In this document: piece after piece, positions 1 to 64,000 of the stretch
Layout of the letters: each line of letters opens with the position of its first letter
How positions within the stretch are numbered: the stretch's first letter is position 1
Assembly: GCF_004010195.1 (NCBI RefSeq)
Contig: NC_057718.1
Span: 69,960,730-70,024,729 of the forward strand
Length of the DNA: 64,000 nt
Direction of reading: 5' to 3'
From: Chiloscyllium plagiosum
Lineage: Eukaryota
Made by a program: the position numbers and the translations under genes
Notes under the pieces: model-generated
Told to the model about the DNA's origin: nothing
The model's database searches: none
What the model saw: the letters and a program-made list of their open reading frames with translations, nothing else

Positions 1-360
1 AACATATATGTGTGCATGTGTGTGCCTGTCTCTCTGTCTGGGGTGGGGGGTTGTGAGTGTGAGAGAGAGACTGTGTGTGTATGTGCGTGTAGAGTGTCTA
101 AGTCTGTGAGAGGGTGTATGTGTGAGAATGAGAGTTTGTGTGGCTGTAGGAGTGTGTGTGTATGTTAGAGGTGGGAGTTGTGAGTGTCTGTCAGAGAAAG
201 TGTATATGTGTGTGCGCGTGAGTGTAAAGTGGTCTAAGTCTGTGAGAGAGTGCATGTGAGAGTGTGGGAGTGTGTGTGTCCGTAGGAGTGTGTGTGCGTG
301 TCTGTGTATATGTGTGTGTATATAGGAGTGTGTGTGTGTGTGTATGTGTGTGTATAGTGC
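1..360. repeat. Degenerate (TG)n/(TGAG)n low-complexity tract, probably the CA-rich 3' tail of the adjacent Penelope-like element
   Basis: Dense TG dinucleotide runs. An equivalent CA-rich tract follows PLE ORF-end sequence at 13030-13215, and another lies in a PLE tail at 39130-39285. Confidence 0.85.
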
Positions 361-1020
361 AATGGTGGTCACCTATAGTATGAAATAAAACCAAGGTCCC
401 GGTTGAGGCCCTCCCTATGGGTACCAAACTTAGCTGTCAGCCTCTGCTCGGCCACTTTTCGCTGCTGCCTGTCTCGAAGTCCGCCTGGGAGGATGGTCAC
501 CTGAAGGTCCGAGGTCGAATGTCCTGGACCGCTGAAGTGTTCCCCAACACTCCTGTCTGTTGATTGTTGTGTGGTGCCCGTTCATCCGTTGCCGTAGCCT
601 TTGCTCAGTTTCCCCAATGTATCATGCCTCAGGGCATCCTTGCCTGCAACGAACAAGATAAATAACGTTAGCTGGGTCACATGAGTACCTGCCATATAGG
701 TGGTGGGAGGTGTCCCCAAGAGTAATAGTGGTATCCATGTTCACACTCTGACACATCTTGCAGTGCCTAGGGTTGTATGGAGTTGTCCTGAAAACTGGGC
801 AGCTTGCTGCGAACAATGATCTGTTTGAAGTTTGGCAGTTGTTTAAAGGTGAGCAGTGGAGGTGTGGGGAAGGTCTTGGCGATGTGCTTATCCTCATTGA
901 TAATGTGTTGCAAGTCACAAAGAACATGGCATAGTTTTTCAGCTCCTGGGAAGTACTGAACAATGAAGGGTACCCTATCGGTTGCAGCACGTGTCTGTCT
1001 CCTGTGGAAGTCATTGTGGT
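361..1020 (-). mobile_element. Penelope-like retroelement 3' portion (Cys-rich linker + GIY-YIG endonuclease, Neptune-like), decayed
   Basis: Minus strand reads ...RHCKMC...YSCDPANVIYLVRCRQGCPEA*YIGETEQRLRQRMNGH, a GIY-YIG motif with an in-frame TGA. Confidence 0.85.
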
Positions 1021-1139
1021 TCTTCTCTTAAAGTAGACGTGGCAGGGTTTTGTGGTCTGTTATAATTACAAATGCACATCCATGAAGATATTGGTGGAAC
1101 TTCTTGACTCCAAATATGACTGCCAAATCTTCCTTCTCT

Positions 1140-2195
1140 ATTTGAACACAAACGAAGAAAATTACAGCACAGGGACAGGCCCCCCAAACCTGTATTGATC
1201 TAGATCCTCTATCTAAACCCTATTGCCTATTTTCTAAGGATCTGTATCTATCTGCTTCCTACCCATTCATGTATCTGCCTAGATACATCTTAAATGAAAC
1301 TATTGTGCCCTCCTCAACCACCTCCACTGGCAACGTGTTCTAGGCACGCACCACCCTCTCTGTAAAGAACTTTCCATGCATATCTCCCTTAAACTTTTCT
1401 CCTCTCACATTGAACTCATGACCCCTAGTAATTCAGTTCCCCCACTCTGGGAAAAGCTTCTTGCTATCCACCCTGTTCTACACCTCTCATGATTTTATAG
1501 ACCTCAATCATGTCTCCCCTCAACCTCCATCTTTCTAACGAAAATAATCCAAATCTATTCAATCGCTCTTCATAGCTAGTGCCTCCATACCAGGCAACAT
1601 CTTGGTGAACCTCCTCTGCACCCTCTCCAAAGCAGCAACATCCTTTTGTTAATGTGGCAACCAGAACTGTACACAGTATTCCAAATGTGTCAGAACCAAA
1701 GTCCGATATAACTGTACGATGACCTGCCAATTCTTGTACTCAATACCCTGTCCAATGAAGGAAAGCATGCCATATGCCTTCTTGACCATTATTGACCTGC
1801 TAGCCACCTTCAGGGTACAAAGGACTTGAACAGATCTCTCTGTGCATCAACTTTCCCCAAGGCTTTTCCATTTACCGTATAGTTCAGTTTTGAATTGGAT
1901 CTTCCAAAATGCATCAAGTCGTTTTTGCCCAGATTGAACTCCATCTGCCATTTCTCTGCCCAACTCTCCAATCTATCTATATTCTCCTGCATTCTCTGAA
2001 CTGGGGGCCTGATAGTTCACTTCACTATCTGCTACTTCACCAATCATCTACAAACTTGCTAATCAGGCCCCCTTTTCCTTCCTCCAGATCATTTATGTAT
2101 ATCACAAACAACAGTGATCCCAATACGGATCCTGGTGGAATACCACTGGTCACAGTTCTCCATTTTGTGAAACTCCCTTCCACTATTATTCCCTG
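1140..2195 (-). mobile_element. CR1 LINE (HER1-like) 3' fragment, RT C-terminus and 3' UTR
   Basis: ORF fragments [40 protein letters not shown] and LFSLERWRLRGDMIEVYKIMRG. Confidence 0.9.
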
Positions 2196-3059
2196 TGTCC
2201 TTTTGGGTATATTGACGCTCTGCATTAGCCAAAGTCCTGGTTGCACATGATATCAGGCGTTCCTCTTCATTGGACCATCTATGCACTAATGCAACCCCAA
2301 AGCCATATGGAGTGGCATTGCATGTCACTGCCAGATCTTGCTAAGGATCATAGTGTGCCAACACCTTAAAGGATGACTGCAGTTTTGTCACTTCCTTGAA
2401 AGCTATGGCTTGTCTATGTGACCATTTTCAAGGCTGACCCTTTTTTTAGGAGTTGATGCAAAAGTGTCAAGCTGGAGACCAGGTCATGCATGAACTTTCT
2501 GTAATAATTCTCCAGACCAAGGAATGATCAAAGCTTCAGTGCAAACATGGGAGCAAGGGCACATTTGATTGCCCTCACTTTATCTTCCAAGAGATGTAAT
2601 CTAGTCTTGTCCACTCTGTAGCCCAAATAGGTCATTTATGTTGCCTGGAACACTCATTTTTCCCTTCTTAGGTATACAGCCACCTGGGAAAACCATCTAA
2701 GGACTATGTCCAAGTACTCTAAGTGCTCCTTATTGGTCTTCCCTGCTATTAGCATGTGATGCGGATAAATGGCAATCTGGGGTTAGACCTTGTAAAATGT
2801 TCTCTATCATCCACTGAAAGGCTGCACAGACTGACAATACCTCACTGGCAGTCTTATATATTGGTAGAAACCCTTGTGGGTGTTAAGTGGAGCATACGTC
2901 TGGGAATCTTCATTTAACGATAATCACAAGTATGCATGACTCAGGTCCACTTTGTAAAGGGCTGTTTACAAGGGATTGGGTATTTTTTCCAGTGTGATAA
3001 GGCCAACCAACCCATTGGGCTTCAAGATCAGTATGACCAGTGCTACGGTGCGAGTTTCG

Positions 3060-3150
3060 GGAGTATGGTGCGAGAAAAACTCAGCAGGTCAGGCAGCATC
3101 CGAGGAGCAGGAGAATCAATGTTTCGGGCATAAGACCTTCATCAGGAATG
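3060..3150 (-). mobile_element. Short PLE 3'-end fragment with degenerate hammerhead motif
   Basis: Minus strand CTGATGA AGGTC TTAT GCCC GAAACATT followed by the shared tail GATGCTGCCTGACCTGCTG. Confidence 0.75.
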
Positions 3151-3631
3151 AGACTCGATTCCTTCACTTTCCAGCCTTCTGCTTTCTGCTCTCATTATAC
3201 CCGTAAGGCAAATAGCACTGGGTGGGCCTTGCAGAATTACTTCCTGGTCGACATGCAAGGTGACCCTGTCTCTTTTGGAAGTCCCTAGACCTTCCTGAAA
3301 GACTTACAGGTATTAATTAGGACTTCGCTCAGGCATCCATTTTCTAATCAAAAAATGTTGAGCCAATCAAGGTGAATCTCTCAACCAATTTTGCCCCTTA
3401 AAGCTTGAGCCAGAGCCTTTTATGACAATCACTGTTAGCTGAATCAGCTGATTCTAAAAGAGACCAGAATTGAAGTTTACCCTTAATCTGTAAAGGTTCC
3501 CTGCTATATGTTCTCAGTCTAGCCAAGGTCTTGTGCTAACTTAAGGGTTAGAGTACGCAGCAAGTTTAGTTAAAGACTGGTTCTGCAATAGTTGAAACAG
3601 CTATGTTGATATTGACCTCCATTAGAACCAG

Positions 3632-3725
3632 GAGAAAACGAGGACTGCAGATGCTGGAGATCAGAGTTGAGAGTGTGGTGCTGGAGAATCGACGTTTTGG
3701 GCATAAGCCCTTCATGTACTGAAGC
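3632..3725 (-). mobile_element. Short PLE-derived insert with 10-bp TSD
   Basis: TSD TTAGAACCAG at 3622-3631 and 3726-3735. Contains a partial hammerhead (GAAGGGCTTATGCCCAAAACGTCG on minus). Confidence 0.75.
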
Positions 3726-3868
3726 TTAGAACCAGATGACCATTGAACCAGACATTTATTTGATTGATTTTGATGTTGATGTTACTTAGCAATTTAACTG
3801 TTCCAAACCAGATGTAGTTGAACTTTCCAGGGTGTGCTCTCTCCTGGATATTGGACTATGAGTTCCCT

Positions 3869-4169
3869 TTAGATTACTTAGAGTGTGGAAACAGGCCCTT
3901 CGGCCCAACAAGTCCACACCGACCCCCGAAGCGCAACCCACCCAGACCCATTCCCCTCTATTTACTCCTTCACCTAACACTACGGGCAATTTAGCATGGC
4001 CAATTCACCTGACCTGCACATTTTTGGACTGTGGGAGGAAACCAGAGCACCCGAAGGAAACCCACGCAGACACGGGGAGAATATGCAAACTCCATACAGC
4101 CAGATGAGGCGGGAATTGCACTCAGGTCTCTGGCGCTGTGAGGCAGCAGTGCTAACCACTGTGCCGCCC
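3869..4169 (-). mobile_element. HE1-type V-SINE
   Basis: tRNA-derived head (GGCACAGTGGTTAGCACTGCTGCCTCACAGCGCC), V-domain core and CR1-like tail ending TAATCTAA. Confidence 0.92.
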
Positions 4170-4954
4170 ATTCTCTTACTCAGTTTAGGTCTAGTAGGAC
4201 TCCTTTGCTGTCTCAAGTCAGTGTACCTGCAGCTGGCCCAGATTCTGAATAAAATTTTAACCATTTGGCTAAGGCTTGGCTTTGATTTGGGATTTTGCTG
4301 TGAACAGGATATGTCCTGAGCAAGGCTATGCAATTGCCTAAATTCAAGTGGTGTTCCTCAAGCTTGGTATGGCAGAGATATCCACTTCCACTGGAATATG
4401 CTGCAACCCATATGCTCCTCTTGCTGCATTTTCCAATAATAAAGCCAATTATAGGGCCTGTTTGAGGTCCAGTTGGGCTTCAGCTAGTAGGTACTTTTGC
4501 ATGGTTACATCATTAGTCCCACATATAAATCAGTCGCTCAGCATCTCATTAAGGGGTTAAAAAAAAGTCACATTCCTCTCTCAGCTGCTGTAACCTTGTT
4601 AAAAATCCTGATAAGGATTTCCCTGGTTCTCAAATTAGCACTCTCTTCTGAGTAAAACTGATAGCATCTCAGAATTACAGGAAGCTTGGGTAGTAATATT
4701 CCTTAACTAAACTCTTGAAAGGTTTTAATATCTGGTGCCTCAGGAAATGTTGGGCTCCTAATAACCAAAACAATCCACAAGCTGTCAGGAGAAATACTCA
4801 TTGCTTTTCATCTCCCCCAATGTCATTTAAGATAATATACACATTCCATATAAGAAGCCCAGTTTTCAACAGCAGGGCATAAATGCTTGTCCTAAATCAA
4901 AGGCGACTGTTATGAGAATACTTCTTCAGAGATGTGCTTTTCTCTCATCCCCAC

Positions 4955-5179
4955 TGAAATAACTCCACAGAGGCTGGCATCCCCTCAGCAGGTGACCTTT
5001 TATTCACACATGGAAAGTCCTTTAATGCTGGTCCAACTCCCTCTCAGGGTGTCAGACTGCCTGAAACTCCTCTTTTTATCTGGCAACCAGGGCTCCCTGA
5101 CTGGTTCAGATTAACAGCCCCAATCAGAGAACTCATATTCTATGAAGTCCACTTGGCTGACCTCATTACAATCATTACA
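4955..5179 (-). mobile_element. 5' LTR of the Gypsy element
   Basis: TG...CA ends, minus-strand AATAAA near 5000, and position immediately upstream of the PBS-like sequence. Confidence 0.65.
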
Positions 5180-5283
5180 CCCACCATGTTCTCTGGTGCT
5201 GTTCAACATATTCCCCATTGACCTTGCTTTTAGCCCTGTCACCATTCACGTCTCCACAAATGCTTCTGCATTTGCACAATATG

Positions 5284-5409
5284 TGTCTAGATTGGAGTGG
5301 TGCTGGAAAAGCACAGCAGTTCAGGCAGCATCCAAGGAGCAGTACAATCGACAAAAGCCCTTCATCAGGAGACTGGTTTCCAGCATCTGCAGTCATTGTT
5401 TTTACCTAG
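5284..5409. mobile_element. Short PLE-derived insert with inverted segments and 13-bp TSD
   Basis: TSD TTTGCACAATATG at 5271-5283 and 5410-5422. A minus-oriented hammerhead remnant is followed by the plus-oriented tail CCAGCATCTGCAGTC. Confidence 0.75.
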
Positions 5410-6533
5410 TTTGCACAATATGCCCAATCTTTCTGACCCCTCTCACTTTCAGGCAGTGATCCCCCTACTGGTCCTACCTTGTATCCTCCTAAACCTTTGA
5501 CAGACAAATTCCTAGGACTGTATTCATTCCAAATCTCTGACGGACTTTGATAAACAGACTCTAGACATGACTGCCCAGACCCTAGCTTCCCAACTAATGG
5601 TGCATGATTCCCCTGACTTCTTATGATGGCCCTTCAGGAGCAATCACTGCCCACTCCTCAAACTGCAATTGGACAGATCTGCTGACAGTGAACATCCCAA
5701 GCAGACAACTGACTTTGTTGAAACCACTGGACTATGTGTATTTGTGCCCATGACTGATGATACTGGGATCCGTTGTGTGTGTGTGTGTGCGCGCACACAC
5801 GTGTGTGGGGCACAGGCAGTGGGTACTTGCTGTCACTGTTAGATTGCTGTTTGCGTGCTGTTCACCAAAATGTACCCCACCTCTTCAAACCCAGCCAAGC
5901 AGTCTGTGAGTGGCTATCTGACTGAACACCTCTAAAGGGCAGCAGTGGCAGGTTTTGGCTTTGGCTGAAGCTGCAGTATACTAACAGGCATACTGGTGCT
6001 TCAGGCCTGTCACCATTCATATCTCCACCTCATTGCATAGCAAGACAAGGCAAGGCATGGATGCTGTGAGCATACAGGCAATGCGAAGTGAGTGAGCATT
6101 AAAACAGCAGCGCTGTACTGAAGCCTGGTCCAATCCTAAATTGGGTACTGTCAGCAGTCTTTCAATGCCAGCTGCCAATATGCCCTGCAATGCAAATTTG
6201 TGCATCCTGAGCAACCTGTCAAGAGTATTATGGTTGCAATGGGTCAGCTGATGCCAGATGCCAACGCTTATGGAGGAGGGATGCATACAGTTGGTGTGTG
6301 TAAATTGTGCCTGAGATGCTATTTCAAGCTGAGCAACATGGAGGCTCCGCACAGCTAGCATGTGAGCAAAAGTCACCAAATACCCTCTGTGACTTCACAT
6401 AAAGATTGCTCTATATAGAAGTGAGTCAAGCAGTCAGGGCAGGCAGGGACAAGGTAGGATTAATAAATTAAACTGCATTTGTTTCAAAGCAAGAGGTCTA
6501 TAAGGGAAGGCAGATGAACTCAGGGCATGGTTA

Positions 6534-6823
6534 GGCGGCATGGTGGCGCAGTGGTTAGCTACTGCTGCCTCACAGTGCCAGAGACCTGGGTTCAATTCCT
6601 GCCTCAGGCGACTGTGTGGAGTTTGCACATTCTCTGCATGTCTGCGAGGGTTTCCTCCCCCAGTCCAAAAATGTGCAGGTTAGGTGAATTGGCCATGCGA
6701 AATTGCCTGTAATGTTCGGTGAAGGGGTAAATGTAGGGGAATGGGTCTGGGTGGGTTGCGGGTTGGTTTGGACTTTTGTTGGGCCGAAGGGCCTGTTTCC
6801 ACACTGTAAGTAATCTAATCTAA
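6534..6823 (+). mobile_element. HE1-type V-SINE
   Basis: A-box/B-box-like head (GGTTCAATTCC), V-domain core and (TCTAA)n tail. Confidence 0.92.
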
Positions 6824-9358
6824 CATGGGACTGGGATATTATAGCAATTATAGAATATTGCTCAAGGATGGACAGGATTGGCAGCTTAATGTTCCAGGGT
6901 ACAAATGGAGGCAAGAGAGGAGGGGGAGTGGTGTTTTTGATAAGGGATAGCATTACAGCAGTGCTGAGGGAGGATATTCCTGTAAATACAACCAGGGATG
7001 TTATTTGGGTGGAAATGAGAAATAAGAAAGGGATGATAACCTTATTGGGATTGTATTATAGACCCCCTAATGGTCAGAGGGAAATTGAGAAACAAACTTG
7101 TAAGGAGATCTCAGCTATCTGTAAGAATAATAGGGTGGCTATGGTAGGAGATTTTAACTTTCCAAACATAGACTGGGACTGCCATAGTGTTTAGGTTTAG
7201 ATGGAGAGGAATTTGTTAAATGTGTACAAGACAATGTTTTGATTCAGTACCTACCAGAGAAGGTGCAAAACTGGACCTACTCTTGGGAAATAAGGCAGGG
7301 CAGGTGACTGAGGTGTCAGTGGGGGAGCACTTTGGGGCTAGCGACCATAATTCTATTAGATTTTAAATAATGATGGAAAAGTATAGACCAGATCTAAAAC
7401 TTGAAATTCTAAATTGGAGAAAGGCCAATTTTCACGGTATGAGGCAAGAACTTTCAAAAGCTGAATGGGGGCAGATGTTTGCAGGTAAAGGGACAGCTGG
7501 AAAATGGGAAGCCTTCAGAAATGAGATAAAGAGAATCCAGAGAAAGTATATTCCTGTCAGTGTGAAAGGAAAGGCTGGTAGGTATTGGGATGACGAAAGA
7601 AATTGAGGGTTTGGTTAAGAAAAAAGAGGAAGCATATATAAGGTATAGACAGGATAGATCAAGTGAATCCTCAGAAGAGTATAAAGGCAGTAGGAGTATA
7701 CTTAAGAGGGAAGTCAGGAGGGCAAAAAGGGGACATGAGATAGCTTTGGCAAATAGAATTAAGGAGAATCCAATGGGAATTTGCAAATGTATTAAGGAGA
7801 AAAGGGTAACTAGGGAGAGAATAGGGCCTCTCAAAAATCAGCAAGGCGGCCTTTGCGTGGAGCCGCAGAAAATGGGGGAGATACTAAACGAGTATTTTGC
7901 ATCAGTATTTACTGCAGAAAAGGATATGGAAGATTATAGAAAATAGCGAAATAGCGAATGGTGACACCTTGCAAAATGTCCATATAAGAGAAGAGGAAGT
8001 GCTGGATGTCTTGAAACGCATAAAGGTGAATAAATCCCCAGGACCTGATCAGGTGTACCTGAGAGCTCTGTGGGAAGCTAGAGAAGTGATTGCTGGGCCT
8101 CTTGCTGAGATATTTGTATCATCGATAGTCACAGGTGAGGTGCCGGAAGACTGGAGGTTGGCTAACGTGGTGCCACCACTCTTTTTGAAGGGTTGTAAGG
8201 ACAAGCCAGGGAACTATAGACCGGTGAGCCTGACGTCGGTGGTGGGCAGGTTGTTGGAGGGAATCCTATGGGACAGGATGTACATGAATTTGGAAAGGCA
8301 AGGACTGATTAGGGATAGTCAACATGGCTTTGTCTGGAGGCCTGTGACCAGTGGAGTGCCACAAGGATCGGTGCTGGGCCCTCTACTTTTTGTCATTTAC
8401 ATAAATGATTTGGATGCGAGCATAAGAGGTACAGTTAGTAAGTTTGCAGATGACACCAAAATTGGAGGTGTAGTGGACAGCTAAGAAGGTTACCTCAGAT
8501 TACAGCAGGATCTTGATCAGATGGGGCAATGGGCCGAGAATTGGCAGATGGCATTTAATTCATATAAGTGTGAGGTGCTGTATTTTGAGAAAGCAAACTT
8601 AGCAGGACTTATATGCTTAATGGTAAGGTCCCAGGGAGTGTTGCTGAACAAAGAGACCTTGGAATGCAGGTTCATAGCTCCATGAAAGTGGAGTTGCAGG
8701 TAGATAGGATAGTAAAGAAGACGTTTGGTATGCTTTCGTTTATTGGTCAGAGTATTGAGTACAGGAGTTGGGAGGTCATGTTGCGACTGTACAGGACATT
8801 GGTTAGGTCACTGTTGGAATATTGCGTGCAATTCTGATCTCCATCCTATCAGAAAGATGTTGTGAAACTTGAAAGGGTTCAGAAAGGATTTACAAGGATG
8901 TTGCCAGGGTTGAAGGATTCGAGCTGTGGGGAGAGGCTGAACAGGCTGGGGCTGTTTCCCTGGAGCATCGGAGGTTGAGGGGTGACCTTATAGAGGTTTA
9001 CAAAATTATGAGGGGCATGGATAGGATAAATAGACAAAGTCTTTTCCATGGGATGGGGAGTCCAGACCAAGCGGGCATAGGTTTAGGGTGAGAGGGGAAA
9101 GATATACAAGAGACCTAAGGGGCAACCTTTTCACACAGAGGGTGGTACGTGTATGGAATGAGCTGCCAGAGGAAGTGGTGGAGTCTAGTACAATTGCAAC
9201 ATTTAAAAGGCATTTGGATGGATATATGAATAGGAAGGGTTTGTAGGGATATGGGCTGGGTGCTGGCAGGTGGGACTAGATTGGGTTGGGATATCTGGTT
9301 GGCATGGACAGGTTGGACCGAAGCGTCTGTTATGGACATCTCTGACTCTATGACTCTA
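6824..9358 (+). mobile_element. CR1 LINE ORF2 (APE endonuclease + RT) and 3' UTR, decayed, with internal deletion
   Basis: [49 protein letters not shown] and KFADDTK motifs. Tail TCTGACTCTATGACTCTA. Confidence 0.95.
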
Positions 9359-9662
9359 TTTAACTTGTTTGGTGTGTTTGATAAAGTAGGAATCTGCGGT
9401 GTGTTGTACCATTGTGAGATGTTTAACAAGTAATGATCCCTCTTCAAAGGCAACTCACAGTCGACTAGTGAGAAATACACCTCACCATTTGGCAAATGCA
9501 AGTAAAATGCAGCTAGTTGTTCCTGAGACCAAGATAGACCTCACAAGACTTGTCGTGCATTTCTGCCATGAATTTTGCCATAACTCAGATGCTGGAGATC
9601 AGAGCTGAAAAATGTGTTGCTGGAAAAGCGCAGCAGGTCAGGCAGCATCGAAGGAGCAGGAG

Positions 9663-9698
9663 AATCGACGTTTCGGGCATAAGCCCTTCTTCAGGAAT
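9663..9698 (-). ncRNA. Minimal type-I hammerhead ribozyme motif (family A)
   Basis: Minus strand ATTC-CTGAAGA-A-GGGC-TTAT-GCCC-GAA-ACGT-C-GATT: intact core, 4-bp stem II, palindromic ACGU and a GUC cleavage triplet. Confidence 0.75.
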
Positions 9699-10502
9699 GA
9701 GGAGGGTGTGCCAAGCAGGCTAAGATAAAAGGTAGGGAGGAGGGACTTGGGGGAGAGGCGTTGGGAATGCAATAGATGGAAGGAGGTTAAGGTGAGGGTG
9801 ATAGGCCAGAGAGGGGGTGGGGGCAGAGAGGTCGGGAAGAAGATTGCAGGTCAAGAAGGCGGTGCTGAGTCCGAGGGTTGGGACTGAGATAAAGTGAGGG
9901 GAGGGGAAATGAGGAAGCTGGAGAAATCTGCATTCATCCCTTGTNNNNNNNNNNNNNNNNNNNNNNNNNNNNNNNNNNNNNNNNNNNNNNNNNNNNNNNN
10001 NNNNNNNNNNNNNNNNNNNNNNNNNNNNNNNNNNNNNNNNNNNNNNNNNNNNNNNNNNNNNNNNNNNNNNNNNNNNNNNNNNNNNNNNNNNNNNNNNNNN
10101 NNNNNNNNNNNNNNNNNNNNNNNNNNNNNNNNNNNNNNNNNNNNNNNNNNNNNNNNNNNNNNNNNNNNNNNNNNNNNNNNNNNNNNNNNNNNNNNNNNNN
10201 NNTGACGAAGGAGTCGCGGAGAGAGTGGTCTTTCCGGAACACTGATAGGGGAGGGGAGGGAAATATATCCTTGGTGGTGGGGTCTGTTAGGAGGTGGCGG
10301 AAATGACGAAGGGTGATGCGATGTATATGGAGGTTGGTGGGGTGGTAGGTGAGGACCAGTGAGGTTCTGCCCTGGTGGCGATTGGAGGGGTGGGGTTCAA
10401 GGCTGAGGAGCCAGAAGTGGAGGAGATGCGGTGGAGAGCATCGTCGACCATGTCGGAGGGGAAATTGCGGTCTTTGAAGAAGGAGGCCATCTGGGTTGTT
10501 CG

Positions 10503-10639
10503 GTATTGGAATTGGTCCTCCTGGGAGCAGATGCTGCGGAGGCGATGGAATTGGGAATATTGTATTGGAATCGGTCCTCCTGGGAGCAGATGCGGCGGAG
10601 GCGAAGGAATTGGGAATATTGTATTGGAATTGGTCCTCC
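10503..10639. repeat. 59-bp tandem repeat, about 2.3 copies, at the PLE 5' truncation point
   Basis: Unit starts GTATTGGAATTGGTCCTCC (one substitution in copy 2) at 10503, 10562 and 10621. Confidence 0.9.
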
Positions 10640-10664
10640 AATAACTCACATTGTTAAGATTTCA

Positions 10665-11430
10665 TTGATAGGAACAGGAGAAGCCCACATAGCGTCTGGA
10701 GCCTGTTCATTGAAAAGCTGGCTAATCCACTAATCCACTACCTAACTGCACTTCCCTCAGTACCTTGGGTTAACAAAATCTCTTAATGTCTCAATTGAAA
10801 TGAATGATTGATCAAACAGCAATTGTCATTTAAATGTTCAAAACTTCTCCCAACTTCAACTATCCAAGGTGGACATTGTCACACAGTCTTTTTTTCTAAT
10901 ATCCAGAAGTGTCCTTACGCACAACTGAATTTAGTTTTCCCCATCACCAAACCGCCCGTGGTATATTTCCACCTATTAATCATCCATGTTTTATGATTTA
11001 CCAATTGACATGCAAAGCCTGTTAAGGGCAGTGCAGACTACCAAAAGTGATGGAGAGCTATGGAGATAGGGAGGGGCTAAATCAAAATGGAGTTGCAAGT
11101 GGATTCTCACATTTTCCCATATTCAATTCTATTCGAGGCAGTTGTGTTCACTCACTTAATTTATCAATGTTCTTTTCCAAATTTCTGTTCTTGTTTACAA
11201 TGTTTACTTTGTCACTTAACTGAGCGACATCATCAAATTTGATTCTATGTCTCTCTACTGTAAATGATTTATAAACTTAGTGAAAAACTGAAGTCCAAAT
11301 ACAAATCCTCGGTGGGCACCACTATTCACATTCTGCCAAATGGTGTACATAACCATTATCCCTGTTCGGAGCCCCTTCCTCTTATTCAGTAAAAGAATGT
11401 GTCTGGGAACTTTTTGCTATAAGCTTTTTG
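10665..11430 (-). mobile_element. Old, highly diverged CR1 fragments
   Basis: A CR1-like 3' end (ATAGGAACAGGAGAAG...) near 10668. Degenerate RT motif region (SGAHRGFVFGLQFF.KFIN, KFDD) on the minus strand near 11200-11330. Confidence 0.5.
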
Positions 11431-12259
11431 AAGCTGAATAAATGTTGGACAGAACTCCATCAATTTGGAAATTTTATTTGTTTAAATTAAGCTCACGATC
11501 CACTTTTTTGTTTTCTGACTTAATGAGGCATTCTGAGTAGATATTCTTGTTGAGCTCTCCTCCTTTGGCTCACATTGTTTTGCGGAATTTTCCATGTCTC
11601 ATTTGCCTTATGTTTTGACTGGTGTGAATTATTGCACAAGGAAACATCGCATGGTTCCACAGCAGTTATAGGACATTGGTAGACTAGCAGGGAAATATGC
11701 CTTCTATAGCCTACAAACTAAATTACATCCAGATGAGGCTGTCCTTAGATCTCCATGTACACTTCCCCTCTTAAATATCCTGGAATGCAACCTTGTGAAT
11801 ATCTATAAGGCAATGACTCTAATCTTTTAAACATATCATTGGACAGTTTTTGCAATATTGGAACATTATAATTATGAACCATTTAACAACCTTCATATCT
11901 GACAAAAGATCCATTTGTGTACAGATTAAAATGTGGCTTTTTTTTCCCTCTGCACCAGTAATTTGAGTTTAACCCATCATCGATCTTGCAGAATTTGGTC
12001 AACATTTGTTTAAATCTATTCGTTATATCAATTAGACTCATTCTTAACTTAAACCCATCATTCATTTGTACACACTAGACCGACAGAATATTCCAAGCTC
12101 CTTGATCAGGGGAACTGAATATTGCTTGAAAAGGAATAAAATGGACCTCGGTGTGCCCTGTTTGTTGGTGCAAGATTTGGGCAAGAAGAGCCAATTTTGG
12201 GGTCACCATCCTGCTCCTAATTGATACCGGAAAGACCTCTGAATTGATGTCTGACCTTG

Positions 12260-12920
12260 GCAACACAGTGACTCAGTAGTTAGCACTGCTGCTTCACAGC
12301 GCCAGGAACCTAAATATAATTCCAGCCTTGGGTGACTGTGTATGTGGTGTTTGCATGTTCTCCCTGTGACTGCATCGGAGTCTATCAGGAGTTCTTGTTT
12401 CCTCCCAGAGTCCAAAGATGTCTAGGTTAGATGGATTGGCTATGCATGGCTGCATGGTGGCTCAGTGGTTAGCACTGCTGCCTCACAACACCAGGGTCCC
12501 AGGTTCGATTTTGGCCTCGGGTGTCTGTCTGTGTGGAGTTTGCACATTCTCCCCGTGTCTGAGTGGATTTCCTCGGGGTGCTCCGGTTTCCTCCCACAGT
12601 CCAAAGATGTGCAGGCCAGGTGAATTGGCCATGCTAAATTGCCCATAGTATTATGTGCATTGGCTAGAGTGAAATGGGTCTGGGTGGGTTACACTTCGGA
12701 GGGTCGGTGTGGACTGGTTGGGCTGAAGGGCCTGTTTCCACACTGCTTGGAATCTAATCTAATCATAAATTGTCCTGTAGTGTCCAGGGATGTGCTGGTT
12801 GGCTCAATTAGTTACGGTAAATGCAGAGTTAGGGTGATGGGGTGGGATGCTCTTTAGAGGATCAGTGCAGGCTTGATTGGTCAAATGGCCTCTTTCTGCA
12901 CTGTAGGGATTCTATGATGA
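12260..12920 (+). mobile_element. HE1-related SINE (older subfamily, GATTCTATGA tail) interrupted by a younger HE1 copy
   Basis: Head at 12260-12445. The body resumes at ~12765 (AAATTGTCC...) and ends GGGATTCTATGA. Confidence 0.75.
12446..12763 (+). mobile_element. HE1-type V-SINE nested in an older SINE
   Basis: Full head, core and (TCTAA)n tail. Confidence 0.9.
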
Positions 12921-13487
12921 GATGAATTATCTTGGTATGGGATGGGGACCAGTTTATTCTCACCTATGGTACCCATGGGGATGGCCTCAACCAGGACCTT
13001 GGGTTCATGTCACACTACAGGTGACCCCACTGCACTACACACGCACACGCTCCTACAGACTCATACATTCATGCAGACCCTCTCTCATACACAAGATCTC
13101 TCTTATATGCTCACACATAACCTCTCGCACACTTATACTCCTTTACCCTCACACTTACACAGCTATACATGCATACACACTCTCACAGACACTCATATAC
13201 ACCCCGCGCACACATATAAGTTTGTGGGGTGAATTTGTACTTGCAGAATTACATTCTATTTTGTCCAACAACTGCTTAAATCCATGCAAAATTCTGTAAA
13301 TCCCTTTTTTTAGATTAGAATCAGTCTGAACATTGAGGCACAGACAGCCTCACATAGGGCACCTCATACTTTCAATGTATTATCTGGGCCAACATGGCAC
13401 CTATTGTTAAAGTTCACTTGAGATTGTAACTTGAAGAAATTCTGGGATTTACGTATGAAATAAATGAAACCAACGTGGTCATTCTAA

Positions 13488-13776
13488 AAGACCTGGGTTC
13501 AATTCCCGCCTCAGGCGACTGACTGTGTGGAGTTTGCACGTTCTCCCTGTGTCTGCGTGGGTTTCCTCCGGGTGCTCCGGTTTCCTCCCACAGTCCAAAG
13601 ATGTGCAGGTCAGGTGAATTGGCCATGCTAAATTGCTCGTAGTGTTAGGTAAGGGGTAAATGTAGGGATATGAGTGGGTTGCGCTTCGGCGGGGCAATGT
13701 GGACTTGTTGGGTCGAAGGGCCTGTTTCCACACTGTAAGTAATATAATCTATGTAATCTAATCTAATCTAATCTAA
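13488..13776 (+). mobile_element. HE1-type V-SINE, 5'-truncated
   Basis: Starts at the B-box region (GACCTGGGTTCAATTCCC) and has a long TCTAA tail. Confidence 0.9.
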
Positions 13777-13884
13777 TGACAGACTCAACAAACAATCCAG
13801 GTCTTTTTCAATATATAGTTTCAGTTACATCACATTGTAAACTTTTGCTGTAACTTCTACATCTACGATCTTATACTCCACAAC

Positions 13885-13919
13885 CATCTGATGAAGGAGG
13901 AGTGTTCTGAAAGCTAGTG
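13885..13919 (+). ncRNA. Minimal hammerhead ribozyme motif (family B), stem II weakened
   Basis: CAT-CTGATGA-A-GGAG-GAGTG-TTCT-GAA-AGCT-A-GTG. Confidence 0.6.
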
Positions 13920-15684
13920 CTTCCAAATAAACCTGTTGGACTATAACCTGGTGTTGTGTGATTTTTAACTTTGTATATCCAAATCCAACACTGGCAACTC
14001 CAAATCATTATTTTTATATGTTTATTTGAGGAGATATAATGACAGAAAGTCAAATTCTTATTGAAAAAGTAAGTTTTAAGGACAATCTTTAAAGAGTACA
14101 GACAAGTGGAGTATTGGAAAGGATTAGGGGTGGCATTCCAATGCTTCACACCTCAGGCAAATGACAACCCTAATGATGGAACAAGCAATGAGCATGAGGC
14201 AGTTGAATGACATGAATATACAAGTTGTTTCTGTTAACTGACAATATAACTATACATTCCATGTCTTCCATTCAAAAAGAAAACTGTGTAAGTACAGACA
14301 GAAGTGACAAAAGCTCAAAAGTATGACACCAATCTTTTAAAGCACTGTTGGTGGGCAAGTTTCAACAACCACAAGTATGGGTTCATTATTTCTTGTTTGT
14401 GGGAACCAGAGAATGTAAGCGTAGAGCCAATCACACAACATAATAAAGGTTCCAGACTTAACTTTTCAAAACTATTTATCACACTTTCTTTAAAAGAAAC
14501 AGGGGGCAGAATCTTATAGAAGTCTGAGTGAGATTTGTGACAGAGTCAGATAAGAAGTCTAGCAAGGCCCAATTCGATGTCGGAAGCAACTCATATCATC
14601 CTTTATGCTTTTGACAAGTGTCATGTAAGTTTCTCACCAGTTAACACTAAGTTGCCAATTAAGGGGGATTATTGCTTGTTAAATAGCCCAATCTACCTCA
14701 ATATTCAGCTTTCTATCTTATTAAACTCGGCAAACAAACGATGTTGAGGAAACCCGATATAGAAACCTGTTATGGCAAATTCAATACACCAATTGCTTTT
14801 GAGGACTTCCATGTCGTATATGACTAAACTGCAGTCTTGCCTCATCTTGTTATGCTATACCTGTTAGTGCAATGGTGCTTCTGTCAGAGCCAAAGGCTCT
14901 CAATACTGACTTATTGACATGCTGTTTCAACCAGACACATAAACATATAGCTTGTCATGCTGGTCAAATGATCTGTCTGGGGAGGGCACGTTTTGCTGTA
15001 TGGCACATCAAAACATCAATTTAATAGCTATTGTATGTGTCAACTCCCTGTACAGCAAACACACTAAACCTTTGTTCAATCAAATGTCAATTTTGGGAAC
15101 TGGGTGGGGGCTGGTCCTCAGTCTGTCAGTCAGGGGTCCTTGGTACCACCAGTCAGGGGCACAGTATATACAAAATCCAAGGGCTCATCCACAAGTCGTC
15201 AGGGAATACATTTTGACAACAGTCTGACAAGTAGCAAAAGGTAGTCCTGTAGGGTCACACACCGCAGTCAGAGAAATCATGTATCACGCTTTAGGGAGCT
15301 CCTAATACAGTGAACAGATCTACTTGTTGAACTCAGTCTGAGGTACAGTGCAAAAACAGTTCTAGGAGTCCATGCACTGATCATTGAGAGATGCCTCTGG
15401 GTGCAGCGGAGGAATCACCATCAAAAGAGGTGTGCATGCTTGGGGAGGGGGAGAGAAGGATGTGTGGGATTGGAGACAAGGAAGGTTTAGGTGGAAGCTC
15501 AATGTGTATGGCAATAGACAAAACAGCCCCAGAGGCTACGCTAGGCTGCGAGAAGGAAGGTATTGACAGTGACTACCACTGCAGCCTTACAGGAGTTACG
15601 TAGAGGAGCAAGATGGGTATGATAATGTTACATTCAAGGGTCAGGGAGGACAGTTTGAGATAAAGTTTAATGTGGTAATGTCAG

Positions 15685-16345
15685 AATTTACATAACACCT
15701 GGTTATAGTCCAACAGATTTATTTGAAATTACAAGCTTTCAGAGCACTCTGAAAACTTATAATTTCAAATAAACTTTAGATTAGATTACATTCCCTACAG
15801 TGTGGAAACAGGCCATTCAGCCCAACAGGTCCACACCAACCCTCCAAAAAGTAACCCACCCAGACCCATTCCCCACATTTACCCCTGACTAATAATACTA
15901 ATACTATGGGCAATTTAGTATGGCCAATTCACCTGACCTACACATCTTTGAATTGTGGGAGGAAACTGGAGCACCTGGAGGAAACTCATGCAGACACAGG
16001 GAGAACGTGTAAACTCCATACACACAGTCACCCGAGGTTGGAATCGAACCCGGGCTCCTGGCGCTGTGAGGCAATAGTACTAACCACTGAGATTCACCTG
16101 ACCTACACATCTTTGAATTGTGGGAGGAAACTGGAGCACCTGGAGGAAACTCATGCAGACACAGGGAGAACGTGCAAACTCCATACACACAGTCACCCGA
16201 GGTTGGAATCGAACCCGGACTCCTGGCGCTGTGAGGCAATAGTACTAACCACTGAGCCACCCCCTTATTTGATAATAACCTGGTGTTGTGTGACTTCTGA
16301 CCTTGTCCACCCCAATCCAACACTGGCACCTCCACATCATGTGAT
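15685..16345. mobile_element. Fold-back PLE family-B end fragment split by an HE1 SINE
   Basis: Palindrome at 15718-15773. The PLE terminus ATAACCTGGTGTTGTGTGAC...CCAACACTGGCACCTCCACATC resumes at ~16275. Confidence 0.7.
15777..16262 (-). mobile_element. HE1-type V-SINE with internal 165-bp tandem duplication
   Basis: 15927-16091 is repeated at 16092-16256 with about 2 mismatches. Confidence 0.92.
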
Positions 16346-16838
16346 AGATCTCCATATGGGGAGTTTGGGCAGAAATGGACTGTCAGCATACAGCAATGAA
16401 GCTCTGAGGGTATATGTGGCAAGCAGATAAGGTCCGGTATTGATGGTGTCCATAACGATCTTTCCTTCCTACCATCACTTGCCATTCCCTGGATGTAACA
16501 TACAACTAGAAAATGGCTGGGACAACAGTCAAGGTGGGTTGATTCTTTATCACTTCGATAGGCAATAGCATGGGATCCATGTCTTCTGGGTAATGTAGGG
16601 GCAAATACAAGAAGTATACTTTTGTAAACACAAGGTACATTTCATATGCAATCATTTCTTCACTTATTTGTGTGAATGCCAAGTGAATCTGCTCAGGGTT
16701 CAAATTCTTGTCCAAGAGGAATTGCACCATACCATTTGTGCTTGCAAGTGTAATGTCTACATTTCAGAAATGCAAATTCTGCCAGCCATGACTTGAAAAG
16801 GCCAACGCTGGTCAAAGGCATCTCAAAAATTGTGAACA

Positions 16839-17271
16839 TGTGATGTAAATATGACTAAACTTTGGGCAGCTTCTCTCTGGGGTCTGAGTGATTGGAGCTA
16901 CAGCAGAATGTAATGGAAAATGGAAAATCTGTAGTTTGTACAGATGTGTCTGTAGTTTGGGACATAATCCATGGGATGTGGTTTAGTATCAAGGTAGAGA
17001 TCAGCAGGCCTTTGTTATCTTTGAAGTTACAAGAAATCACAGTCAAGTTTGTTTTGACTTGCCTTTGGCTCCTTTGAATGGTTTTGTTTAAAACTCACTT
17101 TGCAACTTTACGTAAGACATTCTATGGATTTCTCTCTCTCTCTCTCTTTCTCCAGACAACCATTTACACCCACAGTCTTTCTTGGCTGTATCAGCATTCT
17201 TCTAAATAAAGTTGGAATTATGAGTTAAAAGTGTCTGTAATACTTTGGTGTTCTGAGCCATGGTAATGACA
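16839..17271 (+). mobile_element. Probable solo LTR
   Basis: TG...CA ends, AATAAA near 17205, CT-rich tract and imperfect 4-bp flanks AACA/CACA. Confidence 0.45.
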
Positions 17272-17274
17272 CAC

Positions 17275-17566
17275 ACTGTGGCATAGTGGTTAGCACTGCT
17301 GCTTCACAGTGCCAGAGACCCAGGTTCAATTCCTGCCTCAGGCAACTGACTGTGTGGAGTTTGCACATTCTCCCTGTGTCTGCAAGGGTTTCCTCCGGGT
17401 GCTCCCACAGTCCAAAAAAAAAGTGCAGGTGAGGCGAATTGGCCATGCTAAATTGCCCATAGTGTTAGGTGAAGGGGTAAATGTAGGGGAATGTCTGGGT
17501 GGGTTGCTCTTCGGAGGGTCGGTATGGGCTGAAGGGCCTGTTTCCACACTAAGTAATCTAATCTAA
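17275..17566 (+). mobile_element. HE1-type V-SINE
   Basis: Head, V-domain core and TAATCTAATCTAA tail. Confidence 0.9.
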
Positions 17567-17624
17567 GAAGCAAGTAAAACAATTGACCAATTATTGTACA
17601 TATTTGAAGGAACTTTACTATAGT

Positions 17625-19895
17625 CATGGAGAGGGATAGGAGCAGATGCTGTGGGAAAGTATTTTACTGGGGGAGTGGGAATTACAATGTATTAGGGAGG
17701 AACTGTAGAGCATAAATTGGGAATAGATATTCTCTGGGAAATGCAGGACAGAAATGTGGAGGTTGTTTAGGGAGCACTTGCTACAAATGCTGGATAGGTT
17801 TGTCCCACTGAGGCAAGAAAGGGTTGGTAGGGTGAAGGAACCTTGGATGACAAGGGATGTGGAACATCTAATCAAGAGGAAGAAGGAAGCTTGCATAAGG
17901 TTAAGGAAGCAAGGATCAGTCAGGGCTGTAGAGGGTTACAAGGTAGCCAGGAAGGAACTAAGGAATGGACTTAGGAGAGCTAAAGGGGGTGCATGGAAAA
18001 GGCTTTGGCAGGTAGGAGTAAGGAAAGCCCCAAGGCATTCTATATTGATGTGAGGAACAAGATGATGACCAGAGTGAGGGTAGAGCTGATCAGGGATAGG
18101 GGAGGGAACTTATGTCTCCATTCGGAGAAGATAGGGGAGGTCCTTAATAAATACTTTGCTTCAGTTTTCACTCGTGAGAGAGGCCTTGTCATTTGTGAGG
18201 ACAGCGTGAAACAGGCTGATATGCTCAAACAGGTTGATATTAAGAAGGATGTGCTGGAAATTTTGAAAAACACATGAGAATAGATGAATCTCCGGGCCAG
18301 ATGGGATATACCCAAGGAAGCAAGAGAGAGATTGCTGCGCCTTGAAGTAGTACCAGATATTTGGAGTATGTCAGGTGTTATTCCCTTGTTCAAGAAAGGG
18401 AATATGGATAACCCTGGGAATTAGAGAGCAGCCTGTCTTACATCGGTGGTGGGTAAAATATTGGAGAGGATTCTGAGATACAGGATTTATGATTATTTGG
18501 AAAAACATAGTTTGATTAGAGATAGTCAGCATAGCTTTGTGAGGGGGCAGGTCATGCCTCATTAGCCTTATTGAAGTCTTTGAGGATGTGACAAAAGATC
18601 AAGATAGAACAATGGATGTGGTGTATTTGAATTTTAGTAAGGCATTTTGATAAGGTTCCCCCTGTTCGGCTCATTCAGAAAATAAGGAGGTATGAGATAC
18701 AGGGAAATTTCGCTGTCTGGATACAGAATTGGCTGGCCCATAGAAGACAGAGCATGGTAATAGATGAAAAGTATTTAGCCAGGAGCTCGGTGACCAGTGG
18801 TGGTCTGCAGGGATTTGTTCTGGGACCTCTGCTCTTTGTGACTTTTATAAATGACTTGGATGAGGAAGTGGAAAAGTGGGTGAGTAAGTTTGCCAATGAC
18901 TCGAAGGTTGGTGGAGTTGTGCTTAGTGTGGAGGGCTGTTGCAGGCTACAACAAGACATTGTAGGCTGCTGTAGGTTGCAATGAGACATTGACAGGATGC
19001 AGAGCTGGGCTGAGAAGTGGCAGATGGAGTTCAACCTGGAAAAGTTGATTCATTTTAGAAGGACAAATTTGAATACATATTATAGGGTTAAAGTCAGGAT
19101 TCTTGGCAGTGTGGAGGAACAGAGGGATCTTGGGATCGATCCACATACATAGATCGCGCAAAGTTGCTACCCAAGGCAACAGGTTTAGGTAGAGGATCTG
19201 GATCAGTGCAGGCATGGAGTGTCGAAGGGCCTGTTCCAGTGCTGTAATTTTGTTCCAAGTTGACAGGATTGTTAATAAGGCATATGGCGTGTTGGCTTTT
19301 ATCAGCAGGGGGATTGAGTTTCAGAGCTGAGGGGTTATGCTACAGCTCTATAATGCCCTGGTTAGACCACACTTGGAATATTGTGTTCAGTTCTGGTCAC
19401 CTCATTATAGGAAGGATTTAGAAAGGATGCAGAAGAGATTTACTGGGATACTGCCTGGAGTGGAGAGCATATCTTATGTAGAAAGGTTAAGAGAGCTCGG
19501 GCTTTTCTCGTTGGAGTGAAAAAGGATGAAAGGATGACTTGATAGAGATGTACAAGATGATGAGGGCATAGATAGAGTGGATAGCCAGAGACCTTTACCC
19601 AGGGCAGAAATGGCTATCATAAGGGGGCATACTTTTAAGGTGATTGGGGAAAAGTTTAGGGGAGATGTAAGAGGTAGGTTCTTTACAGAGAGTATGGAAG
19701 CACTGTCAGCAGTGTTAGGAGACACAGATATATTAGGAACATTTAAGCAACTTTTGGATAGGTACATGCATGATAGTAAAATGAAGGGTATGTAGGTTAG
19801 TTTGATCTTAGATTAGGATAAAAGGTTGGCACAACGTTGAGGACCGAAGGGCCTGTACTGATCTGTACTGTTCTATGTTCTATGTGCTATGTTCT
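17625..19895 (+). mobile_element. CR1 LINE ORF2 3' part and 3' UTR, decayed
   Basis: [33 protein letters not shown] and [15 protein letters not shown] motifs. Tail (GTTCTAT)n. Confidence 0.93.
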
Positions 19896-19989
19896 TTGAA
19901 ACAGCAACCAAGTGTGACTTGTTGAACATGTTGAATGGGAAATCAAAACATAAATAATCAAAAGATGCCTCTCTCTAAATCAGCAATGC

Positions 19990-20550
19990 TAACTAAAGCA
20001 CAGAAGAAAAACAGAAAGTTGTCAGAGCTTTTGGAGTTAGTATGACCACTATCGCTTCCAGAGTTCAGAGCTACTGAAGTTAAGGCTGCAAACTACAACT
20101 ACCAAATCCAAGTTCCTGTGACTGTTCCTCACTCATGTGACAGGAAACCACTTGCAAAGCAAAAGCAGTCTCACTGCGCTGCAAATTATCCAAACAATGT
20201 TTTCACTGTGGCAGTGCTTAATCACAATGGACAAATATCCTGCCACTGGTAAATATTGCAAACTCTGCAAATGCAACCATTTTGCTTGTATTTAAAGCTC
20301 ATCAGCAAAAGTAACTGTTAAGACTAAAGCTAACAAAGGGTGCAATGCATAAGCAACATGCATATCACAGAATAAAAGACCATGTAACCAACATACAAGC
20401 AGATGACACTGTATACATCTTTGTGCTCTCTTTCAAACTCATCACCTAGCTAAATGTGACAGTGACGATTGGCTGCTTGGAACAGATGCTGTCATAGAGC
20501 ACACAAGAATATTTGTTAATGCCATGAGAGAAAAGATATAACATACTTAC
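19990..20550 (+). mobile_element. Highly degenerate Gypsy gag zinc-knuckle region relic
   Basis: KQCFHCGS (~20192) and PATGKYCKLCKCNHFA (~20240) resemble the CFRCG...CPA.GK.C..C.K.NHFA..C gag motif. Confidence 0.55.
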
Positions 20551-21542
20551 GTGATTATTTTATAAAATTATTTTCAGTTACTGATTAAATCTTTCATCTC
20601 ATTGTATATGGTACTTATTCTCCCCTTGTCCAGTCCTTTCCCACTTACATCCATGATTCCTTGGATGCTATATATCAGTTTCAGATTTTCCAGTTTCTGC
20701 CTCTTCTTTAACAAAGACATGAATCCCTTTACACATTCGTCCCCCATCAGGATGACTTCAGGGCTCTCCACTTCTTCCTTGGAAAAAGACCTGAACTGTC
20801 CCCAAGCGACCACTAACCTCCTCCATGCGGCCGAGTTCGTCTTCTCCCTGAATAACTTCTCTTTTACTTCCTCTCACTTTCCTCAGATCAAAGGTGTGCC
20901 ATTGGTCCTCACTTACTCCCACATGTCTCTTTGGGAGGTAGGTGAAACATTCTTTATTCCATTCCTACTCCAGCCCCCACCCAGAACACTTTCTACATTA
21001 TATCGATGACACCACTGGTGTTGATTCCCTCTCCTTCCTTTCTGGAATTAGAAATGTTTATCTATTTTGCTTCTAACATCCACCCTGCTCTCACCTTCTC
21101 CTAGTCCATCTCTGACTCCTCCCTTCCCTTCCTCAACATCCCAATTTTGGGGATAGACTGGACACCAATATCTGCCATAAACTCACTGACTCCCGCTATA
21201 ACTTTGATGATATATCCTCACACCTTGTTTCCTCACCTTGCAGTAAAGACTCTATTCCATTTTCCCAATTCCTCTGTCTCCACCGCATCTGTTTTAATGA
21301 TGCCAACTTCGACAAGAGATCATCTGAAATGTCCACCTTCCTCAACCGAGGATTCCCCAGCACAATGGTTGACAGAGCCATCAGCTGGGTCCGACCCATC
21401 TCTCGCACTTCAGCCCTCACCCCCTCTTCCCTACCACAACAGTGATAAGGTCCCCCTTGTCCTCACCAACCATCTCACTAGCATCAAGAAGTGTGGTGCT
21501 GGAAAGGCACAGATGGTCAAGCAGCATCTGAGGAGTAGGAGA

Positions 21543-21576
21543 GTTAACGTTTCGAGCATAAGCTCTTCATCAGCTC
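21543..21576 (-). ncRNA. Minimal hammerhead motif (family A variant) in a short insert
   Basis: Minus strand CTGATGA-A-GAGC-TTAT-GCTC-GAA-ACGT-T. Stem II GAGC/GCTC is a compensatory variant of GGGC/GCCC. Confidence 0.65.
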
Positions 21577-21618
21577 TTCATGCCACCAGCATCCACATCC
21601 ATAGGATCATTGGCCACC

Positions 21619-22263
21619 TGTTATGGAGCAGAGCAAAGCCCTTTCAAATATATCAAGGAGATAGCCAAGACCCTAACTTTTATCTTATTTAAAGGCACAT
21701 GTAAGGTTCTGTGTTCCACATATAGTTTGATTGGTAACTCTACTCAGCTTTAAGCAAACCACACTTCATTCTTACCCTTAAAATACAAAAGAAATAAGAA
21801 TTTGTATAACTTTAACTCTATTGGAAAACTCAACTGTTCCAATGTAGGAACATCCTGTAAACATACGGTTAAGCAAAGGCAAATTCAGTAAAATAGATTG
21901 TCTCACAGGTGATGTGTCTCCTATTCTGGAGGAAAGAACATCAAGAGAAACTCTGGTAAAGAGAGAGCATTCCAGATTTTGTAGTGGCTGGGAGAGAAAT
22001 GTTACAGCTTCCAAAGCCAACTTCAGAAAACACAAACAACTATTGAAAATTAAACTAAAACCCTGGTTCTGTGGGAGTACAGTAAACTGATTCCAACCAT
22101 TCATGCTGCTTCTATTACTCCAATTTTATATTTGGAAAAACCCAGGCCTCATAAGCTGTTTACTTTATTGTTTTGGAGGAGACAGCTCAGTACCTATGGT
22201 TCAAAACCTCTCTTCAAAAATAAACAGGATAAAAACACCTCTTAAAGCCATAGTATTGTCACA
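21619..22263 (-). mobile_element. Solo LTR inserted in the Penelope-like element
   Basis: TG...CA ends. Interrupts the PLE reading at CACC/CATC (imperfect 4-bp TSD). Strand is tentative. Confidence 0.65.
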
Positions 22264-23174
22264 CATCATTTCAGCCACCTCCAGCAGGATGCCACCACGA
22301 GATATATATATTTCCCTTCCCTCCCCTGCCAGCTTTTCACAGGCACTGTTCCGTCTGGGACACCCTGGTCCACTCCTCCTTCACTCCCAATATATCTCCA
22401 TACACCCACAGTACCTTCCTCTGCAACTGAAGAAGGTATGACACCTGCCTGTTTACTTCCTTGGTCCTCATTATCCAAGGCCCGAAACACACCTTCCAAG
22501 TGAAGCAGCGCTTCACCTGTACATCATTCAACCTAGTCTACTTATTCACCGCACTCAATGTGGTGTCCTCTACATCGGGGAACTGAAGCACAGGCTGGGT
22601 GACCGCTTCGCGGAACACCTACATTCTATCTGCAGAAATGATCCTGAGCTTCCAGTTGCCTGCCACTTCAACAGTTTGTTTGCCAACATTTCTGTCTCAC
22701 GCTTGCTGCATTCCTCCAGCGAAGCTCAGCGCAAGTTGGAGAAGCAAGATCTCATTTTCTGCTTGGAAACTCTACAGCCTTCTGGACTCAATATCGAGTT
22801 TAACAATTTTAGGGTTTGAGCACCTTCTCCCAAGCCTTGTCATCACATAGGCTGCTATCACACACAACCCATTGTCAGCTACTAGTAGTCCCCATTTGCA
22901 GCTATCCATTCTCCCAGGCTGATGTTTAACTAGTCCTTTGTCAGAGCAACTGTTTTTCTCTCTCTTTGGACTCTATCTCCACCTATTGTTTACTCCTTCC
23001 CCCTCCCTCCACTCCATCTTCAGTATTAATACCAACCTTTTCCCAGCTACCCATAGTTCTGAAGATTGGTCACTGGACCCGAACATTAACTCTCCTTTCT
23101 CTGCACAGATGTTATCAGACCTGCTGAGATTTTCCAGGAATTTCCGTTTTTGTTTGCAACAGAAGTGTTAATAC

Positions 23175-24160
23175 TGAGACATAGAGATGTACAGCGTGGA
23201 AACAGACCTTTTAATCCAACTCGTCCATGCTGACCAGATATGCTAAATAAATCTAGTTCCATTTGCCAGCAGTTGGCTTATATCCCTCTAAACCTGTCCT
23301 ATTCTTTTATACATTCAGATGTTGTTTAGATGTTGTAATTGTACCAGCCTTCACCATTTCCTCTGGCAGCTCAAACCATACACGCACCAACCTCTGTGTG
23401 AAAAGGTTGCCCCTTAGGTCCCTTTTACATCTTGCCCTTCTCAGCATAAACCTATGCCCTCGAATTCTAGACTCCCCCACCTCAGGAAAAAGACCCCATC
23501 TACTTACCCTATCAAACCCCTCATGATTTTAGAAATCTCTATGAGGTCTTCCCTCAACCTCTGACCCACTGGGAAAACAGCCCCAGTCTACTGAACCTCC
23601 CTCTATAGCTCAAACCCTCCAACTCTGGCAACATCCTTGTGAATTCTTTCTGAACCCTTTCAAGTTTCACAACATCCTTCTGTTAGGAGTGAGACCAGAA
23701 TTGCACGCAATATTCCAAAAGTGGCCTTACAATGTCCTGTACAATCACAACATGACTTCCTAACTCCTATACTTCATGCTTTGACCAATAAAGGAAAGCA
23801 TATCAAATGCCTTCTTCATTATCCTATCTACCTACGACTCCACTTTCAAGAAACTATAAACCTGCACTCCAAGGTCTCTTTGTTCAGCAACACTCCCTAG
23901 GACCTTACTATTATGGATATAAGTTCTGCTCTGATTTGCTTTCCCAAAATGCAGACCTCACATTTATCTAAATTAAATTCTTTCTGCCACTCCTCAGCCC
24001 ATTGACCCATCTGATCAAGATCCCATTGTACTCTGAGGAAACCTTCTTCGCTGTCCACTACACCTCCAACTTTGGTGTCAACTGCAAATTTACTAACTAT
24101 ACCTCATATGTTCACATTTAAATCATTTATATAATTGACGGAAAGCAATGGACCCAGCAT
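23175..24160 (-). mobile_element. CR1 LINE 3' fragment
   Basis: Reverse-complement homolog of ~8370-9350. Confidence 0.92.
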
Positions 24161-24325
24161 CAATTATTTGTTGAGTTAGTACAAGAGCTAGAAAACATAA
24201 GTTAAATGCTTAATTTTATTGTGTACAGTTTGGAGACAAATCATTGAAACATTATTTTTCACACCTATTAAAAAGGAGAAGGATGAATATTAAAATAACA
24301 GTGTATTGTTCACTTGTGGCTACCA

Positions 24326-24625
24326 TATACAAATATACCAGCAGAGGGAGATTGCTACTAAAAGAGAAAGTTAAAAATCACACAATGCCAGGTTATAGTC
24401 CAACAGGGTTTATTTGGAAGCACTAGATTTCGAAACACTGATCCTTCATCAGGTGGTTGTCAGGAGCAGCGCTCTGAAAGCTAGTGCTTCCAAATAAACA
24501 TGTTGGACAAAAACCTGGTGTTGTGTGATTTTTAACTTTCTCTTTTAGTAGCAATCTCCCTCTGCTGGTATATTTGTATACTTTGCCCACCCCAGTCCAA
24601 CACTGGCACTTCCACATCATGACTA
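24326..24625. mobile_element. Fold-back PLE family-B end with inverted copy of host flank
   Basis: Inverted arms at 24326-24432 and ~24474-24580. Hammerhead remnants at 24421-24455 (minus) and 24462-24486 (plus). Confidence 0.8.
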
Positions 24626-24699
24626 AGAGAGAAGAAATAATTTAAATTCTTTAAAGCTCTCTAGTAAAATGTATAACTATGCCAGTGCTGAGCGGGCCC

Positions 24700-24830
24700 A
24701 TGGGGCGAAAGTGAGGACTACAGATGCTGGAGATTAGAATCGAGAATGTGGTGCTGGAAAAGCACAGCAGGTCAGGCAGCATCAGAGGAGCAGGAAAATC
24801 GACATTTCGGGCAAAAGCCCTTCATCATGA
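24700..24830 (-). mobile_element. Short PLE 3'-end insert with hammerhead remnant (family A)
   Basis: Minus strand ATGATGAAGGGCTTTTGCCCGAAATGTCG plus the shared tail. Confidence 0.75.
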
Positions 24831-25709
24831 GCAAGCTTATAGTCAAGCCCCATTATTCCACAAACTGTCACAAGTATGTAAATACCCAATTTAAATTGAC
24901 AAGTTGATTAATTTGCCTTACTCATTGCTATTCAGGACAAAAGCAATTCACAACAGGTTTAACAGGAAAATAACCTTATTTATAGTAAATACATTACGTA
25001 AAACCTTATAAGAATCTAAACAACTTGGGCTATGGTGAGGTGTTTGACAGGATCAGGCGACAAGTGTAGTGAAGTCTATCTCAACATCAAGATTATCTCA
25101 CTCAATTTTTATGCTTTTCATAAATAACAGGGTGAGATTCTAGCTAGGCAGTGGCACGCTGCCAATTAAGGAGGACTATTTCTTGTTAAATGCCTTGTTA
25201 ATGGTACAACTCGTTATATTAATATTCAGCCTCCCATCTTAAACTCGTAAACTCAGGAAAATTGACAAGGAAACAACTGTGAGGACATAGCAGATTCACT
25301 GCATCTCTTGCTCCAAACAACCTCTGTGGAAATCTGGCACCAGCATCTCAGGCACGCTCCATGGCTACACACACCCTACATGCATCAACATTGGCATCTG
25401 ACTTGTGCCAGCCTCAAAGAATCCAAATGGCATGATCCAATTAATGTAAAGGTCCCTTCTGCACTTCAATGTTGTATTGCAGCTATCATTGTAGTGCTTC
25501 TGTAAAGACACTGTGCACTCAAGAACACAATTGTAATTTGTGGACTAAACCAGGCTCTGTATCCCTGGGCACTTTACTTGCTGTCAGAATGCTTACTCAT
25601 TCTTAGCTTGCCTGAATGGGCTCAGCATCCCTTCTTTGCATTGTACTTCCATGTCTTTTTGCATTTTGCCCTCAGCCATAGATTCCAGGCCGAAATTATT
25701 GGCTCTAAT

Positions 25710-25816
25710 CATAGAACATAGAACATAGAACATAGAAGAATACAGCGCAGTACAGGCCCTTTGGCCCTCGATGTTGCGCCGATCCAAGCCCACCTAACCT
25801 ATACTAACCCACTATC
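25710..25816 (-). mobile_element. Young CR1 3' end running into an assembly gap
   Basis: (ATAGAAC)n tail and CR1 3' UTR sequence, then Ns at 25817-26330. Confidence 0.8.
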
Positions 25817-26724
25817 NNNNNNNNNNNNNNNNNNNNNNNNNNNNNNNNNNNNNNNNNNNNNNNNNNNNNNNNNNNNNNNNNNNNNNNNNNNNNNNNNNNN
25901 NNNNNNNNNNNNNNNNNNNNNNNNNNNNNNNNNNNNNNNNNNNNNNNNNNNNNNNNNNNNNNNNNNNNNNNNNNNNNNNNNNNNNNNNNNNNNNNNNNNN
26001 NNNNNNNNNNNNNNNNNNNNNNNNNNNNNNNNNNNNNNNNNNNNNNNNNNNNNNNNNNNNNNNNNNNNNNNNNNNNNNNNNNNNNNNNNNNNNNNNNNNN
26101 NNNNNNNNNNNNNNNNNNNNNNNNNNNNNNNNNNNNNNNNNNNNNNNNNNNNNNNNNNNNNNNNNNNNNNNNNNNNNNNNNNNNNNNNNNNNNNNNNNNN
26201 NNNNNNNNNNNNNNNNNNNNNNNNNNNNNNNNNNNNNNNNNNNNNNNNNNNNNNNNNNNNNNNNNNNNNNNNNNNNNNNNNNNNNNNNNNNNNNNNNNNN
26301 NNNNNNNNNNNNNNNNNNNNNNNNNNNNNNGGCACCACCATGAAGAACTCCAACAGTAATTATTTTGATCGAGCAGATTGTCCTCAAACAACCACAACCA
26401 ACTTCAAATTGCACCTGGAGTATCTGTAGTCAGTGGTAAGTCTTCTTTCAGTTTCTATTGACTTCATTTTTGCTCAGCTCTTTGGTGCTACACTTAATAA
26501 ATTTCTGAATTAATGTCAAGGTCAGTCACGTCATTCCTTAAATTCATTTATTTTGCTTATGACTGGAACAAGGCAGTATTAAGATCTGGATCTTGGCAGA
26601 AACCAAACCAAATGTTGGTGATTGGATATTATGAGTAGCCCAAGATTAGAGTGGGCTGACAAGTGGCAAGGCACAATCATGCGACACAATTGTCAGGTTA
26701 AAACTGCCTCCAACAAGTCTCTAA

Positions 26725-27040
26725 CAAGTCCACCATCCTCATGACCTGTCCTACCTGCCAATCTTACTTCCTACCTAGCCGCTCCACCCTCCTCTCTGAC
26801 CTATCACCTTTACCCTCACCTCCATCTACCTATTGCATTCTCAGCTACCTTCCCCTCCAGCCCAACACCCCCCTCCCATTTATCTTTCAGCTCCCTGGCC
26901 CACAAACCTCATGCCTGATGAAAGACTTATGCACGGAACTTTGATTCCCCTGCCCCTCGGATGCTGCCTGACTGGCTGTACTTTTCCAGCACCACACTCT
27001 TCAATTCTGATCTCCGGCATCTGCAGTCCTCACTTTCTTC
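26725..27040 (+). mobile_element. PLE 3' end (family A) with degenerate hammerhead
   Basis: Pyrimidine-rich UTR, CCTGATGAAAGACTTATGCACGGAAC and the tail GATGCTGCCTGAC...CATCTGCAGTCCTCAC. Confidence 0.75.
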
Positions 27041-27843
27041 AAATTACTGCTGTCTTTCCATTTATAACAGGTACAAAGCCAGAAAGATTGTCATGGTTGT
27101 CATGGCCCTGGAGATCTTGCTGGCCCTGATGCCAAAAAGGGACTTCCTCCTCTCCCAAGGCCAGCACTGCAGGTAATGACACCTGACCTTGCCATTCTGG
27201 TCTGAGTTTAACATTTGGTTTGAGCAGTCAGCCATCTAGAGGAACACAACAGCAATCACATACAGAGTGTTACATATTCACAACACTCAATGTGAGTGCT
27301 GTTGTATTCATAACACTCTACATATCAAAAGGATCTTGGGGACAAAGTCCATCGTTCTCTGAAAGTGGCAACATAAGTGGATAAGGTGATAAAGAAGGTG
27401 AACAGCATGTTTTCTTTCATTAGCTGGAGCACTGAGTGGAAAAGTCATGTTGCAACTGTATAAGACTTTAGTTAGACCACATTTGGTGTATGGTATGCAG
27501 TTCTGGTCCCCATACTAAGAATGTGGAGGCCTTCGAGTGGGTGCAAAAGGGCCTTCCGAGGATGTTGCCTGGTTTGGAGTGTTTTATTTGGAAGGAGAAG
27601 TTGGACAAACTTCAAGTGTTTTCACTCGAGTGCCAGAGAGTGAAGGGTAACCTGCTAGAAGTATGTGAAATTATGCGAGGCATGGGTAAGGCAGATAGTC
27701 AGTGTCTTTTTCCTAGGTTGGAAATATCAAATACTAAGAGGTATAATTTAAGATGAGGGGGGAAAAGTTTAATGTGAGAGCAAAGCATTTTGCTTAGTGG
27801 GTGATGGATGCCTGGAATACTCTACCAAGTGGTGGAAGCAGAC

Positions 27844-30800
27844 TCGGCAAGATGGCGGTGATTCTGTAGAACTGTTGTAGACAGCTCTGCCTAACAGCCA
27901 GGGCATACTAGTATTTTTTGCCATCCCTGGCCAACTTATGTAGTGGAATTATTACTTTGAAACCTTACGGATCACATATTTGTTAATATTTGGGAGTGGA
28001 AAGGATGCCAAAAGGAAAAGGACACTCCCCTGCAGCACCTACCACACCAGAGACTGCAGCAGCAGCCTCTCCTGAACCTGACAGACTCACAGGAATCGGT
28101 TAATGCTTGTTCTCTTTTTTTTAATCTTTCGCATGTTTTCCCTTTTTTTTAAATTCCTTTCTTTCTTCCTAATAATTTCCTTTTTGGAGTCACAAGTAGG
28201 GGTGACATGAACCCAGGGATAGGTAGAGTGTTCATCCTGACTTTGTCTTTTTTCTGTTGATTTAAGGATCATCTCCTTGTTTCTTTCCTCTGACCTAAGG
28301 CTGGGGCACAGTCCGGGTTTGAAGGAGCTATGAAGGAGGGGATGGGTAGGGTGAGTGCCCCCTAAGGGCAGGGGGAAGAGTCTTCCATTCAAGGTTTTAT
28401 AGTTGGTTTTCATTGTAGTTGTTTAGTGCTTATAGTTATGATATAGTAGTTTTTGTATATATAGTTTTTCAATTCTATGAGTGTTTATTTACATATGCTC
28501 GGCGCTTTGTAAGCGGAGTTCTCCCTCCAAGGGGTTCAAGGGTGTCTGAAAGGGGATATGGCTAAGTGTATTATTAAAAGGTGCACCTGGAACATTAAGG
28601 GAAGTCATTCGCCTGTTAAAAGGAAAAAAGTGCTTCCTAGCCTTAAGAGGGAAAAGGTTGATATCGCTTTGTTGCAGGAAACCCATCTTGATGATGGGGA
28701 ACACCTGAAATTACAACAGGGGGGTTATGACCGGTTATTCTTTTCATCCTTTACTACTAAAAGTAGGGGAGTAGCGGTACTTACCCAGAAAAATCTTCTG
28801 TTCACATTATTAGAGCAGGTGAAAGATGAGCAGGGACGGTTTGTGATACTTAAAGCCCTGATACATGGGGAGGAATATGACATCTTAAACATCTACTGTC
28901 CTCCAGCGTATCCCCTCAAATTTTTGATGAGTGCTATCTCTAAGTTGAGTGCTTTTGGAACACGGCACATTATTATGGGGGAGGGATTTTAATTGTCTTT
29001 TGGATCCGACAGTGGACAGGATGCCTTGTGGGCCCCCAACTATTTCTTTGCAGGCCAAGCAGGTGGTTGACTTTTGCGAGGAGTTGGGGCTAATGGATAT
29101 TTGGAGATGTCTTCACCCTACCGGTAGGGACTTCACCTTTTTTTTTCGAATGTCACACGAGGATTGACCTCTTTCTGACTCCCTCGGCCCTTCTGGATTC
29201 GATTATGGTTTGTAAAATTGGGAATATCTCTCATTACGCGGCAGTATATTTGGAGGTTAAGGCCAAGAGTGAAGGGTTCGGTTTGCGGCACTGGCGTTTT
29301 GACCCTTTTCTCCATAAGGATTCCAAATTTGTGGAATACATTTTGAAGGAGTTTCAGGAATTCTTGACTATCAACTCAGGCATGGCTAGTAGGCCATCAA
29401 TGCTGTGGGAGACTGCGAAGGCCTTTGCTAGGGGATTAGCTATTTCCTATTCGGCTAGCCGGAAATGACAGGAGGAGGAACAGCAGCGTCTACTTGAGAC
29501 ACGGCCCTCGGTGACTAAGCTACAGCAGATCACAGCCCTTCGGGCTGCCTTGAATTCAATACTGACACAAAACGCAAAGGAAGAACTTGCTTTTCCTAGA
29601 CAAAGGCTGTTCGAATATGGGGATAGGCCAGGGAAGTATTTAGCGTATCTTACTAGGACAAAGCATGCTCCCCAATCCATTACTGCAATCAGAGACAGCG
29701 CCGGGGTCCTTACATACGATGCTAAAAAGATGAATGAGGCTTTTTGGAGCTTTTGCTCTGAATTGTATTGGTCTGAAAGTTGTGAAGACAGGAGGGCTAA
29801 AATGGAGACTTTTTTTAAGAATCTAGACCACCCAGGGGTAACCTTGGAACAGGCCTTTCTCCCTAATGCCCCCTTGATAGTTCCAGAAATACAGGACGCA
29901 GCTAGGCAACTTCAAAATGGGAAAGCACCTGGCCCTGAGTCTTCTGGGTGAGTTTTATAAGGAGTTTATAGGGATTCTGTCAGGGCCGATGTTGGAGATG
30001 TACAATCACTCCTAAATGCATGAATGCCTACCACCATCTTTGAGAGAAACTAATATTTCCTTAAGAAGGGGAAGGTTCCTGTGGATTGTGCCTCATACAG
30101 ACCCATCTCTCTATTAAATTCAGATTTCCAGATTCTGTCCAAATCCTGGCGCTGAGACTGGAAAGGGTGTTGCCCTATATTATTAAAGAGGACCAGACAG
30201 GTTTTATAAGGGGCCGTAGGTCCTCTAATAATATTAGAAGGTTGCTGAATGTGGTCCAAGTTTGTTAGCAACGATCGATTCAGGGGTTGGTGATTTCATT
30301 AGATGCAGAGAAAGCATTTGACCGGGTGGAATGGCCGTATCTTTTTTATGTCTTAGAATAGTTCGGGTTGGGTGGAGTCCTTGCTAGGTGGGTGGAGGTT
30401 TTATATCGCCACCCTCTGGCCGCGGTCATCACCAACGGGGTGAAGTCTGGGAATTTTACGATCGTTAGGGGTAGTCGGTAAGGCTGCCCCCTCTCACCAT
30501 TGTTGTTTACGTTGGTGATAGAGCCGCTGGCAGAGGCCATTCGTCAGAACATCCACATAACCGCTCCGGAAGTGGGATCGAGAGCACACAAGCTTACACC
30601 GTATGCGGATGATGTCCTTCTGGGTTTGATAAAAACAATGACCTCCGTACCCCATTTGATACAATGTATCAATTCATTTGGGGCTATTTCAGGATATAAG
30701 ATTAACTTTGCAAAATCGGAGGCAATGCCTTTGGGGAACCTTAAGGATGTGCCAGAAGTTTAAAGTGGCCCTAAGTTCCCTTTAAAGTGGTCACGGGGCA

Positions 30801-32615
30801 CAGTTCCAATACCTAGGCATTTTTATTACCCCCAAGTTTGATCTGTTATTTCGGACTAACTTTGCTCACTTGCTCGATAATATTAGGCGAGATCTCCAGA
30901 GATGGGAGGCTCTTCCAATTTCATGGCTTGGCCGAATATCTCTCATTATGATGAATGTTCTTCCTCGTTTGCTTTATCCCACGTGTATGCTCCCTATAAG
31001 GTTTCCCAGGTCAACGCTGCGGAAGTTTTGGGGTGGTTTTGTTCCTTTGTCTGGTATCATGGGTGGCCCCTCATCAAACTTACTAAATTGCAGTTGCCTC
31101 AAGGAGGGGGAGGAGTTGATTTCCCAGACATCAGATGGTATCAATTGAGTTCCCTGCTCTCCTTTGTCTGTGATTGGGGAGGTAACAATCCAAACCCAAC
31201 ATGGCTGGATATCGAGGCCTCCCAAGCAAAGTTCCGTGTTATTAACCTATTGTTCATGAACTGCCGGAAACCGATTGTCATTAGTACAGTCAGGGCGTGG
31301 AGGGCGATGCATCAGAGTGAGGGTTGTTTATCCAAGACTTCGCCACTTACACCTATGGTTGGCATGCCAGGCTTCCAACCAGGGATGATGGACTCAGGGT
31401 TCAAACTATGGGCAGTGAGAGGAGTTTCTAGTTTGGGAGACTTGTTTGAAGGGGAGGTTATGATGTCTTTTGAGCAACTGAGCCTCAAATACGGGTTACC
31501 CAGCAAAGTTTTTTTTCAGGTTAGGGATTTCATCCAGAAGAAGACTATGCTTCTCACTAAACCCTATAAGCCCGATACAAAGAGGTTGTTGCTATGTTCC
31601 ACAAGCACCCTTTCGGTTAGTGCCTTCTATCGCCTGCTGCGTGACAGGGCCTGGCAGAATATTAACTGGTTATGTGAGGTCTGGGAACAAGAGCTAGTAG
31701 TGGAGATCTTTTCTGAAACATGGGAGAACATTCGAAAGATCTCAGTGTGTAATAGGATAGGCTACGCTGTTAAAAGTTCTGCACAAGGCTCACCCGGCAC
31801 CAGACCATCTAGTAAAATTTTAAAAAGGGGCATATTCAGTGTGCCCCAAATGTAAAATAAGTGTAGGTACTCTTACCCATTGCTTCTGGACATTCCACAG
31901 GCCTCAGTGTTTATTGGAGCGCTGTGGTGGGAGACATAGGGAGGGTATTGAGGACTGAAGTCAAAGTAGACCTGATCTCTCTTCTCTTAGGTCTACCAAA
32001 TTTACCATCTTTATACGGGCATGGAAAGGAACTATTTAATATTCTTGCATACTGTGCACGGAAGAATATTCTGATGAATTGGGTATCTGAGAACCCGCGG
32101 GGCTTGCTGGAATGACAGAAATTAATTATGGAGCACATTCCCTTGGATGTTTTTACAAACATAGTGCACCACACGACAGACCATTTTTAAGATATGATAG
32201 TCCTACTTGAGTTATTTGGATATAGATTTGTCAGTTATCTTAACTAAAGTGTTTGTTTAACGAAGATGGTTAGATTTGTCAAGCACTGGGCCCTGGAGGG
32301 GGGGGTCTCCTGAGTTAATACGGGTATACATACAATGCTCCCATTCCTTTGTTTGGAAGCTTTGCGCTGAGCCTAGCTGTTCTGTATTTTGTGGGGATTT
32401 TTTTGGGTTTTTTTGCTTTTTTTTGGTGTTGCTTTGCACAGCATTAGCGTTTGTTTTGTATTATAGGGTAGGTTAATAGTTAGTAGACAATAGTTGTATT
32501 GTAATTTGTGGGTTTTTTCTTTTTATTATACTGATATTTGTTATAAAATTATTGAAAAATACAATATCTTTGTAAAGTTAAAAAACATTTGCTAATAAAT
32601 ATATTTACAAAGAAA
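27844..32615 (+). mobile_element. L1-clade LINE with both ends and a 17-bp TSD; ORF1 almost entirely deleted, ORF2 disrupted
   Basis: TSD AAGTGGTGGAAGCAGAC at 27827-27843 and 32616-32632. 5' CAAGATGGCG motif. ORF2 from 28558 has WNIKG, LQETH, DFNC, GKAPGP, QTGFI.GR, YADD and C-terminal CPKC. AATAAA and an A-rich tail at the 3' end. Confidence 0.93.
28558..32260 (+). pseudogene. L1 ORF2 (endonuclease + reverse transcriptase + Cys-rich domain), multiple frameshifts and stops
   Basis: Consecutive ORF fragments 28558-28992, 28949-29167, 29205-29468, 29511-29951, 30086-30268, 30500-30763, 30870-31855 and 31924-32115. Confidence 0.9.
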
Positions 32616-32798
32616 AAGTGGTGGAAGCAGACACATTAGCAAAGTTTAAGAGGCTAGACAGACACATGAACAGGCAGGGAATAGATGGATGTAGACCATG
32701 TACAGGCAGATGAGTCTAGTTTAGAATTGCATCATGGTTGGCACAGAGATGGTGAGCTGATGGACCTGTTCCTGTGCTGTACTGTTCAATATTCTATG

Positions 32799-33120
32799 TT
32801 AGATTAGATTAGATTAGATTAGATTACATTACATTACAGTGTGGAAACAGGCCCTTCGGCCCAACAAGTCCACACCGACCCGCCGAAGCGAAACCCACCC
32901 ATACCCCTACATTTACCCCTTACCTAACACTACGGGCAATTTAGCATGGCCAATTCACCTGACCCTGCACATCTTTGGACTGTGGGAGGAAACCGGAGCA
33001 CCCGGAGGAAACCCACGCAGACACGGGGAGAACGTGCAAACTCCACACAGAGAGTCGCCTGAGGCGGGAATTGAACCCGGGTCTCAGGCGCTGTGAGGCA
33101 GCAGTGCTAACCACTGTGCC
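32799..33120 (-). mobile_element. HE1-type V-SINE (young, CpG-rich)
   Basis: Long (TTAGA)n tail on the plus strand and intact core and head. Confidence 0.93.
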
Positions 33121-33689
33121 TCCACTCCATCAGCTCTACTCCATCAGCTTAAGTGCCACCATCTGATATCCTCTCTGATATTTTACAGTCGCTCCACCTC
33201 TGCTATTGTACCCATCTCTCACAAGGCCCATATTTGCTCTCACTACCTCAAATCCCGTGAATACTAACTTTGCGTGCCTTCTTGCACTGCCTGCTCACTC
33301 ACACAAGACACCTCCTCACTTGGACACAAAGTAACAGCTGTGTCACCCACATTCATCTCCCAGAATACCTGTTTCCCTCTGATCCTAGAAGGAAAACATC
33401 CCTGATAGAGCAGAAAGATTCAAGAAGCATGGTGTGCTGCCTGACATTCAGCTTCTCATACCTTATGAGGAAAGGGTCATGACTCTGGCTGGCCCAAGCA
33501 AACCCTGGACCAGTATCAGAAGCTGCCCTTAATTTCCTGTACCAGGACTTCCTGAGTGAACCCTTGAATTGACTGAGGCTTGCTGCCAACCATGACAGCT
33601 TCATGGCTTAGAGTCAGTGCTAAATGGCAAGGCAAAATAGCAATGTGGCAAAGTGCAAAAAGGCAACACTCGGTAGAGATGCTGTGAAC

Positions 33690-35085
33690 ATCCAGGGAAA
33701 GTTGGTGAGTGCTGGGGAGTAGAGACTACCCTGGTAATTATAGACCAGTGAGCCTTACTTCGGTTGTGGGCTAAGTGTTGGAAAAGATAATAAGAGAGAG
33801 GATTTATAATCATCTAGAAAGGAATAAGTTGATGAGGGATAGTCAACAGTTTTGTGAAGGGTAGGTCATTAATCACAAACCTTAAGCTTTTTGAGGTGGT
33901 GACCATACAGGTGGGTGAGGGTAAAGTGGTTGACGTGGTGTATATGGATTTCAGTGAGGCATTTGATAAGGTTCCCCACAGTAGGCTATTGCACAAAATA
34001 CAGAGGCATGGGATTGTGGGTGATTTAGCAGTTTGGATCAGAAATTGGCTAGCTGAAAGAAGACAGAGGGTGGTGTTTGATGGGAAATATTCATCCTGGA
34101 GTCAATTACTTTTGGGCTACCGCAAGGATCTGTTTTGGGGCTATTGCTATTTGTCATTTTTATAGATGACCTGGATGAGGACGTAGAAGGATGGGTTAAT
34201 AAATTTGCGGATAACACTAAGGTCAGTAGAGTTGTGGATAGTGCCGAAGGATGTTGTAGGTTACAGATGCACATAGATAAGCTGCAGATCTGGATTGGGA
34301 GGTGGCAAATTGAGTTCAATGCAGAAAAGTGCGAGGTGATTCACTTTGGAAGGAACAATGGGAATAAAGAGTACTGGGCCACTGGTAAAATTCTTGGTAG
34401 TGTAGATGAACAAAGGGATCTCAGTGTCCATGTACATAGATCCCTGAAATTTGCCACCCAGGTTGGTAAGGTTGTTAAGAAGGCATACGGTGCAATATCT
34501 TTTATTATTAGAGGGATTGAGTTTCAGAACCATGAGGTCATGCTGCAGCTGTACAAAACTCTGGTGCAACCGCTCTTGGAATATTGCATACATTTCTGGT
34601 CACCGCATTATAGGAAGGATGTGGATACTTTGGAAAGGGTTTAGAGGAGATTTACTAGGATGTTGCCTGGTCTGGAGGTAAGGTCTCACGAGGAAAGGCT
34701 GAGGGACTTGAGGCTGTTTTCGTTAGAGAGAAGAAGGTTAAGAGGTGACTTAATTGAGACATAAGATAATCAGAGATTTAGATAGTTTGGACAGTAAGAG
34801 CCTTTTTCCTCAGATACTGACGTGCAGCACGAAGGGACATAGCTTTGAATTGAGGGGTGATAGATATTGGACAGATGTCAGAGGTAATTTCTTTACTCAG
34901 AGAATAGTAGAGGCCTGAAACACACTGCCTGCAACAGTAGTAGACTCGCCAACTTTAAGGACATTTAAATGGTCGTTGTATAGACAAATGGAATAATGTA
35001 GGTTAGATGGGCTTTAGATTGGATTCACAGGGCAGTGCAAGAGTGTTGAAGGGCCTGTACTGCACTGTAATGTTCCATGAACTCT
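33690..35085 (+). mobile_element. CR1 LINE RT/3' fragment
   Basis: VVYMDFSEAFDKVPH, KFADNTK, WQIEFNAEKC and LLEYCIHFWSP motifs. Confidence 0.93.
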
Positions 35086-36524
35086 ACGACAGGAAGCTTG
35101 GAGATGTAGCCTAATGCAGTCCATACTGGGTATGTGCCCCTGAATGCACAATGCCCTTGCTGCTGTATTGCAATGATATTGCCAGTGCAATCTAAAATGC
35201 AGCACTGAAGTGCAGAAGGGTGCTGTACGTGTTTTAGAGATGTGCCAGAAGGATTCTTAGAGGCTGGTACATGTCAGAAACCAATATCAGTGGGCATAGG
35301 CTGTGTGGTTGATGTCCATGGAGTGTGCCCTGAGAAGTAGGTATTGGGTGTCCAACACAAAGCTCTTTCAGAACAATCTTCCAGCGGAATCCACCAGACA
35401 CTTGCTCTAGTATGTTTGTCAGGTTGTCCTAACATCAAGCTTGTTTGGTGAATCTATTAAGGTGGGAGGCTGAGTATTACTAAGGTAAATTTAGCAAGAC
35501 ACTTAGCAACTTCTCTCTGTCTAGCGAGAATCTCACCATGCCAATGTGAAAAGTGTAAAATGTGATCCCAATGTCAAGATAAATCTTGCTGCACATATGT
35601 CCCAATTCTGTCATACATTTCACCAATGTTTCACGTGGCTCCCTGATGTTCTATGCCAAGTTCCTTAAACTTTCTACACCTGAACAACTTGTCCCAATTC
35701 AAAGAATGTGAAACTACTTGGAGCTATTGATAAGTTTGCAAAATGAGAGGTGACTCAATGCAATACAAAGTGATTGTAAAATCAGTAATGTAAAAATAAC
35801 CCTCAAATCTAGATCAACGCGCATAATTTACAGATATTTAAAAAAATATTTCAAGAGCAGAATGTGAATGATTCTATTGCTTTGCACCTTACCTTGACAG
35901 ATTGCCTTGATGGGTCAGCTTTGAGATATTGGCAGATCTTCTTGGAGTTTCCCTTTGACATGTCCTTTTGAATAGATCCTTTTGACAACTTTTATAGTTG
36001 ATTTTGATAGATCTATTGAAAGTTCCCAATACCCCACAGTAGTGGGTTTATGCTTTCTTTTTACACACTTTTCAACACCTATTATTCTACCTGCCACAAA
36101 AGGTATTCCAGAACCCTATCCAAAGGAGGACAAAACATTTCTGAAAGACAACTGAGACTGTCCGAGTAAACCCACGAAGTTCACAAATGTTCTTACTAGG
36201 TCTAATTTTATTTCATACTCCAAAATCCCATTTTATGGATTTTAAAGGGTCAGCAGCCATTGCACAAAAGGTGCCCTCATCCTCATATTGTCCTTACTGT
36301 CTTCAGAAACTGGTCCATTTCATTATTCTTGCTGTGACAGAGAAACACAATGCCATGGCCATTCTGAGCAAACGGTTCACTCCAAAGCTTTCAAAGTACA
36401 CTACTTTAAAAGAGCACTGCTCTCCTCCCAGTGAGTATTTTAAATTTCCTATCTTCCCTTGAAGACTTACCTGTATGATTGATAAGTAGAGAGCATGCAT
36501 TCCCATTAGTGTGAAGAGCAAGGC

Positions 36525-36723
36525 CAGGTAAAAACAAGGACTGCAGATGCTGGAAAACAGATTGTAGATTAGAGTGGTGCTGGAAAAGCACAGCAGTTCA
36601 GGCAGCATCGGAGGAGCAGGAAAATCAATGTTTCGGGTAAAAGCCCTCCATCAGGAATAGAGCCTCTGCTCCTCCGATGCTGCCTGAACTGCTGTGCTTT
36701 TCTAGCACCACTCTAATTGAGAA
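36525..36723. mobile_element. Fold-back PLE-derived insert with 13-bp TSD
   Basis: TSD TGAAGAGCAAGGC at 36512-36524 and 36724-36736. 52-bp inverted arms at 36568-36619 and 36666-36717. Confidence 0.85.
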
Positions 36724-37669
36724 TGAAGAGCAAGGCTGGTGGGTGTAGGAAATGCTGGATGACAAGAAGCATTGAGGCTCTAGTCAAGAAAGGAGGAGGC
36801 ATATGTCAGGTATAGACAGCTAGGATTGAGTGAAACCCTAAAGGAGTATAAAGGCAGTGGGAGTATACTCAAGAGGGAAATCATGACGGCATAAAGGGGA
36901 CATGAGATAGCTTTGGCAAATAGGGTTACGAAGAATCCCAAGAAATTCTACAAATGTATAAGGGCAAAAGAGTAACTAATGAGAGAGTAGTGTCCCTTAC
37001 AGATTAACAAGACCATCTATGTGTGGAACTACAGGAGGTGCACGAGATACAAAATGAATATTTCGCATCAGTACTCACTGTGGAGAAAGACATAGAAGCT
37101 AAGGAACTTGGGGAAATAAATGGTGATGTACTGACAAGTATCCAGCGGAGAAGTCGATGGAGGTATTAAGATGCATAAAGGTAAATAATTCCCCTGGACA
37201 TATCAGGCATATTCCAGAATATTAGGGAAAGCTGGGGAAGAGATTGCTGGGCCCCTGGCTGAGATTTTTATATCATCAATAGCCATAAGTGAGCTGCCAG
37301 AAGACTAGAGGTTGGCCAATGTGGTGCCATTACTAAAGAAAGATGGTAAGGAAAATCCAGGGAGTCATAGACCCGGTGAGCTTGACGTCAGTGGAGGGTA
37401 AGTTGTTGGAAGGGATTCTGAGGGACAAGACATGCATTTGGAAAGGCATGGATTGATTAGGAATCGTCAACAAGGTTTTGTGCATGGGAAATTATATCTC
37501 ATTAATTTAATTAAGCTTTTTTGAAGAGGTGACCAAGAAGATTGTTGAAAGCATATGGACTTCACCAAGGCTTTTGATAATGTTCCGTATGGTCGACTAG
37601 TTAGTAACATTAGACCATATGGAATCCAGGGGAGCTAGCTATTTGGATACAAAATTAGCTTGAATGTAT

Positions 37670-38005
37670 GGGTGGCACAGTGGCACAGTGGGTGGCATGG
37701 TGGCACAGTGGTTAGCTGCCTCACAGCGCCAGAGACCCGGGTTCAATTCCCGACTCAGGCGACTGACTGTGTGGAGTTTGCACATTCTCCCCGTGTCTGC
37801 GTGGGTTTCCTCCGGGTGCTCCGATTTCCTCCCACAGTCCAAAGATGTGCTGGTCAGGTGAATTGGCCATGCTAAATTGCCCACAGTGTTAGGTAAAAAG
37901 GGGTACATTTAGGGGTATGGGTGGGTTGCGCTTTGGCGGGTCGGTGTGGACTTGTTGAGCCGAAGGGCCTGTTTCCACACTGTAAGTAATCTAATCTAAT
38001 CTAAA
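37670..38005 (+). mobile_element. HE1-type V-SINE with reiterated 5' end
   Basis: Repeated GGTGGCACAGTGG head, core and TCTAA tail. Confidence 0.9.
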
Positions 38006-39036
38006 GTATGAGACAGGGTGGTGGTAGCAGGTTGCTTTTCAGACTAAAAGCATGTGATCAGTGGTGTGACAGAAGGATCTGTGCTGGGTCCAATGCATTT
38101 CATCATTTTTATAAATTATTTGGATGTGAATATGGGAAGGATTGTGAGCATGTTTTCAGATCACACCAAAATTGGAGGTATAGTGGATAGTGAAGCAAGT
38201 TATCTCAGAGTACAACAGGACCTTTTTCAGATGGGCCAATGGACCGAGGAGTGGCAGATGGAGTTTAATTTAGCTAAATATGAGGCGTTACAATTTGGTA
38301 AGCAAACTAGGGCAGAACTAATGATAGGGCCCTGGGGAGTGCTGCCAAACAGAGACCTGTGGGTGCAGATGCACAGTTTCTTGAAAGTGGAGTCACAGGT
38401 AGACAGGGTGGTGAACAGCCATTTGGTACGCTTGCCTTCATTGGCCAGTGCATTGAGTAAAGTAGTTGGGATGTCATGTTGTGGCTGTATAGAACATTAG
38501 TGAGGTCACCTTTAGAATACCATATTCAACTCTACTCTCCCTGCTTTCATAAAGATTTTGTTAAACTTTTATGGCATTCAGCAAAGATTTGCAACCGTCT
38601 TGCTGGGATTGTAGTAGTTGAGCCATAGGGAGAGGCTAAATAGGCCGGGGCCTTTTTTCTTGGAGGTTCAGAAGCTGAGTGGTGACCTTCTAAAATCATG
38701 ACGGGCATGGATGGGGTGAATAGCCAAGGTCTTTTTTCTGGGGTAGGGTTGTCCAAAACTAGAGGCCATAGGCTTAATGTGAGTGGGGAAGGATTTAAAA
38801 GGGACCGGAGAGGCACATTTTTCACACAGAGGATAATGTGTCAGTGGAATGAGCTGCCAAAGGAGCTGGTGGAGGCAGGTACAATTACAACATTTAAAAG
38901 ACAACTGGATGGATACATGAATAGGAAGGGTTTAGAGGGATATGGGCCAAATGCTGGCAAATATTACTGGATCAGTTTAGAATAGCTGGTCATCATGAAT
39001 GAGTTGGGCCAGAGTCTTTATAACTATGATTCTATG

Positions 39037-39810
39037 AAGTTAAAAATCACACAACACCAGGTTATAGTCCAAAAAGTTTAACTGGAAGCACACTAGCTTT
39101 CGGAGCAACGGTCCTTCATCAGGTAATAGTGGGACACAGGTACACACAGACGTGCACACAGACACCCACACACACCCTTATAGACACACACACTCCCNNN
39201 NNNNNNNNNNNNNNNNNNNNNNNNNACCCCTACCCCAGACAGACACACACACACAGACAGACAAAGACCCACATGCACACATATATTTTGTGTGGTGAAT
39301 TTGTACTTGCAGAGTTACATCACACTTTGCTCAAAAACTGCATATATTCATGTAGAACTCTGAGCTCAAAAACTGCATGAATTTATGTAAAACTCGGTTA
39401 TCTCACTTTTGGATTAGGATCAATCTAAACATCAGGTCATAGACAGAGAACACGGGGGCTAACACTTTCAACATATTGTCTAGCTATCACCATTGTTAAC
39501 AGCTAACCCGAGAATGCAACTTTAAAAAAAAAGGGTTTTGTGATTTACACATGAAAGAAATGAAACTATCACTGTATTCTAACAGATGAAAGGCTTAACA
39601 GACAATCAATTCTTCAATGTATAATTTCAGTTACATCACACTGCAAATTTTTGCTATAAATTCTGTGTTACGATCGAGCCCTCCTCAATCACCTGATGAA
39701 GGAGCGTCACTCCGAAAGCTAGTGTGCTTCCAATTAAACCTGTTGGACTATAACCTGGTGTTGTGTGATTTTTAACTTTGTACACCCCAGTCCAACACCG
39801 GCATCTTCGA
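39037..39810. mobile_element. PLE family-B 3' end with inverted partial terminal repeat (gap at 39198-39225)
   Basis: Minus-oriented copy at 39037-39125 and plus-oriented tail to 39810. Each carries a hammerhead motif. Confidence 0.85.
39690..39724 (+). ncRNA. Minimal type-I hammerhead ribozyme motif (family B), intact
   Basis: CAC-CTGATGA-A-GGAG-CGTCA-CTCC-GAA-AGCT-A-GTG: stem I CAC/GTG, stem II GGAG/CTCC, palindromic AGCU and a CUA cleavage triplet. Confidence 0.8.
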
Positions 39811-39939
39811 ATTATGATTCTATGACTATTGTGCTGAACTAGAGACATGTATATCATTGCTATCATATTAACAGTGTGATGAAAGATGTGATTTGTTTTA
39901 CAACTTTGGATCTTAAATATCATGATATTAACAGGTAAA

Positions 39940-40270
39940 TTCAGATTAGATAACAAATTAATTTCCACGAGTTCGAGATTCTAGAAATGGGGGGCAGAGT
40001 CTAAAAATAGGGCCAGACTTTTCAGAAGAGAGGTTAGAAAGCATTTCTACACACAAAGGGTGATAGGGGTTTGAATATCTTCCATAAATGGCAGATGCTA
40101 GATTAGTTGTTAATTTTGAATGTGAAATAGGTAGAATTTTTTTAAGCAAAGGTATTAAGAGATAACTGCCAAAGGAAGGTATATAGAGTTAGGCCAAGGA
40201 TCAGACAGGATCTTCTCAATAAATGGAGGAACAGGCTAGAGGGGTTAACTAGTCTACTCCTGTTCCTATG
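39940..40270 (+). mobile_element. CR1 LINE 3' end (another subfamily)
   Basis: TRNGGQSLK-like ORF2 C-terminus. Tail TACTCCTGTTCCTATG. Confidence 0.7.
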
Positions 40271-41091
40271 GTCCCATTCTCTTTGGGTATTGGTCTAGTT
40301 TTAAGAAGGGGTTCAAAAGTTACTTTGGTCAATCTTTCTAAAACCATGATTTTAAACCAGTTTGTGCCTTCAAGAGTGCTCATGAAAGTTTATTTATATG
40401 TAGAGGATTATGACACAAAAGAGAAAATATTGAAAGACATTAACTTTCTTTTCAGTATAGAATAATCAGGAATTGATTTTAGTTGAGAAAAACAGAGGTT
40501 GGAAAGCTTTTGTGCAATTCAAAGCAGACCTAACTGAGTTAGGTGCAAGTATATTTTATCCCAAAAACAAGAGATTGTTCAGAGCAATTAGGAAAATAAG
40601 TTGCTTCAGTGAAAAAGTTTACTTTATGAAATATCCAGACCAGTACTGTTGATTAGAAATTTATATTGGTTATTCAAAGCAGAGAATGTTTATGATCTCA
40701 GTTTCATGTGATCAAAGGAGAAGGCATCAGAGCTCATATGACCCAAACAGAGATGAAACGGTTGAGTCAAACCTAATATTTGGTCAGGAAGGACTTTCTC
40801 TGAATTTTTGTGTAACTGAAAAGTGCTGGCACTGGGGAATAGATGGGATTTTGTTTCACTGTGTATTTTGAAATCTTTCCAGAAGTTTTATATGTAGATC
40901 ACTTTGTTTTATTTTATTTTTAACCTTCTGTTGTATAGTAAACTTCTGTTTTACTATCTGTTTATAACCTGTAGCCTTATGTTTCAGTGAAAGACAGCCT
41001 TAATTGAAAAAAACCAGGATGATGAACTTTCAAGCCAGATTTCATTCTGGGGTCTAACTTGTCAATAGTAACATTAGCTGGGATCATTACA
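40271..41091 (+). mobile_element. Probable LTR remnant
   Basis: Ends GGGATCATTACA and has LTR-like composition. The 5' boundary is unclear. Confidence 0.4.
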
Positions 41092-41330
41092 CCAGCATGG
41101 TGCATTTTATTTTATGAACTAAAAAAGATATTGGCAGTAGATGTTATTTGTTTATTCACTCATTTATTGACCCAAAAAATGATTCAAAGTACTAGACTGG
41201 ATACACTGGAGGAAACTTAGCTTTCATCACCCATCCAAACACAGCCAGTGAATTTGTATAAAGAAGGAACAGTAAGCAATTAATTAGTTGTTTCTCAACA
41301 TTTTTACTTATTGATCTTAGTGTTGATTCT

Positions 41331-41452
41331 GTGGTAGGATTCTCACCTCTAGGCTAGCAGTTGTGGGTTCAAGTTCTATTTCAAAGACTTGAGCCCATAA
41401 TCCAAGAAAGCTATATTAGCAGACATGGTCTTTCAGATGTAGCACTAAAAGG
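41331..41452 (+). mobile_element. Old tRNA-derived SINE relic, SacSINE1/Deu-domain-like
   Basis: CTCACCTCTAGG...GTTGTGGGTTCAAGT...AGACTTGAGCCCATAATCCA...GTCTTTCAGATG resembles my recollection of the SacSINE1 head and Deu-domain core. Confidence 0.55.
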
Positions 41453-41479
41453 CAATGCAAGTGAATTTGTGAATACTCA

Positions 41480-41800
41480 CAGAACTGTAGTATCTCTATC
41501 GTGCAGATAGAGACCATGGTGTCTGCACCAACTCTCCAAATAGCATCCGACCCAGACTCATCCCCCCTCACCCTATTCCTGTAACCCCACATTTACCATG
41601 GCTAATCCATCTAGCCTGTACATCACAGGACAATTTAGCATGACCAATCCACCTAACTTGCACATCATTGAACAATGGAAGGAAAATGAGCACCTGGTCA
41701 GAAATCCACGCAGACCCAGAGAGAACATGCAAATTCCACATAGATATTCACACAAAGCTGGAATTGAATTCAAATCCCTGGCTAACCAGTGTGCCACCAT
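41480..41800 (-). mobile_element. HE1-related SINE (older subfamily)
   Basis: Reverse-complement homolog of the 12260-12920 SINE body. Confidence 0.75.
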
Positions 41801-42819
41801 ACCACTTTTAAATGCTTAAATGTTACACGAGCTTACCTTAAATCTACATCCCCTTGGTTATTAAGTCCTCTACAAATGGAAAAAAATGCTTTCCTATACA
41901 CTCTATTCAAATAAAATAATATGATGCAATGATGATATCATGAACACATCTCTTGAAGTTATTTGACTTCTGGGTCATGACACAAGCAAGGCTGGATGTA
42001 TTTCCAATCCCCAATTAGTCTGAAGAAATTATTAGTTAGTCACACAGGGGAGAATTTTGTGGAGGATTTTGTTTAATCACAGAGGAGCCAGAACAGATAG
42101 CTGGTTAGGTTGCATTCTTTGAAGGACAACAGTGAGCCAGATGCATTTTTGACTAGTATGACAGGTGTAAAAGCAATTTAGTGATGCTTACTGCAATTCA
42201 ATTTAATGTTCCAGACCATTGCAAACCATAACCAGCATTTTAAACGCCTTTGCAAAGCTGGTAATTAAACATGTTGTTGTTTTTCCATATTACAGCATCA
42301 CTCTAATTGAGATAATAAAGGCCGTTCATCATAATTACCTTGTGCAATTGATTACAGAATATGCATGGCATGGTCTCGAAAGCATTTACACAAGTTTGAG
42401 GGTATAAGGCACAGAACACAGCAGCGATACCACAGCCATTTCCTGCCACAGAATTAAATCCACGTGATCTAACACGTGTTTCAATAGTCAAAAACATGAC
42501 CAAGAAGATAATCAGTGAAAATGATGAGGAAAGCTATTCTCACCACAACAGGAAATGTAAATGGAGACTTGCAAAGGAGAGCTAATCATGCAAGCCATAT
42601 CAATATGAATATAAGTAAACAAGATGACAATTTAGGTCCAATGAACCACAATTGCAATTCCTATTCCTTTTGTATTTTTACTGTTAAAAGGTTGTACAGT
42701 TTTAATGCTGTTAAATTTATCTTATTCGATATAGGGGATACAATTCTAGGTGAAGTGAGGGAGTAGGATGCCAGGTGATAAGGTTCTAGGTTGCTATATG
42801 GCTGGGGCTATAGTGCTAC

Positions 42820-43150
42820 ATAAGACCATAAGACAAAGGAGCAGTAATTAGGCCATTCAGCCCATCAAGTCTGTTCCTCCAATCAATCATGGCTGATAGG
42901 TTTTTCAACATCATTTTCCTGCTTTCACCCCATAAACTTTGACCCCCATGGCACTGAAGAACTTATCGATCTTGGTTTTAAAAATACTCAATGATCTAGC
43001 CTCCAAAGCCTTGTGTGGCAATGAGTTCCACAGACTCACCACTCTCTGGCCAAAGAGGTTTCTCCGTATCTCCATTCTAAAAAGTCTTCCTTTTATTCTA
43101 AGGCTGTACCCTCAGATTCTCAACTCTCCTGCCAATGGAAACATCTTTCT
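42820..43150 (-). mobile_element. CR1 LINE 3' end
   Basis: CATAAGACCATAAGAC tail repeat and CR1 3' UTR/C-terminus. Confidence 0.8.
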
Positions 43151-44322
43151 GGATTAGTGGTGCTGGAAGAGCACAGCAGTTCAGGCAGCATCCAAGGAGC
43201 TTTGAAATCGACGTTTCAGGCAAAAGCCCTTCACCAGGAATAAAGGCAGTGAGCCTGATGCGTGGAGAGAAAGAGGAGAGTGGGGGTGGAGAGAAAGTAG
43301 CATAGAGTACAATGGGTGAGTGGGGGAGGGGATGAAGGTGGAGGTGAAGGTCCAGGTAAATTTAAGGTCAGGGAGGAGCGGGTGGAGTGGATAGGTGGAA
43401 AAGGAGCTCGGCAGGTAGGACAAGTCCGGACAAGTCATGGGGACGTGCTGAGCTTGGAAGTTTGGAACTAGGGTGGTGGGGAGGGAAATATATCCCTGGT
43501 GGTGGGGTCTGTTTGGAGGCGGAGAGGGGTGGGGAGGGAAATATATCCCTGGTGGTGGGGTCTGTTTGGAGGCGGAGAGGGGTGGGGAGGGAAATATATC
43601 CCTGGTGGTGGGGTCTGTTTGGAGGCGGAGAGGGGTGGGGAGGGAAATATATCCCTGGTGGTGGGGTCTGTTTGGAGGCGGAGAGGGGTGGGGAGGGAAA
43701 TATATCCCTGGTGGTGGGGTCTGTTTGGAGGCGGAGAGGGGTGGGGAGGGAAATATATCCCTGGTGGTGGGGTCTGTTTGGAGGTGGCGGAAATGTCGGC
43801 GGATGATTTGGTTTATGCGGAGGTTGGTAGGGTGGAAGGTGGGCACCAGGGGCGTTCTGTCCTTGTTGCGGTTGGTGGGGTTGGGTCTGAGGGCGGAGGT
43901 GCGGGATGTGGATGAGATGCGTTGGAGGGCATCTTTAACCACGTGGGAAGGGAAATTGCGGTCTCTAAAGAAGGAGGCCATCTGGTGTGTTTTGTGGTGG
44001 AACTGGTCCTCCTGGCAGCAGATATGGCGGAGGTGGAGGAATTGGGAATACGGGATGGCATTTTTGCAAGAGGTAGGGTGGGAAGAGGTGTAATCCAGGT
44101 AGCTGCGGGAGTCAATGGGTTTGTAAAAAAAAATGTCAGTGCCAAGTTGGTTGTCATTAATGGAGATGGAGAGGTCCAGGAAGGGGAGGGAGGTGTCAGA
44201 GATGGTCCAGGTAAATTTAAGGTCAGGGTGGAATGTGTTGGTGAAGTTGATGAATTGCTTAACCTCCTCGCGGGAGCACGAGGTGGCGTCAATGCAGTCA
44301 TCAATGTAGCGGAGGAAGAGGT
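43150..44322 (-). mobile_element. Penelope-like element fragment (RT C-terminus to 3' end) lacking GIY-YIG, with internal tandem array
   Basis: YIDD-type RT region near 44300, MASFFRDRNFP..RTPLVPTFHP..RHFRHLQTDP, and a hammerhead remnant CTGGTGAAGGGCTTTTGCCTGAAACGTC at ~43207-43238. Confidence 0.88.
43476..43783. repeat. 53-bp perfect tandem repeat, about 5.8 copies, G-rich
   Basis: GAGGGAAATATATCCC recurs at 43481, 43534, 43587, 43640, 43693 and 43746. Confidence 0.95.
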
Positions 44323-44941
44323 GCCAATGCTCACTTTACATTTAGGACACATTGGAGATGCTCCCACTTTAAATTTAGCGAGGTGGTCCAGGGCCAGATA
44401 GACTCTGAGGAGAATCTTCAATTGCAAGATGTAGGTCTTGTTGCAAATCGAGATCCGTCTTGCATTTCCCAGACATCCATCATTATTTCAGAAGAAATCT
44501 CAATGTCCAGCTCACTATCTCATACCTTACGGAGCTGTTCGGTCTCGTTTGAGGAACCCTCTCCCAAAGATAATAAGTGTTACTCACAGATAATGTACCC
44601 TCAGCACTCAATACCTGCTTCTCCATGTTGGACCTATGAGGATCAGTTTGAAGTGTGATCTCTTTTTGTATGAAGTTTCTAACCTGAAAGAGGTCCCTAC
44701 TGGGCAATTCATATTTCTGAGCCAACTTGTCAAAAGGCATCAGTATGTCCCCTTTGAATAAATCACCCAGGCAAGACATGCCCCTAGCTGCTCATAGTTT
44801 AAACCCAGAGTCCATCATCCCTGGCTGAAAGCATAGCATACCAACTATGGGTGTCAAAAATGATGTTTTGGCAATATTGCCCGCATGTTGATGCATTGCC
44901 CTCCATGCCTTGACAGTATTGACAACTATTGGGTTATGGCA

Positions 44942-45232
44942 ATAGATTGGATTACTTACACTTTGGAAACAGGCCCTTTAGCCCAACAAATCCACACCAA
45001 CCCTCCAAAGAACAACCCACCCAAACCCATTCCCCTACATCTAACACTACGGGCAATTTATCATGGCCAATTCACCTAACCTGCACATCTTTGGACTGAG
45101 AGAGGAAACCAGAGCAAACCCACACAGACAAAGGGAGAATGTGCAAACTCCACACAGACGGTTGCCCGAGGCAGGAATTGAACCTGGGTCTCTGGTGCTG
45201 TGAGGCAGCAGTGCTAACCACTGTGCCACCCC
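44942..45232 (-). mobile_element. HE1-type V-SINE
   Basis: Head, core and tail, inserted in L1. Confidence 0.88.
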
Positions 45233-45637
45233 ATGTTCTCATATTGTCTAAGAGCAGCAGGCTAACCAGGGGGCATCTCACCTGCGATGCTTCGATGTCC
45301 AACCAAAGTGAGTGAGAATCCCACTGGGACCAATCATTCAAGTAAGAAAGCAATGAGCTTAACTGATAGTTTTTGGTATCGGAGAGGCCCACTCCTCCCA
45401 GTCTGTAAGGTAAGTGCAGTTTAGTCAATTTAATTAGGGGCCGCTTGAGATACCAGATAAAAAGAACTAAACCAGCCAGTCTTTTAAATATTTACTTAGT
45501 AGAAAGCAGAGGAAGCATTCGCATAGGATACAACAGACGGGGCAGAATGGTCATTTTTATGAGGACTATCCGATCTAACCAAGAGATTGGAAGTACTTCC
45601 TAACTACAAAGGTCCTGCTAGATTCAGTCGAAAAAAT

Positions 45638-45935
45638 GGGCGGCATGGTGGCTCAGTGGTTAACACTGCTGCCTCACAGCGCCAGAGACCGGGTTCAATT
45701 CCTGCTTCAGGCAACTGTCTGTGTAGAGTTTGCACATTCTCTCTGTGTTTGCGTGGGTTTCCTCCCACAGTCCAAAAGTGTGCAGGTTAGGTGAATTGGC
45801 CATGCTAAATTGCCTGTAGTGTTAGGTGAAGGGGTAAATGTAGGGGAATGGGTCTGGGTGGGTTGCTCTTCAGAGGGTCGGTGTGGACTTGTTGTCTTAA
45901 GGGCTTGTTTCCATATTGTAAGTAATCTAATCTAA
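45638..45935 (+). mobile_element. HE1-type V-SINE
   Basis: Head, core and TCTAA tail, inserted in L1. Confidence 0.9.
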
Positions 45936-47461
45936 AGTGAGCAAAATTGGCTTTGAATAGCCAATCAAAAATGGGAGTAATAAATATATCTAAGTAGAGA
46001 AAGTCCTCTTGCAACTAAAAGGGGAACCGAGACTCCCCCCTCAGGATCAGGCACTCGTGGGAGACCACCTGACTTCGCAAAATTGATATTTTGTGGTTTG
46101 TCAGGTTATAATAAGTTGATGCATTGTATCAGGTGTGGCACTGAGACTGTTGGGTTTGATAAGAGACATGAACATCATCTGCACAGAATACAAATCTTAT
46201 GTGACTTTGTCCCCACTTCTGAAGCAGTGGGATCCTTGTGTATTGCCTCTGCAGCAGTTCAATCACCAATGTGAAAAGCAATGGTGACAAAGGACAGCCT
46301 TGTCGACTGCTCCTACAAATATTAAAATTACTTGATCGTACACCATTGCTGAGGTCCACAGCAAGAGCATCACTATACAAAACCTGCACCCACCTGATGA
46401 AAGTCTCTCCCAGGCCAAACAGCTTCAAAGTATGAACACGATATGGCCACTTAACCGATCAACTGCCTTTTCCAAATCTAAGGAGATTGCTAATCCTTGT
46501 ATCAATTGCTGTTGACATACTTGGATCATGTTAAGTAATGTCCTGACATTATCCGTCGATCTGCGACCTTTTATGAACTCTGTCTGATCCTCCTTAATGA
46601 TGGAGGGCAGTACAGTTTCTAGCTTTAATGGCAGAGTCTTGCATAGAATTTTGAAGTTGACTTTCAGGAGTCATAGTCTTCCTAAGGCCTTCCTTTTTTT
46701 AAAAAAAGCATGAGAGAGATGTTTGCCTCTCTTAGAAAGAGTGGGAGGACATCACGACTATGCGCGTCATTAAACATACTAAGCATTGGCCCTGCCAATA
46801 TACTTATAAATTCCTCATGGAACTCACTGAGGAGTCCTTCAGAACCTGGCGTTTTACCATTCTGGAGCTGCCTCACAGCCTTCTGCACCTCTTGCTCTGA
46901 CAACAGCGCATTGAGGAGAAACTCTTGTTCAGGGGTCATTCGCGGAAGTCCCAAATTCTTGAAAAAGGACTAACCCACCCACTCTGAGCTTTCAGATTGG
47001 TATAATTCAGAGTAAATTTTCCAGAATGCTGCATTAATCCTTTTAGAATTGTAAGTCAAATTTCCAGTGTCCTCTCTGATTGAGGTAATGGCTTAGGTGC
47101 TTGCCCAGCTTAACCCCATGCTCAAACAAACAGTCTTTGACTTGCAAATGTAAGCTCCCTCTTTGCTGTCCGTGTGAGTATGGAGTTCAGCATAAACTTG
47201 AGCATCGTGATCCTCTGCGGTTTAACCAGCGAGGTCCTGTCAAAGTATGCCTTTTCACCTACTTTCAGACGCGTCTCAAGCAAGCATTGTTGATCACCCA
47301 TTTGTTTCTTACTGGCTGAATAGGGGATAACCAAACCCCTAGCATAGGCTTTAACTGTTTTACAAAGAATAGATGGGCTACTGGCCAGGCCTGAATTAAT
47401 ACCAGAGAAATCCCTGACCTTAGTACAAAAGAATTCTTAAGGATTGCTATCCTTAAGGATT

Positions 47462-47780
47462 TTAGATTAGATTCCCTACAGTATGGAACAGACCCTTTGG
47501 CCCAACAATTCCACACCGACCCTCCAAAGAGCAACCCACCCAGATCCGTTCCCTTATATTTTCCCCTGATTCATGTACCTAACACTATTGGCCATGCTAA
47601 ATTGCCCATTCACCTGACCTGCACATCTTTGGGTTGTGGGAGGAAACCAGAGCACCTAGAGGAAACCCACACAGACAATGAGAATGTGCAAACTCCATGG
47701 AATCGCCAGAGGCAAGAATCAAACCTGGGTCCCTGGCACTGTGAGGCAGCATTGCTAACCACTGAGCCACTGTGCCACCC
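47462..47780 (-). mobile_element. HE1-type V-SINE
   Basis: Head, core and tail, inserted in L1. Confidence 0.88.
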
Positions 47781-50159
47781 CAAATGAAGGGGTCCAGTCA
47801 CCAGTGCTTCAAACCTACCACTGTACCCTCACTCTTAACCATTAAATACACTGGGGCGTGATTGGAAATAGTGGCATTACCAGTCAGACATGACACCACT
47901 GAGCCCAAATATGCTGCAGGGATCAGAAAAAGATCAATCCTGGTATGGTACTTATGTGGCTTCAAAAAAACATGAAGTCTCTGCCAGTACGGTGAAAGTG
48001 CCTCCAAACATCTACCAACCCCAATTCAGCACACAAATCCCTTAAATTGTTTAGATTGCAAAGATGATATGGGCAGGCCTTTGGGCAATATGTTCACCGT
48101 AGGTTCTGTAAGGAAACTGAAATCCCCTCCTATGAGGATATGTTGAGATGCAAGGTTAACCAGCCTAGAAAGTGCATTTGTCAAGAATTTAAGGGGGTGG
48201 GCCAGGGGCAGTAAACATTTAAGATCCCACATTCTTCACGATGTATTAAAGCTTCAAAGATTGCAAATCTTTTGTGTGTGTATTTAATACACTTTAATTA
48301 CTTAAATGGGAGATTCTTCCTAACTAAAATGGCCACCCTTCTACTCCTCGTACTGAAAAATGAAAAATAAACCTGGTCATACCCATTCTGTTGCAACTTC
48401 AAATGCGCTGCATGATCCAAGTGTGTCTCTTGTAATAAGGTAACATCTACCCTCTCCCTTTTATGGCTGGAAAGTACCTTCTTCCTCTTGACAGGTGAGT
48501 GACTTCCATTAATACTCCAGGTGCACCATTTAAAAACATCCTTAGCGATAACCTTCCACAGCATCATCTAGACTCCAGAGAGCAGGAATCGAAACTAAAG
48601 ATTGCTGAGCTTTAATGCAAAAGAATCCACAAAACCCAAAAATTACACAGACTAAAATAACTACAGACTAAAATCTACAAAAAAAATGTATAAAAACTAT
48701 AGACAGTAGACAACAAAAACAGAAGAAAAACAAAATTCACCAAAGGCACTGATTGGAGCAATTTATTCCTCATTTGAAGGGGGTACCTACACATCCTACA
48801 AACCATCCCAACCACCCTCTCAACTCCTACCAGCTAGGGTCACACCACATACACTGACCACCTGATAGAGAAAAAAACACAAGAGCAAGGTTAGTGTTAT
48901 AGACAAGTAAACTAAAACTAAATATGTCAACATAACTTCAAAATTAAAAATAAATACTCTCTCCATCCCAGACATCATTTGACTCAACTTATTACCAAAA
49001 AGGAGACTCCACCAAGTCCTTTTTAAAGAGGAGCAAACTCAAACAGCTCTGTCCTCTATGCCTATTTGGCTGTTCGACTTAAGTCAACATGTCCACAAAG
49101 ATTTTCACTTTCTCTGATGAGCCGAACAAATATATGGATCCATTATGATTGATCTGAAGCACTGCTGGATATCTTAAAGAATACTGGATCCCAAACTCTC
49201 TCAATCTTTTCTTGATGCCATCGTAGGACTTCTTTTTCCAGACTACTGCCACCGAGAAGTCTTGAAAGAACGTGACCATGTAGCCACCACATATCAGCAC
49301 CATCAAGTCTCTTCCTTGGGTTCTAGAGGCTTCCATGACCCTCTGCTTGTCTTTATAATGATGGCATCTTACCAGGACCAGGCATGGGTGCTAAACTGCA
49401 CCTGTTTTTTGTGTCGCAATCCAGTGGGTTCTTTCAATTGTCATCCTTCCCTTCTCAGCCACCAAAACAAGGAACTCAGGGAACCACTTCTCAAAGAATT
49501 CCACCAGCTGCTCAGCTTCCGTTCCCTCCAGTATGCTAACAACACACAAGTTCTGTCTTCTGTTTTCAAGATCATCACCCAGATCCAATAGACCATGGAC
49601 CTGTGTTTCTAGGGCTTCAATCTGGCTCTTGGAGGAGACTATCTCTGCCACTAAACTTGCAGTCCTGCACTCAAGCTCATCAGTCCTTTTTCCCAGATCT
49701 TGCAGCACACCAGATACAGAAGCCAGCTTCTTTTCAATTTTTTTTCCTGGATTGGCCTCCCCAAGACCTCAAGATTTGGTCAGTTTCTTAACCAGGGTCT
49801 GGTGAGTAAGCAAGCCCACTCTTTCAGTGGGCTGGACCGTGGCCCCAACCCCAGGCAAGATTCCTCCTTTCTGCTGCATTCTCCAGCTGCAAGGACAAAG
49901 GGAAATGATATGTTTCAAGTTTCCAGCTCATTTACTGTGTTTTTACACACATTAAAGTGTTTTGGATGGGTTCTGGATTTGTTGGGTCGATGTTGCAGCA
50001 CAGAGCCCAGCAAACGCACTCCTAACAGGACACCATCACCATGGATCCCCATTATTATTTTTTATTAATTTCACAATATTGATAGTTCGATTCACCCCAC
50101 TTCAAATTACTTCATCACAAAGGTGACACCTGCCTTCACATGGGATGAATTACTACCCA

Positions 50160-50825
50160 AGGAACATTACAGCACAGTACAGGCCCTTCGACCCTCAATG
50201 TTGTGCCAACCTGTGGAACCAATCTGAAGACTATCTATCCTACACTACTCAATTTTCATCCATATGTTTTATCCAACAACTATTTAAATGTCCTTGGTAA
50301 GTCTACTACTGTTGTAGACAGTACACTCCACACCCCTACTACTATCTGAGTAAAGAAACTACCACTGACATCTCTGCTCTGCTATTTACTTTATCCCAAA
50401 GTCCCTCCTCCCTACCTTTTATCTTAGCCTGCTTGGCACATTTTCCTCATTCCTGAAGAAGAGCTCATGCCTGAAACGTCGATTCTCCTGCTCCTTGGAT
50501 GCTGCCTGACTGCTGCGCTTTTCCAGCAACACATTTTCAGCTCTTACCACTGACATCTGTCCTATATCTATCACTCCTCAATTTAAAGCTATGTCCATTT
50601 GTGCTAGCCATCAGTATCTGAAGAAAAAGGCTCTCACTGTCCACCCCATCTAACCCTCTGATTATCTTGTATGTCTAAATTAAGTCACCTCTCAACCGTC
50701 TTCTCTCTAACAAAAACAGCCTAAAGTCCCTCAACCTTTCCTCATAAGACTTTCTCACCATAGCAGGCAACATCCTAGTAAATCTCCCCTGAACCCTTTC
50801 CAAAGCTTCCATCATCCTTCCTATT
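50160..50825 (-). mobile_element. CR1 LINE 3' fragment interrupted by a PLE insert
   Basis: Reverse-complement homolog of 34600-35080. Confidence 0.85.
50374..50544 (+). mobile_element. Short PLE 3'-end insert with hammerhead and 14-bp TSD
   Basis: TSD TACCACTGACATCT at 50360-50373 and 50545-50558. CTGAAGAAGAGCTCATGCCTGAAACGTC at 50453-50480. Confidence 0.85.
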
Positions 50826-51629
50826 TGTATAGGAAATATAAAGCTAGATTAGTGCAATATAAAATTGATAAATTTGATCTGAGGTCCTGAAGCATAATCC
50901 AAGTACATGTAAAAAAGGAAGGCACAAATCATGAACTGGATTCAAATTTTAGATTAGTTGCTGAAGGCTATATGCCATCATTTTGAGCATTTTATTAATT
51001 CTAAGCTGGAAATTGTTAATTTGCACTCCTGTTGTATGCTAAAATTAGTATTGAAAAATCTCCAGTGAATCAGACCAAACCTTCTGTCGTATTCCCTTTC
51101 TTCTTAAATACCAAGAGTATAATTCTCATCCATGCTTAGCTTTAATTCTCCTTCCCTACACATCATCACATCAAAAGAGTGAATGGGAACAGAAAGAGGA
51201 TAATGTTGAGAAGAAAAGGCCCATCATTTTCCATACTACCCCTCTGGTAACGTCAGTGTGTAAGTCAACATAAGTTCCTTCAGATACCCACTTCCCCAAT
51301 TGTCCCTGCTGCAATTCCCTTCAACATACCTCATGTGTCCCTCTCTTCTCACTCACAGGCACAAGCTCCAACAGTTTCACCCAGCAGCAAACAAGGAAAC
51401 ATTTATTAAAAGATACTAAAGAATGCACTAGCAACTAGCATTGAAAGGCTGCAGCAGGAACACTTATACACACAGGCAGGAACCCAGCTCACAGTTTGGA
51501 CAAAGCTGCATTTCAAGGCTGATTGATTGCTTGATTGATTGCTCTCTTAGTGCTTGTTCAATGAATAAATGCCTCCACAACCAGGGCATCTTGAATAATT
51601 AACTTATAAGTTAAAACAAGTGTGATATA

Positions 51630-52537
51630 TATATATATTTTAAAATCTTTATTTTCCTTTTTTTTCTTTTAAAGCTCTGTTTATTTATTTATTTATTTTT
51701 CTTTTCTTTATTATTTTCCCCCCACACTACCACCTAAGTGCGGTAGTGCTTATTTTTTTCCCCGCACCCATGGTGTGTGTGTGCAGGTGTGAGATACAGT
51801 GAGAGACATAAGGTGTATGAATCTTTATTCAATTTCCACCACCAGGAAAATAGGAAAACACCCGAGTGGTGAACAACTCCAGGGTGTTGGTGGACACCGC
51901 GTGCTCCTTCTCCAAGGACACCCGGGCTCTAGCGTAACCGCGGAAGAGGGGCAGGCATTCGGCCCTAACGACCCCCTCCACGGCCCGCTGCCTGGGCCTG
52001 TTGATGGCCAGCTTGGCCAGGCCCAGGAGCAGACCCACGAGGAGGTCTTCAGACCTGCCCTCCCTCCTCCGTACCGGGTGCCCGAAGATCAGAAGCGTGG
52101 GACTGAAGTGCAACCAAAAGCAGAGGAGGAGGTTTTTCAGAAAATCCAAAAAGGGAGTGCAAACGCCCACACCCAATATACACGTGGTCCACGGACTCCA
52201 CAGCGCCACAGCGCCACAGTTGGGCTGGGAGTCCATGAACCACCGCAACCTGCGGTTGCAGGGGACTGCTGCGTGCAGCACCCTCCACCCCAGATCCCCG
52301 AGAGAAAGGGGGAGGACTCCCGTGTAGAGAGCCCTCCACTGGGGATCCCCACCGCCCGGTGGCAAATGGGCACGCCAAGGCATGTCCAGACGGTGGATGA
52401 GGGAGAAGAGGTGGACGGTGTGCAGCAGCAGTCTATACAGGGCCCTTCTTTTCACATCCCTAAATGAGACAAAATTAAAATTTTGGAGGCGGCTCAGGTT
52501 GTGGGGCACAGGCTCCTGCGGGAAGTACGGGACCTTG
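51630..52537 (-). mobile_element. Tx1-type LINE, 5'-truncated, 15-bp TSD
   Basis: PQWRALYTGVLPLSLGDLGWRVLH..C..ESVDHVYIGC resembles the Tx1 ORF2 C-terminal zinc-binding region. A-rich tail. TSD AACAAGTGTGATATA at 51615-51629 and 52538-52552. Confidence 0.88.
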
Positions 52538-52552
52538 AACAAGTGTGATATA

Positions 52553-53400
52553 AATTGCAGGACAGGTGATACATTGCTGCTGCAACATGTGGAAAACATC
52601 AATATGATCCAGAGCAAACACACCTGTAGTAAATATTTGCAGCTGAAGGAACTTCAAATCTGAGTTGAGGAGCTGGAGTCTGAGCTGTAGATATTGTGAC
52701 ATATCAAGGAAGGGAAAAGTTACCTGGACATTTTGTTCCAAAGGGTGGTCACATCACTAGGTAATTAAAATTCTATGTGTGATCAAGGACAGGAGGACAT
52801 AACTGCAGATAAGGCAAGTGTGAGGACCCAGGTGGGGTTAAAATTGAGACATCTGGAGGTTCTTGCAAGCTGCAGGGGCCAGAGGACTGCAAGGAGAACA
52901 AGTGAACTGACCGCAGCCTTGGTACAATGAGCCATTCAAGTGAGGAGAGGAAATAAGAATGTAATTATAGTAAGTGACAATACAATTAGAGGGATAGATA
53001 CTCTTCTCTGCAGCTGTGAGTGGGGGTCCTGAAGACTGTTGTCTGCCTGGTGTCAAGGTTAAGGACATCTTTTCAGGGCAAGGGAAGATCTTGCAGACAA
53101 AGAAGAGGAACACAGTAGTTGTGACATTGGTAAGACTTGAAAGGAGGTTTTGCTGAAAGACCTTGAATACCTAGGAGCTACATTAAAAAGAATAGCCTCC
53201 AAAGCACTAATTTCCGAATTACGACATGAGGTACTGTCAAACTGGCATAGGGTAAATAAACTCAAGGAGTTAAATGCAAAGTTCAGAGATTGATGTGGGT
53301 GGAATGGATTTCAATTTGTAGAGTATTGGGATATAAGCAAGCTGTTCTGGTAGGATGGGCTTCACTTAAACCGATGCTGGGCCCAGTATCCAGGTAAAGT
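52553..53400 (+). mobile_element. CR1 ORF1 relic (coiled-coil + SGNH esterase domain)
   Basis: CSKYLQLKELQI*VEELESEL, then VIIVSDNTIRGID and CCLPGVKVKDI, resembling the GDS..RG / CLPGA esterase motifs. Confidence 0.7.
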
Positions 53401-53599
53401 GAATTTCAAGATGGCAGTGGAGTAACAAGGCAACGTTTGGGCTCCTATTTGGAGCTCAGCTACTCCATCCTCTTTTACTTTTTCTTCTTCCACTGCTTTT
53501 TATCTTGGTTTAACATAGTTACCTATCTGAGGTGTGAGTTTGTGCAGCACAGCAGAGATTGTCATTGAGGAGATCGAGCTAGCACAGAGAGGGCGAGCC

Positions 53600-54575
53600 C
53601 AATATAGAGTCATAGAGATGTACAGCACGGGAACAGACCCTTTGGTTCAACTTGTCCATGCCAACCAGATATCCCAACCCAATCTAGTCCCACCTGCCAG
53701 CACCCGGCCCATATCCCTCCAAACCCTTCCTATTCATATATCCATCCAGATGTCTTTTAAATGTTGCTCGCCTCCACCACTTCCTCTGGCAGCTCATTCC
53801 ATACACTGTGTGAAAACATTGTCCCCTTAGGTATCTTTTATATTTTTCCCCTCTCACCCTAAACCTATGCCCTCTAGTTCTGGACTCCCTGACCCCAGGG
53901 AAAAGACTTTGTCTACTTTCCTATCCATACCCCTCATGATTTTGTAAACCTCTAGAAAGTCACCCCTCAACCTCTAACACTCAAGGGAAAACAGCCCCAG
54001 CCTATTCAACATCTCCCTCTAGCTCAAAACCTCCATACCTGGCAACATCCTTGTAATTCTTTTCTGAACCCTTTCAAGTTTCACAACATCTTTCCGATAG
54101 GAAGGAGACCAGTACTGCATGCAATATTCCAACAGTGGCCTAACCTATGTCCTGTACAGCCGCAACATGACCTCCCAACTCTTGTACTCCATACTCTGAC
54201 CAATAAAGGAAAGCATACCAAACACCTTCTTCACTATCCTAATTACTTGCGACTCCACTTTCAAGAAGCTATGAATCTGCACTCCAAGCAGGTTCAGCAA
54301 CACTTCAGCAACACTCCGAGGACCTTACCATTAAGTGTATAAGTCCTGCTAAAATTTGCTTTCCCAAAATGTTGCACCTCACATTTATCTAAATTAAACT
54401 CTATCTGCCACTTCTCAGCCCATTGGCCCATCTGGTCAAGATCCCATTGTAATCTGAGATAACATTCTTCGCTGTCCACTATACCACCAATTTTGGAGTC
54501 ATCTGTAAATGTACTAACTATACCTCTTATGCTCACATCCAAATCATTTATATAAATGATGAAAAGTAGTGGACA
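53600..54575 (-). mobile_element. CR1 LINE 3' fragment
   Basis: PLLFIIYINDL..FTDDSKIGG..WAEKWQIEFN. Confidence 0.92.
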
Positions 54576-54914
54576 TGGCAGCAACAGAGGTGCCCAACAT
54601 CAATTGCAATCATTCCAAGCGGCAGTGAGAGCAGGGATGTACAACCCAAAGTGGACAACAGTGAGAGCAGGAACAGGCACTGAGGCAGTGGCAGGAGCAT
54701 GAACAGGCAGCTTGAAGCAGCAGTGCTAGCAGGAATACGTTGTAAAGTAGAGAGAGAGCAGCCAGCCCAGGGCAGTGGCAGGGTTGAAGTCAAGACCAGA
54801 GTGATGCACGTGAGGAGTGCAACCCCACATGGCTAGGCACTTATGGACTGTGATGTTGAACTTTTAACTGTGTTTCTTTGTGTTTATGCTTTTTAATGAG
54901 AATGACTGTAATGA

Positions 54915-55227
54915 TTAGATTAGATTCCCTACAGTGTGGAAACAGGCCCTTCAGCCCAACAAGTCCACACCGACCCTCCGATGAGCAACCTACCGCCCTA
55001 CTTTTACCGCTGACTAACCCATCTAACACTATGGGTAATTTAGCATGGCCAATTCACTTGACCTGCACATTTTTGGACTGTGGGAGGAAACCGGAGCACC
55101 TGGAGGAAACCCACGCGGACACAGGGAGAATGTGCAAACTCCACACTGATGGTTGCCCGAAGTGGGAATTGAACCCGGTTCTCTGGCGATGTGAAGCAGC
55201 ACTGCTAACCACTGAGCCACCATGCCG
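54915..55227 (-). mobile_element. HE1-type V-SINE
   Basis: Head, core and TCTAA tail. Confidence 0.9.
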
Positions 55228-55383
55228 TTTAACTTTTTAACTTTGCTTCTTTACTTTTCTGTTTTGTACCTAAGATTTTGTACCAAGGTACCTTTCTATC
55301 AAGAAGGCACTGTAAGTGGTGACTTATAAACTTTTCACTATACTCATGTGAGTACATCTGTCAACAAACCTAATTCTACTGCT

Positions 55384-56703
55384 GTAGAGATGGCTTTAAA
55401 CTAATTGTAGAAATAGAAATATAAATTGGAAAAAGAAATAAATCTTTCATCAGAAAAGAGCTTATGCTCAATATATCAACTCTCCTGCTCCTCGGATGCT
55501 GCCTGACCAGCTGTGCTTTTCCATCACCACACTTTTTGACTCTAATATCCAGCATCTACAGTCCTCACTTTCTCCCAGTGACTAAGGAGTCAGTGAGGGA
55601 GCACTGTGTGGCCAGTGATCATAATATTACTAGTTTTTAAATAGTTACGGAGAAAGGTAGACCTGATCTAAAAGTTAAAATTTCTAAATTGGAGTAAGGC
55701 TAATTTTGACAGTATTAGGCAAGAACTTGCAAAGGTTGATTGAGAGAGACTATTCGCAGGTAAAGGGATGATTGGAAAGTAGTAGGCCTTCAAAAATGAG
55801 ATATCAAGAGTCCAGAGACATTATGTCTCTGTTAGTGTGAAGAACAAGGCTGATATTTGCAGGGAATGCTGGATGATGAGAGAAACTGAAACTCTGGTCA
55901 AGCAAATGAAGGAGGCATATTACAGGTATGAAACTTTATTGCTGGAACAGCACAGCAGGTCAGGCAGCATCCAGGGAACAGGAGATTCGACGTTTCGGGC
56001 ACAGGCCCTTCTTCTGGAATGAGCAGAGAGTGTTCAGCAGAAGATAAAAGGTAGGGAGGAGGGACTTGGAGGAGGGGCGTTGGAAATGTGATAGGTGGAA
56101 AGAGGTCAAGGTGAGGGTGACAGGTCGGAGTAGGATGGAGGCGGAGAGGTCAAGAAGGTAGAGATGGCTTTAAACTAATTGTAGAAATAGAAATATAAAT
56201 TGGAAAAAGAAATAAATCTTTCATCAGAAAAGAGCTTATGCTCAATATGTCAACTCTCCTGCTCCTCGGATGCTGCCTGACCAGCTGTGCTTTTCCATCA
56301 CCACACTTTTTGACTCTAATATCCAGCATCTACAGTCCTCACTTTCTCCCAGTGACTAAGGAGTCAGTGAGGGAGCACTGTGTGGCCAGTGATCATAATA
56401 TTACTAGTTTTTAAATAGTTACGGAGAAAGGTAGACCTGATCTAAAAGTTAAAATTTCTAAATTGGAGTAAGGCTAATTTTGACAGTATTAGGCAAGAAT
56501 TTGCAAAGGTTGATTGAGAGAGACTATTCGCAGGTAAAGGGATGATTGGAAAGTAGTAGGCCTTCAAAAATGAGATAACAAGAGTCCAGAGACACTATGT
56601 CTCTGTTAGTGTGAAGAACAAGGCTGATATTTGCAGGGAATGCTGGATGATGAGAGAAACTGAAACTCTGGTCAAGCAAATGAAGGAAGCATATTACAGG
56701 TAT
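55384..56703. repeat. 546-bp direct duplication (55384-55929 / 56158-56703) flanking a PLE fragment
   Basis: Offset 774 bp, with about 5 substitutions seen by eye. Confidence 0.93.
55930..56157 (-). mobile_element. PLE 3'-end fragment (family A) with hammerhead motif
   Basis: Homologous to 9615-9840. Minus strand ATTC-CAGAAGA-A-GGGC-CTGT-GCCC-GAA-ACGT-C-GAAT at 55985-56020. Confidence 0.85.
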
Positions 56704-57705
56704 AGATAGCTGGATTGAGTGAGTCCCTCAGGAGTATTTCAGCAGTCGGATAATACTCGAGGGAAATCAGGAGAATAAAAGGATGATATGTGATAGCCAA
56801 ACAGGGTTATGGAGAATCCAAAGAGATTCCACAAATACATTAAGGGCAAAAAAAGAGTAACTGGGGAGAGGAATATCAACAAGGTTGTCTATGTGTGGAA
56901 TCACAGGAGTTGGGTGAGATACAAGTATTTTCACATTCATGTTTACTATGGAGAAGGATATGGAAACTAAAGAACTTGGAATGATAAATCGTGATGTCTC
57001 GAAAAGTCTCTATATTACAGAGGAGGACATGCTGGACTCTTTAAACGCATAAAGGTGGAAAAATCCCCAGGTACTGATCAGGTCAACACAAAACTTTGGG
57101 AAGTTATGGAAATAATTGCTGGGCCCCTTGCTGAGATATTTGTATCATTGATAGCCACATGTGAGGTGCTGAAAGACTGAAGGGTAGCTGATGTGGTTTA
57201 AGAAATATAGTAAGGAAAAGCCAGGGAGTTATAGACCAGTGAGCCTGAAATCAGTGATGGAGAAGCTGTTGAAGGGGATTCTGAGGGATAGGATTTACAT
57301 GCATTTGGAAAGGCAAAGATTGATTAGGCTTGTGCATGGGAAATCGTGTCTAGCTAATTTGATTGAGTTTTTTGAAGAAGTGACAAAGAAGATTGATGAA
57401 GACAGGGTGGTGGATGCGACTATATGGGCTTCAGCAAGGCATTCAACAAAGTTCCGCATGGTAGACTGGTTAACAAGATTAGATCACGTGAAATCCAAGG
57501 AGAGCTAGCGATTTGGATATAAAATTGGTGTGAAGGTAGGAGACAGAATGTGGTGTGGAGGGTTGTTTCTCGGATTGGAGGCCTGTGTCACAAAGATTGA
57601 TGCTTTTTATCATTTGTATAAATGATTTGGATGGGAATATAGGAGGAATAGTTAGTAGGTTTGCAGATAACACCAAAATTGGTGGTGTAGTGGACAGTGA
57701 AGAAG
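56350..57705 (+). mobile_element. CR1 LINE ORF2 middle fragment (its 5' part also present in the first duplicate, 55576-55929)
   Basis: SYRPVSLKS, KSCLANLIEFFEEVT and RFADNTKIGG motifs. Confidence 0.9.
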
Positions 57706-58274
57706 GTACAGAAGAGAAATCAGCAGGTTCTGCAACAGCCTACAAAGTCCTCTCTTGCTCAGCTATCTGTAGATGCAACAAATCATGACATTGAACTGGT
57801 TAAGTCAGACCCCTTTCCTCAGTGAACCAGCAAGCAGCTGGAAGAAAGAAGGTTAGGAGAAACCTTCAGATCAGCCAGAACCAACTGAACAGATCTTGCG
57901 CACAGAGTACAGAACTATTTCCCAGCTGCCCACATGTTTTATTTCCTTCTATGTATTTTTGCCTCTTCCGTGTGTATGTATTTGTGTGTGTGCATATATA
58001 TGGAGGCATTTATAAGGGATTTTGAGTTTTAATCTGTAGAATTTACTTTATTTAGTTTAATTATTTACCTTTAGATGGAATTGAATGGTTTACAATAAAT
58101 GCTGATTTCTTGTTAATTACTTAAACCTGATGTGCGCTTTTTATCAAGCTGGTTCTGAAAATCAGGTAATTTTTGTGATCTTGCATATTTATATTTAAAG
58201 CTATAAATTTGTACCAGCTACAGGAATAGTGGTATTTGATTTCCAGTGTGTTACCCCAGGGAGTCACATTTACA
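57706..58274 (+). mobile_element. Probable partial LTR
   Basis: Abrupt break from CR1, AATAAA at ~58094 and a TTACA end. Confidence 0.4.
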
Positions 58275-58303
58275 ATGCATGTAGAATAAACCTGTTTACG
58301 CAT

Positions 58304-58974
58304 TGTTGTGGGGAAAATCACCAGTCTTGGAGTCAAAATCAGGATTCAACGACAGAGTTCATTGTACAAAGATACCGGAGCTCCGGGGAGAGACAGAGAC
58401 ATCTGGCAGCATGGCTGTCAGCTGTGAGCCTTCTCTCACTGTTGGAGCACATGTCATGATATTTTATAAATTTCATGGAATAATGGTCCAAATATTGACT
58501 CTTTGTGCAGCATGGCTTGTTTACAGAAAACATTAGAGTCATTATCAGTTTCAGAGGAATGTTACAGAGTCATTGTCAGTTTCAGTAGCTACACAGAAGT
58601 CCATTGCTGCAGTAATTGGTTTTGATCATTCTTCCTGAGAAGCCCATTACAGCAAATCTAAGGTATTAACACTTGTATAACTCAGTTAGTTAACATTTCC
58701 CTTGAAGGTAGTGGCTGGACTCAGACACTTCAGCTGGCAGTAGACGTTATTGATGTGTATTCTCTCCTCCACCCACCTTAAACTAATTATCTATGTTCTG
58801 TATCTATTGTGCTGGTATCTGTTGGCCTCAGGCAGTATCTGTGCATGCTTCGCTGTACTTTTCAGCTAATGGCTCAGCGGCCAACTAGTGTGCTAAGTGA
58901 CCAACTTATGGCTCAGCGGCCATCTTGTGTCTGTGTGCCCTGTGTCAGCCTGCCCCTTGTCAACTCCCAATTCA
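58304..58974 (-). mobile_element. Solo LTR with 4-bp TSD
   Basis: TGTTGTGGG...CCCAATTCA termini. GCAT at 58300-58303 and 58975-58978. Short internal direct repeats (AGAGTCATT.TCAGTTTCAG x2; ATGGCTCAGCGGCCA x2). Strand is tentative. Confidence 0.65.
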
Positions 58975-59329
58975 GCATCAAATGTTGTTCAAAAGCAAAT
59001 TGGACTTTCAGATGGTTGCTTGGCAAACTAACATTCCCATCTCTGTGATGCAAGAGTTAGCAGCAATAACTTAAAAGCAAGTAAATGTTTGACAAAAGTG
59101 CCCCAACATTTGTTATACTTACATGGGTGCTAGAGGATGAGGGGAATTTTGCTGCATCATGGGCATTTTAAAACAATGGTCTCTAATGAATGCAATGGGA
59201 AATGGAATAGTAAGGTAGGACTGGAATGGGAAAAGGGTCAGAGTGCAGTGGATACACGTGCCTTTTGAATAATATCCCTGTTGGATGTTATGTGTTTTTC
59301 TTTTGGCGCCTCAGTAAGTTGATTCACAT

Positions 59330-59630
59330 GCTGTGACCATGGAGGGGCAGATGATAGCGAGCTGCCAGTCTGCTACTGCAACTTGGAGTAATCGTTGGGA
59401 TGAGACCTCCAGTATAGTCCACACATGGTATGCTGTACCATCCATGTATACTGCGTTCAGAACAGTTGCAGCAGATAACCAGACAGTGATAGACCCTGAG
59501 GAGCTGGAGGATTGGGAGCAGTTATCTGTTGAGGAGTTCAAGGTCATTGCAAAGGAGAAAGCTGTCCTTGTGAATGAAACATTACAAGGCAGATAAGACT
59601 CTATTGACACACTGAGCCAGTTGTTGCCAA
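59330..59630 (+). mobile_element. PIF/Harbinger transposase C-terminal relic
   Basis: LQYSPHMVCCTIHVYCVQN (~59407-59463) resembles the HARBI1-family LQYSP.RV..II.ACC.LHN motif and is followed by an acidic stretch. Confidence 0.55.
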
Positions 59631-59637
59631 CAGGTAC

Positions 59638-59734
59638 AGAACTGAAAATGTGTTGCTGGAAAAGTGCAGCAGGTCAGGCAGCATCCAAGGAGCAGGAAAT
59701 TCGACGTTTCGGGCATGAGCCCTTCTTCAGGAGT
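59638..59734 (-). mobile_element. Short PLE 3'-end insert with intact family A hammerhead core (59699-59734)
   Basis: Minus strand CTGAAGA-A-GGGC-TCAT-GCCC-GAA-ACGT-C. Confidence 0.8.
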
Positions 59735-59764
59735 CCATCTTGGACATTCAAGCTTCTTATGCCA

Positions 59765-59972
59765 GCCAAAACAAAAAGAACTGCAGATGCTGGATATCAG
59801 AAACAAAACCAGAAAGTGCTGGGAAAACTCGACAGATCTGACAGCATAATTGGAGGAAAAATAGAGTTACATTTTAGGTCCTGTTCTAAAGAAGGGTCAC
59901 TGGATTTTGCTTTCTCTCCAGAGATCTCGCCAGATCTGCTGAGTTTTCCCAGTAATTTCTGATTTTGTTTCT
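59765..59972. mobile_element. PLE family-C end fragments in inverted arrangement
   Basis: Minus-oriented tail at 59765-59870, then plus-oriented GTTCTAAAGAAGGGTCACTGGA...CCAGATCTGCTGAGTTTTCCCAG. Confidence 0.65.
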
Positions 59973-60351
59973 CATTATGCCAGTATATTGTAGATGTGAA
60001 TTACAGCCTGTAATCACTTCCTTTGTGCTCCCTTTTGCTGGCTGTAAATTAAAGCTCATGTGTGGACTTGTCCGAATGCCAGCTGAAATGTGTGTTGTTC
60101 CCCTACTGGACCATAACAAAATAAGGGTAACTACTGAACTCTGAGTACAGAGTCTTCAGATAGGACAACTGGTATCTAAGGACAGATAAATTTTATGGCA
60201 TGCAGTTTAAACAGTGACTAAGATGAGAGCGGTGGGGGGGAGGGGGAGGTGGGGGCGGTTGGATGTGTGAAGTCTGCCATGCCAGCTATATACCGTGGGC
60301 TGCAATAGCTTTATGGATGCTGTGCTATTAGACTGGCAGCAAGACAACTTG

Positions 60352-60665
60352 TGGGCGGCACGGTGGCACAGTGGTTAGCACTGCTGCCTCACAGCGCCAG
60401 AGACCCGGGTTCAATTCCCGCCTCAGGCGACTGACTGTGTGGAGTTTGCACGTTCTCCCCGTGTCTGCGTGGGTTTCCTCCGGGTGCTCCGGTTTCCTCC
60501 CACAGTCCAAAGATGTGCAGGTCAGGTGAATTGGCCATGCTAAATTGCCCGTAGTGTTAGGTAAGGGGTAAATGTAGGGGTATGGGTGGGTTGCGCTTCG
60601 GCAGGACGGTGTGGACTTGTTGGGCCGAAGGGCCTGTTTCCACACTGTAATGTAATCTAATCTAA
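60352..60665 (+). mobile_element. HE1-type V-SINE (young, close to consensus)
   Basis: CpG-rich intact head GGGCGGCACGGTGGCACAGTGGTTAGC, B-box GGTTCAATTCCC and TCTAA tail. Confidence 0.95.
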
Positions 60666-61439
60666 AAGAGTGAACTCTTTGGAATTCTGTACACCTGCGG
60701 GCAATGGAGGCCGAATAATTAATATATTCAATACTGAAGAAGACAGATTTTTGATTTACAATGAGTCAAAGTTTATGTGGAATAGACATAATATTCCATG
60801 ATGGAGTTAAAGCCACAATCAGATCAGCTTTAATTTTATTCATTGTCAGCAAAACTAAATGACTAGCATTCCTGCTCAGATTTCTTAAATTTTTATTTTT
60901 ACTATTACTATTAGTGAAGATGTGATATGTTTTCAGTAGAGGTTGAGGAAACCTATGGCTTCAGAATTGTAAGATGCATGTCTGTTCTCCTGTTAAGTAT
61001 ATGCTTGAGTTAAAGCCTGGAGGTCAATCCCTGAAGATGTCTGATAGTTATTACCGTTGAGTCTAAAAATCTCCACTGGGCAACATTATGGAATACTTAT
61101 TTTCATTATGGACATAACTACAACATTAGGCTCCTTCCTTGCAATCAGCAGTGGATTTTCAGCGAAGGAGCTATCACCTCCAAAACTTTGACAAAAATGC
61201 AGGAGAGAAAATACAGACTGCAGGTTCTCAGAGTCTTTGATGACCTGATGTCTATGTGAAACATGATCCAACATCATCATTGGTGGTCCTTTGCAGACAA
61301 AAATACATTTCTTCCACTCTCTGAGTGAGTCCATAGGTGACTGTACAGTGCAATGTGGCTTCCGCAGTTTCTGCCCCACTTGAATCAAAAGCTACTCATG
61401 GGATGAGATGGATGAGGCATTGGTGTGGCAGTGCACTCC

Positions 61440-63870
61440 TTATGCTGTTTTCACCTGGCTTTCCCTACAGCAAGTTTTGAGGTGCTCAATGTCTTCTCAC
61501 ATGCTCTTTGGAGGGTCTTGGGCCAGTGATTCCCAGTTGCCATTGGGAATGCCAAACTTCACCAGTGAGGCCTTGGCAGTATCCCTGAAGCATTCCTTCT
61601 GTCCTGCTGGGGCCCACCTGCCATGTTGGGACTGGGAGTAGAGCATCTGCTTGGGGAGCCTTGCGTTGGTCATGCAGAAAATATGCCCAGCCCCTCATAG
61701 CCAATGAAAAGTGGTCAGTGCCTCAATGCTGGAGATGTTGGCCTAGTCGAGGATGCTGGTGTTAGTGTGTCTATCTTCCCAGTGAATTTTCAGGATCTTG
61801 AGCAGGGAGCATTGATGGTACTGCTCCAGTGCCTTAATATATCTGCTGTGGAGAATCCACATCTCAGAGCCATATTGGGGCAGGGGGGACGGTATACCAT
61901 GAGCTTGGTGTCGAATCTGATGATGTTGTCCTCAAAAACCTTTTTCCTCGGATGGCTGAAGGCTGTGCTAGCACATGGGAGGCCATGCTGGATCTCTTCA
62001 TCAATATCTGCTTTGATTGACAGGACACTCCTGAGGTATTGGAAGTGCCAACGTTTTTGAAGGGTCAGTTAGACTCAAAACGTCAGCTCTTTTCTCTCCT
62101 TACAGATGCTGCCAGACCTGCTGAGATTTTCCAGCATTTTTCCTTTGGGTTCTTGAAGGCCTCCTGTGTACCTTGATCTAGGGTTCATTCCACAATGTCA
62201 GGCCAGGTTGATGGAGGATCTTCATCTCGCAAATGTTCAGAGTGAGGCCCATGCTCTCATCTGCCTCTGTAAAAGTGCTGACCATGGTTTGGAGTTCGTC
62301 CTCTGAGTTTGCATACAAGCAAAATGTTATCTGCGTACTACAGCTCGATGACACTGGTTGGGGTGACTTTAGCTTTGGCTTGAAAGCGGCGGAGTTTCCT
62401 GCAGGTTCAATAGGTTAGCTTCACTCCATCAGGCATCCTGTCAGTGGTGAGGTGAAGCACTGCAGAGAGATAGATTAAGAACAATGTTAGGGTGATGACA
62501 CAGCCCTGGTTGATGCCAGTCTGAATAAGGAATGGGTTTGTGGTGGAGCCGTTTGTCATTACCATAACTTCCATGTTGTCGTTGTTTTAAAAAATTCTCA
62601 AGGTCAGGTTCGTAGGAGAGTAGTCTGACACAGAACAAACGACCAAGAGGCGAGTCTGCTAGAATATGAGCATTTTATTCCCCGCAGCGTCGCCACAACC
62701 AGGTCTCATACTTACAACGGGTCTGGCTTATACTCACTCTACATGTTACCGGAACTGGGAGCCGTCAGTTCTCGTAGAGCGGTTGCCAACAACCCACGCT
62801 CGGCGGTTAAACGTAACCCCGGAGCAGACTCACCGAACTGGAGACTTTTCCAGCTGATATACTCTTTTCCAGATATAAACATTCATGTGAACAGCAGAGC
62901 AAGGCTAAAAAACACATTCCATTCTGGTTACATACAGATAAGAAGATTCACACGGGGAGGTGTGTAATAAGATTCACACGGGACTAAGCAACACCTCCAT
63001 TCCGGTTAGATTCACACATGTATTGGGACATAATTTTTAACCGTTTCACCACAGTCGTGGAGCAAGTAAAGGATAATGACAAACCCTGTGGAGCAGCTAA
63101 AGTTGGAGTAAGGCGCTCCATAATGCCTTTTGGTTGATGGTGTCAAAGGCCTTTGTAAGGTCAAAGAAAGCAATGTGCAGAGATAGGTTATTTTCTCTGT
63201 ATCTCTCATACAGCTGTTACATGGTGAAAATCATGCCTATTGTACCCTTCTGTTGCTGGAAGCCACACTGTAATTCTGGGGTGAGATTCCACAGCCACAA
63301 GGAGGAGACAATTGAAGAGGACCTTGGTCTTTTCTAATGGTCAACACCAAGGAGATTCCCATGTAGTTACCACAGGGATTGTTCCTTTTTTTGAAAATGC
63401 TCACGACGGTGGCATATTGGAGCTTTCCCAGGATACTCTCCTCCTTCCCGATAAGGCAGACAAGGGCATGTAGCTGCAGCTGGAGCTTTTTGCCTCTGCT
63501 TCAATCCCTCAGTGGGAATACCCTCTGCTCCGGCAGCCTTGCTGTTCTTGAATTGGCAGATGGCCTTATCTGTTTCATGCAGGACTGGGGTGTTGCTGAG
63601 CTCGTGGTGTGTAGCATGTTGTGGGATGCAGTCAAAGGTGCTCGGATCAGTGATAGAGCCCAGATTGAGGAAGTCTCTGAAGTGGTTTCTTCCCCCCCCC
63701 CCCCCCCCCCCCACCGCCCGCAATGCTTTTTGTTCCCTTCTTTGTTTTTGATAAGAGTCACTAGGTTTGTGGGGAAGAGCTGGTTGTAAGAGACTATCTT
63801 TTCTGAGTCTTTGAGTGCCTTAATGTCAATGAAAGGAGCCGATAACTGCAGGATAAACAATTGCCTGATC
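61440..63870 (-). mobile_element. RTE-clade LINE, decayed, with nested PLE fragment (~62060-62150) and LTR
   Basis: GHIFCMTNARLPKQML...QKECFRDTAKASL..WESLA resembles the RTE C-terminus. YADN near 62330 and KAAGAEGIP near 63530. Confidence 0.8.
62577..63016 (-). mobile_element. Young solo LTR (440 bp) with 5-bp TSD
   Basis: TG...CA termini. CATGT at 62572-62576 and 63017-63021. Minus-strand AATAAA near 62675. CpG-rich. Confidence 0.8.
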
Positions 63871-64000
63871 CAAGCTAGGATCAACATAAATATAATCCTG
63901 TCTCAGCGGAGACAACTGAAATAGTGCCACAAAAAGTGCCACTGAGGCACTCAAAGACCGGAAAAGATAACCTTCAACTGATCCTTGGCCCAATGGAATA

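What the first reader, a model, noticed from the sequence alone, without database searches (positions are those of the whole stretch)
9663..9698. Second hammerhead family (A) with covarying stem II across a dozen copies
Minus strand CUGAAGA-A-GGGC(uuau)GCCC-GAA-ACGU-C. Across copies in this window the stem II loop varies freely (TTAT 9663, TCAT 59699, TTTT 24800 and 43210, CTGT 55985). Position 7 varies between CTGAAGA and CTGATGA, as the CUGANGA consensus allows. The copy at 21543-21576 has a double compensatory change (GAGC/GCTC), and the 55985 copy has a 4-bp stem I (ATTC/GAAT). This pattern is expected if structure was selected in the source elements. The palindrome differs between families (ACGU here, AGCU in family B) but stays palindromic.
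Basis: partly seen in the sequence, partly recalled or inferred. Interest (0 to 1): 0.7.

Follow-up and report, generated by a model that had tools for sequence, protein, structure and literature searches.

The report
Penelope retroelement hammerhead in shark genome
The motif is a tiny hammerhead-type RNA motif carried in tens of thousands of copies by the end repeat of a Penelope-like jumping gene, a known arrangement, and it likely forms the first 36 bases of the element's RNA, so many short copies were probably made from RNA that had not cut itself.

Summary
The motif at 9663-9698 (minus) is real; 33,157 exact copies of its 28-nt core occur in the genome. It sits in the pseudo-LTR of a Penelope-like retroelement (RT, CX4CxxC linker, GIY-YIG) and fits the minimal hammerhead described for these elements in 2014. 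Activity was not tested.

The covariation claim is overstated. Within family A only pair 10.2-11.2 covaries (G-C 3508, A-U 873, single changes 338 and 388), which is one subfamily-level event. Loop states are subfamily markers and the rest is mostly CpG decay. Three of the five other cited copies have broken cores. Stems I and II do covary between related families, which supports selection in the source elements.

More informative: 89 of 201 copies begin at the front edge of stem I and only 4 near the cut site. A TATA-like word lies 30-32 nt upstream, and G is over-represented just before the first base (60% versus about 25%), as expected if a cap was copied. The ribozyme is thus likely +1 to +36 of the transcript and often uncut when reverse-transcribed. 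This scan reported the start-site reading earlier on other DNA; the G test is added here. Known kind, modest interest.

The parts
9588..10640 (-). 5'-truncated Penelope-like element copy (RT-EN linker remnant, end of ORF, 3' pseudo-LTR, tail); part of it reads N
   Evidence: blastn to natural relatives L005, L015, L163; translation matches the RT-EN linker of P0121
9580..9587 (-). 8-bp target-site duplication, downstream copy
   Evidence: read directly
10641..10648 (-). 8-bp target-site duplication, upstream copy
   Evidence: read directly
9851..10640 (-). Broken ORF remnant; relatives show RT (RYIDD), CX4CxxC linker and GIY-YIG endonuclease
9723..9730 (-). TATA-like word, TTAT starting 30 nt before the predicted start (predicted promoter)
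   Evidence: TTAT at -30 to -32 in 35 of 45 long copies of diverged subfamilies
9695..9698 (-). Stem I 5' strand ATTC; the A at 9698 is the predicted transcription start and the modal 5' end of short copies
9688..9694 (-). Core CUGAAGA (C3-A9)
9675..9687 (-). Extra A (between 9 and 10.1) and stem II GGGC-UUAU-GCCC
9667..9674 (-). GAA, palindrome ACGU (helix III only as a dimer) and C17; predicted cut between 9667 and 9666
   Evidence: numbering as in PMC4209133
9663..9666 (-). Stem I 3' strand GATT (3 pairs and one U-U mismatch)
9588..9662 (-). Downstream pLTR segment; genomic 3' ends fall at two sites about 35 nt apart (the 'tail'); in tandem copies it runs on to the ORF ATG
59703..59730 (-). 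Family A copy, intact core, short stub starting at the stem I edge
21546..21573 (-). GAGC/GCTC subfamily copy, core intact, 5' stem I strand absent
55989..56016 (-). CTGT/GAAT subfamily copy, U4 changed to A
43210..43237 (-). TTTT subfamily copy, A6 changed to G, downstream of an RT remnant (43816-44334)
24801..24828 (-). TTTT subfamily stub, C3 and palindrome broken
50453..50480 (+). Family A copy with an A-C mismatch in stem II
36627..36711 (.). Head-to-head inverted pair of family A pieces, core decayed
3118..3145 (-). Decayed family A copy
26915..26942 (+). Decayed family A copy with upstream pLTR

Best explanation
The motif is a minimal type I hammerhead sequence in the pseudo-LTR of a high-copy Penelope-like retrotransposon, likely forming bases +1 to +36 of the element's capped transcript and predicted to cut only as a dimer, probably with protein help. 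Shown: the motif, its place downstream of the RT/GIY-YIG ORF and, in tandem copies, upstream of the ORF start; one amplified compensatory subfamily; neutral-looking decay of copies; 5' ends piled at the stem I edge and not at the cut site; a G excess just before that edge. Inferred: Pol II starts at the A of AUUC; the element RT starts internally 95-135 nt downstream, runs off the uncut capped 5' end, adds a C opposite the cap and joins to the target or to a second, inverted copy. Inferred from the literature: two ribozymes pair through ACGU and cut after GUC, trimming tandem transcripts. The structure was selected in the active source elements; the genomic copies are passive relics.
For: RT + CX4CxxC + GIY-YIG protein 300 nt upstream of the motif in L163; homologues carry PF00078 and PF01541. 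The tail runs into an ATG ORF in 4 loci. 67 of 201 copies have a head-to-head partner and 3' ends are bimodal, as described for PLEs (PMC8557442 passages; PMC11167929 main text). 95 of 97 descriptor hits have the extra base before stem II. Pair 10.2-11.2 counts 3508/873/338/388, with its own tail marker in 24 of 30 loci. Core divergence 30/1125 against tail 71/2000, p=0.21; CpG sites 128/625. 89 of 201 5' ends lie at -12..+3 and 4 of 201 at +26..+32; flanks of solo stubs are unrelated to one another; loose ends at 9698 in three runs. TTAT at -30..-32 in 35 of 45 long copies. Base before ATTC: G 3230, A 1524, T 605 against a G share of about 25% in the background. G is untemplated in 7 of 25 loci, A in 1 of 20, T in 6 of 20. 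In the anole PLE, uncut RNA is the main substrate and cleavage needs protein (PMC11167929).
Against: No cleavage assay. No Rfam match at gathering or E-value thresholds. Stem I is weak (3 pairs and a mismatch), and the predicted best dimer pairs GUCGAU across the cut site, -18.3 against -6.7 kcal/mol for the double hammerhead (the model ignores core contacts). Pfam GIY-YIG and RVT_1 hits are below the curated cut-offs. In the small mixed-subfamily sample the base before ATTC was G 9, A 9, T 9, C 20, with no clear G excess. In 12 of 25 G loci the G is also in the target or the inverted partner, so microhomology or endonuclease preference may contribute, and 6 of 25 G, 11 of 20 A and 10 of 20 T loci were unresolved. 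RNA reads showed no pile of starts or ends at either site (polyA single-cell library of a relative, a weak test).
Confidence: 0.8

Rival explanations
1. Same element and ribozyme, but the 5' pile-up marks reverse transcriptase stalling at the folded ribozyme, or microhomology with an ATT/GAT endonuclease target, rather than the RNA's capped start.
For: The anole PLE endonuclease prefers ATT (PMC11167929). Many junctions share GA or GAT with the target or the partner. A tail of 5' ends runs through the core, 41 of 201 at +4..+25.
Against: A stall should fall on the 3' side of the structure, not just past its weak 5' strand. TATA-like word at -30..-32 across subfamilies, and a GCTATAAA box at a similar distance in long family B copies. 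Untemplated G scales to roughly 900 against 75 (A) and 180 (T) (small samples).
Confidence: 0.12
2. The motif is a catalytically dead vestige, kept in source elements for its promoter or protein-binding role; the one compensatory change is drift or hairpin-templated correction.
For: Weak stem I with a free position (A, T or C); competing palindrome across the cut site; only one covarying pair; no copies piled at the cut site; low in vitro activity of other metazoan min-HHRs (PMC4209133).
Against: All core bases and the free position 7 follow hammerhead rules across families with unrelated stems; stems I and II covary between families. The anole homologue cuts, with C3/G8 rescue (PMC11167929).
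Confidence: 0.06
3. The short copies are an independent non-autonomous retrozyme or SINE family that replicates through self-cleaved circular RNA.
For: Most copies are 95-135 nt stubs; retrozymes related to pLTRs are reported in vertebrates, including one chondrichthyan (bioRxiv 10.64898/2026.07.22.740005, results read).
Against: Stubs carry the same subfamily markers as long ORF-linked copies, start at the front of the core rather than at the cut site, and are dispersed or inverted, not head-to-tail arrays.
Confidence: 0.02

Closest known systems
Minimal hammerheads (min-HHR) of metazoan Penelope-like elements, Cervera and de la Pena 2014, PMC4209133 (abstract, results, discussion and bioinformatic methods read; supplement file 2 searched, file 1 and figures not seen)
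   Same: Type I layout, no helix III, palindromic 15.2-16.2, extra base between 9 and 10.1, G10.1-C11.1, location in pLTRs, thousands of dispersed single motifs, families with compensatory changes, opposite-strand pairs.
   Different: Stem II is 4 bp (7-8 bp in Schistosoma); stem I has a mismatch; copy number is far higher (33,157 exact cores of one subfamily against about 4,000-9,000 motifs in coelacanth and Xenopus). No shark was named in the text I read.
Poseidon element of Anolis carolinensis (PAc), Frangieh et al. 2024, PMC11167929 (main text and part of the methods read)
   Same: HHR in the pLTR; two internal RT start sites giving the tail; uncut RNA as the main substrate; no reads ending at the cut site.
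   Different: In PAc the ORF starts at stem II; here the ATG lies about 170 nt downstream of C3. The protein here has a CX4CxxC linker (Neptune/Nematis type).
Canonical EN+ PLE insertion unit, Neptune/Nematis clades, Craig et al. 2021, PMC8557442 (passages read)
   Same: 5' truncation, adjacent inverted copy, 30-40 bp tail, CX2-5CxxC linker, HHR near the 3' end.
   Different: The sharp 5' end at the stem I edge with an extra G is not in the passages I saw. Clade not tested by a tree.
Dimer-cleaving small hammerhead variants, Lunse et al., RNA Biol 14:1499 (not held; known only through the review PMC6765202, passages read)
   Same: Shrunken palindromic stem III, PLE association, dimer cleavage.
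   Different: Whether shark sequences are in that set could not be checked.
Cap-derived untemplated G at the 5' ends of LINE-1 and SVA insertions (PMC4859970, passages read)
   Same: Extra G before the first transcribed base.
   Different: Here it marks short internal-start PLE stubs rather than full-length copies.

Membership tests
min-HHR of PLEs | Core CUGANGA ... GAAA ... UH | tested here: met
   9667-9694; 81 of 125 sampled full cores intact
min-HHR of PLEs | Extra base between 9 and 10.1; G10.1-C11.1 | tested here: met
   95 of 97 descriptor hits have the extra base; G-C in 82 of 125 and G-T (CpG decay) in 30
min-HHR of PLEs | Palindromic 15.2-16.2, no monomer helix III | tested here: met
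   ACGU in this copy and as the majority state; kept in 70 of 125 copies
min-HHR of PLEs | Short helix I (4-5 bp) | tested here: inconclusive
   3 pairs and a mismatch here; 4 bp in the GAAT subfamily and in related families
min-HHR of PLEs | Compensatory changes among families | tested here: met
   One pair within family A; different stems I and II in related families; no R-scape or tree-aware test
min-HHR of PLEs | Self-cleavage as a dimer | not testable with these tools
   Folding model prefers a competing dimer; RNA reads uninformative
Rfam hammerhead families | Covariance-model score | tested here: not met
   No hit at gathering score or at E up to 10
EN+ Penelope-like element | RT followed by C-terminal GIY-YIG in one frame | tested here: met
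   338-aa natural frame in L163 with RYIDD and IIYCIRC..YIGET; GIY-YIG E 0.001, below the curated cut-off; homologue domains; no intact full ORF found
EN+ Penelope-like element | pLTR segment both downstream and upstream of the ORF | tested here: met
   Tail continues into the ATG ORF in L020, L094, L108, L230; all four are rearranged partial tandems
EN+ Penelope-like element | 5' truncation, inverted partner, 30-40 bp tail | tested here: met
Neptune clade | CX2-5CxxC linker | tested here: met
   CHRRDCKTC in P0121; the motif is shared with Nematis (PMC8557442)
Neptune clade | Placement in an RT phylogeny | not tested
   No named reference set was available
Non-LTR retrozyme | Head-to-tail monomers bounded by the cut site | tested here: not met
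   4 of 201 copies start near the cut site; stubs are dispersed or inverted

The most novel reading that the evidence does not exclude
In these shark Penelope elements the hammerhead is the capped first 36 bases of the transcript, and the genome holds thousands of insertions whose extra junction G records reverse transcription of uncut, capped RNA: in vivo fossil evidence that ribozyme cleavage is not a step on the path to most short insertions and may instead act as a slow, protein-gated decapping or trimming switch.
Probability: 0.55. Interest if true: 0.55.

Novelty: new member of a known kind. Interest (0 to 1): 0.33.

Why it matters
The finding as flagged is a further example of a published class, so it matters little by itself. 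What remains open is why Penelope-like elements carry hammerheads at all. This genome offers very large counts, and its junctions suggest that the ribozyme sits at the transcript's capped start and is often uncut at reverse transcription. That turns an open question into direct tests (CAGE, cap-dependent C addition, cleavage with and without the element protein) and agrees with the one in vitro study of a PLE.

Tried and rejected
Rfam: no hit. First Pfam scan of short fragments: only a weak RVT_1 hit in 1 of 6 proteins. Search for an intact element: the 775-aa 'open frame' was mostly N, and none of the 26 loci examined held a full ORF. L157 and L171 looked like tandems but were separate insertions. 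Covariation among window copies alone: not significant. Selection on copies after insertion: not detected (the sample was filtered for core likeness, which favours finding conservation). No RNA holder listed. Read laying: run X22 gave 0 reads; X21 gave 2201 reads, 96% running into unlike flanks in both directions, with no start or end pile-up and no splice joint. A possible 5'-UTR intron (branch-like CTCAC, pyrimidine tract, AG) was not supported by joints. Lunse et al. was not held. Literature searches: hammerhead ribozyme + Penelope; hammerhead + Penelope + shark (none relevant); the Lunse title words; Penelope-like + hammerhead + Neptune + pLTR; retrotransposon + cap + untemplated G + full-length insertions; Penelope + transcription start + hammerhead + capped (two plant papers, listing only). 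None of these listings showed the cap-G point for PLEs, but most subscription papers, Repbase and Dfam were not searchable.

Full report
Observation. The minus strand at 9663-9698 reads ATTC, CTGAAGA, A, GGGC-TTAT-GCCC, GAA, ACGT, C, GATT. The pattern is not chance: 3 window matches against 0.02 expected, and 97 descriptor hits in 1,264,000 sampled bases (66,212 N) against 0-1 in 10 shuffles. The exact 28-nt core occurs 33,157 times in the 3.56-Gb genome. Rfam has no match. The quoted variants exist, but the cited copies at 55985, 43210 and 24800 have broken cores, and the one at 21543 lacks its 5' stem I strand. Only 3 of the 10 full-core window copies keep core, stem II and palindrome.

Host element. 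The motif lies about 150 nt downstream of an ORF stop and 75 nt from the end of a 1.05-kb insertion with an 8-bp target duplication. A natural relative gives a 338-aa frame with RYIDD, a CX4CxxC linker and a GIY-YIG motif 300 nt upstream of the same hammerhead. Pfam scores are below the curated cut-offs, but 137 longer homologues were found, and the 120 listed mostly carry RVT_1, some also GIY-YIG; the closest named one is from Chiloscyllium punctatum at 92% identity, so the host is likely a shark. In 4 loci the segment after the hammerhead runs on into an ATG-led ORF, so this segment is a pseudo-LTR. Of 201 tail-bearing copies, 67 have a head-to-head partner, and 3' ends fall in two groups about 35 nt apart. 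These are the PLE hallmarks in PMC8557442 (passages) and PMC11167929 (main text).

Covariation. Of 264 profile hits, 263 were placed and 125 kept as full ungapped family A cores; 138 truncated, gapped or other-family hits were dropped. Only pair 10.2-11.2 shows excess double change: 6 A-T against 0.8 expected, 4 independent after removing local duplicates. The other three stem II pairs give p = 0.34, 0.72 and 1.0, and the palindrome pair 0.96. Genome-wide exact counts in one sequence context are G-C 3508, A-T 873, A-C 338 and G-T 388, an odds ratio of 23 with 299 doubles expected. The first 30 A-T loci share a tail marker in 24 cases. This is one amplified subfamily, hence one event. Loop states (TTAT 56, TTTT 31, TCAT 16, CTGT 8 of 125) go with tail markers. 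Core bases diverge as much as tail bases (30/1125 against 71/2000, p = 0.21) and CpG sites far more (128/625): passive decay; 33 of 125 copies keep every feature. The better evidence for selection in source elements lies between families: stem II GGGT/ACCC, GGGTC/GACCC and GGAGC/GCTCC, and stem I AGTC/GACT, AGTT/AACT and CAC/GTG. No tree-aware test was run.

Dimer specificity. ACGU/ACGU gives -1.7, AGCU/AGCU -2.5 and ACGU/AGCU +0.4 kcal/mol, so A/B heterodimers are disfavoured. The 12- and 15-nt-linker families share ACGU or its CpG-decayed forms, so the palindrome does not separate them from family A. The folding model prefers a competing duplex across the cut site (-18.3 against -6.7 kcal/mol). 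That fits weak or protein-assisted activity, as reported in PMC4209133 and PMC11167929.

Where copies begin. With C3 as +1, 45 of 201 copies extend more than 30 nt upstream, 3 start at -30..-13, 89 at -12..+3 (mode at the A of ATTC, 22 copies), 41 at +4..+25, 4 at +26..+32 around the cut site, and 19 later. Upstream flanks of the solo stubs are unrelated to one another apart from inverted element pieces. Loose ends at 9698 are among the best supported in three public runs. I saw this before looking at earlier findings, which report the same pile-up and a start-site reading on other DNA; one gave the promoter lead. Tested here: TTAT begins at -30 to -32 in 35 of 45 long copies.

Cap test. For the youngest subfamily the base before ATTC is C (element) 14,275, G 3230, A 1524 and T 605. 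G is 60% of non-element bases against about 25% in the background. I inspected the first 25 G, 20 A and 20 T loci listed. G was untemplated in 7 (one doubtful), in the target duplication in 7 (two are a local duplicate), in the inverted partner in 5 and unresolved in 6. A was untemplated in 1, in target or partner in 8 and unresolved in 11. T was untemplated in 6, in target or partner in 3, unresolved in 10, and one was a long copy. Scaled up, this is roughly 900 untemplated G against 75 A and 180 T. An extra G is the recognised trace of cap copying in LINE-1 and SVA (PMC4859970, passages). Against: a small mixed-subfamily sample gave G 9, A 9, T 9, C 20; many junctions allow microhomology; RNA reads showed no start pile.

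Mechanism. Shown: anatomy, counts and junctions as above. Inferred: Pol II starts at AUUC, so the hammerhead is the first 36 nt of the transcript; the RT starts internally, runs off the uncut capped end and makes stubs and inverted pairs; longer copies come from the 3' pLTR of read-through RNA or from template jumps; cleavage, if it occurs, needs two ribozymes and likely the protein.

Verdict. A new member of a known kind: the min-HHR of PLEs, whose extra base, palindrome and compensatory families are in PMC4209133. Interest 0.33, carried by the start-site and cap evidence rather than by the flagged feature. Supplement file 1 and the figures of PMC4209133, the Lunse paper and the bioRxiv supplements were not seen and may list shark motifs.

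Noticed in passing
window 13888-13916 (+), 24424-24452 (-), 39094-39122 (-), 39693-39721 (+): Family B hammerheads (AGCU palindrome, cut after CUA, stem I CAC/GTG); long copies have a GCTATAAA box about 30 nt upstream, and a GIY-YIG-like protein text lies upstream in L038 and L039.
   Followed up: partly
window 23059-23135 (+), 62059-62132 (+): Older related hammerhead families with longer stem II that share the family A tail motif.
   Followed up: partly
window 9664-9669 (-) and related families: A second self-complementary word is centred on the predicted cut site (GUCGAU, GUCGAC, GUUAAC); base 17 changes together with base 1.1 between families. It may form a competing inactive dimer, or be one CpG-decay event.
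   Followed up: partly
window 9585-9600 (-) region; L020, L108: The long 3' end resembles a branch point, pyrimidine tract and AG just upstream of the ORF start; no splice joint was seen in reads.
   Followed up: partly
window 55456-55557 and 56230-56331 (+): Local duplication 774 bp apart, each carrying a truncated GAGC/GCTC-subfamily stub.
   Followed up: no
window 43475-43784 and 10503-10639; L157 1000-1470: Tandem arrays (53 bp x 5.8; 59 bp x 2.3) inside PLE copies; the 53-bp type recurs at the same ORF position in L157, suggesting RT slippage at a fixed site or an amplified deleted variant.
   Followed up: no
L084 9472 (+): A hammerhead with a 7-bp stem II and an unrelated tail, probably another PLE family.
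   Followed up: no
window 15927-16256; 7888-8484, 34081-34644, 38048-38500; 28513-31855; 51829-52653: Other repeats: a tandem SINE pair (HE1-like), CR1/L2-like RT fragments, an L1-like remnant and a Tx1-like fragment; these family names are recalled, not tested.
   Followed up: no

Follow-up and report, generated by a model that had tools for sequence, protein, structure and literature searches.

A minimal hammerhead motif and a polyadenylation site in the terminal repeat of a shark Penelope-like element

The 35 nt at 39690-39724 of the window (the whole 64-kb stretch of DNA that was analysed) are very probably the minimal hammerhead ribozyme (min-HHR) of the pseudo-LTR (pLTR) of a Neptune-type shark Penelope-like element (PLE), carried as passive cargo by a dead insertion. 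At the level of the family, a poly(A) site in actual use separates the ribozyme from both 3' ends of the element in the same terminal repeat, and this is new: no poly(A) site in a PLE repeat was found in the literature searched, though supplements and Repbase or Dfam entries may note one. The motif itself adds a shark to a class known since 2014; the copy studied here is probably inert. Feature coordinates are collected in Table 1.

Table 1. Features of the 39-kb insertion and of related copies in the window
Feature	Position	Strand	Remarks
Minimal type I hammerhead motif	39690-39724	+	predicted cut between 39721 and 39722
Stem I, 5' strand CAC	39690-39692	+	
Core box CUGAUGA	39693-39699	+	
Extra A	39700	+	
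Stem II	39701-39713	+	GGAG 39701-39704, CUCC 39710-39713
Core box GAA	39714-39716	+	
Palindrome AGCU	39717-39720	+	intermolecular helix III in the dimer model of PMC4209133
A17	39721	+	
Stem I, 3' strand GUG	39722-39724	+	
Poly(A) hexamer ATTAAA	39733-39738	+	AATAAA in the 13-kb and 24-kb sister subfamily
Family poly(A) addition site	39750-39753	+	after the pyrimidine at 39751; RNA loose ends, depth drop
GU/U-rich tract	39756-39773	+	downstream of the poly(A) site
AC-rich PLE tail	39780-39815	+	between two genomic-copy 3' ends, about 39779 and about 39815
Direct arm	39133-39815	+	5'-truncated PLE end: CA-rich 3' UTR, pLTR, tail; no ORF
Assembly gap	39198-39225		in CA-rich 3' UTR of direct arm
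Inverted arm, tail-less	39037-39132	-	equals 39683-39778 at 91% over 96 nt
Second, more damaged motif	39091-39125	-	in inverted arm
Direct repeat, left copy (16 nt)	39022-39037	+	15/16 alike with 39810-39825
Direct repeat, right copy	39810-39825	+	overlaps tail end by 6 nt
Long direct copy, sister subfamily	12968-14012	+	ORF C-terminal end, 3' UTR, SINE, pLTR, tail
ORF C-terminal end in sister copy	12968-13024	+	
SINE in sister copy	about 13492-13775		
Motif in sister-copy pLTR	13885-13919	+	
Broken ORF end of related copy	390-1027	-	thumb region, Cys linker, GIY-YIG-type endonuclease, then same CA-rich 3' UTR
Second head-to-head insertion, sister subfamily	24367-24622	both	
Third head-to-head insertion	15677-16341	both	+ arm split by SINE (about 15775-16262)

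The motif, its insertion and its family

The letters and layout of the motif are exactly as the original prediction gave them, with the cut after 39721. The core boxes CUGANGA and GAAA-U-H, the type I order and stems I and II are all present. As in the metazoan PLE min-HHRs of Cervera and de la Pena (2014; PMC4209133), and in agreement with the consensus published there, an extra base (A39700) lies between positions 9 and 10.1, G10.1-C11.1 is G39701-C39713, and positions 15.2-16.2 are palindromic (AGCU). A structural descriptor with both stems recovers two sites in 64 kb, at 39690 and, by way of G-U pairs, at 13885. The 200 dinucleotide shuffles averaged 0.03 sites, and two of them contained a palindromic site of any sort; the motif thus exceeds chance expectation. 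The original prediction had also proposed a search with hammerhead models, and no hammerhead covariance model in Rfam matched at E≤10, either across the whole window or in 39640-39790; the sole Rfam output consisted of sub-threshold miRNA-type hits on the palindromes. The loose core pattern is not enriched in the window (10 matches against a mean of 5.78, with 6 of 100 shuffles reaching 10), and folding of the 35-mer against its own shuffles is not significant (z = -0.58).

Much of this is already known from PMC4209133, which describes the class, the extra base, the palindrome, solo motifs in truncated copies and pairs of motifs on opposite strands, there 100-700 bp apart. In its Fig. S3, AGCU palindromes occur in, for example, the Chrysemys, Adineta and Schistosoma rows, and the Marsupenaeus row combines a CAC/GUG stem I with A at position 17. 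Unlike the present case, none of its 56 rows is from a shark, and its text is silent on poly(A) signals.

The motif lies within one insertion, 39037-39815, in which a long direct arm and a 96-nt inverted arm stand head to head. Along the pLTR follow the hammerhead, ATTAAA, the poly(A) site, the GU-rich tract, a first 3' end at 39779, the AC-rich tail and a second 3' end at about 39815. The 16-nt direct repeat at its borders is ambiguous as a candidate target-site duplication, because it sits in a short-repeat tract, which we take to be the tail of a CR1 LINE. Both marks of an EN+ PLE insertion, an inverted truncated partner and a one-sided tail of 30-40 nt, are present. Inverted partners and one-sided or optional tails are typical of PLEs (Craig et al. 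2021; PMC8557442), and the Neptune/Nematis EN+ elements in that paper share with this family 5' truncation, an adjacent inverted copy, a tail at one end and the CX2-5CxxC motif. The insertion is shortened and dead. The site at 39091-39125, predicted to be a related copy, does hold a motif, but not an independent one: it belongs to the inverted arm of the same insertion, the two arms being 91% alike over 96 nt.

The 39-kb copy has no ORF, and its link to PLEs runs through sister copies that are 68-82% alike. These bear out the predicted location in a PLE terminal repeat, as the same repeat is joined to a PLE ORF end at 12968-14012. The 13-kb copy continues from the ORF end into UTR and repeat, 68-79% alike with the 39-kb copy (79% over 239 nt), and a minus-strand copy at 1-1060 has an ORF end and UTR as in the 13-kb copy, with a broken thumb, linker and endonuclease region upstream. 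An 86-aa piece of this ORF (770-1027) matches 26 of 34 candidate proteins. Its best matches are from the sharks Chiloscyllium and Hemiscyllium, at 75-85% identity, which supports the attribution of the element to sharks. Protein P0010 has RVT_1 (E = 7e-9); next come a CxxxxCxxC linker and then the beginning of a motif of GIY-YIG type, both recognized by eye. The window remnant at 390-1027 aligns at 61-79%, so that the order of RT, CX2-5CxxC linker and C-terminal GIY-YIG is found. The CX2-5CxxC linker marks Neptune and Nematis (PMC8557442), and the element appears to be a Neptune/Nematis-type EN+ PLE, with the clade assigned from the linker motif alone and the two lineages not told apart. No Pfam family was found in the six window ORFs or in the 86-aa piece, and the ESM Atlas returned unnamed clusters at 0.93-0.95, with HTH_animal and GIY-YIG only as leads under 0.9. 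The 64-kb window contains neither a full-length family element nor paired pLTRs. In the whale shark, a protein annotated as 'G-protein coupled receptor 139' (P0027) includes a segment with 66% identity to the PLE ORF piece, probably through a gene-model error or exonisation of a PLE.

Four insertions in the window reach the repeat, and three of the four complete ones are head-to-head palindromes. Two further related copies had been predicted. That at 13885-13919 was found by the structural descriptor using G-U pairs; that at 24421-24486 resolves into two head-to-head arms, one with a damaged palindrome and stem II and the other without CUGAUGA. In 15677-16341, neither arm has CUGAUGA. Seven arms can be followed: two are long, two begin 10-12 nt upstream of the core, three begin inside the motif and none begins at the cut site. 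The copies form two subfamilies, that of the 39-kb copy with GUGUGC after the cut and ATTAAA, and that of the 13-kb and 24-kb copies, 2 nt shorter and with AATAAA. A SINE interrupts the copies at 13492-13775 and 15775-16262, so these PLE insertions are older than the SINE insertions. A piece at 16.3 kb, considered as a copy beginning at the poly(A) site, was rejected as the far half of the SINE-split arm. No further copies were found in the viral contigs scanned, nor any relative of protein P0009, and four metagenome loci were rejected as chance matches that extend over only 18-22 nt around the pattern match. Within 24326-24622, a 41-nt stretch (24540-24580) separates the first 3' end of the direct arm, at 24539, from the tail at 24581-24622 and is the reverse complement of the left host flank; this insert is the footprint of a template switch to target DNA between two RT start sites.

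A second PLE hammerhead family (A) is also present, as about 17 blast pieces with a 4-bp stem II and an ACGU palindrome, at sites that include 3122, 9671, 21550, 24830, 26915, 36658, 43241, 50453, 56015 and 59707. No poly(A) hexamer is visible within 75 nt after the motif in any of the five family A copies inspected. A family A insertion at 36589-36695 forms a hairpin and has a sub-threshold miRNA-type Rfam hit.

Decay, folding and transcription of the 39-kb copy

Public reads and contigs were mapped on 39400-39860 at 85% likeness, a threshold that pools many family copies. At 39709, where the window copy has A, G is found in 1161 of 1508 family RNA reads (77%) and in 83-84% of contig depth, so the family form has a 5-bp stem II closed by a triloop and the 39-kb copy is one pair short; the G-to-A change, at a CpG site, leaves it with 4 bp and a 5-nt loop. 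The motif had been called intact, and this stands for the core, the palindrome and the 3-bp stem I, but the 4-bp stem II is a decayed state. The T at 39685 is also private to this copy (A in 944 of 968 reads). At 39713, U replaces C11.1 in 19% of RNA reads (10-12% of contig depth), a change at a CpG that turns the pair into G-U.

The two arms of the insertion differ at 9 of 96 positions, four of them in the 35-nt motif. The original prediction had tied its case to a core and stems better conserved than the flank, which the window copies do not show: among the four that span the motif, the core has 0/48 differences and the downstream flank 4/156 (p = 0.57), while stems and palindrome, at 11/80, fare worse than the flank (p = 0.0015), in a rough comparison that mixes in subfamily differences and whose downstream block contains the very motif by which copies were located. 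The core is fully intact in all four, too few to separate this from selection. At the arms' divergence, the chance of keeping all 30 structural positions is 0.24; about one copy in four would be structurally whole by chance, and the intact look therefore needs no selection.

Under the dimer model, cleavage calls for another motif on the sense strand (PMC4209133). Here the other motif of the insertion faces the opposite way, and no same-strand partner lies within 39037-39815. Folding was done with ViennaRNA, whose energies do not cover tertiary contacts. When the whole locus is folded, the arms form a duplex of -141.6 kcal/mol and the probability of stems I and II is 0; when the inverted arm is left out, stem II reaches 0.001-0.34 and stem I stays at 0. 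The best dimer fold reaches -19.5 kcal/mol; a hand-drawn active dimer has -11.1 and two monomers have -11.0. At 39679-39704, an upstream CUCCU can capture the 5' half of stem II, and it does so in most folds. CUCC also lies upstream in the 13-kb copy, and such a segment may, as modelled, act as an off switch throughout the family.

RNA depth on the unique flank at 39832-39860 is nil, a weak point in that reads ended at the poly(A) site stop short of this flank, and only 73 of 3803 mapped RNA reads are 99% or more alike; there is therefore no sign of transcription of the 39-kb locus. Because the motif has no same-strand partner, the arms are paired with each other and no read shows transcription, cleavage at the locus is improbable, and for this copy itself we consider it very improbable.

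Two other readings of the locus were weighed. An RNA transcribed across 39690-39724 might form a dimer in trans with one of the many other family RNAs and so be cut after 39721. The core, the palindrome, the 3-bp stem I and four of five stem II pairs are intact, family RNAs are plentiful in one run, so that partners in trans exist, and the CUA/GUG context recurs in a published PLE motif from a shrimp (PMC4209133). We nevertheless regard this as very unlikely, given the lack of RNA depth on the unique flank, with the weakness just noted, the predicted sequestration of stem II by the inverted arm or the upstream CUCCU, the advantage of the best dimer fold over the active one, and the poor cleavage of published min-HHRs even as dimers (PMC4209133). 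The frequency of head-to-head palindromes might instead suggest a non-autonomous retrozyme or a palindromic mini-element with its own life cycle, the more so as non-LTR retrozymes have type I motifs and derive from pLTRs (bioRxiv 10.64898/2026.07.22.740005, a survey that covered one chondrichthyan genome). Retrozymes are, however, defined there by tandem same-strand motifs, whereas the 39-kb locus has no tandem units and its motifs are oppositely oriented; arm lengths and junctions also differ among the three head-to-head insertions, and this reading is extremely improbable.

A polyadenylation site used by family RNAs

The RNA evidence comes from run X20, a poly(A) single-cell library of which about 2 in 100 of the run were read; it represents one run and one sample, from which a further run, X21, contributed no mapped reads. 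The species label may differ from the species of the window, and the DNA run of that species contains 0.78 of the sampled words. Poly(A) loose ends were found in 431 reads behind 39750 and 526 behind 39753, at least 957 of the 3803. The two groups are read as one poly(A) site after the pyrimidine at 39751. It lies 13 nt behind the hexamer, ahead of the GU/U-rich tract and 30 nt after the cut site. Sense depth, taken as reads with the first mate on the minus strand, falls there from 1561 to 538 (-66%), with DNA depth changing by +15% and -25%; about a third of the sense depth continues beyond the site. None of three window copies has a genomic A-run at this position. Hexamer, spacing and GU/U-rich tract follow the standard layout of a Pol II poly(A) site, an analogy that suggests the role of the tract. 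A hairpin over the hexamer is not significant (z = -0.48 and +0.30), and we therefore claim none that occludes the signal.

Across the hammerhead, sense depth runs 1322, 1415, 1463 and 1561 without a step, and X20 shows no pile of read ends at 39721/39722 or anywhere else; the tailed family RNAs are therefore uncut. The missing pile is not counted against catalysis, because a poly(A)-primed library would lose both cut products, the tailless 5' product and, presumably, the 30-nt tailed 3' product. The tailed reads may be host transcripts that end at few copies. DNA loose ends, by comparison, form two clusters in both DNA runs, one at 39778-81 and one at 39803-06 with the final tail letters after it, in agreement with the two internal RT start sites of Poseidon_Ac from Anolis (Frangieh et al. 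2024; PMC11167929). In 195 RNA reads, an A-rich loose end follows the tail at 39806-39815 (agreement 0.6), which may be a second poly(A) site or priming on the A-rich flanks of insertions.

The site fixes the 3' end of family RNA upstream of both insertion ends, so tailed RNAs are no direct template for a long copy: they would need read-through, strand transfer or circularisation. The role of the PLE hammerhead thereby becomes a directly testable question. A very abundant shark repeat can, moreover, supply host transcripts with ready poly(A) sites. A parallel is the hammerhead in the 3' UTR of mammalian Clec2, whose cut site lies between stop codon and poly(A) signal, so that cleavage would likewise strip the signal; the Clec2 ribozyme is a discontinuous one in a host gene, whereas the shark motif is of the dimer type and belongs to a mobile element (PMC6765202).

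Could the poly(A) signal be an artefact, either because oligo-dT primed on A-runs in the genomic sequence of some copies or because single copies supply the ends of one or two host genes? Only one sample was available, and a C variant before the tail, present in 431 of 957 reads and absent among the DNA variants listed, could mean few loci. Against this, the three window copies have no A-run there, the DNA loose ends among those listed fall elsewhere, DNA depth does not follow the 66% drop of sense RNA, and hexamer, spacing and GU-rich tract suit a genuine site; an artefact is distinctly unlikely. The uncut state of the polyadenylated RNAs speaks for another reading, in which the motif is kept for a non-catalytic or rare role (as start-site element, protein-binding fold or passenger) and cleavage has no part in transposition. 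None of the seven window arms begins at the cut site and two begin 10-12 nt upstream of the core; ribozyme mutants of the anole element insert normally in vitro, and its RNA-seq has no ends at the cut site (PMC11167929); Naiad PLEs thrive ribozyme-less (PMC8557442). This reading is rather unlikely: a core common to families A and B and to 56 published motifs, with stems that appear to covary, is the pattern expected under catalytic selection, and the anole motif cuts with protein help, an activity lost on C3/G8 mutation (PMC11167929).

Possible roles of the ribozyme in transposition

We somewhat favour a catalytic family motif over a non-catalytic one. The preference is based on the core shared by families A and B, on apparent compensatory changes between them in stem II, palindrome and stem I (seen by eye, a 12-sequence MAFFT alignment being out of register after loop II), and on published dimer and protein-assisted assays. 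The parent element would have been pLTR-ORF-pLTR. Its protein may have nicked both strands of an AT-rich target, priming one cDNA from each start site, and the joining of two such target-primed cDNAs head to head would yield the 39037-39815 insertion, a scheme drawn from its anatomy and from Poseidon_Ac, in which both target strands are extended with uncut RNA as template (PMC11167929). Poseidon_Ac resembles the shark family in its pLTR hammerhead and in two RT start sites that bound an AC-rich tail, and in neither do reads end at the cut site. It differs in belonging to the Poseidon clade rather than having a Neptune-type Cys linker, and in an ORF that starts inside the ribozyme; polyadenylation is not reported in the text searched.

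In an active parent, the motif would cut after CUA only as an AGCU:AGCU dimer, probably with protein assistance. With its 3' repeat cut, the RNA would lose poly(A) signal and tail; with both repeats cut, an RNA of unit length would be released. Long copies could arise by read-through of tandem copies, the published scenario (PMC11167929), by a jump of the cDNA between terminal repeats, or from a cut-and-religated circle, a template proposed in PMC4209133.

A more LTR-like working of the pLTR can also be imagined, which we consider rather unlikely. RNA would start about 10 nt before the core and receive its tail 30 nt after the cut, so that the terminally redundant segment (39683-39751, about 70 nt) would be little beyond ribozyme and poly(A) signal. 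Both RT start sites, downstream of the poly(A) site, would be on the mRNA only near its 5' end, and cDNA running off that end would give stubs of 96-130 nt, equivalent to the inverted arms. Long copies would depend on strand transfer to the 3' repeat, comparable to retroviral strong-stop, or on a ligated circle, and the ribozyme would turn a capped, tailed mRNA into a template. If this were true, hammerhead plus AAUAAA might be a widespread PLE module. Among the 56 rows of Fig. S3 in PMC4209133, AAUAAA lies in the 3' flank of about 15 nt in nine, with AUUAAA in two more, and in none of the 5' flanks (by eye). Nine compares with 3-4 expected by hand guess (Poisson p = 0.004-0.02), and the excess is only a lead, given A-rich 3' flanks and U-rich 5' flanks.

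Position 39724 corresponds, in coordinates of the 39-kb copy, to the cut site of the shorter subfamily. Three of the 15 DNA joints listed (15 of 103) join opposite strands and end there, with 12 contigs; they may represent cDNA copied off cut RNA, or else artefacts caused by the 2-nt indel or by CAC-GTG complementarity.
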